Shown here: positions 1 through 64,000 of the stretch, one piece after another
Layout: every line of letters begins with the position of its first letter
Position numbering within the stretch: the stretch's first letter is position 1
Source of the DNA: Phyllobates terribilis
Taxonomy: Eukaryota
Direction of reading: 5' to 3'
Assembly (NCBI RefSeq): GCF_046119375.1
Contig: NW_027362761.1
Span: forward strand, 334,862,001-334,926,000
DNA length: 64,000 nt
Translations under genes and position numbers: made by a program
Notes under the pieces: model-generated
Database searches by the model: none
Seen by the model: the letters and a program-made list of their open reading frames with translations, nothing else
What the model was told of the DNA's origin: nothing

Positions 1-466
1 ATCTGTCTCCCGGTATGTTCCCTGCATCCAATATCTGCTGTGTATCCACTGATCCCTGCTAATTTCATTCTATCTGTCCTTGGTATGTTTGATCCAATCT
101 GCATGTTCATCACCTCAATCCTTTGATACAGAAAAAACACTGATCCCTTGCTGTTTGTTTCCTGAACACATTTAGCTTCTGTGTCCTAATTACTCCACCC
201 TCCTCCCCCCTCCACCCATGCTTTTGTGAGCAGTCTTCCTGGGGCTCCTCCCCTCCTGCACACCTGACCCACCTCATGTGCTAGCCAGAGCTCCATAAAT
301 CAAGCGAGTCAAGTCTGGCACAGACAGGTCTGGCTTTTAAAGGGTCGCTTTTTAAGGGGCTAAAAATGAAATATGCAGGAAATGGGTGAGAAGTGACCAG
401 AAGGTACAGATAACTATTTAATATTTTTACTTAGATTACCTTTCTCATTCACACTTAACATTCATT

Positions 467-3400
467 ATGCTTACATATGCCCTTGCTGTTTTTGCCCCAC
501 TAATCCTCACTCTCCTTTGCTATCCCCAAACCCCAGCACCCTCTAACCAAATCATCATCTCTCCTTCCCTCTTACCTCCCTACCTGACCTCATCTACAGA
601 CCTGATCCTCATCCTCAGATCTATCCTACCAAAACATAACACAAGCCGGACACTCTCCTTCTCCCACCTGCTCTCCCTCTCTCTGCTTCTCCTCACTGCT
701 GGTGACATATCTCCCAATCCTGGACTCCCACAGCTTGCACCTTCCACCAATTCCCCCACCTATCACATCAAACCAACTGCAAACTACCGAAACCGCTCTT
801 ACGCAAAACCGGTCCCCCTGCTCCCTCTCTCTGGAGCACTCTGGAATGCCCACTCTGTCTGCAACAAGCTCCATTTTGTCTACGACCTCTTTACCTCTCT
901 CAATATCTCCTTCCTGGGCATCACAGAGACATAGCTGACACCCTCCAACACTGCCTCCCCTGCTGTGCTGTGTTACGGTGGCTTGCACTTCACCCACACT
1001 CCTCGCCCTGGTAACAGACATGGTGGAGGAGTGGGTCTTCTCCTTTCTAACAACTGCACCTTTAGCCCTACTCCTCCTCTACCCTCTCTTATTATCCCTT
1101 CTTTTGAAGTTCTCTCTGTCCGCATCTACTCTCCCTCCAACCTCCAAGTGGCTGTCATATACCGACTTCCAGGCTCGGTCACTGCCTTTATTGACCAATT
1201 CTCCACCTGGCTTCTTTACTTTCTCTCTGCTGACATTCCCACAATCATCATAGGCGATTTCAACATCCCCACTGACACTCACCAGTCAGCAGCATCCAAA
1301 CTTCTGTAGCTTACTTCATCCTTTGGACTTACTCAGTGGTCCTCCTCAGGCACCCACACAGACCGACACACACTAGACCTCATCTTCACTCGACACTGCT
1401 CCCTATCTAACCCCACAACCTCCCTCTACCCCTATCTTACCACCATCTACTCACCTTCTAATCCCTGTCCTCCTCACCTGTCACCCATGTCCAGCAACTG
1501 GAACACCCCCACAGAAACCTTGCACATCTAGACACCCACATACTCTCTGACTCTATTCTACCACTGACATCCATAACTTCACTTCATGACACAGACAGCG
1601 CCACTGCTTTCTACAATGCCACTCTTGCATTAGCTATTGACTCGGTCGCCCCTCTTATGCATGGCAGAGCGCGACGAGTCAACAGGCAACGCTGGCACAA
1701 CAACCTCACTAAACAGCTTTGACAAGCGTCTAGGGTTGAGGAGCGGCGTTGGAAGAAAACAGATTCTCAAGATGATTTCACTGCATTCAAACAAGCAACA
1801 CCCGCATTCAAATAAGCACTCACATCTGCTAAACAGGCCTACTTCACAAGCCTCATATCTTCCCTATCCTACAACCCCAAACAGCTATTCAACACTTTTA
1901 CCTCTCTCCTCCTCCCTCCGCTGACCCCTCTGACCTCCATCATCTCTGCTGAGGAGTTTGCCATATACTTCAAAAACAAGATTGACCAAACATGGCAAGT
2001 CTTTACTGTCCGACCACCACAACCTCTTTGTTTTCCACACCATTGTCCTACATCCAAAACCTCCCTTCCCAACATCACGGAAGGAGACCTTACTTGTCTC
2101 CTCTCCAAATCACACCTCACCACTTGTGCACTCGACCCCATCCCACCTCCTCCCCAACCTCCTCCCCAACCTCATCCCCAACCTCATCCCCACATTCTTC
2201 CCACCACTAACCCATCTCTTCAACCTATCACTATCTTCTGCTACCTTCCCTGCTGCCTTCAAACAAGCTACAATCATGCCCATCCTCAAAAAGCCATCCC
2301 TCGACCCAACCACCTTGTCCAGCTAACGCCCCATATCGCTGCTCCCATTTGCCTCCAAACTCCTTGAGCAACACGTTCACGCTGAACTTTCCTCCCACTT
2401 CTCATCTAACTCTCTCTTTGACAATCGACAATCCAGCTTCCGCCCCCACCATTCCACCGAAACTGCCCTTACTAAAATCACCAATGACTTACAGCCAAAG
2501 CTAACAGACAATTCTCTGTACTCCTTCTTGACCTGTCCTCTGCTTTCGATACTGTTGACCACAGCCTCCTACAACAGATCCTCTCTTCCTTTGGCGTCAA
2601 AGACCTCGCCCTATCTTGGATCTCCTCATACCTTTCTAACCGTACATTTGGTGTCTCCCACTCCCACACTGCCTCCTCACCCTGCCCCCTCTCTGTTAGA
2701 GTCCCTCAAGACTCTGTCCTAGGACCTCTATTCTTCTCCATCTATACCCTTGGCCTGGGACAGCTCATAAAATCCCATGGTTTCCAGTACCATCGGTATG
2801 CTGATGACACCCAGATCTACCTCTCTGGCCCAGATGTCACCTCTCTACTGTCCAGAATCCCAGCATGTCTAGCAGCCATATCCTCCTTCTTCTCCTCCAG
2901 CTTCCTCAAGCTCAATGTGGACAAAACCGAACTCATCATCTTTCCCCTATCTCGCATATTTTTCACACTTGATCTTTCTGTCACAATAAATTACATCACT
3001 CTTTCCCCTGAATGGACAATCCGCTGCCTCGGAATAACCCTTGACTCTGCCCTGTTCTTCAAACCCCAAACCCAAGCTCTCGCCACCTCCTGTCGCCTCC
3101 AGCTCAAAAACATTTCCAGAATCCGTCCTTTCCGCAAGCCTCAATCTACTAAACTGCTTGTAAATGCCCTCATCATCTCCCGCCTCGACTACTGCAACAT
3201 CCTCCTCTGTGGCCTACCTGCTAACACTCTTGCACCTTGCTCCATCTCTCTCTACTCCTCTGCTACCCCCCCTTTGCAAATCCCTTCGCTGGCTCCCAAT
3301 TGCCCAGCATATCCAGTTCAAACTACTAACACTGACCTACAAAGCCATCCATAACCTTTCTCCTCCGTACATCTCTAAACTAATCTCCCGATATATTCCC

Positions 3401-3604
3401 TCACGTAATCTTCGATGTTCCCAAGACCTTCTTCTCTCTGTCACACTTATTCATTCCTCACGCAATCGCCTCCAAGATTTCTCCCGAATATCCCCCGTCC
3501 TATGGAATTCTGTGCCTCAACACGTCCGATTATCCGCCACACTTGGAGCCTTCAGACGGAACCTGAAAACCCATCTCTTCAAACAAGCTTACAGCCTGCC
3601 ATGA
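467..3604 (+). pseudogene. L2 ORF2 (APE endonuclease + reverse transcriptase), disrupted by stops and frameshifts
   Basis: ORF fragments 467-934, 965-1309, 1958-2326, 2917-3354 and 3164-3604 are collinear pieces of one APE-RT ORF. In-frame TAG at 932 (where W is expected) and at 1307. Confidence 0.9.
680..730 (+). other. 2A-like (StopGo) motif at L2 ORF2 N-terminus, degenerate: SLLLLTAGDISPNPG-L
   Basis: GGT GAC ATA TCT CCC AAT CCT GGA CTC at 701-727, preceded by a Leu-rich stretch. The final Pro appears as Leu (CTC). Confidence 0.6.
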
Positions 3605-3833
3605 CCTTGCTTGCTGCCACCTCAACAACACCGGAGCTATAGCAACCCCTCAACCTACTGTCTCCTTCCCCATTCCTGTAGAATGTAAGCCCGCAAGGGT
3701 ATGGTCCTCTTCCCTGCGTACCAGTCTATCATTGTTAGTTTGTGCATTGTAAGTGATATCTGTATTTAGTATGTAACCCTTTCTTATGTACAGCACCATG
3801 GAATCAATGGCGCTATATAAATAAATAATAATA

Positions 3834-3897
3834 TCTATCTATTTATTATCTAGCTATTATATATCTAATCTCTTTCTATCATCTATCTATCTATATC
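3834..3897. repeat. Degenerate (TCTA)n/AT-rich microsatellite after the L2 tail
   Basis: atctatctatttatt...atctatctatctata. Confidence 0.6.
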
Positions 3898-4328
3898 TTT
3901 TTGTAAAATTGGTTTATTATTTTTGCCAACTAACTTTAAGTTTACATAGGGTATTATATTATATAAAAGATGATTTTATAAGCTCATTGCATACGGATTG
4001 CATATGCATGTCATATGGATATCATATGGATGCTATGCGAGAAAAAAATGCACACTCGCATAGCACTCGCATTGTTTTAAAATGTATTTCTAATAAAAAT
4101 ATTAATTTTATGGATGGAAGTGCTGGAAAATCCTTTTTTCTTCTTCGGTTCTACAATAGCTTAGCTTGACCAGAAAGAATTGGCACCCATTCATCAATCC
4201 TGTATCCCAACCAATATTGGCATGGTGAGCTTCTTTATTCCTTTTTTTACATACAGGTTCCACTTGTCCAACTTTTCGGGATGACCATTCAAGCAATTTT
4301 TAATACGCTGATGTGAGCGAATACTTAA

Positions 4329-4769
4329 AGGGGTTGTCTGGTCAATAGTGATACGTCTGCAGTCACTCTGTGTGACTGCAGAGTTATGAGTCCCTCCAGC
4401 ACAGGCATTGTGTGCTGTGGGGATTCACCGGTATGAGACCCGGTAACAGAGAGTATGTATGTGTTATACTTACCCCGGCCAGTGGGCGTGGCCTCATTCT
4501 CCATACACTTGTATTGCGCGAGGCCACGCCTTCTAGTCGGACCCGCCCACTGGACATCCAAGTCACTAGATGGGGCATGGCCTCACTCCATACAGGTATA
4601 TGGAGCGAGGCGGCGCTGAATGGCCGGGGGTAGGTATAACGTATACATATCCTCTGGTCCCGGGTCTCATACCGGCAAATCCCCGCAGCGCACCGTGCCT
4701 GCGCTGGAGGGATTCATAAGTCTGAAGTCACACAGAGTGACTGCAGACTTATCACATTTGACAACCCCT
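4329..4769. mobile_element. Foldback MITE, T2-like (Kolobok-type): TTAA TSD, AGGGGTTGTC termini
   Basis: TTAA 4325-4328 | AGGGGTTGTC ... GACAACCCCT | TTAA 4770-4773. Nearly the whole element is an inverted repeat. Confidence 0.85.
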
Positions 4770-6639
4770 TTAATAGAACAAGCGGTTTTCATTTACAAAG
4801 ACTGAATTAAGGTCTCTGAGATGAATAGTAAGAAAAATCACACTTACTCTCAGATTAAAAAAAACTAATTTGGACAAATCAAGCTAAATCCATTATTTTA
4901 CCACTACAGCTTCTTAAGATTCTTTTTGTCACTGAAGTTTAAGCTTACTCCTGTTGCAATAGGAATAGTTGCTGTGATGCATGAAGAACAAGATTGTAGT
5001 CTTCACACAAAACTTTGGCCTAACCCCAACAGCAGTGTTGGTGAAGCTGCTACTAGAACAAAAGTTTTTGCAGTGGGGACAAAATATTTTTCAGCCACCA
5101 GAGGTCATTGATTATAGGGAAGTTATCGTCAGAAAATGATCCATTGTTTAAATCAGGTTTTTGTATTTTTAAATATGCAACTAACATTTTCAGAGAGGAA
5201 AAAAATAGTGGAATTCTAGTGTCATCTATTGGAAGTAGCAATCCAAAAAGTTAATATTAACCATTTTAAAGAGCCTTGCAAAATGACTTAGGATAAGTAG
5301 TAAAAAACTGAAGTTCTGTTTTCAGAGATGTGTTTTAGGGTGTTTTCTCCTCATCATCGCTAAGCAGAACAAGTGTCTGCAAAACGGAGTTTCTGGTTTG
5401 GCTTTTTATCCTAAATTACGTAGGAAGGCCCTTTGAAGAATCGGTATTGACGTTTACGTTGCTACTGCTAATAGTTGGCACTAGAGTTCCTGTCCTCTTC
5501 CTCTCTGAAGAAGTTATTTGCATTTCTAAATTCCCAAGGCAGCCTTGAATGACCTATACGCATTCCCATTTTGAATGTGGAGTATTTATGTTTTTTAAAA
5601 AATAGCATTTTTTTTTCATATCACAATCTTTATTTAACAAAAAAAATCTACATTTTTAATAATCTTTTTTTCATTTTAATTTTTTTACACTGGCCAATGG
5701 GACATTTTTTAGGGTTAAACTTCCTGTCTTTTCAGGAAGAGTTTTCAGCAGAGCTTCTTATCATCAAAGACAGGATTATAATGATAGCTGATAACAAAAG
5801 GATGTACCAATCATATAGGTATAATACAGCGCCTCTTTGTCTTTTACATTGAAAAATCTAATGAGCCGGTGCAAAAGTTAAGATTGGTGTCTGTTCATTG
5901 TGGCTAATGTAAATGTGGATTTCCTGAAACCACAGGAAGTTAGAATCTAGCAAAGCCCCAGTGCCCAGATTAAAAATTGCAATACTTTATTTTTTATTTT
6001 TAATACAGATGGTGTTAAAAAAAAAAAAAATACAAAAACCTGGTTTAAGCAACAGCTAATTTTCTGATTATAGCTTCCTCTTAATGGCGTGGAAGACCCT
6101 ACCTTGCTGAAAGTTCTCGAGAATGAGATAGAGAACAGAGGAACACAGCTCATCTTTTTCTATCATCCCTTCACTCCACAGACATAAAGGAGCTTAGCTC
6201 ATGCTACACTCACTAGGGAAGCTCATTTCACACAAATCCCTTGATATATGCATATAATCAAGTATACACATATTTATTCAGTATGGATAATTCAATCTTA
6301 GGGATTTTCCTTTCAAAGAGAACATTGGGATGCAGTAAATAATATAAGTAGACCCAGTCTCATGTAGCAATATAGCTCAGGATGATCAGCATATAGTATA
6401 TCAAGCAACTGCTGTGCGTGTAACTCTAACGTTATACTCTAGCGTTATAGACTCTAATGAATCCTATTTTTTCACATAAGGGAATTGCATACACAATAAT
6501 TCTATAATATACTTGTAAAATATGTGTTTTTGTTTATGTATAGAGAATAAGCAAATTATTAAAAAAAAGAGATTTCTTTTGAGGGCATAAAGCACTACTC
6601 TTGCTAAGTCTCAATAATTCTCTATTCCGCTTGAAATTC

Positions 6640-6869
6640 ATTCTGTTTGAAAAGCTAAGGAGGCTAAAGGGAGACTTAGTAGCGGTCTACAAATATCTGA
6701 AGGGACGTCAGTGTCACAGTATCCTTATTGTCATTTGCACATGGAAACACGAGAAGCAATGGAAAGAAACTGAATGGGAAAAGATACAGATTAGATATTG
6801 GAAAAAACTTTTTGACACGATGACCCCCGAGGTCCCTTTCAACTCTAACATTCTATGATTCTATGATTC
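6640..6869 (+). mobile_element. CR1 LINE 3' fragment
   Basis: Peptide FEKLRRLKGDLVAVYKYLKG (CR1 ORF2 C-terminus) and (ATTCTATG)n tail at 6850-6869. Confidence 0.85.
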
Positions 6870-8560
6870 ATATTTGGCAACAGTCTCAATTTTACTGGGA
6901 CCATCTAAATGTAACACTTCAACCCATGACCAAATATTAATAATTTTAACATCTCTTTTTTACAAGTGTCAGGTATTGTAATCAACCACAAAACCTTATT
7001 GTAACACTAGCCATTGAGTGAATGTATAAACAGCATGTGCGACTTTATAAATACTAATTATACATGAAACACATAGCAACCCATATTACACCTTATGCCA
7101 TCCAGTGCCCCATTCCCCACTTAAAATGGCAGCAATCAGAATGGTTTCATTTTAATCTTCAGCCAATTTGGAGCTCTCTGTCAGAAAATAAGAACACCGT
7201 TATAATAGGGATATAATTAGAGATGAGAGAATCTTTTGAAATCTGAATTTGCCAACTTTGATTATTTTTTTCCTGAAAAAAATCGATTTACAGTGAATAA
7301 ATTTGCACAAGCTTCAATATTGATAAGCTCTTGTAAATGCAGGCAATTGGGGATGAAATAATTTTTTCCATTTGGATTTAATTAAAGAATTTACATTGTT
7401 TGCCTATCGGCATGAGATCAACGGATGAATTTTGGATGTGCGGTCCATGCCGTTTCTCTACAGTTCTAGCCATTTATAAATTATTACTGACCACTAATAC
7501 CTTGAGAGAAATGCTAATGTCCCTTGAGAAAGATACATATAAAGATATTTAAAATGAGTCTCAAACACAAATTAAACCATGTATACGGTCATATAAGGAA
7601 CTTAGCTTCTATAGATATCATTCATGTAGTACAAATTGCACTACTTTCCTTTTATATATATGAAAAATAAACATTTTATTACATTAGCAAATTACAATTT
7701 TCTGCACTTTCTCTTATGCTGATTGACAGCACTAGCTTTGGACCATTAATTGAATTGAATTCCCAACCTTGCATACACTGACACTGCAGCAGCCGAGATG
7801 ACACATTGCGGGTGCTCTCTCATTGCGGGCGCTCTCTCATCTCCCTCTTTGGTCTGTAGCAGAATAAGGTTGCACAGTAGCAGGGAGATGCTGTCAGGAG
7901 AGGGGTATAAGTACGCACGCTCATCGATACTGCAGGAACCGGGCATGTTTACACCACATTCCCACACTGAATTTGAGTTTTGGAGATAACCTAACTACCT
8001 TTAAAATATTACTTAGCAACTTCAAAGCAATATTGATAGTGTTGGTGGGCAAATTGATCATACAGAACAGAAAATATGGGAATATTCATGCACATACACT
8101 ATATTAGTGAATGATTATGTCTACATTTAAAACGGGGGTGTAAAGGCTTACAAAAAAGTTGCTGGTGATGATCAATCCAGATGTAATAATAATAAAATCA
8201 GAAGACTTGCTTTAGAAATATCTTAATTTTTGCATCTATTCCTGCTTCAACTAGTCAAAATCCTGCTTCCCTCACATACAATTTTGGATTACAGGATTGA
8301 TCGAGCATATCTTATACTGAAAGTCAGAACAGCTCCTGGGAACACCCCAAGAGACACTCTACTACACGCTCATTCTTATCAAACTAAAGAAAGATTGCTA
8401 GTAGAAATGGGTAAAAAAAAACAATGTTCCTTCTTCATCTTATGACAAGATCTTGCTATTCTCTGATTAATCTGAAACCACCCAGAAAATCCAAAGGAAA
8501 TGTATGGATATCACAATTACAAAAGGGGATGCTATAATAAAATATAAATTGGGGTCTTCC

Positions 8561-9051
8561 CAGGGGTGTATTTAAAAGGATGGCAGGCGGGGCATTTGAG
8601 CAAGGCCGGACACATCTAGTCGGAATGTGGCCAAAGTTTGCAAATCACCTACTTGCACTCACATGACCGTCCACTCTTGCTACCGTCATGGGAGAATCCT
8701 AAAAGTGTGCACTGCAGGCACTGTGAGAATTCATAAGTATGCAGACATGTAAAGTGAATGCAGACTTTCATCACAATTATAAAATGAAGCCCTGTAGCCA
8801 ATCCTAATAGCGTGTAATATACTCACTGTAGGGATTCAGCTCTGCTTGCTGGTTCCAGCAGTCATCACATGTTTCTCTCAGATTTTCACTGAACATTGAG
8901 ATAATTAGGAAGAGCAGGTCATTGGCACGTGACTGTAAGCAAGCTAATGGCATATGAATGAGGGGTCACATGACGACTATGCAAACAGCATGAGGGGGGC
9001 TGCCAAACTGAATTCTTGCCCCGGGTGCCAGAAAACCTAGATACAGCTCTG
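8561..9051. mobile_element. Old hAT-type non-autonomous element
   Basis: Imperfect TIRs CAGGGGTGTATTTA / CAGAGCTGTATCTA. Flanks GGTCTTCC and GGTCTTAA match at 6 of 8 positions, consistent with a decayed 8-bp TSD. Confidence 0.5.
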
Positions 9052-10001
9052 GGTCTTAACATAACATTAGCTGCAATAATTATTCATATTCTGTTTCTTC
9101 AGTAAATAAAAACATTCAACACATTTCTAAAAAGTGAAACATAGTCATGCCTGCAGATCATCCTAATATTTGCACCCTCCAGTTAAGATCTCAGATGAAA
9201 GGATATTAGTGAAGATCAGTGGTCATCAGATGTAACCTGAGATGGGTCTACCATAAGTATTGCTATATTCAACAAAATAAATTTCAGTGAACCAATAATA
9301 TGGGCTTAAACATATTGATTAATCCCTCAAATTTACTGTAGATTAAAAAAGGCTTTCCAGTTTGTTTGTTTGTTTTTTTTAAAAATCCCTGTATGTTACT
9401 CATCTCATTGGCCAGAGTTAGGCGCTGAGTCTCTGCCGCTACTACTGCTGCTATCACTGTTTGTTATAGTTCTTGTCTGCAGCGCTGATGTCACACCAAC
9501 AATGTTGCAACTAATAACTAAGCACATTTATTTTTTCAATCAAACTGCAGCCTGGGGGCAGGGGAAATTTTGTGACTAATGAGTAGAGATAGGCCAATCC
9601 GAACAGAAATTATAATATAATAATTTTTACTATTTGCCAAATATCAGAATAATGAGAGAGAAAATGTTAAGGCAATTTTATTACTTACTGCAAAGTCAAA
9701 AGTTTACATACGCTAAGATTACTATGCCTTTAAACAATTCTGGACTGTCCATATGATAATGTCATGTGTTTGGAATCTTCTGATGTTTTGTAGCAACATC
9801 TGAGTTAATTAGAGACACACTTGTGGATGCATTTTAAGACACACCTGAAATACACTGCTTCTTTGTGTAGCATCATGGGAAAGTCTAAAGAAATCAGCCA
9901 AGATATCAGGAAGAGAATTGTGGACTTGCACAAGTCTGGCTCATCCTTGGGTACAATTTCGAGATACCTGAAGGTGCCTCGTTCATCTGTACAAACAATT
10001 A

Positions 10002-11160
10002 CCATATTTTTCGGACTATAAGGCGCACCGGACCATAAGACGCACCTAGCTTTTAGAAGAGGAAAATAGGCAAAAAAAATGGGCTAAAAATGTGGTCATA
10101 ATGCCTAGTTATGGGGGAGGGGGTCTGCTGCTGACACTGGTATTGGGGTAATGTCCCCCAATTCTGTTAATATCCTCCATCCTAGTATTTATGGCCCCTC
10201 CTTCCTGGTATACGTAGCCCCCATCCCATCCTGGTATAGGTGGCCCTCATCCCCATCCTGGAATGCATGGAACCCCTCGATCCCCCTCCCTGGTATTAAT
10301 GGCACCCCCTGATGCCCATCCTAGTATTTATGGCACCCCTTGATCCCCCATCCTGGTATTCATGCCACCCCTTTGATCCCCCATCCTGGCATGCATGGCA
10401 CCCCTTTATCCCCGATCCTGGTATTCATGCCCCCCCCGATCCCCATCCTGGTAATGCATGGCACCCCTTGAGCCCCTATCACGCTGCCCACAAAAAAAAT
10501 AAACAATCAAACTCACCTCCTCTCTCCTCCAGCACTGTCCCGCTCTACTGCCGACACTCTCACTGTGTGAGCCGCGCATGGCAGGGCGCGCATGGCGTCC
10601 CTGACATGCACCCTCACACAGTGTGAGATGCTGTGCCAGAATAGTCACTGCTCCCCACGCCGGTACTCTGTGCATGGGGAGCAGTGACCATTCAGTCTCT
10701 TCAATAGCCGGCACACTGTACCGCAGCGCAGCTCCTGCTGCCACTCTGCGGTCTGTGTGCCTGCTATTAAAGACCATGAATATTCACTACAACCCATGGG
10801 AGTGGGTTGAATGGAATATTCACGAGCTTTAATTGCGGGCACACAGACCGCAGAGCGGCAGCAGGAGCCGCGTTGCGGCTACAGTGTGCCCGCTATTAAG
10901 GAAAATTAATATTCATTGCTCTCCATGCCCATGGGCGTGGGGAGCAGGGAATATTCATTTTCTTTAGTAGCAGGCACAGCATGGGCTGCAGCAAGCGGCT
11001 GCTGCCTCCTTTGCCACACTGATCCCCCGCTGCCGCTTCCCCACACCCACCACCATGCACGGCCATACAGTAAAATAGTATTCGGACTATAAAACGCACC
11101 CTCCACTTTCCTCCGAAATTTTGGAGGAAAAAAGTACATCTTATAGTCTGAAAAATACGG
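10002..11160. mobile_element. pogo/Tc2-like non-autonomous element inserted at a TA in the Tc1 transposase
   Basis: TA|CCATATTTTTCGGACTATAAG ... CTTATAGTCTGAAAAATACGG|TA. Removing it rejoins the host reading VQTI/ICK. Confidence 0.9.
10180..10475. repeat. ~32-bp minisatellite inside the MITE
   Basis: Recurrent ccccatcctggtat...gcaccccc units. Confidence 0.75.
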
Positions 11161-12305
11161 TATATGCAAGTAGAAACAAGATGGAAATGTCCAGCCATCA
11201 TACCGCTCAGGAAGGAAACGGGTTCTGTGTCCCAAAGATGAACGTGCTTTGGTCTGCAATGTGCATATCAACCCAAGGACAAAAGCAAAAGACCTTGTGA
11301 AGATGATGACAGAAGCTGGTAAGATTGTGTCAATATCCACAGTGAAAAGATTACTGTATCAACATGGGCTTAAAGACCACTCTGCCGGGAAGAAGCTATT
11401 ACTCCAAAAGAAACATAAAAAAGCCAGATTAATGTTTGTAAATGCACACAGGAACACAGACCTTAATTTTTGGAGACATGTTCTGTGGTCTGATGAAACT
11501 AAAATTGAACTTTTTGGGCATAATGACCATCATTACATTTGGAGGAAAAAGGGAGAAAGTTGGAAGCCAAAGAACACAATACCAACTGTGAAACACAAGG
11601 GTGGCAGCATTATATTGTGGAGTTGTTTTGCTGTAGGAGGCACTGGTGCACATCACAAAATAGATGGCATCATGAGAAAAGAAAATTATGTGGCAATACT
11701 GAAGCAACATCTCAAGACATCAGCCAGGAAGATATAGCTTGGGCCGAAATGGGTCTTCAAAATGGAAAATGACCCAAAACAAACTGCCAAAATGGTAACA
11801 AAGTGGCTTAAGGATAACAAAGTGAAAGTTTTGGAGTGGCTGTCACAAAGCTCTGATCTCAATCCTATTGAAAATTGATGGGCAAAGCTGAAAAGGCAGG
11901 TGCGAGCAAGGCGACCTTCAAACCTGCATCAGTTACACCAGTTTTGTCAGGAGGAATGGGCCCAAATTCCAACCAACTATTTTGAAAAGCTTGTGGAATG
12001 ATATCCAATATGTTTGACCCAAGTCATTCAGTTTAAGGGCAATGGTACCAAATACTAATGAAATTTATGTAAACTTTTAAAAATGTCTTAAAACATTCTC
12101 TCTCTCTCTCATTATTCTGGCATTTGTCAAATATTAAAAATGATGGTAATCCTTATTGACCGAAAACGGGAAAGGTTTATTCTGATTTCATGTCAGATAT
12201 TGAGAAAAACATGCATATGTGTATTTTAATATATAGTGTATGTAAACTTCTGGTTTCAACTGTAGATGGCACCTGATTATAAAAAAATTGCCAAAATACG
12301 TTTAA

Positions 12306-12510
12306 CCCCTTCATGACTTTTGATGTATAGGTATGTCAAAGGTCATGTCCCTGCTTTTGATGTGGGCTCTGACGCTGAGCCCGCATCTTTCAGCTGTCAT
12401 GTGCCGTTAATAACCAAGGGTGGATCATAGATCCATCTGCGGCTGTTAACCAGTGAAATGCAGCTGTCAATCACTGACAGTGGCATTTAACAGGCACCGG
12501 CAGAAGCACG
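12306..12510. mobile_element. piggyBac-like terminal fragment
   Basis: TTAA|CCCCTTCATGAC start; no partner end found. Confidence 0.4.
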
Positions 12511-12517
12511 TCACAAG

Positions 12518-12600
12518 TAGTGTTGAGCGAATTTGTTTGGCATTTCAAATTCGGGTTCGTGTTCGCGCCAAGAAATCGGCTTTCCACGAACATCCTTGAT
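12518..12600. mobile_element. Orphan hAT terminus (TAGTGTTGAGCGAA) with TTCG subterminal motifs
   Basis: Same terminal 12-mer as the hAT ends at 40263 and 47948. Confidence 0.55.
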
Positions 12601-13752
12601 TTGAATTGTCATGACAGCATGGAGATCTGTAGAAGACCCATGTGCCTGTCATTGTAAATCTCCTATGAATGCCAGCGACACAATACAATACCAGACATTA
12701 AAAACATCATGTTAGGTTTTGAATGACAGTTTTCTTTAACAAGATTTCTTCTAGTCAGTCTTAATATGCGCTAATTTTATAATAGTGCATTATACTTGCT
12801 GCATTATACTATGTATGAACAGTTAGAAATGCTACATCTGTACAGTATATATAGTAAGGGCTGGACCCCCTACTCGAGAACTGCACCACAAACCCACAGA
12901 ATACCGTATACTTCTATAGTATATCTGTACAGTATATAGTCAGATCATGCCCCATCTATCATTATTATAAAGAACTTAATTAACACACTCCAATTTCCTC
13001 ATGGCATCTATAGTACATCTTATTTCACAAAGGATCAACAATACCATGAGGATGAGTCTTTTCCATTCCAATATTGGTTTAGTAATTGATTCATTTATTA
13101 CAGTGGCTATTCATCACTCCCTTCTTTGGATTGTTACGTATTTTGTTACATTACAACCTGGGTTTAAATATTTTTGTAATCCGATTTGTGTGTGATGCAT
13201 TAGCACTAAGTAGTCTAAGTTTGTGAAGTGAAGTTACAAAAATATAGGCATAAATTAAATTTATGGGATCAAAAAACTATAAATTGACATGTGCATGTGT
13301 ACTATTCACTCCTTTTGCTATGAAGCCCCTAATAATTTCTGGTGCAAGCAATTCCCTTCATAAATCACATGCTTAGTGAAAGGAAGTCCATCTGTGTGCA
13401 ATCTAAGTGTCACATGGTCTGTCAGTATATACACACCTTTTCTAAAAGGTCACAGAGGCAGCAACACCATTACGCAAGAGGCACCACTAACCAAACAACA
13501 CCATGAAGACCAAGGAAACCTCCAAACAAGTCAGGGACAAAGTTGTTGAGAAGCACAAGTCAGGGTTGGGTATAAAAAAATATCCCAATCTCTGATGACC
13601 CCTTGGAGCACCATCAAATCCATTATCATCAAATGGAAAGAACATGGTACCACAACAAACCTGCTAAGAAAGGGCCGACAACATAAACTCTCAGCCCAGG
13701 CAAGGAGGGCATTAATCAGTGAGGCAGCACAGAGACCAAAGATAAGCCTTAA

Positions 13753-14097
<345 letters not shown>

Positions 14098-14442
14098 TAG
14101 GGGAATATGATGGTGCGAAATTCAGGGATATTCTTGAGTTATTTTTTTTTTCTAAAAAAAAAAAACCTTTAAATGTATCCAAATAAGGAATAATCTGACA
14201 TAGTCTTATAATTAAATATGCAATTCTTTATTGAACTTAGCAAACAACCATCATTAAAAACTACTTGCCCCTAAAATCCCAGTTAAAACCAATGGGCAGT
14301 GTTGTATACAGGTAAGATTGTGACATATAAATAATTATATATATCACTGATCAAATGCACATTTTACAGTATACAAATCAATAGCCATATCATGATTAGG
14401 CATATAAATACACAGAGTATACAAATCAGTGACGATATCACA

Positions 14443-14446
<4 letters not shown>

Positions 14447-14506
<60 letters not shown>
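14447..14506. repeat. (TA)n microsatellite that received two Tc1 insertions; continues at 16156-16165 and 17794-17830
   Basis: Pure TA run. The homologous run in the right arm is at 19884-19935. Confidence 0.95.
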
Positions 14507-14512
<6 letters not shown>

Positions 14513-16155
14513 TATGAAAAAGTTTGGGCACCCCTATTAATCTTAAGCTTAATGTTTTATAAAAATTGGTGTTTTGCAACAGCTATTTCAGTTTGATATA
14601 TGTAATAACTGTTGGACACAGTAATGTTTCTGCCTTGAAATGAGGTTTATTGTACTAACAGAAAATGTGCAATCTGCATTCAAACAAAATTTGACAGGTG
14701 CATAAGTATGGGCACCTCACCAGAAAAGTGACATTAATATTTAGTAGATCCTCCTTTTGCAAAAATAACAGCCTCTAGTCGCTTCCTGTAGCTTTTAATG
14801 ATTTCCTGGATCCTGGATGAAGGTATTTTTGACCATTCCTCTTTACAAAACAATTCCAGTTCAGTTAAGTTTGATGATCGCCGAGCATGGACAGCCCTCT
14901 TCAAATGATCCCACAGATGTTCAATGATATTCAGGTCTGGGGACTGGGATGGCCATTCCAGAACATTGTAATTGTTCCTCTGCATGAATGCCTGAGTAGA
15001 TTTGGAACAGTGTTTTGGATCATTGTCTTGCTGAAAGATCCATCCCCTGCGTAACTTCAACTTTGTCACTGATTCTTGAACATTATTGTCAAGAATCTGC
15101 TGATACTGAGTGGAATCCATGCGTCCCCCAACTTTAACAAGATTCTCGATGCCGGCATTGGCCACACAGCCCCAAAGCATGATGGAACCTCCACCAAATT
15201 TTACTGTGGGTAGCAAGTGTTTTTCTTGGAATGCTGTGTTTTTTTGCCGCCATGCATAACGCCTTTTTGTATGACCAAACAACTCAATCTTGGTTTCATC
15301 AGTCCACAGGACCTTCTTCCAAAAAGAAATTAGCTTCTCCAAATGTGCTTTTGCATACCTCAGCCGACTCTGTTTGTGGCGTGCTTGCAGAAACGGCTTC
15401 TTTCGCATCACTCTCCCATACAGCTTTTCCTTGTACAAAGTGCATTGTATAGTTGACCGATGCACAGTTACACCATCTGCAGCAAGTTGATGCTGCAGCT
15501 CTCTGGAGGTGGTCTGAGGATTGTCCTTGACTGATTTCACCATTCTTCTTCTCTGCCTTTCTGATGTTTTTCTTCGTCTGCCACTTCTGGCCTTAACAAA
15601 AACTGTCCCTGTGTTCTTCCATTTCCTTACTATGTTCCTCACAGTGGAAACTGACAGGTTAAATCACTGAGACAGCTTTTTGTATCCTTCCCCTGAACAA
15701 CTATGTTGAATAATCTTTGTTTTCAGATCATTTGACAGTTGTTTTGAGGAGCCCATGATGCCACTCTTCAGAGGAGATTCAAACAGGAGAACAACTTGCA
15801 AGTGGCCACTTTAAGTAGCTTTTCTCATGATTGCATACACCTGGATATGAAGTTCAAAGCTCAATGAGGTTACAAAACCAAAAAAAGTGCTTTAGTAAGT
15901 CAGTAAAAAGTAGGTAGGAGTATTTAAAACAAGAAAATGATAAGGGTGCCCATACTTATGCACCTGTCAAATTTCGCTTGAATGCAGATTGCACTTTTTC
16001 TGTTAGTACAATAAACCTCATTTCAAGGCAGAAACATTACTGTGTCCAACAGTTATTACATATATTAAACTGAAATAGATGTTTCAAAAACACCAATTTT
16101 TATAAAACATTAAGCTTAAGATTAATAGGGGTGTCCAAACTTTTTCATGTAACTG
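14507..16155 (-). mobile_element. Young Tc1 (DD34E, ~200-bp IR/DR TIRs), copy 1
   Basis: TIR (C>T)AGTTATATGAAAAAGTTTGGGCAC ... TTTTTCATGTAACTG|TA; 1649 bp. Confidence 0.95.
14734..15756 (-). pseudogene. Tc1 transposase, 340 codons, single nonsense codon (codon 31 TGA)
   Basis: MGSSKQLSNDLK start at 15756, TGA at 15664-15666. The rest is open, with WTDETK, QQDNDPKH and SPDLNIIE (DD34E). Confidence 0.92.
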
Positions 16156-16165
16156 TATATATACA

Positions 16166-17793
16166 CAGTACAGACCAAAAGTTTGGGCACACCTTCTCAT
16201 TTAAAGATTTTTCTGTATTTTCTTGACTATGAAAATTGTACATTTACACTGAAGGAATCAAAATGATGAATTAACACATGTGGAATTATATACTTAACAA
16301 AAAAGTGTGAAACAACTGAAAATATGTCTTATATTCTATGTTCTTCAAAGTAGCCACCATTTGATTTGATGACTGCTTTGCACACTCTTTGCATTCTCTT
16401 GACGAGCTTCAAGAGGTAGTCACCAGAAATGGTCTTACAACAATCTTGAAGGAGTTCCTAGAGATGCTTAACACTTGTTGGTCCTTTTGCCTTCACTCTG
16501 CGGTCCAGCTCACCCCAAACCATCTTGATTGGGTTCAGGTCTGGTGACTGTGGAGGCCAGGTCATCTGGCGTAGCATCTATCACTCTCCCTCTTGGTCAA
16601 ATAGCCCTTACACAGCCTGGAGGTGTGTTTGGGGTCATTGTCCTGTTGAAAAATAAATGACGGTCCAACTAAACGCAAACCGGATGGAATAGCATGTCGC
16701 TGCAAGATGCTGTGGTAGCCATGCTGGTTCAGTATGCCTTCAATTTTGAATAAATCCCCAACAGTGTCACCAGCAAAGCACCCCCACACCATCACACCTC
16801 CTCCTCCATGCTTCACGGTGGGAACCAGGCATGTAGAGTCCATCCGTTCACCTTTTCTGCGTCGCACAAAGACACGGTGGTTGGAACCAAAGATCTCAAA
16901 TTTGGACTCATCAGACCAAAGCACAGATTTCCACTGGTCTAATGTCCATTCCTTGTGTTCTTTAGCCCAAACAAGTCTCTTCTGCTTGTTGCCTGTCCTT
17001 AGCAGTGGTTTCCTAGCAGCTATTTTAACATGAAGGCCTGCTGCACAAAGTTTCCTCTTAACAGTTGTTGAAGAGATGTGTCTGTTGCTAGAACTCTGTG
17101 TGGCATTGACCTGGTCTCTAATCTGAGCTGCTGTTAACCTACGATTTCTGAGGCTGGTGACTCGGATAAACTTATACTCAGAAGCAGAGGTGACTCTTGG
17201 TCTTCCTTTCCTGGGGCGGTCCTCATGTGAGCCAGTTTCTTTGTAGCGCTTGATGGTTTTTGCAACTGCACTTGGGGACACATTCAAAGGTTGCCCAATT
17301 TTTCAGACTAACTGACCTTCATTTCTTAAAGTAATGATGGCCACTCGTTTTTCTTTATTTAGCTGCTTTTTTCTTGCAATAATAGAAGTTCTAACAGTCT
17401 ATTCAGTAGGACTATCAGCTGTGTATCCACCTGACTTCTGCACAACACAACTGATGGTCCCAACCCCATTTATAAGGCAAGAAATCCCAGTTATTAAACC
17501 TGACAGGGCACACCTGTGAAGTGAAAACCATTTCCGGTGATTACCTCTTGGAGCTCATCAAGAGAATGCCAAGAGTGTGCAAAGCAGTCATCAAAGCAAA
17601 AGGTGGCTACTTTGAAGAACCTAGAATATAAGACATATTTTCAGTTTTTCACACTTTTTTGTTAAGTATATAATTCCACATGTGTTAATTCATAGTTTTG
17701 ATGCCTTCAGTGTGAATGTACAATTTTCATATTCAGGAAAATACAGAAAAATCTTTAAATGAGAAGGTATGTCCAAACTTTAGGTCTGTACTG
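16166..17793 (-). mobile_element. Tc1-superfamily element of DD38E type (Intruder-like)
   Basis: TIR CAGTACAGACCAAAAGTTTGG ... CCAAACTTTAGGTCTGTACTG|TA. Transposase remnant ~16329-17380; restoring one base gives 38 residues between the second D and the E position (here AAG). Confidence 0.85.
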
Positions 17794-17917
17794 TATATAT
17801 ATATATATATTTTTATATATATATATATATAATGGGCACCATGACAGAAACAGCTAAATATTGATTATATCTATCAAGAGTACAAAGCATGTGCCACAGT
17901 GACAATACCAAACTGCC

Positions 17918-17966
17918 CAATACCCCTATGCGCGCTTCGCATTTGTTGCTTCCTCGGTGAGTACTG
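17918..17966 (-). ncRNA. Degenerate minimal hammerhead (PLE1 inverted left arm)
   Basis: Reverse complement: CAGTACTCA-CCGAGGA-AGCAACAAATGC-GAAGCGCGCATA-GGGGTATTG. Confidence 0.55.
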
Positions 17967-18435
17967 AGGCAACGTGCAGCTTGAATATATATAGCAAAAT
18001 GAGGGGGATTAAGCCCAACCTACTGCCTATCATGTTTCAGTATTGCTTCATTATGCATAAATACCTTTTTTCCATAATTTTGCTGCCCATTGTGAGCTCC
18101 AAAGAGGGTGGGGGATGTCATGCCCACCCAATGTACTGTCCGTGTATATGGGAGAAGCTGCGATGCCTGCCTCACTTCGTCCTCCGTGCCCGGTGTCCCG
18201 GAAGTCAGACCACCCATGCGCACGCGGCAGGACCTCCGATAGGATGCCAGGGAGGGAGAGGCTCAGTGGCACAGCGCAGGTGCAGACCCACGATGTGCAT
18301 CAAGAAACCATATTGTGAATGGGCAGCCCATTGCCCATAACCCTAAACATACAATATCAATGTCAATATCCAGGATACCTCTAAAATGTAACAGTCTCCA
18401 GTTGCATCTATGATAATCCCTAAAATGCTTACCCG

Positions 18436-18691
18436 AAACTCGTAAGAATACTTGAGCACATAAAAGACATAAGAAATGCAGCAAAATGTGACAAACCTGA
18501 GGAACTGACATTATTAAAAAAATCCCAAAGCATTTTAGGGATTACCATAGAAGGTATTGATAAGGTTAGCAAGAGGGGATAATCTTAAAAAGATATTAGA
18601 ACAAAAAGAAATTAAATAGATCATCGCACTAGACATGGTAAAACAGAGAGGACTAAATGATATGATTATCTTTGCCCCCTTTTTGGTGTAA
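18436..18691 (+). pseudogene. Penelope GIY-YIG endonuclease C-terminal remnant
   Basis: Across two frame changes it reads KLVRILEHIKDIRN...IPKHFRDYH / EGIDKVSKRG / DNLKKILEQKEIK*IIALDMVKQRGLNDMIIFAPFLV*. This fits the RxxEH...HF...H...E..WI..L....GLN pattern of PLE endonucleases. Confidence 0.8.
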
Positions 18692-19726
18692 CTCACGACA
18701 CTGCTGATGGGGATAGTTAAGGATTAGGGAGGGATTCTGATCTAAAATACTGTTCATCTCATTTGCTATTTTAATGCTGTCTGAAATAATTGGTAAAATT
18801 GGTTACTTTAGAGGGATTAATGTGCAATATAATATATGGGCTCTTAGCTGAACATATGTAGAAACTATTTGAAATCTGGTACATTAATATTGTCAGATGT
18901 AGACATTTAATTAATATTTATATGAATTTATAATTTATAGTGAATCATTAACAACTTAATAATATGGCACTACTACCTGACTGTATAATTAATATTTATT
19001 TGACTTTACAACCTATAGTGATGTACCAATGATTTAGTAATATGGCACTACTAACTGACTGTTTAATTTCTACTACTAACTTAATGTCTAATCTAACCAC
19101 AGCTTGGATTATACCCTTACTATCAATGCCTACAACATGAGAATTTAATCATAATCTGGACTGTGTCATTACTAACCTTACCTGCAATACTGAAAAAACC
19201 CAAGAGGGCGACTTAACCCTGAAATTGAACCAACAGTTGCTGATGCTGAAGGAATATAAGATTAATTAATTATTTATCTGATTGTATACTTTAATAATAT
19301 TGTGAAGGTATCCTGGATATTGACACCGCTGGTTTCTTTGTATGTTTAGGGTTATGGGCAATGGGCTGCCCATTCACAATATGGTTTCTTGATGCACATC
19401 GTGGGTGTGCGCCTGCGCTGTGCCGCTGAGCCTCTCCTCCCTGCCTGTCGTCCTATCGGTGGTCCTGCCGCGCGCATGCATGATCTGACTTCTGGGACGC
19501 TGGGCACGGAGGATGATGCAAGGCCGGCATCACAGCTGCGCCCATACACACAGACAGCGCATTGGGTGGGCATGACATCCCCCACCCTCTTTGGAGCTCA
19601 CAATGGGCAGCAAAATTGTGGAGAAAAGGTATTTATGCATAATGAAGCAATACTGAAACATGGTAGGTAGCAGGTTGGGCTTAATCCTCCTCATTTTGCT
19701 ATATATATTCAGACTGCACATTGCCT

Positions 19727-19774
19727 CAGTACCCCCGAGGAAGCAACAAATGCAAAACGCGCGTAAGGGTACTG
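19727..19774 (+). ncRNA. Degenerate minimal type I hammerhead ribozyme (PLE1 right arm)
   Basis: CAGTACCC-CCGAGGA-AGCAACAAATGC-AAAACGCGCGTA-AGGGTACTG: stem I, a CUGANGA-like core, stem II GCA/UGC, palindromic stem III ACGCGCGU. U4 and G12 are altered. Confidence 0.65.
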
Positions 19775-19883
19775 GGCAGTGTGGTATCGTCACTATGGCA
19801 CATGGTTTGTACTCTTTATAGATATAATCAATATTTAGCTATTTCTGTCATGGTGCCCATTGTGCATATAGTCCACCTCTATA

Positions 19884-19919
<36 letters not shown>

Positions 19920-20193
19920 TATATATATATATATACAATTGTGATATGGTCACTGATTTGTAAACTCTGTGTATTTATATAATCATGATATGGGTATTGA
20001 TTTGTATACTGTAAAATTGGCATTTGATCATTAATATATATAATTATTTATATAAAATCAAGTGAGGGTCGCTCACTGTTGATAGTGGGTGCTCTGGAGT
20101 AAATTATACCAAACTCAGTTCAAAGAGAAACTCCGGCACTCCAATGTGAATGCAAAGAATATTTATTTAGATAAACCCCACATAGGAGAAGTC

Positions 20194-20230
20194 GGCCAAC
20201 GTTTCGACTTTTATGGTCTTCGTCAGGGCC
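20194..20230 (-). ncRNA. Minimal type I hammerhead ribozyme with complete core
   Basis: GGCC-CUGACGA-A-GAC(CAUAAAA)GUC-GAAA-C-GUU-GGCC: all core nucleotides present, palindromic ACGU stem III, GUU triplet. Confidence 0.75.
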
Positions 20231-20878
20231 TTTTCTAGATATAGGTAAAAAACAGAACACAGAAAATAAATCATACAAGAATATGGACCATATGTGTCAA
20301 AGTATAAAGCAAATATCATTAAAAAGGTGTAAATAAAAAATCTAACCAGAAGCTCAATGCGTTCCACTGCACTCCACAATGCCTTTTGCGTTCTAGCACG
20401 AGCACTGGAAGTATGTCACATCGCACTGCGCATGACCGGAAACAGCCACACGCAGCCAGCACACATGCCGCCTGATCTTTCACAACAGGTACGCTAATCA
20501 TATGAGGTATATAAAGAGGGCAACACTGATTGGCACATCACACGGCATTACCTACTGCTACCATTTTTCTATAAGCACCCCCGCACCTACAGATATGTAT
20601 ATGATCTGGTATATTTCTATTCATCTTCATGAGACCCTCTACTTTCACTATTTGGTATTAGTGACAGAGCTATGCTACCATACCTATAGTCTTTTCTTGA
20701 GATATATTGACTAGCCAATGTTACATGCCGGTTTGTCAGTTTCCTATCCCACATTATATGTATATAGATTTTTGATTTACATCTTTACAATGATATTTGC
20801 TTTTTACTTTGACACATGTGGTCCATATTCTTGTATGATTTATTTTCTGTGTTCTGTTTTTTACCTATATCTAGTAAA

Positions 20879-20915
20879 GGACCCCAAAAAGACCATAAAA
20901 GTCGAAACGTTGGCA
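20879..20915 (+). ncRNA. Core-mutated copy of the PLE2 hammerhead
   Basis: GGAC-CCCAAAA-AGACCATAAAAGTC-GAAACGTT-GGCA. Confidence 0.5.
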
Positions 20916-21873
20916 GACTTCTCCTATGTGGGGTTTATCTAAATAAATATTCTTTGCCTTCACATTGGAGTGCCGGAGTTTCTCTTTGAACTATAATTAT
21001 ATTTATATGTCACAATCTTAATTGTATACCACACTGCCCATTGGTTTTAACTGGGATTTTAGGGGAAAGTTTTTAATGATGGTTGTTTGCTGTGTTCAAA
21101 AAAGAATTGTATATTTAATTATAAGACTATGTCAGATTATGACTTATTTGAATACATTTAAAGGGTTTTTTTTGCGAAAATTTACGAATTAGGGATACTT
21201 CCCTTTCATTATTAATGGATCTACAGTATATATCCTAGTAGTGCTGATATTCTTGAGCTGTACCTGTTTCAGTCTGTCAGTGATTTGAGGCTGGGATGGA
21301 GGTTCATCTTCCAACACGACAATGACCCAAAGCATACTGATAAAGCAACACTCGAGTGGTTTAAGGATAAATGTGTAAATGTTTTGGAGTGGACTAGTCA
21401 AAGCCCAGACCTTAATCCAATTGAGAATCTGTTGTCAGACTTGAAGATTGCTGTTCACCAGACGAAACCATCTAACTTGAAGGAGATGGAGCAGTTTTGC
21501 CTTGTGGAACAGACAAAAAACTCAGTGGCAAAATGTGCAAAGCTCATAGAGACATATCCAAAGTGATTTGCAGCTGTAAATGCTGCAAAAGGAGGCTCTA
21601 CAAAGTACTGACTTTAGGGGGGTGAATAGTTATGCAAACTGAATTTTCAGTTACTTTGTCCTATTTGTTGTTTGCTTCACAATAATAAGAAAACCAAATT
21701 TTCACAGTTGTAGGCATGTTCTTTACGTGAACTGATGCAAACCCTCAAAAAAAAACAGTGAAATTCCAGGTTGTGAAGTAGCAAAACATGAAAAATGGCA
21801 AAGAAGGTGACTACTTTCAGAAGCCTCTATATTTGGAACTCACATAAATAAAGCAGCCTGCTCAATATACTTA

Positions 21874-23523
21874 CAGTTATATGAAAAAGTTTGGGCACCC
21901 CTATTAATCTTAAGCTTAATGTTTTATAAAAATTGGTGTTTTTGCAACAGCTATTTCAGTTTGATATATGTAATAACTGTTGGACACAGTAATGTTTCTG
22001 CCTTGAAATGAGGTTTATTGTACTAACAGAAAATGTGCAATCTGCATTCAAACAAAATTTAACAGGTGCATAAGTATGGGCACCTCACCAGAAAAGTGAC
22101 ATTAATATTTAGTAGACCCTCCTTTTGCAAAAATAACAGCCTCTAGTCGCTTCCTGTAGCTTTTAATGATTTCCTGGATCCTGGATGAAGGTATTTTTGA
22201 CCATTCCTCTTTACAAAACAATTCCAGTTCAGTTAAGTTTGATGGTCGCCGAGCATGGACAGCCTTCTTCAAATGATCTCACAGATGTTCAATGATATTC
22301 AGGTCTGGGGACTGGGATGGCCATTCCAGAACATTGTAATTGTTCCTCTGCATGAATGCCTGAGTAGATTTGGAGCAGTGTTTTGGATCATTGTCTTGCT
22401 GAAAGATCCATCCCCTGCATAACTTCAACTTTGTCACTGATTCTTGAACATTATTGTCAAGAATCTGCTGATACTGAGTGGAATCCATGCGTCCCTCAAC
22501 TTTAACAAGATTCCCGGTGCCGGCATTGGCCACACAGCCCCAAAGCATGATGGAACCTCCACCAAATTTTACTGTGGGTAGCAAGTGTTTTTCTTGGAAT
22601 GCTGTGTTTTTTTGCCGCCATGCATAACGCCTTTTTGTATGACCAAACAACTCAATCTTGGTTTCATCAGTCCACAGGACCTTCTTCCAGAAAGAAATTG
22701 GCTTCTCCAAATGTGCTTTTGCATACCTCAGCTGACTCTGTTTGTGGTGTGCTTGCAGAAACGGCTTCTTTCGCATCACTCTCCCATACAGCTTCTCCTT
22801 GTGCAAAGTGCGTTGTATAGTTGACCGATGCACAGTGACACCATCTGCAGCAAGTTGATGCTGCAGCTCTCCGGAGGTGGTCTGAGGATTGTCCTTGACT
22901 GATCTCACCATTCTTCTTCTCTGCCTTTCTGATGTTTTTCTTGGCCTGCCACTTCTGGCCTTAACAAAAACTGTCCCTGTGTTCTTCCATTTCCTTACTA
23001 TGTTCCTCACAGTGGAAACTGACAGGTTAAATCGCTGAGACAGCTTTTTGTATCCTTCCCCTGAACAACTATGTTGAATAATCTTTGTTTTCAGATCATT
23101 TGACAGTTGTTTTGAGGAGCCCATGATGCCACTCTTCAGAGGAGATTCAAACAGGAGAACAACTTGCAAGTGGCCACTTTAAGTAGCTTTTCTCATGATT
23201 GCATACACCTGGCTATGAAATTCAAAGCTCAATGAAGTTACAAAACCAAAAAAAGTGCTTTAGTAAGTCAGTAAAAAGTAGGTAGGAGTATTTAAAACAA
23301 GAAAATGATAAGGGTGCCCTTACTTATGCATCTGTCAAATTTTGTTTGAATGCAGATTGCACATTTTCTGTTAGTACAATAAACCTCATTTCAAGGCAGA
23401 AACATTACTGTGTCCAACAGTTATTACATATATCAAACTGAAATAGCTGTTGCAAAAACACCAATTTTTATAAAACATTAAGCTTAAGATTAATAGAGGT
23501 GCCCAAACTTTTTCATATAACTG
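21874..23523 (-). mobile_element. Young Tc1 (DD34E), copy 2
   Basis: TA|CAGTTATATGAAAAAG ... TTTTTCATATAACTG|TA; 1650 bp. Confidence 0.97.
22102..23124 (-). pseudogene. Tc1 transposase, single nonsense codon (Trp282 to TGA)
   Basis: Open from ATG 23124 to TGA 22279-22281; the frame continues to TAA at 22102-22104. Confidence 0.92.
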
Positions 23524-24863
23524 TATATAAAGTGAGGTCGTGCTAACAAGACAACTTCTGTCCAGAAGTGTGCATATCACATACCTCAAAGGTGTTCTCG
23601 GTTCAGAAACCGGCGAATCCTTGCAGTGCACAATATGTGCACTAGGGGTTTCGAAAGTCTGCAGTCACACAGAATGGCTGCAGACTGTTCATTTTGGACC
23701 GGCCAACACCTTGAACGTTAACAATACGCTAAATAACCTTACAGTAGGTTAAAACTTCAATTCCTTTTAGTACATAATTATGAATCAACATATACACACA
23801 TGAATTTGCACTTTATATTTCTGACGATCAACCGGGAATCTTGTTATCCAAACAACTGAATACAAAATGCATTTACAATAAAACTGCCAGGTAAATTATT
23901 AATGCACAACACGTAGCTATTAATCAATTTTCAATTTACCATTCATCATTGTACAATTTGCACAATGCTTCCACTATTAACCTACAATTAACAAAATATA
24001 TTTCTTCCTGGAAGAAATACAACTGTTTTGCCTTTGAGTATCAAGCACAGGAGATATCTAAACCTTTTTAAAAACAAGAAGTGGTAAATGCCATTTACTG
24101 TAAACATTCAACTGACATATCTCCTAGTCCAGATGAAATTTTGAATGGGTATTATAAAAACATAAAAAACTGGCCAGACACATAACATCAGTTTTCAATT
24201 TAGCTATTGGCTCAGGCTTATTCTCTGAAAAAATGCATGGATCTTTGATAGTGAATCTTCATAATGCTTGAAAGGTCCCTGAGTCACCAGAACTTTTTTG
24301 TTCCATTCACTTTTGAACTCAGATGTCAAGTTGAACACAACATAATACTCTCAGGGATTAACTCTGATCAGGGATATTTTTACAATCATCAAGCTTCAAT
24401 TCTAGACTTTTTTTTACCTAATTTGATTAGGAGAGCTTTGTGGAATGCTATCTATTCTAGTATATTTCATTGGGGGTATTACTTTCTTCCTATATGGCTA
24501 ACATTGACCGTTTATCGTGAAAATTTGCTGACATCCATAATGTAAAGGATTTGCTAAGTAAAAGTAAAAACTACTAAGCAATAAGGAACAATTTGATTAA
24601 ATGTAATTTTCTTGTTCATTATTTTAGTACATTCAAGATGGATTTTTGCAAGTTATAAAAATTTGCAATATACATAAAACAACAATTATAATTAAAAAAA
24701 GTTAAAGAATCTCTCATTTCTACAATGACTGCTTTTTATCTTTTCTTCAAAGAGTAACACCTCAAATGTTAAAATGTGTTACTCACCTGTCCCGGCTCAT
24801 CTGCCAGGCCTTGCTTCCTATCCCTATGGCTAGCTATCTTTGTACTAGCCCATGCTAGGTTAC

Positions 24864-25240
24864 TGTGATAACTTGGCAAACACCTTCGACATCAGCCAAG
24901 GCCTTTATAGGCCAGCTAAAGAAGCGATGTGTTGTCTGTGTAACGTATAAGGTAGTGGAATCACTGTGCCATGGACCGAAGAGAGCCTGGAACACCTGAC
25001 TCTTCGCTAAAACCCCTGATGGTGTGATTAGACTTTGCTCCAGATGGACGCCAGGTATTACTTCAAGACTGACCTCTGACAAACGGCAGCTGACCCCCAA
25101 AGGGGCAGGAAGCTATAACAGCCAGGAATGGGAAGGCTCGGCTGGTACAGGCACGGCAGGTATAAAGGAAGGCACAGCAGGTACTGACTAGCATGAATAG
25201 TATACAGGAAGACAGGTGCAGGCAGGTTCAGCTGGTATCC
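24864..25240 (-). mobile_element. Partial solo LTR related to the Gypsy LTR at 25602
   Basis: tgtgataacttggcaaacaccttcgacatc... aligns with 25602 onward. Confidence 0.75.
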
Positions 25241-25601
25241 CAGTTCATTTCTTTAGTTTTTTTTCAGTCTATTTGCACCATGTGCATATAAAGGTGTGGC
25301 CTGCCTTTTCCTTGAACTGGACATTCTATTCATGTTGTTCCCCATGGCTGTGTGTCTACTAGCTGGGCTCAGTCCTTCTCAGCTCTTATCTACATGCCTG
25401 TCACTTGACAAAGGGTAAGGTTTTAATATTAGAGTTAAGACCATCCCAAACAGGGTCACCGTGAAATGGTGGGATGGCTTTTGCATTTTTTTTAATCAAA
25501 ATTATGTTAACCAAGTACACTATATTATTTTCATGCACTATTGCTCTTTAGTTATTTACTGCAGGGTATTTACTTGTTATGTTTGTGTCTTTGGTTTTTA
25601 C

Positions 25602-28600
25602 TGTGGTAACTTGGCAAACACCTTTGACATCTTCAGCCAAGGCCTTTTAAGGCCAGCTAAAGCAGACAGGTGTTGTCTGTGTAACATACGTGGTAGTGGA
25701 ATCACTGTACCATGGACCGAGTAGAGCCTGGAGGAGTTTGACTAGGTGAACAACTAACTCTTTGCTAAAGCCCCTGATGCTGTGGTTAGACTGGGCTCCA
25801 GATGGACACCAGATGCTACTGCAAGACAGACCTCAGACACATGGCAGCTGACCTATGAAGGGGCAGATAGTAAGAATAGCCAAGAATGGGAAGGCTCAGC
25901 TGGTACAGGCACGGCAGGTGTACAGGAAGGCACGGCAGGTACTGGCTACCATGGCTGGCATACAGGAAGGCACGTCAGGCACTGACAGGTATGGCTGGTA
26001 TTCAAGCAGGAACGGCAGGTGTTGGCAGGTACAACTGGTATACAGGCAGGCATGGCAGGTGCTGGCAGGTATGGCTGGTATACAGGCAGGCACGTCAGGT
26101 GCTGGCAGATACGGCTGGTATGAAGTCACACACGGCAGGTGCAGACAGCTATACTAGAACAGGGGACCTGAGAACTAGCAAGCTTGCAGACATGCAGAAT
26201 GAGCACGTTGCTCTGACACCTGCCAACAGGTGGAGGTGCCTTTAATAATAAGTGCCTCCCAGTCATTGGCTAGGGGCACTCTAGAAAGGTGCTCGCTGTC
26301 TTTTTAAGAGACTGGTAGCGCGCCCTAAGTGCAGTGCCCCGTGATCTGCCAGAAATGTGCGCATACCCCAGGAGACTGCAGCAGCAGGAAGAAGCGCAGG
26401 CCGAGGGCCAGGCGGTGAGTAAATCAGTGTCCCTGCTGGGGGAGAGGTGGATGGGGAACACGCAAGGATACCGGCACTGCAGTACCCCCCTCACTTTACG
26501 CCCTTTATTCTTCAAGCCTGCAAGAAATATCTCCAGGAGGAGAGGGACATGGATGTTCTCCTTGGGCTCCCACGACCTCTCCTCAGGACTGAACCCCTTC
26601 CAATCCATTAGAAAAGAGATTTTTCCTCTTACCCTTTTAGTGGCCAGAATATTCTCTACCTCGCAGACATCTTCAGAGCTGATTGGAGCAGGACTGGTAC
26701 CCGGGTCCTTGAAGAAGGAGCTTAAGATGACAGGTTTGAGAAGAGACATGTGGAATGAGTTGGGGATATGTAAAGAGGCTGGGAGCTTGTGCTTGCAGGA
26801 TACGGCATTTATCTGTTTGAGAACCTTGAAAGGACCGATAAAATGAAGATCCAACTTGTACGAAGGTAGTTTGAGATGGACAAACTTTGAAGAAAGCCAA
26901 ACCTTGTCCCCAGGACGAAACACAGGTGGGTCCATACACCTCTTGTCTGCATGTCATTCTGAAGACTTTACCAATGTGGCCTCGGTGTCCTCCCAAATTT
27001 TAGAGAAGGCCTTGGTGAAAGCTGCTGCCGCAGGGATGTCAGAGGTAGTAGCTACAGGGAATGGAATATTTGGGTGTTAACCATACACAATAAAAAAGTG
27101 AGACTTAGCAGAGGACTATCTCACATAGTTATTATAAGAGAATTCGGCCCAAGGCAGGAGTTCGGCCCAATCACTGTGGTAAGCTTTGACGAAATGGTGC
27201 AAAAATTTGATTAAGATCTTGATGACCCATTCTACCTGGCCATTGGATTGGGGATGGATGGCTGAAGAGAAGTCCAGGGTTACATTTAGCAGCTTACAGG
27301 TACCACTCCAGAACTGAGATGTGAACTGGATCAGAAACTATATGGAGAGGTAACCTGTGAAGACAGAAGATATGCTGGATGAACTTCTCAGCAAGAACAG
27401 GAGTAGAAGGGAGACCGGACAAAACAGTAAAGTGGCCATCTTTGAGAAGGGATCCGTAACTATACTTCAGGCTTAAACTGGAAGATCAGTGATGAAGTCC
27501 ATAACGATGTTCTGCCAGGGAGCTGACGGTTTGGACAGAGGAAGTAACCGACTGGAGCTGTTTCGGAGTCTTATTCTGAGCACATGACGGACAGGCCGAG
27601 ACAAAATCTGCAATATTTTTGCACAGGGATGGCCAATAATGCTGAGAAATGAGAAGGGCAATTTTCTTCTGTCTGGCATGACCAGCCAATTTAGATGAGT
27701 TACCCCAATGAATAACCCAGCTCCTTTCTGGTTCAGTGACGAACATCTTTTCGGATGGAACCCGAGACAAGTCCACGAGAACAACAGTAAGCATCTTGGA
27801 GGACTCAATGATGTGTTGAGGCTGCTCCTCTTGGTCAGAAGACAAAAAGGACCTAGAAAGTGCATCTGCTTTGACGTTCTTGTCCACCATATGGAAATGG
27901 AGAACAAAATCAAAGCGGGTGAAAAACAAAAAACACCTAGCTTGGTGCGGTTGTGCAGACTGCAGATAGGCTAAGTTGTGTTCAGTATAGATAATTACTG
28001 GATGAACCGCTCCCTCAAGTAGACAGCGCCACTGCTCCAAAGCCAATTTAATCGCCAACAGTTCTCGATCGCCTATCGAGTAATTGTGTTCTGGAGCCAA
28101 ACAGGCTTTGGAAAAGAAACCACATGTCACCAAAAGTCCGGTAGGAGACTTCTGAGTAAGAATGGCACTGACCCCAAAGGAAGAAACATCCACCTCCAAA
28201 AAGAATTGCTTATTACCGTCAGGTCTGTGCAGCACTGGAGCTGAAGAAAAGGACTATTTTAGGGAGGCAAATGCGGTCAGCCTCCGGAGTCCATACCCTA
28301 GGGTTAGCACTCTTACGGGTCAGGACAGAAATCGGGGTGGTCCGAGAGGAGAAATGTAGGATGAACTGGTGCTAGTAATTAGCGAATCCCAGAAATTGCT
28401 GGATAGCTTTCCAGCCATCAGGAAAGGTCACTTCAGGATGACGGACACTTTCTCAGGATCCATCCTCAGTCCGGTCTTAGAGATGATGTATCCAAGGAAG
28501 GGAAGTGAGGTTTACTCGAAGACACTCTTCTCAAATTTGGCACAAACGGTTCTTCCTCAACCTCTACAGTACCTGGGGGACATTCCGCCTGTATGTGGGC

Positions 28601-31088
28601 AGATCGGTGAAGAACACCAGTATGTCGTCCAGGTTAATCACCACACAAGAGTAAATTAGGTCCCAGAAGATATCATTTAATAGTTCTTGGAAGACTGCTG
28701 GGGGACTGCTGAGGCATTGCAGAGCCCAAACGGCATTACACAAGACTCATAATGTCCATCCCGGGAGTTAAAGGCAGTCTTCCATTCATCCTTCTGGCAT
28801 ATTCAGATCAGGTTATATGCCCCTCGCAGATCAAGTTTTGTAAAAACTCTGGAACCACTGAGATGATCAAACGACTCTGAGATGAGAGACAGAGGATACT
28901 TATTCTTGATCGGTATCCTTCTTTTTAACAAAGAAGAATCCAGCTCCAGCCGGCAAGGATTACTTCCAGATAAATCCCCTTGCTAGGTTCTCGTTGGTAT
29001 ATTCGGATATGGCTCATGTCTTTGTCTGGGACAGAGGGTAGATATGGCCTTGAAGGGGAGAAGAACCAGGAAGAAGGTCTATCGGGCAGTCGTACGGCCT
29101 GTGTGGTGATAGCGTCTCCGCCTCCTTCTTATCGAAGATGTCCGTGTACGTCCAATAAGCAGGAGGCAAGCCAGATAAATTTGATGGAGTAGCTAAAGGT
29201 CAAACAGGACAAATGGGGACAAGACATTTCTCGTTACAGATCTGACCCCATCTAAGTACTTCTCCGGATCTCCAATCCAAGACAGTCTCATGTGCTTGTA
29301 GCCAAGGCAGGCCCAGGAGAACAGGATGGGACAGTCCTGGTAGCACAAAACAGGAGTTTACTTCTCCGAGTGAAACATCCCTACCCGAAGTTCTACAGGC
29401 TCAGAAATGAAAAGAATGGCTTCGGATAGAGGTCTCCAATCCACAGATGATACCACCAAACCACTCTGTAGACATTGGATGGGGACCTGATATCTCTCTA
29501 CCACGGCCTGTTTTATGAAATTTCCTGTGGAACCAGAGTCCAGATAACACCCGTTTCATAGAATCGGCTTGCCACAGGAAATAGACACTGACCCAGTCAG
29601 TGGGAGAGAAGAGTAGTTCTCACCCAAGTTAGCCTCTCCTTCTGGCCCTAGGCTTTGGAATTTCCCAGCTTCTCATGACAGGAGAAAATTAAATGTTCAG
29701 AACTGCCGCATTAGAAGCATCTTCCCTCGGAATGAAGGACCTCCAGAGGATGCTTATCCTGCTTCACATGGTAAACTTGAATAGATTCGGAGGGGATGTC
29801 AAAGCTGAGGTCTGCAGCATGATCGGCTTCTGGAAGGTAGGAGCCAAGCATATAGGTTTTTCTATATGAATCACCTCCTTGGAGCACTCCTAAAACCTGA
29901 GGTCGATTCGGGTAGCCAGGGATACAGGTCATGTTAGGAGGCAAGAACATCTCAACTGGCCAGTTCATCCTTAATCCTCCCAGGCAGGCCCTTTCACAAG
30001 GCGGCTACCAGCACCTTGTTATTCCAAGCGAGCTTAGAGGACAGGGTATGAAAATGGATGGTGTACTGGTCCACAGTGAGATTTCTCTGGCACAGTCTGA
30101 GGAGGGAGGATGCTGCGGAAGATACAAGTCCTGGTTCACCAAAGACCATTGCAGAAGGCCTCTAGGAAAGTTTGGAGGTTTGAGATTACGGGGTCCACTC
30201 TCTCCCACAAGGACTTGAGCCATGCGAGAGCCTCGGCACCTAGGTGGGACATGAAAATTGCCACTTTGTCCTGGTCAGATGAGAACTGATGTGCTAATAG
30301 CTAAAAATGCAATGTGCACTGATTGAGGAAACCGTGGCATTGTGTCAGATCTCTGTCAAATCGTGGAGGAGCAGACAGATTAGGTCCTGGACCAGGAACA
30401 TAACTAGTGGATTGGAGTGTCACAGGAGAGGTTGCCATAGCTTGGACAGGAGCAGATGCAGCCACAGATGTCAGAATGTCGAAGCGGGTGTTCACTGTCT
30501 TCAAACCAGACAGACCTTAGACACAGCAGCTGACTCTCAAAGGGTCAAGACGCTAGAAAGGCCAGGAATGGGAAGACTCGGCTGATACAGGTAGGTGTGA
30601 AAGGAATACAGGAAAGCACGGCAGGTACTGGCTGGTATGGCTGGTATACAGGGAGACACGGCAGGTGCAGGCAGTTTGGCTGGTAGATAGTAAGGCATGG
30701 CAGGTACGACTGGTGTAAAGGCAGGCATGGCAGGTGCTGACAGGTATACTAGGACATGAGACCTGAGAACTAGAAAGCATGCAGACAAGCAGAGTGAACA
30801 CGTTGCTCAGGCACCTCCCAACAGGTAGAGAACAGGTGGAGGTGCCTTAAATAATAAGTGTCTTCCAACCATTGGCTGGGGACACTTTAGGAAGGTGCAC
30901 GTTGTCTCTTTAAGAGACTGGTAGCACGTGTTCTAAATACAGTGCCTGGGGATCTGCCAGACATGTACATACGTCAGGAGCCTGCAGCAGCAGTAGAAAG
31001 CGCGGGCCGAGGGCCAGGGCAGTGAGTAAGTCGGCTTCCCTGCCAGGTGAGAAGAGGATGGGGATCACACAGGGATGCAGGCACTACA
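25602..31088 (-). mobile_element. Gypsy/Ty3 chromovirus-type LTR retrotransposon, decayed
   Basis: LTRs 25602-26481 and ~30505-31088; polypurine tract at 26482-26492; gag-PR-RT-RH-IN-chromodomain order on the minus strand. Confidence 0.9.
26482..30504 (-). pseudogene. gag-pol remnant
   Basis: gag PPRFDRDLTQCHGFLNQC; protease DSG at 29532-29540; RT (Y>N)LDD at 28624-28635; RNase H NYSIGDRELLAIKLALEQW; integrase GPF motif; chromodomain ~26525-26668. Confidence 0.9.
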
Positions 31089-31374
31089 GTCTGAGTGTTC
31101 AGACACCTTTGTTTTAAGTAACACATGTTTGTCAGGAGGTAGGTTCATCTTTCACTGGGCTCAGCTTCAACCAACTAATTATCTCCTTGCTACTTCTGAT
31201 TTCCATTCAACTTCCAGCATTCACTTGCAAGCTCAGTCTAGTATATGTAGGTGTTTTTCAGACTTACTAATTTGGCAATCAAGGTGTCGCGATTCCTCCT
31301 ATCAGTGTGTCTGGATGGCAGAACTGTCATTCCCTGTGTCCAATCTGTTAATTGACTGGTAGTTAACTGATTCA

Positions 31375-32691
31375 ATAAACGAGCTCATTTGGTTCTGTTA
31401 TCGGGGTTACCAAATGCTGAAACACTTTCCAGTTTATTTGTCAGTCATGTAGTTAGATTGCCTGGAATGAGGATTGATTTGTCATTTTCATCTGCTTACC
31501 ATCCTGAAACCAACGCTCAGGCAGAAAGGACAAATCAATCATTGGAACAAATTTAAGTGTTTTGTTGCGGCCCAGGAGCAGGACTGGTCCTCATTTTTAC
31601 TTCTTGCTGACAGTTGGGTCAATTAGTCCACTGGAACCTTGTCTTTTATTTTGCAATTATGATTTTCATCCCCATTTTGGTGAATTTTCTAGGATGAGTT
31701 CTGGGAAACTTGGGTACTAAATGTATTCGCCCGCATGAGATTCTCGAGGTAATTAATCCGATGGCCTTTAGATTAAGACTTCATCAAACGCTTCGCATCC
31801 CAAATGTGTTCCACAAATCTCTGTTAAAGGAGATTGTGCCATCAGTGATGCCTGCCTCGTCTCCACCTCCTCCAGCTTATATAGATGGAGGTTTGGAGCA
31901 CGAGTTGCAGAGGATCATGGATTCTGGGAGGGTCTGAAACTTTCTCTAATATCTTGTTCATTGGAGGGGAGACGGATTTGAGGAGAGATCCTGGGTTCCA
32001 GCTTGATCCGTAAAGGCTGATCGTCTGGTCAGGACATTACATCATAGGTTTCCTGGGAAATCTGGATGTCCGGTGGCCCCCCCTAGAAGAGGGGGTACTA
32101 TCATGATTCTTCCTATCAGTGTGCCTGGATGTAGTGAATGACAGTTCTACTTTCCAATCTAGGACAGGGGCATGCCGAGCTGTCAGTATAGTGATGAACA
32201 GCTCAGCTGTCCAATCAGATGCCGGGGCATGCTGAGCTGTCAGTGTTTCGGGTGACAGTTTAGCTGTCCAATCAGGGCCCAAATTTTCCTGTGCTTCATC
32301 CATGTGTCTCCTGTTTGGAATAATTACCTGCCTATTTAGCTAGCTTTCAGCCTTAGATTACTTCCAATTGTAGCTTTGCTCAAGAGGTGTGTGTGTGCTC
32401 TGTACTTATAGTCTAGTATTCTTATATTTGTTGCTCGACTTTGTATTTGCCTTTGACCTTGCATTTGCCTAGCCCTTTTGTTGTGATTCACTACCTTCTT
32501 GAAATTCTGAACCCGGACTGTGACCTGATTAAGCCTTTGTCTCACCTCTCTTTCTATGAGGTACCCTTCTGGCTTTTGACCTCGGACTTCTTGACTACCC
32601 AGCCTCGTGGCTTGTCCATGAGTAGGAACCACATCTCTGCTGCAAGTTCCAGTATGTATATATCTATTTGCTATTACCAGACTGCATGACA
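31375..32691 (+). mobile_element. Second Gypsy 3' fragment (integrase, chromodomain, PPT, LTR)
   Basis: SAYHPETNAQAERTNQSLEQ; HEILEVINPMAFRLRL; PPT agaagagggggtac before an LTR at ~32099-32691 ending CATGACA. Confidence 0.8.
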
Positions 32692-32904
32692 TTTTATGTT
32701 ATCCCTGTGATTAAGTGCTTCCATGCTAGAACATATCAGATTGTTATACATCCACAGTTCCCATGTGTATTCTCAAATCTGGCTCTGCTTCTTTTTCTTC
32801 CTGCTGTGTTTGTCTGTCTGCCATTCTGCATACCCCACTGTTGCGATCTTTGCTGACCCACTATGCCATTTAGCAGACCGGTTCCATTGCTCCATCACCT
32901 TAAA

Positions 32905-33435
32905 AGGGGTTTCCCACAAATAAAGTTAAATTTAAATCAATAGGTGTTGAAAAAAATAACAATTTCCACAATTGGATGCGTTAAAAAAATGTTCCTGAGC
33001 TGAGATAATCTTATTAATGTGCCCCTGCTATTTACTGTGTAATGGCTGTGTCTGACCGTGCAGGAACATGGTCTGATCATACCACATCTCCTGGGCAGGG
33101 GAGGAAGCAAAAGGAAGTATAGAGACAGGGATAGGATGGGATCACAGTGGATTTTTAATTTGAGGTAAAACATTGCTTAAAACCAGGCAGTGATATGTTT
33201 TACCTCACAAAAAGAATCGGCTGCGATCCAATACTGTAATGTCTGTATGCTCTCTTTTGCTTCCTCCCCTGCCCAGGAGATGTGGTATGATCAGACCATG
33301 TCTCTGTACAGTCAGACACAGCCATTACACAGCACACAGCAGGGGCACATTTATAAGATTATCTCAGCACAGGAACATTTTATTTAAACACATCCAATTG
33401 TGGAAGTTATTATTATTCCAAGATCTATTGATTAA
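32905..33435. mobile_element. T2-like foldback MITE, right terminus degraded
   Basis: TTAA+AAGGGGTTTCCC start; ~180-bp inverted arms 32945-33125 versus 33240-33415. Confidence 0.6.
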
Positions 33436-33762
33436 AATGTAGAGAATCTACCTCACCAGGTGAACCCGCAACAAAAGGGAGCTAAACCCTTATATGCAAT
33501 TCATTCTGAAAGGATTGGCATAGAGATCGGATTAAAAAAAATATCAAAAAATCTCTCATTGGGAATCCGACATTTTTTTTTTTATAATGGTTCCTTTGTG
33601 CAACCAGAATTTCTAAAGGTAATGACTTCTGCTGGAGGGGACATCAGCATAAAGATACAGAATTTTATAAAAACTAGTCCTACTGTTTATTGATTTTTGG
33701 AAAATTTTTGGATTAATTTCAGCTTCTAGGATAGTCTTGGCAAGAAATTTTAATAAGCTTAA

Positions 33763-34647
33763 GGCTATGTGCCCACGATGCAGAAATGCTCCGGATTTTT
33801 CCTAACCGTTTCTGCATCTCCCTGGCAGAAAAAAACGCATGCGGATTGTACATGCGGATTGTACATGCTTTTTTCCTGCCAGGGACAAGCGGAAGTGAAG
33901 CGTTCTTCACATGCATTTCCGCATGTGGGTTGTCAAGCACTTTCCAAGCGATTTTAGCATCACTTGGAAAGTGCTTGTCAACTTGGTCACACTATATAAA
34001 TCCATGCAACCGGCATGGATTTATATAGTGTGACCGAAAGAATGGTAAAAAATAAAAAATAAATATTATACTTACCTTCTGATGGCCCCCGGTGTCCTTG
34101 TCTTGACTTGCCGGCAGCTCGCGGTAGATTAAAGGACCAGCCGACGTAAGTGGTCGCGTGACCCGTCACATGACTAAATGACGCCACCGCAGGTCCTTTT
34201 AGTCTACCGCGAGCTGCCGGCAAGCCAAGACAAGGACATCGGGGGCCATAAGAAGGTAGGTATAATATTTATTTTTTATTTTATTCTTTTTTTTACAGGT
34301 TCTATGGTACCCGGGTTCAGAGGAGAGTCTCCTTTTCTCCAAACCCGGGTACCATCCGCACATTGAAACGCATGGCATCTGCATGTACAGATTCAGTGAT
34401 GCGGATGACATACGTTCCAATGCAAGTCAATGGCGGCGTAAACGCCGCATTTCCGCAAAATAATTGGTAGTGCTGCGGATTTTTCCGCAATGATAATCCG
34501 CAGTGCAAATTTCCGCAGTATGTGCACAGCATATGCGGATTATCATTGGGGAACATGGCAGACCTTCTACCAAGGGTTTTTTAAGCGTTTCTGCAGTGGA
34601 ATTGCTGCTACGGAAACGCTTAAAAAACGCATAGTGGGCACACAGCC
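33763..34647. mobile_element. PIF/Harbinger-type MITE
   Basis: TAA|GGCTATGTGCCCAC ... GTGGGCACACAGCC|TAA (3-bp TSD); internal inverted repeats. Confidence 0.8.
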
Positions 34648-36096
34648 TAACACTCTCCCTATTAATAGAAATAATCAGATCAGTATTGCACACTTTCACA
34701 CTGTAACAAATATATGCATCTGCCAATTGCAGATTAGTCTATTTGTTAACGGACTGGTTTCCTTGGACTCACTACTGTACAATGTTCACTACAAAATATC
34801 ATGACTTAAAAAAAATAATAAATTAAGTAAACTGGCTGCAGATCTAAAATAAGACATTCTTTCTAACAATCACTTCAAATGTTTCTCTAATTTATCTCCC
34901 TGTACAGAATGCATAAGAAACATAAATAGCATGTACATTCTAATACAGAGTATAAATGATCATAGCACTTGTAAGGTGCGCAGCGCAGTAGTCATTGGTG
35001 AGGGGCTGCAATTTTCCCACACCCTGTCATCCCATAAATAAACAGTGTCCCAGTTCCCATGTGCTTTAGGTGCAATGCAGTACACTCACATTCAGGCCAT
35101 ACATAAATCAGGGGACATTTGCTTCAAAACCAAAAGTTCAACTTTACTTAGTAGTCCATGTTTAATTGATGTTACAGCACGGAACATTTCCATGTTCTCT
35201 GTTCGCTCGGCCTGAGCTATCCCTTTGCTAATGGCTCCCATGGCCCTGGAATACTCCATCTGGCCCCGCAGCTTTTATGAGTCCTGTCCCACCTCCTTCA
35301 CATGTTTTCCTGTCAGGCTTCCCCTTGTGGGAAGGGAATAAGACACATTTCCCGGTGTCTAGTTCTGACCATAGGCCCCGAACATTGAAGGGATGTCGGC
35401 AGAAGACATTAGCCGACATTCTCAGGCTGTCTGAACAGTGCGCACTTCTCGTACCCTCCAGCCCTCTGGCCTTGAACGCTTTCCTTAACTTTCAATCAAG
35501 TCTCTAACTATCTCTATCTGACAAAAACCAGAAAATGCTCCTCTTTGTATAACCTTTCCCCCTCCCTTTCGGGGCTATTCTCGAACATATTAACTGTATA
35601 CTGACCTGCAAAACCACTTCCTGTATCTAATGTGCCCACAACTGAACCTTTGCATTCCTAACTTAATCTCTATATCCTAAGCTATACCTCTGTGGTATGC
35701 TAAACCCTGTACTTTCCCTATAAGCTACAAATTTATTGCATTATAGATCAGTCACATTACATCATAATAACTGCGCACCTTAGTGCCTATAATATGCTTT
35801 GAAGTTTCATGTTTTACATCACTCATACAATACAATAAAACCATGTCATAACACATATTCAAATACAGTTCTTAAAGACGTTGTCTTTAGGGAGAGAGGT
35901 ATATGACAGCTCCTGTCACACTCTCGCACACTCATACTTTAAACACTTATCGTCTATATAATTTCAATAGAATCTCAATAAAGTATGCCCACAAAAACTT
36001 GTGTCTTCCTATTTTACTATATTTTACTCTTTATAATACAAAATAACTTGGGATTTGCTTTATTGATTTTTTTTCATTAAAATATTAGGATATTTA

Positions 36097-36939
36097 CACT
36101 GTGTTCCAAATTATTATGCAAATAATATTTTCTCATATTTTCCCAAATTACCTATATGAATTGCAGTCATTGTAATTTTCCAATCAAATAACTATTAGAG
36201 TACAATTGAAAGGTTTTTGAACAAACTGCCTATGATAACAGTATATTTTTAAAAAAATAAAAAACTCAAACTGCACTCAAAATGCATGTTCCAAATTATT
36301 ATGTCTCATGCTGCACATAACACATCTGCATCACTGGCTGCTGTGGACATAAAAGGGGACAAACTTATGGTGTGGCACCCATACTCCCCTGACCTCAACC
36401 CCATTGAGAACCTCTGGAGCATCATCAAAAGGAGTGTCTATGATGGCGGGAGGCAGTTCACATCTAAGCAACAGCTCTGGGAGGGTATTCTGTCCTCATG
36501 CAAAACAATTGAAGCAGAAACCATCCAAAACCTGACAAATTCAATGGACGAGAGAGTTCAGAAGCTCCTTTCGAACAAGTGGTCCTATGTGCAAATGTAA
36601 CATCACCTAGAATAAAGTTTTGAGTTGAAAACTGTTTGATTTCAGTTTGTAATAACCTGCTAATGCTTATAATTTCAAAAATTACCATTTTTTGTTCTTT
36701 ATTAAAATGAAAAGGTTGAAAACTCTGCTGTGCATAATAATTTGGAACATGCATTTTGAGTGCAGTTTGAGTTTGTTTTTTTTTTTTAAATATACTGTTA
36801 TCATAGGCAGTTTGTACAAAAACCTTTCAGTTGTACTCTAATAATTATTTGACTGGAAAATTACAATGACTGCAATTCATATAGGTAATTTGGGAAAATC
36901 TGAGAAAATATTATTTGCATAATAATTTGGAACACAGTG
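36097..36939 (+). mobile_element. Internally deleted Tc1 (843 bp)
   Basis: TA|CACTGTGTTCCAAATTATTATGCA ... |TA with ~210-bp TIRs. Keeps the transposase C-terminus (SPDLNPIENLWSIIKR). Confidence 0.9.
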
Positions 36940-37775
36940 TACATGAGCAGTAACATTTTAAGGTGCTAGTTATTGCCACTGAGGAAATGGCCTGCTGTTT
37001 GCTCTTTCTTAGTGCCATCTCCTTGATACTTTGGCCCATTCCTAACTCCCTTGCAGGCAAACAAGGCACTTTCTAGATAAGTGGAATCCAAAAAAGGAGC
37101 TTGTCTCCCAGGAAAATGGATGACAACAAGGGCTACCTATATGATATGTACACCCTTGATGGAAGGCAAGATGAAAATCATCATGAATATTTATATGGCA
37201 TTGTAGCTACATATGTATAATGTAATATAATATCAAAAGGATTATCATAGCTGTAATAATAGCTACATTTAGAAGAATTTTAAATAACCAGATTTCTTAC
37301 TGAATATTGAACAATTGAAAAGAAGTAATTCCAGAACTCATAGTGGGGTAAAAAAAGCTTCTAAATTTTGATATTTGGTGTCAATTGAATGTAGGATAAC
37401 CTTGAAAAGGATCATCAGAGCCAGCGATATCTTCAAAACATCTCCATTCTCTGAGATACAAAGCAGCTTTTGCTGTCTTCACTGGCTTTGAAACAGAGGT
37501 GAAATAGAAGCATGTCGGAATTCAATGATCACCAAGAAGTAACGTTGCCAGAAATATAAAGAAAACAAGTACAAAAGTATAATTCTTTCAGAAAATATAC
37601 TTAATATTTGATTTTTATCTCCACTAGAATGAATCACCACAAACGTCAGACTTCAGGAGAAATATTAGAAAGTACACTTCTAACACTTCATGTCAGTCAC
37701 ACTGCATTTGCAAAGTTTCATCACTTATCAGACAAACATGACCATGAAGCAGTAAAATAATAGAAAACTCTTTAA

Positions 37776-37930
37776 CCCCTTTCCACCATAGCTAGTTTTA
37801 AACTTCCAGACCAGATCAGATTTTTCAAATTTGACATGTGTCACTTTATGTGATAATATCTTTAGAATGCTGCTATATATCATAGTGATTCTTAGATTGC
37901 TTTCTTTTCTTGACACATTGTACTTTATCT
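37776..37930. mobile_element. piggyBac-like terminal fragment
   Basis: TTAA|CCCCTTTCCACCATAG start; no partner end. Confidence 0.4.
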
Positions 37931-38010
37931 GTTCAAAAAGCCCGCAATGATGCCAGTTCGTTGAAGGTTTTTTGAACAGATATTCGTGTTTGAGCATCAT
38001 TTCTATATCG

Positions 38011-38049
38011 GCCTCCTGAGGAACCAAGAATGGGGAAACGCGCTGAGGC
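38011..38049 (+). ncRNA. Degenerate minimal hammerhead-like motif, probable third Penelope pLTR remnant
   Basis: GCCTC-CTGAGGA-ACCAAGAATGGG-GAAA-CGCG-CT-GAGGC: 5-bp stem I and intact core boxes; U16.1 is C. Confidence 0.5.
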
Positions 38050-38501
38050 TAAGTTTAGAGGCTATATTTTGGGACATCTGTCTTAACACCATCTGTCATC
38101 ATCTGAGATAAGTCTCCCATTGTTTATAACATCGCTATCATATGATTTGTATGTTTATACTTTATCTGTGTTAGGTTGCATTGGATTGTAATGCAACAAT
38201 TTGTTTAGTTAGAGGGCTATCCAGGGTTAGCGTCGGAGAGCCGCCGTGGAGTGAGGGCGCCATATCGCCAACTTTAACTAGGGTGAATAGCTTTTTTAGA
38301 TCCAGGGTCTGGACAGTCTATTTCTGTGCGTTGTAATATTTGGTCTCTAATTTTAGAGACTTGTGGGAGACTTATTTGTCTTGTTTTTATTGTAAGCACC
38401 TTGTCACTTTACACACTTTTGTCACTTATCATCTAAGGGCACCGAGAAACACTTGTAACATATAACATATAGGGCCTTTTTCTAATCCATTAGTTGTTAT
38501 A

Positions 38502-40128
38502 CAGTTATATGAAAAAGTTTGGGCACCTCTATTAATCTTAAGCTTAATGTTTTATAAAAATTGGTGTTTTTGCAACAGCTATTTCAGTTTGATATATGTA
38601 ATAACTGTTGGACACAGTAATGTTTCTGCCTTGAAATGAGGTTTATTGTACTAACAGAAAATGTGCAATCTGCATTCAAACAAAATTTGACAGATGCATA
38701 AGTATGGGCACCCTTATCATTTTCTTGTTTTAAATACTCCTACCTACTTTTTACTGACTTACTAAAGCACTTTTTTTGGTTTTGTAACTTCATTGAGCTT
38801 TGAACTTCATAGCCAGATGTATGCAATCATGAGAAAAGCTACTTAAAGTGGCCACTTGCAAGTTGTTCTCCTGTTTGAATCTCCTCTGAAGAGTGGCATC
38901 ATGGGCTCCTCAAAACAACTGTCAAATGATCTGAAAACAAAGATTATTCAACATAGTTGTTCAGGGGAAGGATACAAAAAGCTGTCTCAGTGATTTAACC
39001 TGTCAGTTTCCACTGTGAGGAACATAGTAAGGAAATGGAAGAACACAGGGACAGTTTTTGTTAAGGCCAGAAGTGGCAGGCCAAGAAAAACATCAGAAAG
39101 GCAGAGAAGAAGAATGGTGAGATCAGTCAAGGACAATCCTCAGACCACCTCCGGAGAGCTGCAGCATCAACTTGCTGCAGATGGTGTCACTGTGCATCGG
39201 TCAACTATACAACGCACTTTGCACAAGGAGAAAGAAGCCGTTTCTGCAAGCATGCCACAAACAGAGTCAGCTGAGGTATGCAAAAGCACATTTGGAGAAG
39301 CCAATTTCTTTCTGGAAGAAGGTCCTGTGGATTGATGAAACCAAGATTGAGTTGTTTGGTCATACAAAAAGGCGTTATGCATGGCGGCAAAAAAACACAG
39401 CATTCCAAGAAAAACACTTGCTACCCACAGTAAAATTTGGTGGAGGTTCCATCATGCTTTGGGGCTGTGTGGCCAATGCCGGCACGGGGAATCTTGTTAA
39501 AGTTGAGGGACGCATGGATTCCACTCAGTATCAGCAGATTCTTGACAATAATGTTCAAGAATCAGTGACAAAGTTGAAGTTATGCAGGGGATGGATCTTT
39601 CAGCAAGACAATGATCCAAAACACTGCTCCAAATCTACTCAGGCATTCATGCAGAGGAACAATTACAATGTTCTGGAATGGCCATCCCAGTCCCCAGACC
39701 TGAATATCATTGAACATCTGTGAGATCATTTGAAGAGGGCTGTCCATGCTCGGCGACCATCAAACTTAACTGAACTGGAATTGTTTTGTAAAGAGGAATG
39801 GTCAAAAATACCTTCATCCAGGATCCAGGAAATCATTAAAAGCTACAGGAAGCGACTAGAGGCTGTTATTTTTGCAAAAGGAGGGTCTACTAAATATTAA
39901 TGTCACTTTTCTGGTGAGGTGCCCATACTTATGCACCTGTTAAATTTTGTTTGAATGCAGATTGCACATTTTCTGTTAGTACAATAAACCTCATTTCAAG
40001 GCAGAAACATTACTGTGTCCAACAGTTATTACATATATCAAACTGAAATAGCTGTTGCAAAAACACCCATTTTTATAAAACATTAAGCTTAAGATTAATA
40101 GGGGTGCCCAAACTTTTTCATATAACTG
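38502..40128 (+). mobile_element. Young Tc1 (DD34E), copy 3
   Basis: TA|CAGTTATATG ... CATATAACTG|TA; 1627 bp, i.e. 23 bp shorter than copy 2. Confidence 0.97.
38901..39900 (+). pseudogene. Tc1 transposase with TGA at codon 31, a 23-nt deletion and Trp282 to TGA
   Basis: TGA 38991-38993, deletion near 39231, TGA 39721-39723, TAA 39898-39900. Confidence 0.92.
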
Positions 40129-40919
40129 TATCTATAAAGAGGATAAAAAAAAGGGTGATGACCAGATGAATACAAGAGACGGATCAATTATGGATATATA
40201 GATATCATTTCTGGTGAGAATCGTCTTTATTTACCCTATGTAGGCAGTAGATGGTTCATCAGTAGTGTTGAGCGAGCACTAAAATGCTCGGGTGCTCAAA
40301 GCTCGGGCCGAGCTCACCGTGATACTCTGGTGCTCGACCCGAGCAACGAGCCCAATGTTAGTCTATAGGACACCCGAGCATTTTTGCAGCAGCACCCCCG
40401 GCAGTCTTTTAAAAGCCTAACAAGTGTCCAAAACGATAGTTACAGTGCTCAAATGACATGGGGACAGCATGGGGATCACCCCAGGAAGCATTTCTGACCC
40501 CCAGGTCACTGCTGTCAACAACTTGGTCAGAGGTATTAAGCCACTTTTATGGGCTCACAATAAAACGTTCAAAAACGAAACTGAAACTGCTTTAGTGTGA
40601 AATATGTTAAGGGAGTTCCTTTCCAGAGTAAAGACTTGTGTATAAGGTAAAATAAATAACCCCCCCAAAAAATACTCCTCCACACCTTGGGCTATGTTCA
40701 CAAGTAGCATTTTTTATGCGTTTTTGCCCTTGTGTATTGCTTTCAACCGTGACAAATGCATTCACCGGGAAATGTAATTTTAACATTTTGCAACCTTATC
40801 TGGCCATGTGCTGTGTGACACTTGCATACAGTGCTGAAAAGACATGGGAACAGCATGGGGAAGACCCCTGGAAGCATCTCTGACACCCAGGTCACTGCCT
40901 AAAAGTGTGCCCATCAGAA

Positions 40920-42410
40920 GTCATCCTTGCCGCATCAGAAGATGCAGACTTGCAACTATCCCGGTGCAAGTTCTTGTCCCAGGGCAGTGTTCAATTGTAC
41001 CTCCCCCATTCCTTGCAATACAAGCGCAAATATGCAGCCTGCCACCCACCCACCCCCAGGCTGCAATACCATACTGCTTGCTTGCACTTGAAATTGGGCC
41101 TTTTAGGCATGTGGAGCAGAATCTGGCCACCACATCATGGCTGCATTGGCGGCCTGGAATCCATACTCAGTCCCCAGCCACCCGGCGGCCGGGTGTCCAC
41201 ACTCGGTCCCCAGCTGCCATGCGGCCGGGTGTCCACACACAGTCTCCAGCCGCCTGGGGGAAGCTGGGTGTCCATAAACGGTCCCCAGCCACCCCTATTT
41301 CTCCTTGGAACATCCCCCCACACACTTTTCTTAGCCCGGCCTGCTTTAAGGCAGCATTGGACAAGCCCACCAGAGAACCAGACTCCTCCGGTGGGCCCTG
41401 GCTTCTCCATCAGGGGAGTTGAGAGTGCCAAGGTGAGGAGCATGATGATGATGATAGAAGTTAGCATCTGCTTTGTTTTCTTTTAATGCAAGCGTAAGTG
41501 TGCAGCCTGCCACCCACCCACCCCCAGGCTGCAATGCCATACTGCTAGCTTGCACTTGAAATGGGGCCTTTTAGTTTGGAGGAGGCTGAAGCTGGCCACT
41601 ACCTCATGGCTGCTTCGGCAGCGAGGTATCCATACTCAGTCCCCAGCCGCCCCTATTTGTCCCGGTGTGCCTTATACATAAAATTAAGCGTGCATACCAA
41701 AACATTACCTGTGCCCTCCCCAGTGCATTTAGTGGGAAGGACAGCCTATTCCGCTGTACTGTGTGCATACCAAACCCCTGTTCATGGTACATGCGAAGAT
41801 GCCTCCCACCCTGCACCTGTCGTTGCAGACTTGCAACTATCACCGTTCAAGTCCTTGTCCCAGGGCAGTGTTCAATTGTACCTCTCCCATTCTTTGCAAT
41901 GCAAGCGCAAGTATGCAGCCTGCCACCCACCCCCAGGCTGCAATACCATACTGCTTGCTTGCTTGCACTTGAAATTGGGCCTTTTAGGCATGTGGAGGTG
42001 GAATCTGGCCACCACGTCATGACTGCATTGGCGGCCTGGAATCCATACTCAGTCCCCAGCCGCCCAGCGGCCGGGTGTCCACACTCGGTCCCCAGCCGCC
42101 AGGGGGCGGCCGGGTGTCCATACTCAGTCCCCAGCCACCCCGCGGCCGGGTGCCAACACACGTTCCCCAGCCGCCTGGGAGCAGCCGGTTGTCCATAAAC
42201 GGTCCCCAGCCGCCCCTATTTCTCCTTGGAACATCCCCCCACACACTTTTCTTAGCCTGGCCTGCTTTAGGGCAGCATTGGACGAGCCCACCAGAGAACC
42301 AGACTCCTCCGGTGGGCCCTGGCTTCTCCATCAGGGGAGTTGAGAGTGCCAAGGTGAAGACCATGATGATGATGATACAAGTTAGCATCTGCTTTGTTTT
42401 CTTGGAATGC
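40920..42410. repeat. ~600-bp direct duplication with an internal GC-rich ~33-bp minisatellite
   Basis: 40920-41560 resembles 41800-42410; units cagtccccagcc...gggtgtccacact. Confidence 0.75.
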
Positions 42411-43810
42411 AAGCACATGTATATAGTAGCGGCTAGGCCTGAGGTGGTCAGCATTTTGGCGCATATCCTACCTCCTCCGAAGATTGCTGGATGTTTTCCT
42501 GCTACTATCCCAGTTCTATGACTCCCATTAAAACAAAGCTTCAGGTGATAAATGATGGATGAGGTAGTGGCAAAGGAGAAAGAGCAGGAGGAACAGGGAC
42601 CATTCACATCAATATCAGGCCAGTCAACCACATATGTCTTGTAGGATATGTTTCTGTAACAAAAGGAGCGGTTCGGCTACACAGTTATAGGGCATACAGT
42701 GAGTGCAATGCCTACCAAAAATTTTGAGGCACTCCAATGCCCCTTGGAAATGACATGGAGGTCAGAGGGCCTTAACTAAACCGTTTTTTCCATTTATAGC
42801 AACTGGGTCTCCTGTACACTGTTGGCCTAAGCAGTGAATGGAAGGCTTTCCAAAAATTATGAGTAACAGCAATGCCCCTTGAAACAGACGTGGATTACAG
42901 CGTACTAAAATCCTTTTACCCATTATTGGGGAGTGGGTCTCCCTTAGTTTTCGCCTTTGCATTGAAAAGCAACAGCTGACTAAAAGGAAATGCAATGCCC
43001 GTTGGAAGAGTCATGGAGGTTAGAGGTAATTAAAAACAATATTTCAATGCCTCTTAGAAGAGCTGTGGAGTTCAGAGTCGCTTAAGAAGACGCTTTTAAT
43101 GCCCCTTTGAAGAGACGTGGAGGTCACAGTAGCTTAACAAGACGGTTTTAATGCCCCTCGGAAAAGATGTGGAGGTCCCAGTAGCTTAACAAGACGGTTT
43201 GAATGCCCCTTGGAAGAGACGTGGAGGTCACAGTAGCTTAACAAGACGCATTTAATGTCCCTTCCAAGAGCCATACAGTACAGCATATTACAAACATTAT
43301 TCCCATTATTGGGGAGTGTGTCTCCCATAGTCTTTGCTTATGCCTTCCAAGCAAAAGCTGCCAAAAATTAGGACGGAGGAACTTGCAATGCCTTTACAAG
43401 AGCCATGCAGTACAGCATATTACAAACATTATTCCCATTATTGGGGAGTGTGTCTCCCATAGTCTTTGCTTATGCCTTCCAAGCAAAAGCTGCCAAAAAT
43501 TAGGACGGAGGAACTTGCAATGCCCCTTACAAGAGCCATGCAGTACAGCATATTACAAACATTATTCCCATTATTGGGGAGTGGATCTCCCATAGTATTT
43601 GCTTATGCCTTCCAAGCAAACGCTGCCAAAAATAAGATGGAGGAACTTGCAATGCCCCTTACAAGAGCCATGCAGTACAGCATATTACAAACATTATTCC
43701 CATTATTGGGGAGTGGGTCTCCCATAGTATTTGCTTATGCCTTCCAAGCAAAAGCTGCCAAAAATTAGGACGGAGGAACTTGCAATGCCCCTTACAAGAG
43801 CCATGCAGTA

Positions 43811-45493
43811 CACTCCCTGACAGAAGTTATGTCGCTTATCCATGTTATGTAAATAAAAGCTTATAACCTGACATTAAATTCATCCATTGGTTTTATAAAT
43901 TACTCTTTTGAAAGCAGAAACCCTCCCAAATTTGGTTTCGGTTAAGAAAATAAATTGGCATCAATGCTGAAATATTGATCATTTAATGAACACAGAATGG
44001 TCAGATTTTGGCAAGACAAAAGTTTTCTCGCCTGGTCATATAATGCACCCAATCCTAGTTTACATCCTCACCAGTGCTCAGTAAATGATCGGTTAATTAG
44101 TGGGTGTGTATAAAAAGAAACCCAGCACCCCAGACCTTCACTTGAACTGCAACTTGAACTCTGACAAAATGCCAAAAATCCACCCTGCGACCAAAGCCGT
44201 GATTATCAAGAGGCTGAAGACCAGATCCACTGCAGAGGTGGCTGGCACACTTTAATGTGTCTCAGCATCAAGTACAAAGAATTAAAAAAAATTTGAAGAG
44301 ACTGGAGATGTGTTTGACAAGCCCAGGTCCGGCAGACCCCACAAGACAACTGCTCAGGAGGAAAGTTTGTTGGTTAGAAAATCCAAAGCAAGCCCCTCTT
44401 CCACTGCAGCAGAGCTCCAACAGGCCTGGTCACCTCAAGTCCCTGTGTCAACTACAACAGTTTGTAGGATTCTGTCTCGAAATGGCCTCCATGGTCGAAT
44501 CAGTGCCCAGAAGCCAGCACTAAACAAAAGGCAAATAAAAAACCGTGTGGCATTTGCAATGTCCCACAGCCTGCTAAACAGATGGACACTGGAAAAGTGG
44601 CAGAAGGTGGATTTCTCTGATGAATCTTCAGTAGAATTACACCACAGCCGCCGCAAATACTGCAGGAGACCTACTGGAGCCCGTATGGATCCAAAATACA
44701 CCCAGAAAACAGTTAAATTTGGTGGTGGAAAGATCATGGTCTGGGGTTACATTCAGTATGGGGGTGTGCGAAACATTTGCAAGGTGGAAGGCAATATCAA
44801 TAGCCTAAAATATCAAGAAGTATTAGCTACCTCTTACATTCCAAATCATAAAAGGGGTCAAAATCGGCAGCAGGATGGTGCTCCATCTCATCCATCCATC
44901 TCTACAAAAAAGTTCCTCCAGGCAAAAAAGATCAAGGTGCTCAAGGACTGCCCAGCCCAGTCACCAGACATGAACATCATTGACTATGTTTGGGGTAGGA
45001 TGAAAGAGGAAGCTTGGAAGACAAAACCAAAGAATCTAGATGAACTTTGGGAGGCATGTAAGACTGCATTCATTGCTATTCCTGATGACTTCATTAATAA
45101 ATTGTATGAATCATTGTTAAACCGCATGGATGCAGTCCTTCAAGCTCATGGAAGTCACACAAAATATTAAATATGACTCTAATAGCACCACAACTTCATT
45201 CACAAATGTTATACGACATATATATGTATTTTAAGATAATTATTTGTTTGAATATCACATTACTTTCTGTGGGCGACAAAACTTTTGTCTTGCCAAAATC
45301 TGACCATTCTCTATTCATTAAATGATCAATATTTCAGCATTGATGCCAATTTATTTTCTTAAGCGAAACCAAATTTGGGAGGGGTTCAGCCTTCAAAAGA
45401 GTAATTTATAAAACCAATGGATGAATTTAACGTCAGGTTATAAGCTTTTATTTACATAACATGGATAAGCGACATAACTTTTGTCAGGGAGTG
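43811..45493 (+). mobile_element. Tc1-superfamily element of DD35E type (Traveler-like)
   Basis: TA|CACTCCCTGACAGAAG ... TTTTGTCAGGGAGTG|TA with ~210-bp TIRs, inserted at the TA of gcagTAcagc in the satellite. Confidence 0.9.
44169..45170 (+). pseudogene. DD35E-type transposase, 5' frameshifts, third catalytic residue D
   Basis: FSDES; second D at 44874 and GAC at 44982, so 35 residues lie between them. Confidence 0.85.
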
Positions 45494-48400
45494 TACAGCA
45501 TATTACAAACATTATTACCATTATTGGGGAGTGTGTCTCCCATAGTCTTTGCTTATGCCTTCCAAGCAAAAGCTGCCAAAAATTAGGACGGAGGAACTTG
45601 CAATGCCCCTTACAAGAGCCATGCAGTACAGCATATTACAAACATTATTCCCATTATTGGGGAGTGAGTCTCCCATAGTATTTGCTTATGCCTTCCAAGC
45701 AAAAGCTGCCAAAAATTAGGACGGAGGAACTTGCAATGCCCCTTACAAGAGCCATGCAGTACAGCATATTACAAACATTATTCCCATTATTGGGGAGTGA
45801 GTCTCCCATAGTATTTGCTTATGCCTTCCAAGCAAAAGCTGACAAAAATTAGGATGGAGGAACTTGCAATGCCCCTTACAAGAGCCATGCAGTACAGCAT
45901 ATTACAAACATTATTCCCATTATTGGGGAGTGTGTCTCCCAAAGTCTTTGCTTATGCCTTCCAAGCAAAAGCTGCCCAAAATTAGGACGGAGAAACTTGC
46001 AATGCCCCTTACAAGAGCCATGCAGTACAGCATATTACAAACATTATTCCCATTATTTGGAGTGGGTCTCCGATAGTATTTGCTTATGCCTTCCAAGAAA
46101 AAGCTGCCAAAAATTAGGATGGAGGAATTTGCAATGCCCCTTACAAGAGCCATGCAGTACAGCATATTACAAACATTATTCCCATTATTGGGGAGTGTGT
46201 CTCCCATAGTCTTTGCTTATGCCTTCCAAGCAAAAGCTGCCAAAAATTAGGATGGAGGAACTTGCAATGTCCTCTACAAGAGCCATGCAGTACAGCATAT
46301 TACAAACATTATTCCCATTATTGGGGAGTGGGTCTCCCATAGTATTTGCTTATGCCTTCCAAGCAAAAGCTGCCAAAAATTAGGAGGAAATGCAATGCTC
46401 GTTCGAAGAGTCGTGGAGGTTAGAGTTAATTAAAAACAACCTTTCAATGCCCCTTGGAAGAGCTGTGGAGTTCAGAGTGGTTTAACAAGAAGCTTTTAAT
46501 GCCCCTTGGAAAAGTGGTGGAGGTCGCAGTAGCTTAACAAGACGGTTTGAATGCCCCTTGGAAAAGTGGTGGAGGTTGCAGTAGCTTAACAAGATGCTTT
46601 TAATGCCTCTTCCAAGAGCCATATAGTACAGCATCTTAAAAATATTATTCCCATTATTGGGGAGTGGGTCTCCCTCAGTCTTTGCTTATGCCTTCCAAGC
46701 AAAAGTTGACAAAAATAAGGATGGAGGAACTTTCAATAATGGCAACACGGACCACGGTCACCCTGGTGGTATAGTGGTGGTGACGGCTGAGGATAAGGAG
46801 AAGAACATAAAACAGCCGAAATGAGGAAGCGTATACCCATGTGTGGATGTGAAGCGGTGCATGTGAATACACCTCCCGAAATAACACAGTGGATTTGACT
46901 TTATGTTACTCTGCTGTCATTTGGTGGTGATGAGAAGTCTGGCCCAATCCAGCCCTTGTTCATTTTGATAAGGGTCAGCTTGTCAGCATTGTTAGTTGAC
47001 AGGCGAGTGCGCTTATCAGTTATAATTCCCCCAGCGGCACTAAAAACACACTCCGATAACACGCTAGCGGCAGGGCAGGCCAGGACCTCCAAGGCGTACA
47101 GAGCGAGTTCATTCCAAGTGTCCAGCTTGGATTCCCAATAATTAAAAGGCACAGAGGAATCACGGAGGACGCTGGTACGGTCGGCAAGGTACTCCCTCAC
47201 CATCCTTTCAAACTTTCCACTCCTTGTGAGAGTACCCTGCGACTCAGGGCCTGTAAGCTGGGCGGGTCTCAGAAAACTGTCCCAGAACATTGACAGTGTT
47301 CCCCTGCCTCTGCTGGATTGGAGTTGCCTCTCTCTCGCTTGTACGCCTTGGTTGGTCAATGAACTGTGACCTCTGCCGCTAGCGTGTTAAGATGGGAATT
47401 TTTTTAACAGTTCTGCAGCAAGGGCCTTCTGGTACTGCCCCATTTTTGTAGACCTCTCCACCTCAGGAATAAGAGAGTGAAAGTTCTCCTTGTAGCGGGG
47501 GTCTAAAAGTGTCACCAACCAGTAATGACTGTCACCCAACATTTTGACAAGCCGAGGGTCACGGTTAAGGCAGAGTAACATGAAGTCAGCCATGCGTGCC
47601 AGACTGGTAATGGGCAAGACTTCCATGTCCTCACCAAGATGACGACTGACCATGCTCTCCTCCTCCTCCTCCCCCCTGTCCTCAGGCCACACACGCTGAA
47701 CCGAAGGTATGACAGTTGTACAGGTACTACCGTCTACAGCGCATGATACAAGCTCCTGTTCTTCCTCCTCCTCCTCCTCCTCCTCTCCCTCATTGTCGCC
47801 CAATGCACGTTGGGATGAGATGAGGCTGGGCTGTGTGTTATCGACCGCTACGGCTTCTTCATCCATCTCATCATACTCTGGCTGCAATGCCTCCTCTTTA
47901 ATTCTCTGCAGAGAGCATTGCAAAAGACAGACAAGTGGAATGCTGACTAGTGTTGAGCGATACCTTCCGATATCAGGAAATATCGTATCGGATTGGATCG
48001 GACCGATACCCAAAAAGTATCGGATATCGCCGATTCCGATACCGGAAACCAATGCAAGTCAATGGGACACAAATATCGGAATGAAAATAAACCCTTTCTT
48101 TCCTTGTAGGTTAATTCTACATGAAGTAAAACAACTAAGAATAATGTAGAATGTATTACGCGAAAAGCCGGCAATTCATCAGCGGCATACACCGGTGCCC
48201 GACAATTTACAACAGAAAGAATAGAGCTTCACACATAGATTAGATAGATAGAAACATGTCAGTCACATATATATGAAGTACAGTGACAGTGTTGCTTACT
48301 GTACTTGTCATTTAGTGTAAAGGATTTATTTAAAAAAATAATTGTGTTTTCATGCACTGTCTCTTTAAAAAAGCCGGCCGGCAATTCAGCATCTGTACCC

Positions 48401-49069
48401 GACAATTTATAACAGACAGAATAGAGCTTCACACATAGATTAGATAGATAGAAACATGTCAGTCACATATATAGGAAGTACAGTGACAGTGTTGATTACT
48501 GTACTTGTCATTTAGTGTTAAAATAAAGGATTTATTTAAAAAAAATTGGCGTGGGGTTCCCCTTAATTTTAGTCTCTAGCGGAGGTTAAACAGATGGCTG
48601 GGGCAGATGTTTGAAGCCTGGGAAGGGGGTAATACCCACGGAGCTTCCCAGGCTACTAATATGAGCCCCCAGCTGAATACCTAGCCTTTACTAGCTATTA
48701 AAATGGGGGACCCCCTCAAAAAAATGACGTGGGGTCCCCCCTAATTTAATAGCTAGCAAAGGCTAGGCAGACAGCTGGGGGCTGATATTAATAGACCAGG
48801 AAGGGTGCCATGAATATTGGCCCCCTCCCCGGCTAGAAACACCAGCCGTCAGCCGCCCCAGAAATGGCACATCCATAGGATGCACCAATTCTGGCACTTA
48901 GCCTCACTCTTCCCACTGCCCTGTAGCGGTGGCAGTGGGGTAATAGGGTTGGGGTTGATGTCAGCTTATAATGCCAGCTGACATCAAGCCCAGGTTAGTA
49001 ATGGAGAGGCGTCTATAAGACACCCCCATTACTAACCCCATAGTCAAAGTTAAAAAAAAAAACACAAAC

Positions 49070-49945
49070 ACCCAGAATAAAGTCCTTTAATTGAAATAAA
49101 CACACAATTCTTTATTGTTCTAAATTAAACTCTACTTACCATCACGCCCATTCCAGCTGAAGCCAACGATCTCCTGCAATAAAAGAAAAATAATAAAGCA
49201 ACCTCATCCTTACCTTTCCATGGTTCCCAGGACAGCATCAGCTCTGCTACATCGAGATGACAGGCTGGACCGCAGCAGAATGCTGCCATCCAGCCTGTCA
49301 TCCCGCAGACACTGAGAAGTGCAGGCATGCTTGCGCTCCTCAGTGTCTCTCTGTGACGGCATCCAGATGAGCCGAGGTCATGTCCAATGAACTCAGCTCA
49401 CCTCATGCACGTCACTGACAGCGTGGGAGAATTCTCCTGCACTCAGCGCTTCAGCGTGAGAATTTTCCCACGCTGTCAGTGACGTGCATGAGGTGAGCTG
49501 AGTTCATTGGACATGACCTCACCTCATTCACGTCACTGACAGCGTGGGAAAATTCTCACGCTGAAGCGCTGAGTGCAGGAGAATTTTCCCACGCTGTCAG
49601 TGACGTGCATGAGGTGAGCCGAGTTCATTGGACATGACCTCGGCTCACCTTTATGCCGTCACAGAGAGACACTGAGGAGCGCAAGCAAGCCTGCGCTTCT
49701 CAGTGTCTGCGGGATGACAGGCTGGATGGCAGAGTTCTGCTGCGGTCCAGCCTGTCATCTCGATGTAGCAGAGCTGAAGCTGTCGTGGGAACCATGGAAA
49801 GGTAAGGATGAGGTAGCTTTATTATTTTTCTTTTATTGCAGGAGATCGTTGGCTTCAGCTGGAATGGGCGTGATGGTAGGTATAGTTTAATTTAGAACAA
49901 TAAAGAATTGTGTGTTTATTTCAATTAAAGGACTTTTTTCTGGGT
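49070..49945. repeat. ~880-bp near-perfect palindrome with two internal ~140-bp hairpins
   Basis: Arms match as reverse complements from cacccagaataaagtcc to ggacttttttctgggt. Confidence 0.9.
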
Positions 49946-50099
49946 ATTTTTTTTTTTTAAATACTTTACTAGAAATTCATGGTGGTCATGTCTAATATTG
50001 GCGTGACCCCATGAATTTCGGGCTTAGGGCCAGCTGATAATGCCAAGCTGGCCTTAACCCCTTTATTACGCAGTGAGCCACCGCACTAGGGCCCTGGAT

Positions 50100-50990
50100 G
50101 AGTTGGGTACAGCGCCAGAAGATGGCGCTTCTATGAACGCGCCATTTTCCGGGGTGGCTGCGGACTGCAATTTGCAGCGGGTGGGGCCCAGAAAGCCTGG
50201 GCCTCCCTGCGCTGCAGATTCCAGCCCCCAGCTGCCTAGTTGTACCTGGCTGGACACAAAAATAGGGCGAAGCCCCACGTACTTTTTTTTTAATTATTTC
50301 ATGAAATTCATGAAATAATTAAGAAAAAAAGGGCTTCCCTATATTGTTGTGTCCAACCAGGTACAAATAGGCAGCTGGTGGTTGGGGGCAGCCCGTTCCT
50401 GCCTGCTGTACCTGGCTGGACACAAATATAGTGCGAAGCCCCACGTCAATTTTTTTTAAATTATTTCATGAAATAATTTTTTAAAAAAAGGGCTTCCCTA
50501 TATTGTTGTGTCCGGCCAGGTACAAATAGGCAGCTGGTGGTTGGGCGCAGCCCGTTCCTGCCTGCTGTACCTGGCTGGACACAAATATAGGGCGAAGCCT
50601 CACATAAATTTTTTTTTAATTATTTCATGAATTTCCTGAAATAATTAAAAAAAAATTGACGTGGGGCTTCGCACTATATTTGTGTCCAGCCAGGTACAGC
50701 CGGCAGGAACGGGCTGTGCCCAACCACCAGCTGCCTATTTGTACCTGGCCGGACACAACAATATAGGGAAGCCCTTTTTTTCTTTATTATTTCATGAATT
50801 TCATGAAATAATTTAAAAAAAAAATACATGGGGCTTCTCCCTATTTGTGTGTCCAGCCAGGTACAACTAGGCAGCTGGGGGATGGAATCTGCAGCGCAGG
50901 GAGACCCAAGCTTTCTGCCCCCCCCCCGGTGCAAATTGCAGTCCGCAGCCACCCCGGAAAATGGCGCGTTCATAGAAGCTGGATGCTGTA
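50100..50990. repeat. Second large inverted repeat built from ~140-bp duplicated units
   Basis: 50120-50600 versus 50640-50975 in inverted orientation. Confidence 0.8.
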
Positions 50991-52477
50991 CCTGGCTGGC
51001 ATACAAAAATATGGCAAAGCCCACGTCAAAATTTTGGGGAAAAATTAATTAAAAAATAAATAATAATTTAGGGACTGCATCTTTATTAACTCCTCAAATG
51101 TGATTTAGTGTTAAAATAAAGGATTTATTTAAAAAAAATTGGCGTGGGATCCCCCATAATTTTAGGCTCTAGCGGAGGTTAAGCAGACGGCTGGGGCAGA
51201 TGTTTGAAGCCAGGGAAGGGGGTAATACGCACGGAGCTTCCCAGACTACTAATATCAGCCCCCAGCTGAATACCTAGCTTTTACTAGCTATTAAAATGGG
51301 GGACCCCCCAAAAAAAATGACGTGGGGTACCCCCTATTTAATAGCTAGCAAAGGCTAGGCAGACAGCTGGGGGCTGATATTAATAGCCCAGGAAGGGTGC
51401 CATGAATATTGGCCTCCTCCCAGTCTAGAAACACCAGCCGTCAGCCGCCCCAGAAATGGCGCATCCATAGGATGCGCCAACTCTGGCACTTAGCCTCGCT
51501 CTTCCACGCTGCCCTGGTGCGGTGGCAGGGGGTAATAGGGTTGGGGTTCATGTCAGCGCCAGCTGCCATGAAGCCCAGGTTAGTAATGATGGGCGCCTAT
51601 AAGACACCCCCATTACTAACCTACAAAGTGTTAAAAAGAAAAAACACACTACACCCAGAAAAAAATAATTTATTTGAAATAAAACACACAATTTTATTTA
51701 ATTCTTAGTTTACTTAAAAAAAAATAGTTACCTGTCCACGTTCCTGTGCTGAACTCTCATGCACAGCTGTCACATCTGGAGATGGTGACAGATGTGCATG
51801 GCTGCTGTAAGCTCACACTGCCGGGAACACGTCCGCTCCCGGCAGCGGGAGCCACTGACTGAGGTCACCGGAGTGCATTCAGGCAGCGCAGCTCCGGAGA
51901 CCTCCTTTACGGCACTGCTGTACCGTGGGAATTTCTCACGATACATCAGGGCCGTAAAGGAGCTAACCGGAGCAGCGCTGCCTGAACTCCGGCGAACCCG
52001 CTTATGCAATGACGGGGCTGCTTTACGGCCCCATCATTCTAGCGGCGGCAGCGGTTCAGAGCGGTCACATTCTATGTGGCTGCTCTAAACTGGAGATCAT
52101 CGTGGGACACTCGTGGACTACTACGGAGGGGTAAGGATAAGGTTGTGGTTTATTATTTTATATTTTATTACAGGAGATCGATGGCTTCGGGGAATTAGGT
52201 GTCTAGGTGAGTATAGGTGTAGTTTTTTATTTTTTACTTTATTTTAGGTGGCGATCGGCGGGGACAGGTAATGTATGAACTAATTTATTGTAGGCAACCA
52301 CTGGCCACCAATGAAATGTATTTAAAATTTATTGGGGACACAGCAGGGCAATTTAAATAGCAGGATCAGGCTGATGGGAACTACTGCTCCCATCGAGCTG
52401 ATCCTGCTGCCACGAGTGTACGGGGGACAGACATAGGCCGATGGGAGTAGTAGTGTCACATTGGCCTATGTCTGCCT

Positions 52478-52785
52478 GCACGCACACACCCGCAGACATC
52501 GCACAGACACCGCACACACTCGCAGACATCGCACAGACACCGCACACACCCGCAGACATCGCACAGACACCGCACACACTCGCAGACATCGCACAGACAC
52601 CGCACAGACACCGCAGACATCTCACAGACATCGCGCACACCCGCACACATCGCACAGACACCGCACACACCCGCAGACATCGCACACACCCGCAGACATC
52701 GCACAGACACCCCGCACACACTCGCAGACACACGCACAGACACCCCGCACACACTCGCAGACACACGCACAGACACCCACACACA
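52478..52785. repeat. Compound CA/CG-rich repeat (cgcacagacac / cgcagacat units)
   Basis: Direct reading; source of the low-complexity ORFs at 52353-52859. Confidence 0.95.
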
Positions 52786-55769
52786 CCAATCATGACGGGC
52801 TGATCGTCTGGGAGGTGAGGCTGACCTGTGTGGCTGTGGGAAAGTTCATGTGAGTTCATGCAATGCAGTCAAGCATGAACTCACGTGAACCCTCTGAGGG
52901 CACCGCAGCTACTTCAAATTAACAGCTGATCAGCATCACTTGATACCTCAGCTGTTCATTTGAAATAACCGGCGGGAAAGCGCAGCACAGAACGGGAAAG
53001 CCGGCGGTGAAGTCTTTTCACTGCCGGCTTCCCCGCCCGGGTCCTTCGCTCCCCGCTCCTTGGTGCTGCGCTCTCCACCCGGTCCTAACTTACGATCGGG
53101 ATGAGAGGTGGCGAGGAGAGCGGAGGATCGGGGTGGGAGGCTGCGGGGAAGCAGTATGGGGCTGTGTGATTGTTTAAAAGCCAGCGGCTTTTTACCGCCC
53201 GCCGGCTTTTAAACGATCAGGAGAATTCTCCCAAGCTGGGATGGCATTCTGATGACAGGCTGGATCTCAGCTGAGCGCTGCCATCCAGCTTGTCATACTT
53301 CAGAGACACTGCAGAGTGCAGGCATTATGGGAACTTCCGATTCCGGTATTCGATATTGTAAAAGTATCGGAATTAAGTATCGGAATTCCGATACGCGAAT
53401 ATCGGCCGATACCCGATATTTCAGTATCGGAATGCTCAACACTAATGCTGACGCTAATGATGGCGTTATTGCCTCTCACCATCTTGGTGGACTCATCAAA
53501 GTTTGTCAAGATGGTACATATGTCAGACATCCAGGTCCACTCCTGAGGTCTTATGTGTGGAGTCTGACCTGAATATCGACGGCCTTGTTGCAGCTGGTAC
53601 TCCACAACTGCTCTCTTCTGCTCACAAATCCTTTGCAACATGTGCAGGGTAGAGTTCCAACGTGTGGGGACATCACACATCAGTCGGTGTGATGGAAGCT
53701 GCAAACGCTGCTGCAACACAGCAAGGGCAGCGGAAGCTGTAGCCGACTTGTGAAAATGAGCTGACAGGCGGCGTACTTTGATGAGCAGATCTGGCAACTC
53801 GGGGTACAATTTAAGAAACCGCTGAACCACGAGGTTAAGCACATGAGCCAGGCATGGTACGTGTGTGATCTCGCCTCGCCTCAGAGCCGCCACCAGGTTA
53901 CGGTCATTGTCACACACGACCTTGCCTGGATGTAGGTTCAGCGGTCTCAGCCACAGATCTGCCTGCTCTTTCACAGCTGTCCACAACTCACAAGCAGTGT
54001 GAGGTTTCTCACCTAAGCTTATGAGTTTCAGCACAGCCCGTTGCCGCTTGGCTGAGGCAGTACTGCAGTGCTTCCAGTTTGTAACTGATGTGGTGATATC
54101 TGAGATGGAGGCTGAACATGAGGAGGAGGAGGAGGATTATGCGCAGGAGTTGTACACTGTGGGGGCAACTCTGACTGACATAGGGCCCACAATCCTCGGT
54201 GTGGGGAGGATGTGTTCCGTCCCAAGGTCCAACAGTGTGCCGTCAGGGAGATGTACCATCCCTGGCCACAAGCACTTGTCCACGTGTCCGTTGTCAGGTG
54301 GACTCTCCCAGTAACTGCGTTGTTGAGGGCATGGCAGATGTTTTGGGACACGTGCTTGTGTAGTGCGGGGATGGCACACCGGGCAAAATAGTGTCGGCTA
54401 GGGACCGAGTACCGAGGGACAGCCACCGCCATAAGGTTGCGGAAGGATTCCCTCTCCACCAGCCTAAAAGGCAGCATTTCCAATGCAAGCAGTTGTGAAA
54501 TGTGCGAATTTAGGACTGTGGCCTGTGGGGCGTTAGCTGCGAACTTCCTCTTTCATTCAAAGGTCTGGGATATGGACAATTGAACGCTGCGGTGGGACGT
54601 GGGCGTTGATGCTGTTTCTTGAGAAACTGCCATAACAAGTGAAGAATGAGAGGAAGGGGCATCTTTACATGCAGTATGGACAGGGGATTTCGTTGCACAC
54701 ACAACAGGGATTCTACTGCATGCACAACAGAGGAAGAAGCAGTGGTGACACCCGCTGACACTGGTCGTGGACCCTGGGGTTCGCCCCACAAAGCCGGGTG
54801 CTTTGCTGCCATGTGCCTGATCATGCTGGTGGTGGTCAGGCTGCTAGTTTTGTGACCCCTGCTGATGCTGGCATGGCAGGTGGTACAAATGGCATTTTTG
54901 GGGTTATCAGCAGAGTCTTTAAAAAAATTCCAGACTCTGGAAGACCTACAGGTTGTACTGGCAATGTCCCTCGTGTTGGTGTTACGGGAAATGGTTGCCC
55001 GCCTTCTGTCTGTGGCCACCACACTGCTTCTTCCTGCCTGTTGGGGTACTCTGCCTCCCTGACCCTGTGTGCTCCTGGCCTCGCTCTGCATGTCCTCCTG
55101 CCACGTTGGGTCAGTTACTAGATCATCCACCACCTCCTCCTCTTCCACTTGCGCACTACAATCCTCCTCCTCACTTCCTGGTAATTGTGTCTCGTCATCG
55201 TCCACCTCTTGTGACAAATTGCCATCGTCTACTTCCTGTGGCCGTGGCTGTTCAAATATTTGGGCATCGCTACATGGGATCTCCTCTTCCACCACTTCAA
55301 GCGGAGCAGGCAAGGGGCACAAATCTGGAAATGGACCAGTGAATAGCTCTTCAGAGTGTCCAAGTGTGGGATCAGTTGATGTCTGACGACACTCGGCATG
55401 GTGGGAGGAAGGAGCATCAGGGTGAGGAGGAGTATGCGGTCGAGACTCACGGCTACTAAGAGTTGACCGTGTTGAAGACAGACCGGAGGTGGTGGTGCCC
55501 AGGTAACTGAAAGTATTATCAGCTATCCAATTAATAACCTGTTCACACTGATCAGTTCGCAATACTGGTGTTGTTCTGTGCTTCCCTAGTAATTCGGTCA
55601 AGAAGTGGGAGAGAGAAGATGTGGCTGTTGGTTGTGGAACATTTTCACCTTGGCCACGGCCTCGTCCTCTGCATGCACCATCACCAGAACGTCCAGTTCA
55701 ACGTCCCTTGCCATGCGCCTTGCCCATTGTAAAGGAAGTAAAATAGCTTACACTCGCACTATCAATGGA

Positions 55770-57490
55770 AAAAGTGTAATAAAAAGTAGATTAGAACCGT
55801 GGAAGAGGAAAACCACAGTTCTATTTCTCTGGCCTACACCCGACTCTTTTAAACAATCTGAACAATCAGGGAGAAACTATTACTGTTTTCTTTACGGAAA
55901 AAATACCAAAAGCTGAATAATAGAGATTTTTTTACCGTGGAATGGCAAAACCACAGTTATTGTTTACTTGGGTATACCAGAAAATTTTAAATAGATATAT
56001 TTGCGGCTGAACAGTGAGCGACACACGCAAACTGTTTTTTTTTAGGTAAAAATGGCCCAAAAGTGGATAATACAGAGATTTGGCCCGTGGAACTGCAAAA
56101 CCACACTTGTATTTCTCGGGCCTACACCAGACTATTTTCAACAGATATATTTGTGTTGAACAATCAGGAGACACTACTGTTTTTCTTTACAGAAAAAATG
56201 CAAAAAAGCAGGATAATACAGAGATTTGACCCGTGGAACAGCAAAACAACACTTGTATTTCTCGGGCCTACACCACACTATTTTCAACAGATATATTTGT
56301 GTCTGAACAATCAGGAGACACTACTGTTTTTCTTTACAGCAAAAAATGAAAAAAAGCCGGATAATACAGAGATTTGACCGGTGGAACTGCAAAACCACAC
56401 TTGTATTTCTCGGGCCTACACCAGACTATTTTCAACAGATATATTTGTGTCTGAACAATCAGGAGACAATACTGCTTTTCTTTACAGCAAAAAATGCAAA
56501 AAAAGCAGGATAATACAGAGATTTGACCCGTGGAACTGCAAAAGCACACTTGTATTTCTCGGGCCTACACCAGACTATTTTCAACAGATATATTTGTGTC
56601 TGAACAATCAGGAGACACTACTGTTTTTCTTTACAGAAAAAATGCAAAAAAGCAGGATAATACAGAGATTTGACCCGTGGAACAGCAAAACCACACTTGT
56701 ATTTCTCGGGCCTACACCACACTATTTTCAACAGATATATTTGTGTCTGAACAATCAGGAGACACTACTGTTTTTCTTTACAGCAAAAATGCAAAAAAGC
56801 CGGATAATACAGAGATTTGACCGGTGGAACTTGTATTTCTCGGGCCTACACCAGACTATTTTCAACAGATATATTTGTGTCTGAACAATCAGGAGACACT
56901 ACTGTTTTTGTTTACAGCAAAAAATGCAAAAAAGCATCATAATACAGAGATTTGACCCGTGGAACTGCAAAAGCACACTTGTCTTTCTCGGGCCTACACC
57001 AGACTATTTTCAACAGATATATTTGTGTCTGAACAATCAGAAGACACTATTATTCTTTTTTATGGCAAAAAATGCCAAAAGCAGGATAATAGAGATTTTT
57101 TACGTGGAACAGCAAAACCACAGTTATAATTTACTGGTGTATACCAAACTATTTTCAACAGATATATTTGTGTCTGAACAATCAGGAGACACTATTATTA
57201 TTTTTTTACGGCAAAAAATGCCAAAAGCAGGATAATAGAGATTTTTTACCGTGGAACAGCAAAACCACAGTTATAATTTACTGGTGTATACCAGACTATT
57301 TTCAACAGATATATTTTTGTCTGAAAAATCAGGGAGACACTATTAGTTTTTTTTTTACGGCAAAAAAATGCCAAAGCAGGATAATAGAGATTTTTTACCG
57401 TGGAACTGCAAAACCACAGTTATAATTTACTGGTGTATACCAGACTATTTTCAACAGATATATTTGTGTCTGAAAATCAGAGACACACTT
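55770..57490. repeat. ~147-bp tandem satellite (~10-12 units) on the 5' side of the hAT transposase
   Basis: ggataatacagagatt-like starts at 56065, 56211, 56359, 56508, 56655, 56802, ~56937, 57084, 57230, 57379. Confidence 0.95.
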
Positions 57491-58348
57491 TCTTTTTGGG
57501 GGGGGGGGGACACCAAAAGGTTAATAAGACGGGTTTGTACAGTGTGAAGGAGGAAAAAAAAAAGAGGATTTAGATGAAAAAAAAAGGATTTTTCCTGGCC
57601 CCCGAGACCTGGAGCTAAGTCCAGCAATTTCAGCAACAGGAGCACACAGGACTGTAATGCAGCGTTTGCTGGTATAACCACTGCATCTCCTATACAGCCT
57701 GCCTGCCTGCCAGATATCTGGGATAGATATTAGTCCTGAGAAGGACTGTTTGTTTGATCTGGCAGCCTTTACAGACCCTACACTAACTATTTCGCTGGAT
57801 ATATCTCTCCCTAAATCAGCAGCGCTGTCCCTACACTGTCTGATCCGGAGCGACTGTGTCCAAGATGGCGGCGCCCGGTTTTAAATACTAATTTCCTTTA
57901 GTATTTCTTTCTATCCCCGGACAACCCCTTAAATATTTTAATATTTTTTTAGATCAGAGTAATTGGAAAAAATATTAAATTGACTTTGCTTTTTAGCTGC
58001 TAAATAAGTCTAATTTACTTCATATAGGACAAATTTTTGAACTGTGAAATGACTTATAAAAATTAATGCCACAACCTATCAAGAGTAATAACTTTTATTT
58101 AGATTTCTGCTAATTGAATAGAATGAGGGCTTGTTTTTCTGCAGGATAACTTTTAGGCAATTTTTTGTAAGGAGGGATGAGAATTGCTTTTTCAGTCATA
58201 CATCTTGCCTAGTACTATGTACAGAACATGGGTCAGCGAGTAAATACACCGGCAAGCTCAGAACCAAGACATGCATAGAGATGGTAATAGAATCTTAATC
58301 CTAAGATTCACCAATAGAACCAATCTCAGTTCTAATATTTGCCAACAC

Positions 58349-58749
58349 AACCTTCTTGATCTAAATGCTTAGCGCCAATAAAATAAAACAGTTTATACTC
58401 ACCTCCCATGCCTCTCGTGTAGTTGTTATGACTCGTGAGCCAGGAGCCCAATCAGCGCTGGTGTCACTGGCCCTGCCTTCGGACAAATCGAACATCAAGA
58501 GGAAGTCAGAGCTTCAGCTGCTCTCTCACTTTCTCTTGATGTTCGATTTGTACAAAGTCAGGGCCAGTGACACCAGCGCTGATTGGGCTCCAGGCTCATA
58601 TGTCATAAAAACCGCACAAGAGACCCAGGAACAGGAGTGCTGACACTGCTGGACCGCCACTGGCACGGGAGGTGAGTATAAGCTTTTTGATTTTACTGGC
58701 GTCAACCATTTAGATAAAGAAGGGGTTTTCCTAGTAGTGGACAACCCCT
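58349..58749. mobile_element. T2-like foldback MITE, left terminus clipped
   Basis: GGACAACCCCT|TTAA at the right end; long inverted arms 58363-58712. Confidence 0.75.
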
Positions 58750-59274
58750 TTAATGTTTACATACAGTTATAGAACCAAGCTCACTAACAAAATTTACTTA
58801 CAGAATTAAGCTCTCTACATAGATACAGTAGCAGAACAAATCTTCTGTGGTATAAGTTGAGTGAAACAAGTGGCAGTCATAGAGTATGTGCAGAGCCGTG
58901 CCAACAAAAACACAGTAAAAGTGTAAAGCATTGTCTGAATAAGGCCTCTTTTAGACTGGTGTTTTTATGTTTGTGTGCACACCTACAGTACACCAACCAA
59001 TATGAGAAATCCAGCATGTACAGTTCTGAAATGTACAATGACTTCTGCAGCATAAATTGACGTGACAAGGATTTCAAATCCACAATTAAAGCAAATTTAT
59101 GCCGCAGATTCTATCCACAGTACATAAATGAGATTTTGTGGAATCTCAACAACAACACTGCCACTTTCAATCTGTAGCGGACTTACCACAAGAAGATCTG
59201 CAGTGAAAATATCCACTTAGTATTGACCCCATGTGGATGAAAAAAAATAGTATCTCCATTAGACAGACACTTTT

Positions 59275-59520
59275 ATTTATAATGCTTATCTATATGGCAC
59301 CATCATATTCAACAGCACATTTCAGATATTGTCATTGCTGTTCCTGTTATAACTCACAATCTAAACCCTCTATCAGTATGATTTTGGAGTGTGGGAGGGA
59401 GCCATTCAAACACGGGAAGAAGATATAAACTTCTTGCAGATGTTTTCCTTGGTGGGATTTGAACCCAGAATCCCAGTGCTGCAAGGTATAAGTGCTAACC
59501 GCTGAGCCACCATGCTGCCC
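59275..59520 (-). mobile_element. tRNA-derived SINE (V-SINE-like) with L2-like tail
   Basis: A box TGGCTCAGCGG and B box GGTTCAAATCC on the minus strand; central CCTCCCACACTCCAAA; 3' tail resembles the L2 end. Confidence 0.8.
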
Positions 59521-59809
59521 CATATGGACAATTAATTCCAAATACTAAGACAAACACAGACCACATCCAACTTTCACACACAGATAACTTTGCTTATATA
59601 CAATTCTATACCACTGTATACCTATACTATACATACAGGCATGCTTTTATGCAGTACTTATATTTTTACATGCAAGGTCATAATCTTACAAGTATAGAAT
59701 TGATGCTGTGTTGAAGGCAAGAGAAGGTTACACCAAACAATGATTTGATTTAGATTTATCTTTTGCTCATTCACTTTCAATTTTGTTACTTGATAAAGTC
59801 AACTATTAA

Positions 59810-60199
59810 AGGAGTTGTCGGGTCAAAAGTGATAAGTCTGCAGTGTGACTGCGCTGCGGGGATTCGTCGGTTTCAGACCTGGGAACGGAGAGTATGTATA
59901 AGTTATACATACCCCGGCCAGTGGGTGCTGCCTCGCTCCATACATTTGTATAGAGCGAGGCCACGCCCTGTATAGTGACGCAGACAGCCAGTGGGCACAT
60001 CCGACTAGAAGGCACGGGCTTGCTCAATACAAGTGTATGGAGCGATACTGCGCCCACTGGACGGGGGTATGTATAACACATAAATACCCTCCGTTACCAC
60101 GTCTGAAACTGGTGAATCCCAGTGCCTGCGCTGGGGGCATTCATAAGTCTGCATTCACACAGAGTGACTGCAGACATCACTTTTGACCAGAAAACCCCT
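59810..60199. mobile_element. T2-like foldback MITE, same family as 4329-4769, opposite orientation
   Basis: TTAA|AGGAGTTGTC ... AAAACCCCT|TTAA; its centre is the reverse complement of the 4329 copy's centre. Confidence 0.85.
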
Positions 60200-63100
60200 T
60201 TAATATGTCTACTTTTTAAAGCATTCTTACTTTATAGCCTTCTTTTCACACTTGCTTAAAACTTTTGCACAGTACTTTCTATCTCCAAATATTTTTTTAA
60301 TTGGCTCTCTTATATGTCTGTTGTATTTTATACTACTAGCCAATTAAAAATTACCCAGAACTTCTCTGGACATGGATCTTCAAAAAGGGAGGCAGGTGGA
60401 GAACACTCTTTCTTGAGCCACCCCAACTCCACTAAAAGTCTATAAAATACAGCTACACCACATAAAGCTAACATTGATAACATCAATACCATGTCTCTTC
60501 TTAAATGGTTTATTAGCTTCCTCCAGCAGATGAGCCCTGACAGTGCTACGTTCTAGCTACGGGGTATATCATTGACTGATATTTTCACAAGGGCGAGCTC
60601 AGCATGAAGACTGAGAAGCAAGCCAATAACAGAGATAGGAAATACACTGGCAACTTCTATTAATTGGATGGATACTGAGCTCAATAAAATGAAGCTAATT
60701 AATGAGGTTACAGCGGTGATAAACATGTCAGCGATGTACTGTGCCTAATATCAAAAGAAGGTCCCGGGAGGACATCAAAACTATGCTGTGCTTTACAAAA
60801 ACAGATATATCACTTAGTACTCAAATATCCTTTGTTTATGCTGTGTAGTTAATTTTGTTCTATCTGCTCACATACTTTATGAATATTTGGGGCACGGAAC
60901 AGATGACTGACATGTCTGCCTGAGCTCAGTGCTACCATTCAAGCACATTACAATAATTAAAAGTAAAAATTAAATGAATATAATACAGATTCACAATATG
61001 AATAATACCCGAGACAAACATAAACATATTCAGATCAATCAAACATTGAATACACTATTTAATGAACTAGAAATGCCAAAATAACTTTTCCCCTGACAAT
61101 GAACAGCAAATGAACTTCAATTAGTCAAGAGACATTATCCTAGAAAGACACCGTTGCTCTACCCAATTACTTTGTGTTCCCTCCCTCCCAAGTAAGGGGG
61201 AACACTGATTGTTTTGGCCATGAAAGTGGTAAAGCAAATTTCTATGTAATTTAAGGTTCTGGCATAATTAACTTGCTCTAATGCATTTATGTATCAGTAA
61301 CTAAGTTTTAATTCTTTGCATTTTCCTAACAATACCTGGAATTGTGCATTATATAACAGCACAGCAGAAGGAAGAAGATCAGTAACTATTGGCATTTTTG
61401 ATGGACTGATCCACGCAGTTAAACAACCGCCAATCAACTGTATGCAAAGCCTGATACTGACCTGTTCAGACAGGCTGAGAAGTATTCTAAGTACACCGAA
61501 CGATCAATGTTCTATGTGTATAAAATATGATGTTATTGGCAGCACTTTCCAAGTTTACACAGGCTGATGTGCTGCAGATAAAGATGATTTTTAAGCATCA
61601 ATATACACAAGCTCTGCAACTTAGTTTGGCGACTTAGCTCGGAAAGTTCTTATTTGCTGAGGAACACTTGTTTTCACCATCAGATTCCCAGACTTCTTGT
61701 AAATGGAAGCGGTATCCAACGTTTTAACAATGTCCAGATTATAGCTTATTATATTTATCAAGGCAGTAAATTCCAGAAAATATCCAAAATAGCAAAAAAA
61801 GTAGATAAATAGCTTCACGACAACCTTTTATTATACTCACAAAAAAATGGCAGCATATGAAAACATGCTTGCACATTCGTCCAACTCCAAGTTTCATCTA
61901 TCCAGCTCACATAGTGGTAGAGATACACATGTTCATCTCTTAATTTAAAACATTTAATAAGAAATAATAAAATTCCAATATCCATCTCAGAAGAAAAACT
62001 CTCCTGACAAGGTTAAAAATTAAGTTTTAACATCACTCACATTTTAAGTGAAGCTAATAAAACCTAATATGCCTAATCATTCAGATCCATTTGCTAATAT
62101 AAAGGAACTTTCATTCATAAAGTAATATCAAATGATCTTAAAAGACTAAATCAGATCAATAACTACTGAAATCCATTTAATAACTAATTAGCTTATAACT
62201 AAACTGCAGTAACACCAGGTTTTCTTCATAAACTGCAATAACCTCCATTTTTCTATTCTTAACACTGCAAAAAAGGAGGATAAGATTAAACCCCTTAGTG
62301 CTAATTTTGCTACTAAACCAAAATCCTAAAACCAAGGCTTGTATGTCACTGAAAGTATGCTTTTTGCATTGTAAGATGGGCAAGTAGTATTTCAGAAAAA
62401 GTCCAAGGCACCAGATATAATGTCTTATTTTGAAAAAATATAACTTTTATTTCATTCTTTAATATACAAAGCGATGTTTTGGACACGTTTTTTTCAAGCA
62501 AATATAGAAAAAGATAATAGACAGCCAATATAAATGCTGCTATCTTGGTTCTGTCAATGGAATGTATACACATACCATTTAAATCTGACTTGAATGGGCA
62601 GTGCATCTAATTTGCTCCCTTATGTGTGCGTCATTAAATGAAAAATGATCTTGTGAACATTTGTCACATGACATTACTACGTCATCACGGCGATGTGTCT
62701 CATGTGGGTGTGACTGAATGCACTGTATTGAATGTGCACAATACAATTACATTGGCTTGAGCCCTGTGGATATCACTACCTGGAGACGTTGCCACGTGAT
62801 TGGACTATCACTCAGAAATGTATGTCTTTACTTACCTCATGATACCTATAATAGGAAGAAACAGTTTCATATCATGCCATTTGCTTGCTGCTAGCCGCGC
62901 AATATTCACTACCATGGATTGACCAATGGCACTGTAGGGGGCAGGTGAGTCTATTAACCATATCGTTATATGATCTTATCTATTATTCAATCAGTGGCTA
63001 CTGACAACTCTTTGTCAGATAGGTATACATTATGTCGACAGAGCCTGATAGCTTGGATCATGCAGCAAACTATAAAGATGTTTTATTTTGTAATTAATTG

Positions 63101-63219
63101 TTTGTTTTCTGTGATAGCTTATGAGTTAGGAAGAGGTGGAACCCATCACCTGAGCCATACAAATAACTGAACAATGATAGCATTTGTATTGGCTGTATTT
63201 GGTCTTTTTCTAAATGTAC

Positions 63220-63715
63220 TGTAAGATGGCCGCTGGACAGGTCCTCGAGGGGAGATATTTATCAACAAAATTGGTAGCCTGGGTGATGCAAGCCCAGAAA
63301 AGCAGGCTCCAGTACGTATAGTGCTGAGAGAGTTAATAGAGCGTGTCAGGGTCGGGTTTATGAGCAGTCAGAGAGATGGGTAGGACTGGCTGCTCACATA
63401 TCCCCACCCCGAGCCGTGGCACAGCAGATAAAAAGGTGACCAGTTGTCTCATTTGGGGTCTGTGTGTAGAGGAGTGCAGTCCTCCAGTGTATTCGTCTCA
63501 GCTAAGGACTAAAGAGCTGAACACTAACCTGAGCGGGCAAACCCGCACTACTGTATGGACTATTTACTTTATGTTTTCACTTTGTGCCTGAACGGGCTGT
63601 TTTATTTCGCTATCCTGAGCGGTTTTTGGAGTTTTAATAAACCAGCCTGGACGTTTTACTGAAACATCTTCCCATGCCTACCTCAGACCGCAACCGAGTG
63701 AGTAGAAATCCGACA
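63220..63715 (+). mobile_element. Probable solo LTR
   Basis: TG...CA ends, GC-richer than the flanks, AATAAA at ~63636; no clean TSD. Confidence 0.45.
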
Positions 63716-64000
63716 ATATTTTAAAAAGGCTACTTGTGGCCAAAACGTAGCTTTGCATTTTAAAGGATGAAATAATAATTATATTTTCTCAACAAAAGAC
63801 ATGATATCTTGTGCCTCAAACTTTTTCTGATATACCACTATATGAATCAACTTGGTACATGGCCAAACTGAGAAAGAAACAGAAATATACCGCTAGAGCA
63901 TGGGATTCCAATTTTTGTTTATTGTAAGATTGGAAATAAATAATTTATTTATTTATTTAGGAAACATCACCGTAATCCAGAAATGTAAACACTTCTGTGT

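Follow-up and report, generated by a model that had tools for sequence, protein, structure and literature searches.

Results

Organization of the locus

The window, a 64-kb stretch of frog DNA, contains at positions 14139 to 21245 an insert that interrupts the transposase of a Tc1-type transposon. The left part of this host transposon (13300 to 14138, start approximate, plus strand) matches residues 98 to 182 of the Tc1-A transposase (49% identity, E 1e-27), and the right part (21258 to 21810, end approximate, plus strand) matches residues 197 to 309 (E 2e-32; Pfam DDE_3 was below cut-off). The two transposase halves are contiguous across the insert. An identical 12-mer, the longest word common to the junction surroundings, flanks it on the plus strand (14127 to 14138 and 21246 to 21257), indicating a 12-bp target-site duplication.

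The initial annotation described a Penelope-like element (PLE) with inverted arms of ~0.9 kb; as a whole, its observation was partly confirmed and its interpretation partly supported. The arms are present, but they are contiguous only when three inserts are removed: two Tc1 transposons on the left (14507 to 16155 and 16166 to 17793) and a nested 0.94-kb element on the right (20054 to 20992). Both left-hand transposons lie on the minus strand in a TA run. The first, Tc1-A, is a younger DNA transposon (Pfam HTH_Tnp_Tc3_2 and DDE_3 above cut-off), with further copies in the window at ~21874 to 23529 (97.5% identical) and 38498 to 40136 (96.3%). The second, Tc1-B, was recognized by Pfam HTH_Tnp_Tc3_2, and its terminal inverted repeats differ in 18 of 271 columns. 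TRF and inspection placed (TA)n at 14447 to 14506, at 17794 to 17831, and, broken by the word TACAGTA, at 19885 to 19935 on the right side.

The TA runs separate an inner element (17832 to 19884) from a pair of outer arms. The outer left arm (14139 to 14446, minus strand) is an inverted copy of 19936 to 20053 plus 20993 to 21173. On the plus strand, the proximal part of the outer right arm (19936 to 20053) differs from the left in 7 of 117 columns, and the distal part (20993 to 21245) runs to 21173 and then into a 72-nt extension that is found only on the right. Over the whole alignment (14157 to 14446 versus 19937 to 20053 plus 21007 to 21173), 18 of 282 columns differ. No further copy of the outer arms was found within the window, the outer left arm had no protein match below E 0.3, and the sense strand of the right one had no CTGANGA match at one mismatch or fewer. 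In sum, the locus is a decayed, 5'-truncated frog PLE of a known kind amid other transposable elements, and it is now inert.

The nested element (20054 to 20992, minus strand) is a second PLE-like stub with 228-nt inverted arms, a one-sided tail of 63 nt, and an AT-rich duplication of ~15 bp. It carries a hammerhead at 20194 to 20230 (minus strand) with an intact CUGACGA/GAAA core and a predicted cut after 20198, the only intact core that the strict descriptor found in the window. The stub had no protein match below E 0.1.

The inner element consists of two head-to-head copies

The forward copy shows, in order, an endonuclease C-terminus (~18433 to 18691), a 3' region (18692 to 19305), a pLTR-like region with the hammerhead (19306 to 19860), and a 24-nt tail (19861 to 19884), all on the plus strand. 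The 3' region, found in this copy only, is AT-rich (70%), contains a 78-nt two-copy repeat detected by TRF, and has single-copy depth in the contigs. The pLTR-like region is shared with the inverted copy in the arm alignment. The tail, a one-sided extension of the PLE type, has no counterpart in the left arm; its depth was ~2x single-copy in runs X1 and X6, and it was uncovered in X5.

The preceding inverted copy (17832 to 18432, minus strand) is 5'-truncated, extends through the pLTR, and lacks the tail. It was delimited by a minus-strand tblastn match (18430 to 18374), by translation, and by a joint, 18551>19306, which a single contig in each of runs X1 and X5 showed at single-copy depth. 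This copy starts inside the ORF at ~18430 and reads KHFRDYHRCNWRLLHFRGI; it retains 26 nt that are missing from the forward copy and then skips 754 nt. Both copies start inside the ORF, and each is bordered on its outer side by (TA)n. The pLTRs therefore have the inverted arrangement with 5' truncation that is seen in EN+ PLEs. Alignment of 17832 to 18354 with 19338 to 19853 (46 of 513 columns differ) agrees with the annotated inverted arms, and the head-to-head copies support the inverted 5' copy proposed there. The 0.9-kb centre between the arms does hold the endonuclease remnant, but the inversion axis (~18432) is inside the ORF, and the main reason why this centre has no pairing partner is that 754 nt were lost from the left copy.

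The endonuclease remnant has frog PLE relatives

The remnant comprises the last ~85 codons of the endonuclease and is damaged by a 26-nt deletion at 18551, frameshifts, and an in-frame TAG. A GIY-YIG C-terminus had been proposed for this centre, and homology to frog PLE proteins bears it out. Within the window, 7 of 11 relatives matched the remnant by tblastn (E 7e-9 to 1.4e-4) and the other 4 did not; a profile HMM also matched it (iE 2.8e-6). It is homologous to the C-termini of P0007, P0008, and P0010 to P0015. The homology can be followed from the remnant to P0007 (53% identity, E 5.5e-4), from P0007 to P0008 (E 5.6e-24), which passes Pfam GIY-YIG (23.6 bits against a cut-off of 22.6), and from P0008 to nine longer proteins. 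Among these nine, DKG is present in 7, the RT motif [WF]xR[YF]IDD in 8, and CxxCxxCxxC in 8, with three of the linker cysteines in the ninth; RVT_1 was seen in 6, below cut-off. All eight longer relatives that carry a species name come from frogs, in line with the presumed frog host. The Penelope-like identity is thus upheld by the GIY-YIG remnant together with longer relatives that are frog PLE proteins with RT and a Neptune-type cysteine linker.

RT and linker are visible in the relatives only; a search for RT in the truncated copy gave no match. The Neptune label comes from relatives matched over ~38 residues at 39 to 50% identity rather than from an RT tree, and it is used here as a probable assignment. 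Pfam returned no family for either remnant frame, and when a word index of proteins was queried with the 40-aa frame, none of 7 candidates proved a match. Of five phmmer matches to the remnant, four were discarded, P0003 and P0006 as tandem-repeat proteins and P0004 and P0005 for unrelated names or Pfam families. Separately, an Atlas search with P0007 returned unnamed chordate clusters, one of them with GIY-YIG on 23% of its members, which we regard as a lead only.

Both pLTR copies carry a decayed hammerhead

The right copy contains a decayed minimal type I hammerhead at 19727 to 19774 (plus strand; sequence, descriptor, and contigs) with C4, G12>A at 19754, a stem I short of one C, and A at 19766; its predicted cut is after 19765. 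The left one (17918 to 17966, minus strand; sequence and descriptor) has C4, GAAG, GCAU, and three stem I changes. The lesions listed in the initial annotation (G12>A on the right, GAAAC>GAAGC and GCGU>GCAU on the left, C at position 4 in both) were all found, but the list had missed A at 19766 and the stem I changes of both copies. Stem I, a short stem II with G10.1-C11.1 and an unpaired A, and a palindromic stem III are recognizable, which supports the type I minimal assignment. The claim that the merged arms give an intact canonical hammerhead did not hold: U4 is absent from both arms, so together they do not rebuild the core. Each arm departs from CUGANGA...GAAA...UH by two core mismatches, and neither copy is canonical as written.

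In a homodimer cofold, the 8-nt stem III palindrome pairs between molecules. For a minimal type I hammerhead of this kind, cleavage after GUA would be predicted to require a dimer, formed via the CGCGCG palindrome of stem III. The two arm motifs are on opposite strands, and therefore one transcript cannot provide both dimer partners. An ATG at 19750 lies within stem II; it is at most a candidate start codon, since the N-termini of the nine longer relatives are unlike the short frame that it opens.

With zero or one core mismatch, the descriptor detected one site in the window, that of the nested element and neither arm. With two mismatches, it detected seven sites including both arms, versus 0 to 3 (mean 1.6) in 10 shuffles. 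The fold z-scores of the arm motifs were -2.2 and -1.6, and no metagenome or viral contig matched the hammerhead pattern. Taken by itself, neither arm motif stands out; family evidence from contigs lifts the motif above chance.

Close relatives in contigs probably mostly carry C4

The contig comparison covered 18433 to 19884 with DNA runs X1, from which the window itself may derive, X5, and X6. The hammerhead segment attracted far more relatives than other parts in contigs of two studies. In X1, depth was 349 to 1021 over 19707 to 19804 versus 12.8 for single-copy parts; peaks in X5 and X6 matched, and the depth peak coincided with the hammerhead segment in all three runs. Run X9, presumably an RNA run, yielded four contigs less than 90% alike. 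Among the variants listed, A>G at 19766 made up 87, 85, and 74% of depth in the three runs (44, 29, and 33 contigs), and an extra C in the C-run made up 61, 60, and 47% (9, 6, and 5 contigs). We read the extra C as C4, because an optimal aligner reports such an insertion only for C4 and not for U4; this reading is indirect and comes from listed variants that include no rows for 19736 and 19754. Close relatives thus mostly have six C's before GAGGA, and the 9-bp stem I is restored in relatives. In loose-end consensuses from X1 and X6, more distant relatives have CTGATGA preceding the stretch that aligns with stem II and GAAA.

The C at position 4 noted in both arms therefore recurs in most close relatives, and the assumption of U4 in the ancestral motif is not supported. 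Because both arms have C4 and 47 to 61% of the aligned depth agrees, C4 is probably a subfamily trait. The subfamily master probably already had U4C, and the remaining lesions would have arisen after insertion.

Origin of the insert and alternative readings

The reading that we prefer, and hold to be somewhat better than an even bet, is that the inner element is a dead, 5'-truncated Neptune-type PLE in the usual head-to-head form, nested in the TA run of an earlier insert. On the simplest view, the 0.3-kb outer arms and the 12-bp duplication would derive from a palindromic insert that the host Tc1 had received earlier and whose central TA run would have served as the PLE target. There, the element's GIY-YIG endonuclease may have nicked the microsatellite. 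Reverse transcription would have begun at internal sites ~95 and 119 nt past the cut, producing the one-sided tail, and ended in the ORF, and a second, inverted copy would then have been made from the same template. The two Tc1s and the second PLE stub would have arrived later. Measured downstream from the hammerhead cut site, the two element ends lie at 95 and 119 nt, and at this one locus (TA)n adjoins both. The TA run is more likely an insertion target than a part of the pLTR, because this end geometry and the one-sided 24-nt tail place the 3' end there. The same observations make doubtful an unusually long pLTR that includes the TA microsatellite. A PLE family with its own pLTR of at least ~0.9 kb, the microsatellite included, and a canonical U4 consensus hammerhead would account for arms that continue past the TA run on both sides with equal divergence, and for the CTGATGA of distant relatives (X1 and X6 loose ends), by which U4 exists in the wider family. 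Relatives, however, diverge at 19811 to 19813 (10 to 11 contigs in each of the three runs), depth declines towards 19884, and close relatives are mostly C4, so that we consider it unlikely.

Arm divergence gave no order for the inner and outer insertions. Non-CpG differences are equal (29 of 462 columns in the inner arms, 17 of 280 in the outer; Fisher p=1.0 for inside versus outside the TA run), a result equally compatible with one event and with two, and a single composite insertion stays tenable. Here a donor transcript would have begun in the PLE, crossed its TA target, and continued into the sequence beyond, and the whole unit of pLTR, TA, and outer arm would have been copied twice head to head; the 12-bp duplication and the 72-nt extension would stem from this single event, and the left 24-nt tail would have been lost later beside the microsatellite. 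In keeping with this, the one clear target duplication lies around the entire 14139 to 21245 unit and not around the inner element, and capture of host DNA beside pLTRs is described for PLEs (PMC3846280). Yet this reading requires a further deletion with exactly the extent of the tail, and the outer end has no hammerhead ~100 nt upstream, unlike PLE ends. Divergence is also a weak discriminator, as similar values occur in the Tc1-B repeats (16 of 267) and the nested arms (11 of 218). We treat the composite insertion as a real but minority possibility. A separate question from nesting is whether the 754-nt gap is a spliced intron (GT 18554 to AG 19307), with the inverted copy made from spliced RNA devoid of the endonuclease end. 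The gap can be placed as GT..AG with a CTGAT word ~30 nt upstream of the AG, but it has a weak polypyrimidine tract, both of its ends carry the 6-bp direct repeat AGGTAT, as in the microhomology deletions of PLEs (PMC3846280), and the single-copy joint contigs of X1 and X5 represent the locus's own left arm; splicing is quite improbable. Most improbable of all is a chance hammerhead likeness in an ordinary foldback repeat. Rfam at E<=10 on 12000 to 24000 gave 19 matches that included no hammerhead and all fell short of the gathering score, and both arms need the two core mismatches at which shuffles also give 0 to 3 matches. The contig family evidence has already largely refuted this reading: the depth peak lies exactly at the motif, and relatives have CTGATGA and restore stem I. 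The motif also follows the end of a PLE endonuclease and lies as far from the element end as expected.

Discussion

The locus resembles the Neptune clade (PMC8557442) in its C-terminal GIY-YIG, 5' truncation, inverted 5' copy, one-sided tail, and microsatellite neighbourhood, and, via relatives only, in RT plus cysteine linker. An insertion bias for microsatellites is stated for Neptune. The tail is 24 nt here versus the usual 30 to 40, and the outer palindrome is extra. Published descriptions of PLEs include inverted pLTRs, one-sided tails, and microhomology deletions (PMC3846280; PMC8557442). Pen2a_Av and Pen2_Av of Adineta vaga (PMC3846280) share the inverted pLTR framing, the one-sided tail, an internal microhomology deletion, a 9- to 10-bp duplication around the whole insert, and insertion into other elements; they differ as rotifer elements, and the word 'microsatellite' is absent from that paper's main text. 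In PAc, the Poseidon element of Anolis carolinensis (PMC11167929), the end also lies ~85 to 120 nt past the hammerhead cut, an ATG is in stem II (here 19750), and the tail equals the interval between two ends. Its cut is 26 nt into the ORF, with RT starts at 111 to 118 nt. The 95/119-nt geometry matches these values, which we counted in favor of the preferred reading. PAc differs in being intact, of the Poseidon clade, and without the cysteine linker.

The motif agrees with published minimal type I hammerheads, ~9,000 of which are reported in Xenopus tropicalis, in its unpaired A between 9 and 10.1, G10.1-C11.1, and predicted dimer; its short palindromic stem III resembles the Marsupenaeus and Aedes rows of the published alignment. 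It deviates in stem I (9 bp versus 2 to 6 in those rows) and at position 4, which is C here versus U in all 44 rows compared, selected with a descriptor that required the core. The same core change occurs in a natural U4C viroid hammerhead (cited in Perreault 2011, PMC3088659), whose activity in vitro is reportedly considerably lower while infectivity is still allowed; that is a viroid ribozyme and not a dimer-dependent retroelement motif. In PAc, protein is needed for cleavage of the hammerhead, which is dispensable for insertion in vitro (PMC11167929). The one unusual trait of the PLE is a hammerhead that probably had a non-standard core letter while its subfamily spread. The case is evenly balanced for a frog Neptune subfamily that amplified with a U4C master hammerhead beside U4 sister subfamilies. 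The literature matches listed hold no report of a U4C subfamily for PLEs, and work on PLE hammerhead variants may cover it.

PLE remnants that are truncated and inverted and bear a hammerhead are plentiful in frogs and have been described before, and the locus itself matters little. It does offer a caution for automated repeat annotation by showing how PLEs and Tc1 transposons nested in a TA run can look like a single long terminal inverted repeat. If the U4C subfamily is real, descriptor searches that demand CUGANGA undercount PLE hammerheads. Either cleavage with the help of a dimer partner or of protein would tolerate U4C, or mobility would not need cleavage and the fold would be kept for another role. 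If C4 is the subfamily consensus, U4/C4 pairs in one genome would be a natural experiment on the need for hammerhead cleavage in PLE mobility.

Structure of the insertion stack

The segment 14139-21245 consists of several insertions stacked within one Tc1 transposase gene. The two halves of the host Tc1 align to transposase residues 98-182 and 197-309, and the gap between them fits exactly the missing residues. A 12-bp target duplication (14127-14138 and 21246-21257) flanks the whole stack. Two younger Tc1 elements (14507-16155 and 16166-17793) lie within the left TA run, and a 0.94-kb element (20054-20992) splits the right arm. Once these inserted elements were removed, the long inverted arms described in the initial annotation were confirmed, with differences in 46/513 columns for the inner arms and 18/282 for the outer arms. 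The young Tc1 family is present in three copies (14507-16155, ~21874-23529, and 38498-40136), which are 96-99% identical and have transposase frames of ~300 codons. TACAGTA words at ~19914-19920 (inside the right TA run) and ~21221-21227 (in a 72-nt extension of the outer arm) are similar in form to Tc1 excision footprints.

Endonuclease remnant

Several protein searches were run with the remnant at 18433-18691. Neither remnant frame alone had a family match in Pfam, and a word-index protein search detected no relative of the remnant. With the 40-aa last frame as query, phmmer returned five proteins, four of which were discarded as repeat proteins or unrelated. All three frames were matched by the protein P0007 (tblastn, best E 7e-9 within the window), which led to P0008, a protein above the Pfam GIY-YIG cut-off. 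P0008 led in turn to nine longer proteins carrying RT motifs and a CxxCxxCxxC linker; eight are named, and all eight are from frogs. In the translated search, 18572-18685 was matched directly by 7 of the 11 relatives, and a profile matched the remnant with an iE of 2.8e-6. The proposed homology to Penelope-like element (PLE) proteins held, and by sequence comparison the assignment of the remnant to a PLE is secure. The cysteine linker is ascribed to Neptune and Nematis (PMC8557442), and a 2026 preprint gives Neptune and Poseidon as the sole PLE clades in its vertebrates. By its longer relatives, the element is a putative member of Neptune.

Inversion axis and the 754-nt gap

The inner element (17832-19884) is arranged head to head, with an inverted copy on the left and a forward copy on the right. 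A minus-strand tblastn match at 18430-18374 translates as the endonuclease segment KHFRDYHRCNWRLLHFRGI, showing that the inverted copy begins within the ORF, with the axis at ~18432. Twenty-six nucleotides deleted from the forward copy at 18551 are still present in the inverted copy, which then skips 754 nt, with a 6-bp repeat at the jump. The identical joint is present in contigs of the DNA sequencing runs X1 and X5. Although the gap is readable as GT..AG (junction 18553/19308), this is far less likely than a microhomology deletion. Most of the centre described in the initial annotation is therefore sequence that the left copy has lost.

Hammerhead motif in the arms and in relatives

The hammerhead lesions listed previously were correct in both arms (right, 19727-19774; left, 17918-17966), and each arm carries additional stem I changes. 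Neither arm motif had a hammerhead match in Rfam or was found by a descriptor allowing at most one core mismatch. A two-mismatch descriptor gave seven sites versus 0-3 in shuffles. As a predicted hammerhead, either arm motif alone is not convincing.

The family-level evidence suggests a hammerhead more strongly. Contigs from X1, X5, and X6 were aligned to 18433-19884 at 80% likeness; X5 and X6 are from one study other than that of X1, and X1 may itself be the source of the window. The hammerhead segment is conserved in the family: X1 depth over 19707-19804 was 349-1021 versus 12.8 in single-copy parts (summed contig depth not being equal to copy number), and the X5 and X6 peaks over this segment match it. 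G at 19766, which restores stem I, accounted for 74-87% of depth. Loose-end consensuses had G at position 12 in X5 and X6, more distant relatives read CTGATGA (X1 and X6), and one X5 consensus with low agreement read CCGATGA. In a homodimer cofold, the stem III palindrome was predicted to pair intermolecularly; for the minimal hammerheads of PLEs, dimer pairing via stem III has been proposed (PMC4209133).

In each arm, a 23-codon frame (19750-19821 on the right) begins at an ATG that lies within stem II of the hammerhead. Relatives stay similar to ~19811, right after a GTTTGT word, a possible splice donor. The N-termini of the nine longer relatives gave no confirmation of a start at this ATG.

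Core position 4

U at core position 4 (U4) had been assumed, and the contig alignment argues against it. An extra C in the C-run was found in 9, 6, and 5 contigs (61, 60, and 47% of depth) among the rows listed. An optimal aligner yields this extra C for six C's before GAGGA, whereas a U4 copy would give an inserted T or C>T, indicating that close relatives mostly have C4. This reading presumes optimal alignment and draws on the rows listed; a further 48 substitution rows and 4 indel rows, with any for 19736 and 19754, lie beyond them. From these alignments, C4 is quite probably the subfamily consensus. With C4, positions 4 and 5 form a CpG, and a T found sporadically among copies may thus reflect decay. 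All 44 rows compared from a published PLE hammerhead alignment have U4, but that survey demanded the core (PMC4209133). In a viroid, U4C lowers in vitro activity and still permits infectivity (PMC3088659), and in vitro insertion by Poseidon of Anolis carolinensis (PAc) was unaffected by hammerhead mutants (PMC11167929). U4C in PLEs was not found in the literature searched, the most relevant paper lying outside that search.

Element ends and outer arms

The shared arm ends at 19860, 95 nt past the predicted cut. Only the forward copy continues for 24 nt more, to 19884, and (TA)n then follows on both sides. For comparison, reverse transcription in PAc starts ~85-92 nt after the cut, with the tail between two start sites (PMC11167929). 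One-sided tails are general among PLEs (PMC8557442, PMC3846280), and an insertion bias to microsatellites is stated for Neptune (PMC8557442). The 95-nt end position, the one-sided tail, and this bias favor the TA run as target site over the earlier view of the TA microsatellite as part of the PLE pseudo-LTR. The Neptune bias is for TA specifically.

The outer arms showed neither a core motif nor a protein match, and the window contains no further copy of them. They have their own 72-nt one-sided extension and are flanked by the 12-bp duplication. Non-CpG divergence is equal inside and outside (29/462 versus 17/280, p=1.0), so it is possible that the whole unit is a single composite insertion.

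A nested second stub and other repeats

The element at 20054-20992, within the right outer arm, is a second PLE-like stub. Its inverted arms measure 228 nt, its one-sided tail is 63 nt long, and it has an AT-rich duplication of ~15 bp. Of the hammerhead cores in the window, only one of its own is intact (20226-20202, minus strand); the core in its other arm is decayed. Judged by sequence, this motif is a better cleavage candidate than that of the initial annotation.

Elsewhere, an element whose inverted ends are 230 nt long (43803-45501) breaks up tandem arrays with 52-nt and 132-133-nt units (42735-46694), and a 147-nt tandem repeat with ~11 copies lies at 55796-57486. Near-perfect palindromes at 49057-49958 and 50127-50979 have 441-nt arms 20 nt apart and nested arms of 149-192 nt; a strict hammerhead descriptor found none in them. 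Small elements at 4341-4762, 32983-33384, and 36092-36944, with terminal inverted repeats of 136-212 nt, are probably MITEs.

Proposed mechanism and present state

In the proposed mechanism, the endonuclease of the element would nick at TA, reverse transcription would initiate internally, and the hammerhead of the ancestor would cleave after GUA as a dimer; the insertion order in the stack is likewise a reconstruction. The structural features of the locus all have published counterparts in PLEs; in Xenopus alone, minimal hammerheads number ~9,000 (PMC4209133). The U4C subfamily is possibly the sole unreported detail. Because the RT is absent, the endonuclease is broken, and the two ribozymes are damaged and on opposite strands, this copy is inert. 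A read-through transcript would form a long hairpin.

What the first reader, a model, noticed from the sequence alone, without database searches (positions are those of the whole stretch)
20054..20992. Non-coding ~0.94-kb PLE-like element with a core-intact minimal hammerhead (retrozyme-like)
Seen: the minus strand at 20230-20194 reads GGCC-CUGACGA-A-GAC(CAUAAAA)GUC-GAAA-C-GUU-GGCC, with the full catalytic core, a 4-bp stem I and a loopless palindromic ACGU stem III. The opposite arm (20879-20915) has four changes within the 7-nt core (CCCAAAA), although the arms are otherwise similar. There is no ORF, and a 14-bp TSD and one-sided tail point to retrotransposition. Known: loopless minimal hammerheads of PLEs and retrozymes cleave mainly as dimers. 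Inference: a possibly undescribed frog non-autonomous ribozyme retroelement mobilised by PLE proteins. It landed inside another PLE's pLTR, which hints at a target preference.
Basis: partly seen in the sequence, partly recalled or inferred. Interest (0 to 1): 0.8.

Follow-up and report, generated by a model that had tools for sequence, protein, structure and literature searches.

The report
Truncated Penelope-like retrotransposon end, inverted
This is an ordinary broken-off, mirror-image end of a protein-coding jumping gene, not a separate ribozyme parasite; its perfect-looking ribozyme core is a one-copy exception in a lineage whose youngest members carry a mismatched core.

Summary
The sequence facts hold: minimal hammerhead on the minus strand (20230-20194), 228-bp inverted arms (94%), one-sided 63-nt tail, and a 14-bp TSD proven by empty sites (right copy has a 2-nt insertion), inside another PLE's pLTR. 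The interpretation does not. Relatives carry this sequence as the 3' end of an RT + GIY-YIG, Neptune-type Penelope-like element; this copy was cut about 300 nt after the stop codon and its inversion junction is unique in the genome. It is a dead-on-arrival 5'-truncated insertion with the known inverted pLTR and tail, not a retrozyme or non-autonomous family. The two hammerheads face opposite ways and cannot dimerise in cis. The 'intact' G8 is private: 1 of 28 family arms (16 C3·A8, 11 U3-A8); 2 G8 against 66 A8 for this stem genome-wide. Young sister families with long open frames carry the C3·A8 mismatch while keeping the rest of the motif: the only possibly new point. No target preference beyond AT-rich DNA. 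The scan noted similar stump insertions earlier in another genome.

The parts
20040..20053 (+). left TSD copy (14 bp)
   Evidence: single copy in empty sites L085, L086
20054..20116 (-). 63-nt tail, the stretch between the family's two 3' ends; leads into the start of ORF1 in full-length context
   Evidence: arms end either at TTTGAACT or about 63 nt further; in L104 the tail runs on into ORF1
20117..20344 (-). inverted, 5'-truncated pLTR arm (228 bp)
   Evidence: junction at 20344/20345 found once in the genome
20194..20230 (-). minimal type I hammerhead with canonical C3-G8 core; G8 (20221) private to this arm; stem II only 3 bp (family 4 bp)
20345..20992 (+). direct, 5'-truncated 3' end of the PLE (starts about 300 nt after the ORF2 stop of L033), with a 79-bp deletion at 20622/20623; ends at the tail-less 3' end
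20593..20874 (+). retained pLTR intron; donor mutated here (GT to AT at 20593), acceptor AG at 20873-20874, 4 nt before hammerhead stem I
   Evidence: intron-less genomic copies L066, L077, L078 join the same exon to the hammerhead; same intron position in sister family
20879..20915 (+). degenerate hammerhead of the direct arm (cluster of changes in the core; A8 as in the family)
20993..21008 (+). right TSD copy with 2-nt insertion
19306..21173 (+). host: right arm (pLTR) of an older, different PLE family, split by the insertion about 290 bp after its own decayed hammerhead (about 19728-19770)
   Evidence: arms match 17789-18380 (87%) and 14157-14500 (91-92%) inverted; relatives L099, L100 show a GIY-YIG ORF end upstream

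Best explanation
A single, old, dead insertion of an autonomous-type Neptune-like Penelope-like element. Inferred sequence of events: the parent's RT-EN nicked AT-rich DNA with a 14-nt stagger; reverse transcription started at the family's two internal start sites, one giving the tail-less end and one the tailed end; both cDNAs stopped early (at least 648 and 291 nt) and were joined 5' end to 5' end, giving the inverted arms. The template was unspliced. Afterwards the arms drifted: a clustered mutation broke the core of the direct arm and one A-to-G change gave the inverted arm a canonical C3-G8 pair. Shown: ancestry, anatomy, TSD, uniqueness, private G8. Inferred from the literature: the priming steps. 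The motif is unlikely to cut in place: its only neighbour is on the other strand and would bury it in a 228-bp hairpin.
For: L033, L031, L032 continue 1.9-2.7 kb upstream into RT and GIY-YIG frames (Pfam GIY-YIG E 2.8e-6). Copies have many different 5' ends and arm lengths. 9 of 22 other family insertions gave clear 12-16-nt flanking repeats, all of different sequence. A young sister family (99.6-100% identical) makes the same ORF-less two-arm inserts, 3 of 3 with their own junction, one-sided tail and 15-16-nt flanking repeats. Junction unique at up to 2 mismatches. The two arms are sisters nested among C3·A8 copies (support 0.91). Whole-element fold pairs the hammerhead with the other arm. 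Same anatomy described in PMC3846280 and PMC8557442; tail explained in PMC11167929.
Against: Only 40 of 312 candidates were scored in the family search. The search for the 79-bp deletion gave no answer. 13 of 22 insertions gave no clear TSD with my rough boundaries. No intact ORF of this exact family was found, so mobilisation in trans by a sister family is not excluded. The tail is 63 nt, longer than the 30-40 bp in print. No RNA data were laid on the window element itself.
Confidence: 0.9

Rival explanations
1. A non-autonomous, retrozyme-like family that moves as a 0.94-kb unit with a working ribozyme, using PLE proteins.
For: No ORF, TSD, canonical core in one arm. Non-autonomous PLE derivatives exist (PMC8557442; bioRxiv 10.64898/2026.07.22.740005).
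Against: Junction found once; none of the scored copies shares the deletion; G8 found once in the family; no tandem array; hammerheads on opposite strands.
Confidence: 0.05
2. The G8 came in with the RNA template (RT error or A-to-I editing of A8), not by later drift, so the copy records a rare active form of the family ribozyme.
For: The change is A-to-G; inverted arms make long double-stranded RNA.
Against: A single A-to-G among 14 arm differences, no A-to-G excess; no other letter at position 8 in contigs of 4 runs laid on the sister family (contigs drop rare variants); one such change among 28 arms that have drifted by several percent is what chance gives (inference).
Confidence: 0.07
3. 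A MITE-like DNA transposon with long terminal inverted repeats.
For: 228-bp inverted arms and no ORF.
Against: The repeat does not reach the left end (tail); TSDs vary in sequence and length; intron-less copies exist; RT-linked relatives.
Confidence: 0.01

Closest known systems
5'-truncated insertion units of EN+ Penelope-like elements, Neptune type (PMC3846280 passages; PMC8557442 introduction and passages)
   Same: C-terminal GIY-YIG, Cx2Cx2C linker in sister ORFs, inverted truncated pLTR, optional one-sided tail, variable TSD, separate ORF1, intron in the pLTR
   Different: Tail about 63 nt instead of 30-40; no Repbase comparison or RT tree was possible, so the family name is open
Minimal hammerheads of metazoan PLEs (Cervera and de la Pena 2014, PMC4209133; results and discussion read)
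   Same: Short helix I, extra base between 9 and 10.1, G10.1-C11.1, palindromic 15.2-16.2; opposite-strand pairs 100-700 bp apart and about 9,000 motifs in X. tropicalis already reported; U3-A8 variant already reported
   Different: The lineage here mostly carries an unpaired C3·A8, which that descriptor would not retrieve
Non-LTR retrozymes of animals (PMC7229834 passages; bioRxiv 10.64898/2026.07.22.740005, parts 1-3 of 5)
   Same: Non-coding, type I hammerhead, pLTR-related
   Different: Those are head-to-tail tandem units (about 170-400 nt RNAs) with a ribozyme in each unit; this is one inverted pair with a unique junction
Poseidon element PAc of Anolis (PMC11167929, main text read)
   Same: Two 3' ends a tail apart; AT-rich targets
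   Different: PAc's canonical C3-G8 core is needed for (protein-assisted) cleavage but not for insertion in vitro; here the young families lack that pair

Membership tests
EN+ PLE, Neptune type (truncated copy) | Sequence is the 3' end of an RT + C-terminal GIY-YIG ORF | tested here: met
   L033, L031, L032; RT recognised by motifs and by 81-83% identity among these copies; Pfam gave no RT hit on the broken pieces
EN+ PLE, Neptune type (truncated copy) | Zn-finger-like CX2-5CxxC linker between RT and EN | tested here: met
   CLGCLQC in L102 and L103; the linker is frame-broken in L033
EN+ PLE, Neptune type (truncated copy) | Placement in the Neptune clade by RT phylogeny | not tested
   no reference set at hand; Nematis shares the linker
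EN+ PLE, Neptune type (truncated copy) | Inverted truncated pLTR and optional one-sided tail | tested here: met
   tail 63 nt
EN+ PLE, Neptune type (truncated copy) | TSD of variable sequence and length | tested here: met
   empty sites; 9 of 22 other insertions
PLE minimal hammerhead | Core, extra base 9/10.1, G10.1-C11.1, palindromic stem III | tested here: met
   minus arm
PLE minimal hammerhead | Self-cleavage as a dimer | not testable with these tools
   cofold joins two monomers through the central palindrome; no activity shown
Non-LTR retrozyme | Two or more head-to-tail units, each with a hammerhead | tested here: not met
Non-LTR retrozyme | Circular RNA of unit length | not tested
   no reads laid on this element
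Non-autonomous PLE family | Several insertions share the same internal structure | tested here: not met
   junction 1 match; deletion absent from scored copies; the direct search for it failed
MITE / DNA transposon | Repeats at both very ends and a fixed TSD | tested here: not met

The most novel reading that the evidence does not exclude
A recently active Neptune-type lineage has fixed a hammerhead whose C3-G8 core pair is replaced by an unpaired C3·A8, yet keeps stems I and II, CUGA, GAAA and the palindrome across families whose pLTRs are otherwise only about 70% alike. Either C3·A8 is a working, probably protein-assisted core variant not in the descriptors I could read, or the motif is kept for a non-catalytic role (it begins 4 nt after a splice acceptor). 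One subfamily re-paired the site as U3-A8 and this window's arm is a natural C3-G8 revertant, so the three states can be assayed side by side.
Probability: 0.4. Interest if true: 0.55.

Novelty: new member of a known kind. Interest (0 to 1): 0.27.

Why it matters
The element itself matters little: canonical minimal hammerheads of this one geometry occur 759 times in this genome. It is a warning that ORF-less, TSD-flanked, hammerhead-bearing palindromes are the normal debris of Penelope-like elements. What could matter is the lineage: whether PLE hammerheads must cut is an open question (low activity in vitro, PMC4209133; not needed for insertion in vitro, PMC11167929). Young copies spreading with a C3·A8 core, beside natural U3-A8 and C3-G8 forms, make that question directly testable.

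Tried and rejected
Rfam at E<=5 over 15000-26000: 14 chance-level matches, no hammerhead. Monomer folding gives the inactive rod for the window motif, z about -2; not informative on activity. CpG decay as the source of A8: rejected, 0 of 28 arms show the TG product and the young families have no CpG there. Target preference for pLTRs: 2 of 21 other family insertions had PLE sequence within 400 bp, at unlike positions; the library was small, so this is a lower bound. RNA: no RNA holder listed on record for the sister element; no search was made with the window element. The deletion search gave no answer. In one search the L055 row was mis-specified and the alignment was not used. In one search the anchor missed for L059, L068, L070, L072, L074, L078-L080; L078 was redone. 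Lunse, Weinberg and Breaker 2017 (variant PLE hammerheads) is not held, and one supplementary file of PMC4209133 was not searched; either may already list C3·A8. Searches for the variant in print: none showed it in listings or passages read (PMC3884650, PMC7151607 passages).

Full report
Observation. The minus strand at 20230-20194 is the stated minimal hammerhead and the arms 20117-20344 / 20765-20992 agree at 214 of 228 positions. It has the extra base between 9 and 10.1, the G10.1-C11.1 pair and the palindromic 15.2-16.2 that PMC4209133 lists for PLE motifs. There is no ORF. The window holds its own empty site: 14157-14500, the other arm of the host element, carries the 14-bp target once, as do L086 and (one change) L083. 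The right TSD copy has two extra bases.

What it belongs to. A search of the 10.6-Gb genome gave 105 matches of 71-94% identity besides the element itself included; 40 of 312 candidates were scored. I fetched 28 larger stretches. In L033, L031 and L032 the sequence of the window's direct part continues upstream into RT and GIY-YIG frames; the window copy starts about 300 nt after the stop codon, which is why it has no ORF. L033 has the same inverted-arm layout around a 3.7-kb insert. In L104 the tail runs on into ORF1. Sister families at 69-73% identity have open frames of 832 and 828 aa with the Cx2Cx2C linker of Neptune/Nematis (PMC8557442). Clade placement rests on this motif, not on a tree.

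Not a family of its own. Arm lengths and 5' ends differ among copies. The inversion junction has 1 match at up to 2 mismatches, the window itself. The 79-bp deletion is absent from the copies compared; the direct search for it failed. The young sister family shows the process fresh: of 8 loci mapped (5 insertions), 3 are ORF-less two-arm inserts of 0.43, 1.34 and 1.37 kb, 99.6-100% identical to L103, each with its own junction, a tail on one side and a 15-16-nt flanking repeat. 9 of 22 other insertions of the window's family gave clear flanking repeats of 12-16 nt including end ambiguity, all different; for the other 13 my boundaries were rough or no repeat was seen. L066, L077 and L078 lack the pLTR intron precisely, which shows an RNA intermediate. 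Inverted pLTR, optional tail and short TSD are described in PMC3846280 (passages) and PMC8557442 (passages); opposite-strand hammerhead pairs 100-700 bp apart in PMC4209133. Retrozymes are defined by tandem units; there are none here.

The 'intact' core. Of the 30 best of 43 arm matches, 28 have a readable core (L071, L074 dropped): 16 C3·A8, 11 U3-A8, 1 C3-G8, the window's minus arm. Exact patterns give 1 G8 against 9 A8 for the family and 2 against 66 for the wider stem type, 60 of them C3·A8 and 45 identical (counted from the lists). The window's arms are sisters inside the C3·A8 group (a rough tree of 24 rows, some with non-homologous flanks, distant root). So G8 is a private change. The plus arm's damage is clustered (5 of 14 differences within 8 nt, P about 0.0025), probably one event. 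Both arms share a stem II shortened to 3 bp. A transcript across the element would pair the motif with the other arm, and no second copy lies on the same strand. Canonical motifs are common in other families: 759 matches for one geometry against 105 for C3·A8, about 64 of the 100 listed being this lineage.

Host and target. The flanks are the pLTR of an older PLE family whose relatives have canonical cores and a GIY-YIG ORF end; its arms are 87-92% alike against 94% for the insert. Only 2 of 21 other insertions had PLE sequence nearby, not at the same place. The 30 bases on each side of the window insertion are 87-93% A+T, in line with AT-rich cutting by PAc (PMC11167929). A review passage says PLEs tend to insert into or next to existing PLE copies (PMC6765202), so nesting is not new.

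Mechanism. Shown: ancestry, truncation, TSD, uniqueness, private G8. Inferred: two primings at the family's two internal start sites, early stops, 5'-to-5' joining; PMC3846280 argues instead for self-priming on an antisense template, which these data do not exclude. Confidence 0.9 in an ordinary truncated copy.

What may be new. The lineage keeps the hammerhead frame while its flanks diverge, yet its youngest, ORF-bearing members have C3·A8. C3-G8 is a Watson-Crick pair of the active core (PMC3884650 passage) and single changes there abolish cleavage in PAc, without stopping insertion. I did not find C3·A8 described, but the paper most likely to list it could not be read and one supplement was not searched. 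Contigs of 4 coded runs laid on L103 bridge the cut site, show no other letter at position 8 and show GT-AG joints, one ending 4 nt before stem I; their RNA status is a guess by the tool and spliced genomic copies exist, so this is weak.

Verdict. Observation confirmed, interpretation partly supported; new member of a known kind; interest 0.27. Two earlier notes of this scan describe similar stump insertions in another genome; they are unchecked and not counted as support.

Noticed in passing
L102:1085-6274; L103:1367-5930: Young Neptune-type copies with long open frames (832, 828 aa) whose hammerhead core is C3·A8; 45 identical motifs of one family genome-wide.
   Followed up: partly
L103:4952 to 2587, 2284, 2202; 2025 to 1564: Contigs of 4 runs show GT-AG joints from the end of ORF1 that skip all of the RT-EN frame; one 1122-nt contig orders hammerhead exon, tail, ORF1, 3' exon, as from a circle or tandem copies. 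RNA status of the runs is a guess.
   Followed up: partly
L103:5611-4913 and 5174-2691; L102:2013-2753 and 2513-5008; L033:4730-5251 and 5071-5892: ORF1 and the RT-EN frame overlap by about 180-260 nt in different frames; a frameshift-separated ORF1 is noted in PMC8557442 Fig. 1 legend.
   Followed up: partly
L066, L077, L078, L124: Intron-less genomic copies beside intron-retaining ones; in L124 both arms are spliced.
   Followed up: partly
L073, L075, L118: Copies begin at or next to the splice acceptor before the hammerhead; L075 and L118 share an upstream stretch that looks Tc1-like (label recalled), as if spliced from read-through RNA.
   Followed up: no
window 14157-21173: The host is a large inverted PLE whose left arm is split in its (TA)n by two elements with terminal inverted repeats (14498-16161, 16156-17803; Tc1-like by recall); the first recurs at 21865-23529 and 38498-40136 at 96-98%.
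   Followed up: partly
G000:C2:845.05-845.16 Mb: Tandem array of another PLE family with about 4.6-kb spacing and mostly 797-aa open frames.
   Followed up: no
G000:C13, C211, C231, C326, C800, C1911: A PLE RT with the same TAG stop recurs about every 80 kb in dozens of units, as if embedded in a large tandem repeat.
   Followed up: no
L121: The only other G8 for this stem type, as U3·G8, in a distant family.
   Followed up: no
window 43254-46438; 55857-57486; 48718-50979: Tandem arrays of 132-133 and 147 bp, and long palindromic blocks.
   Followed up: no
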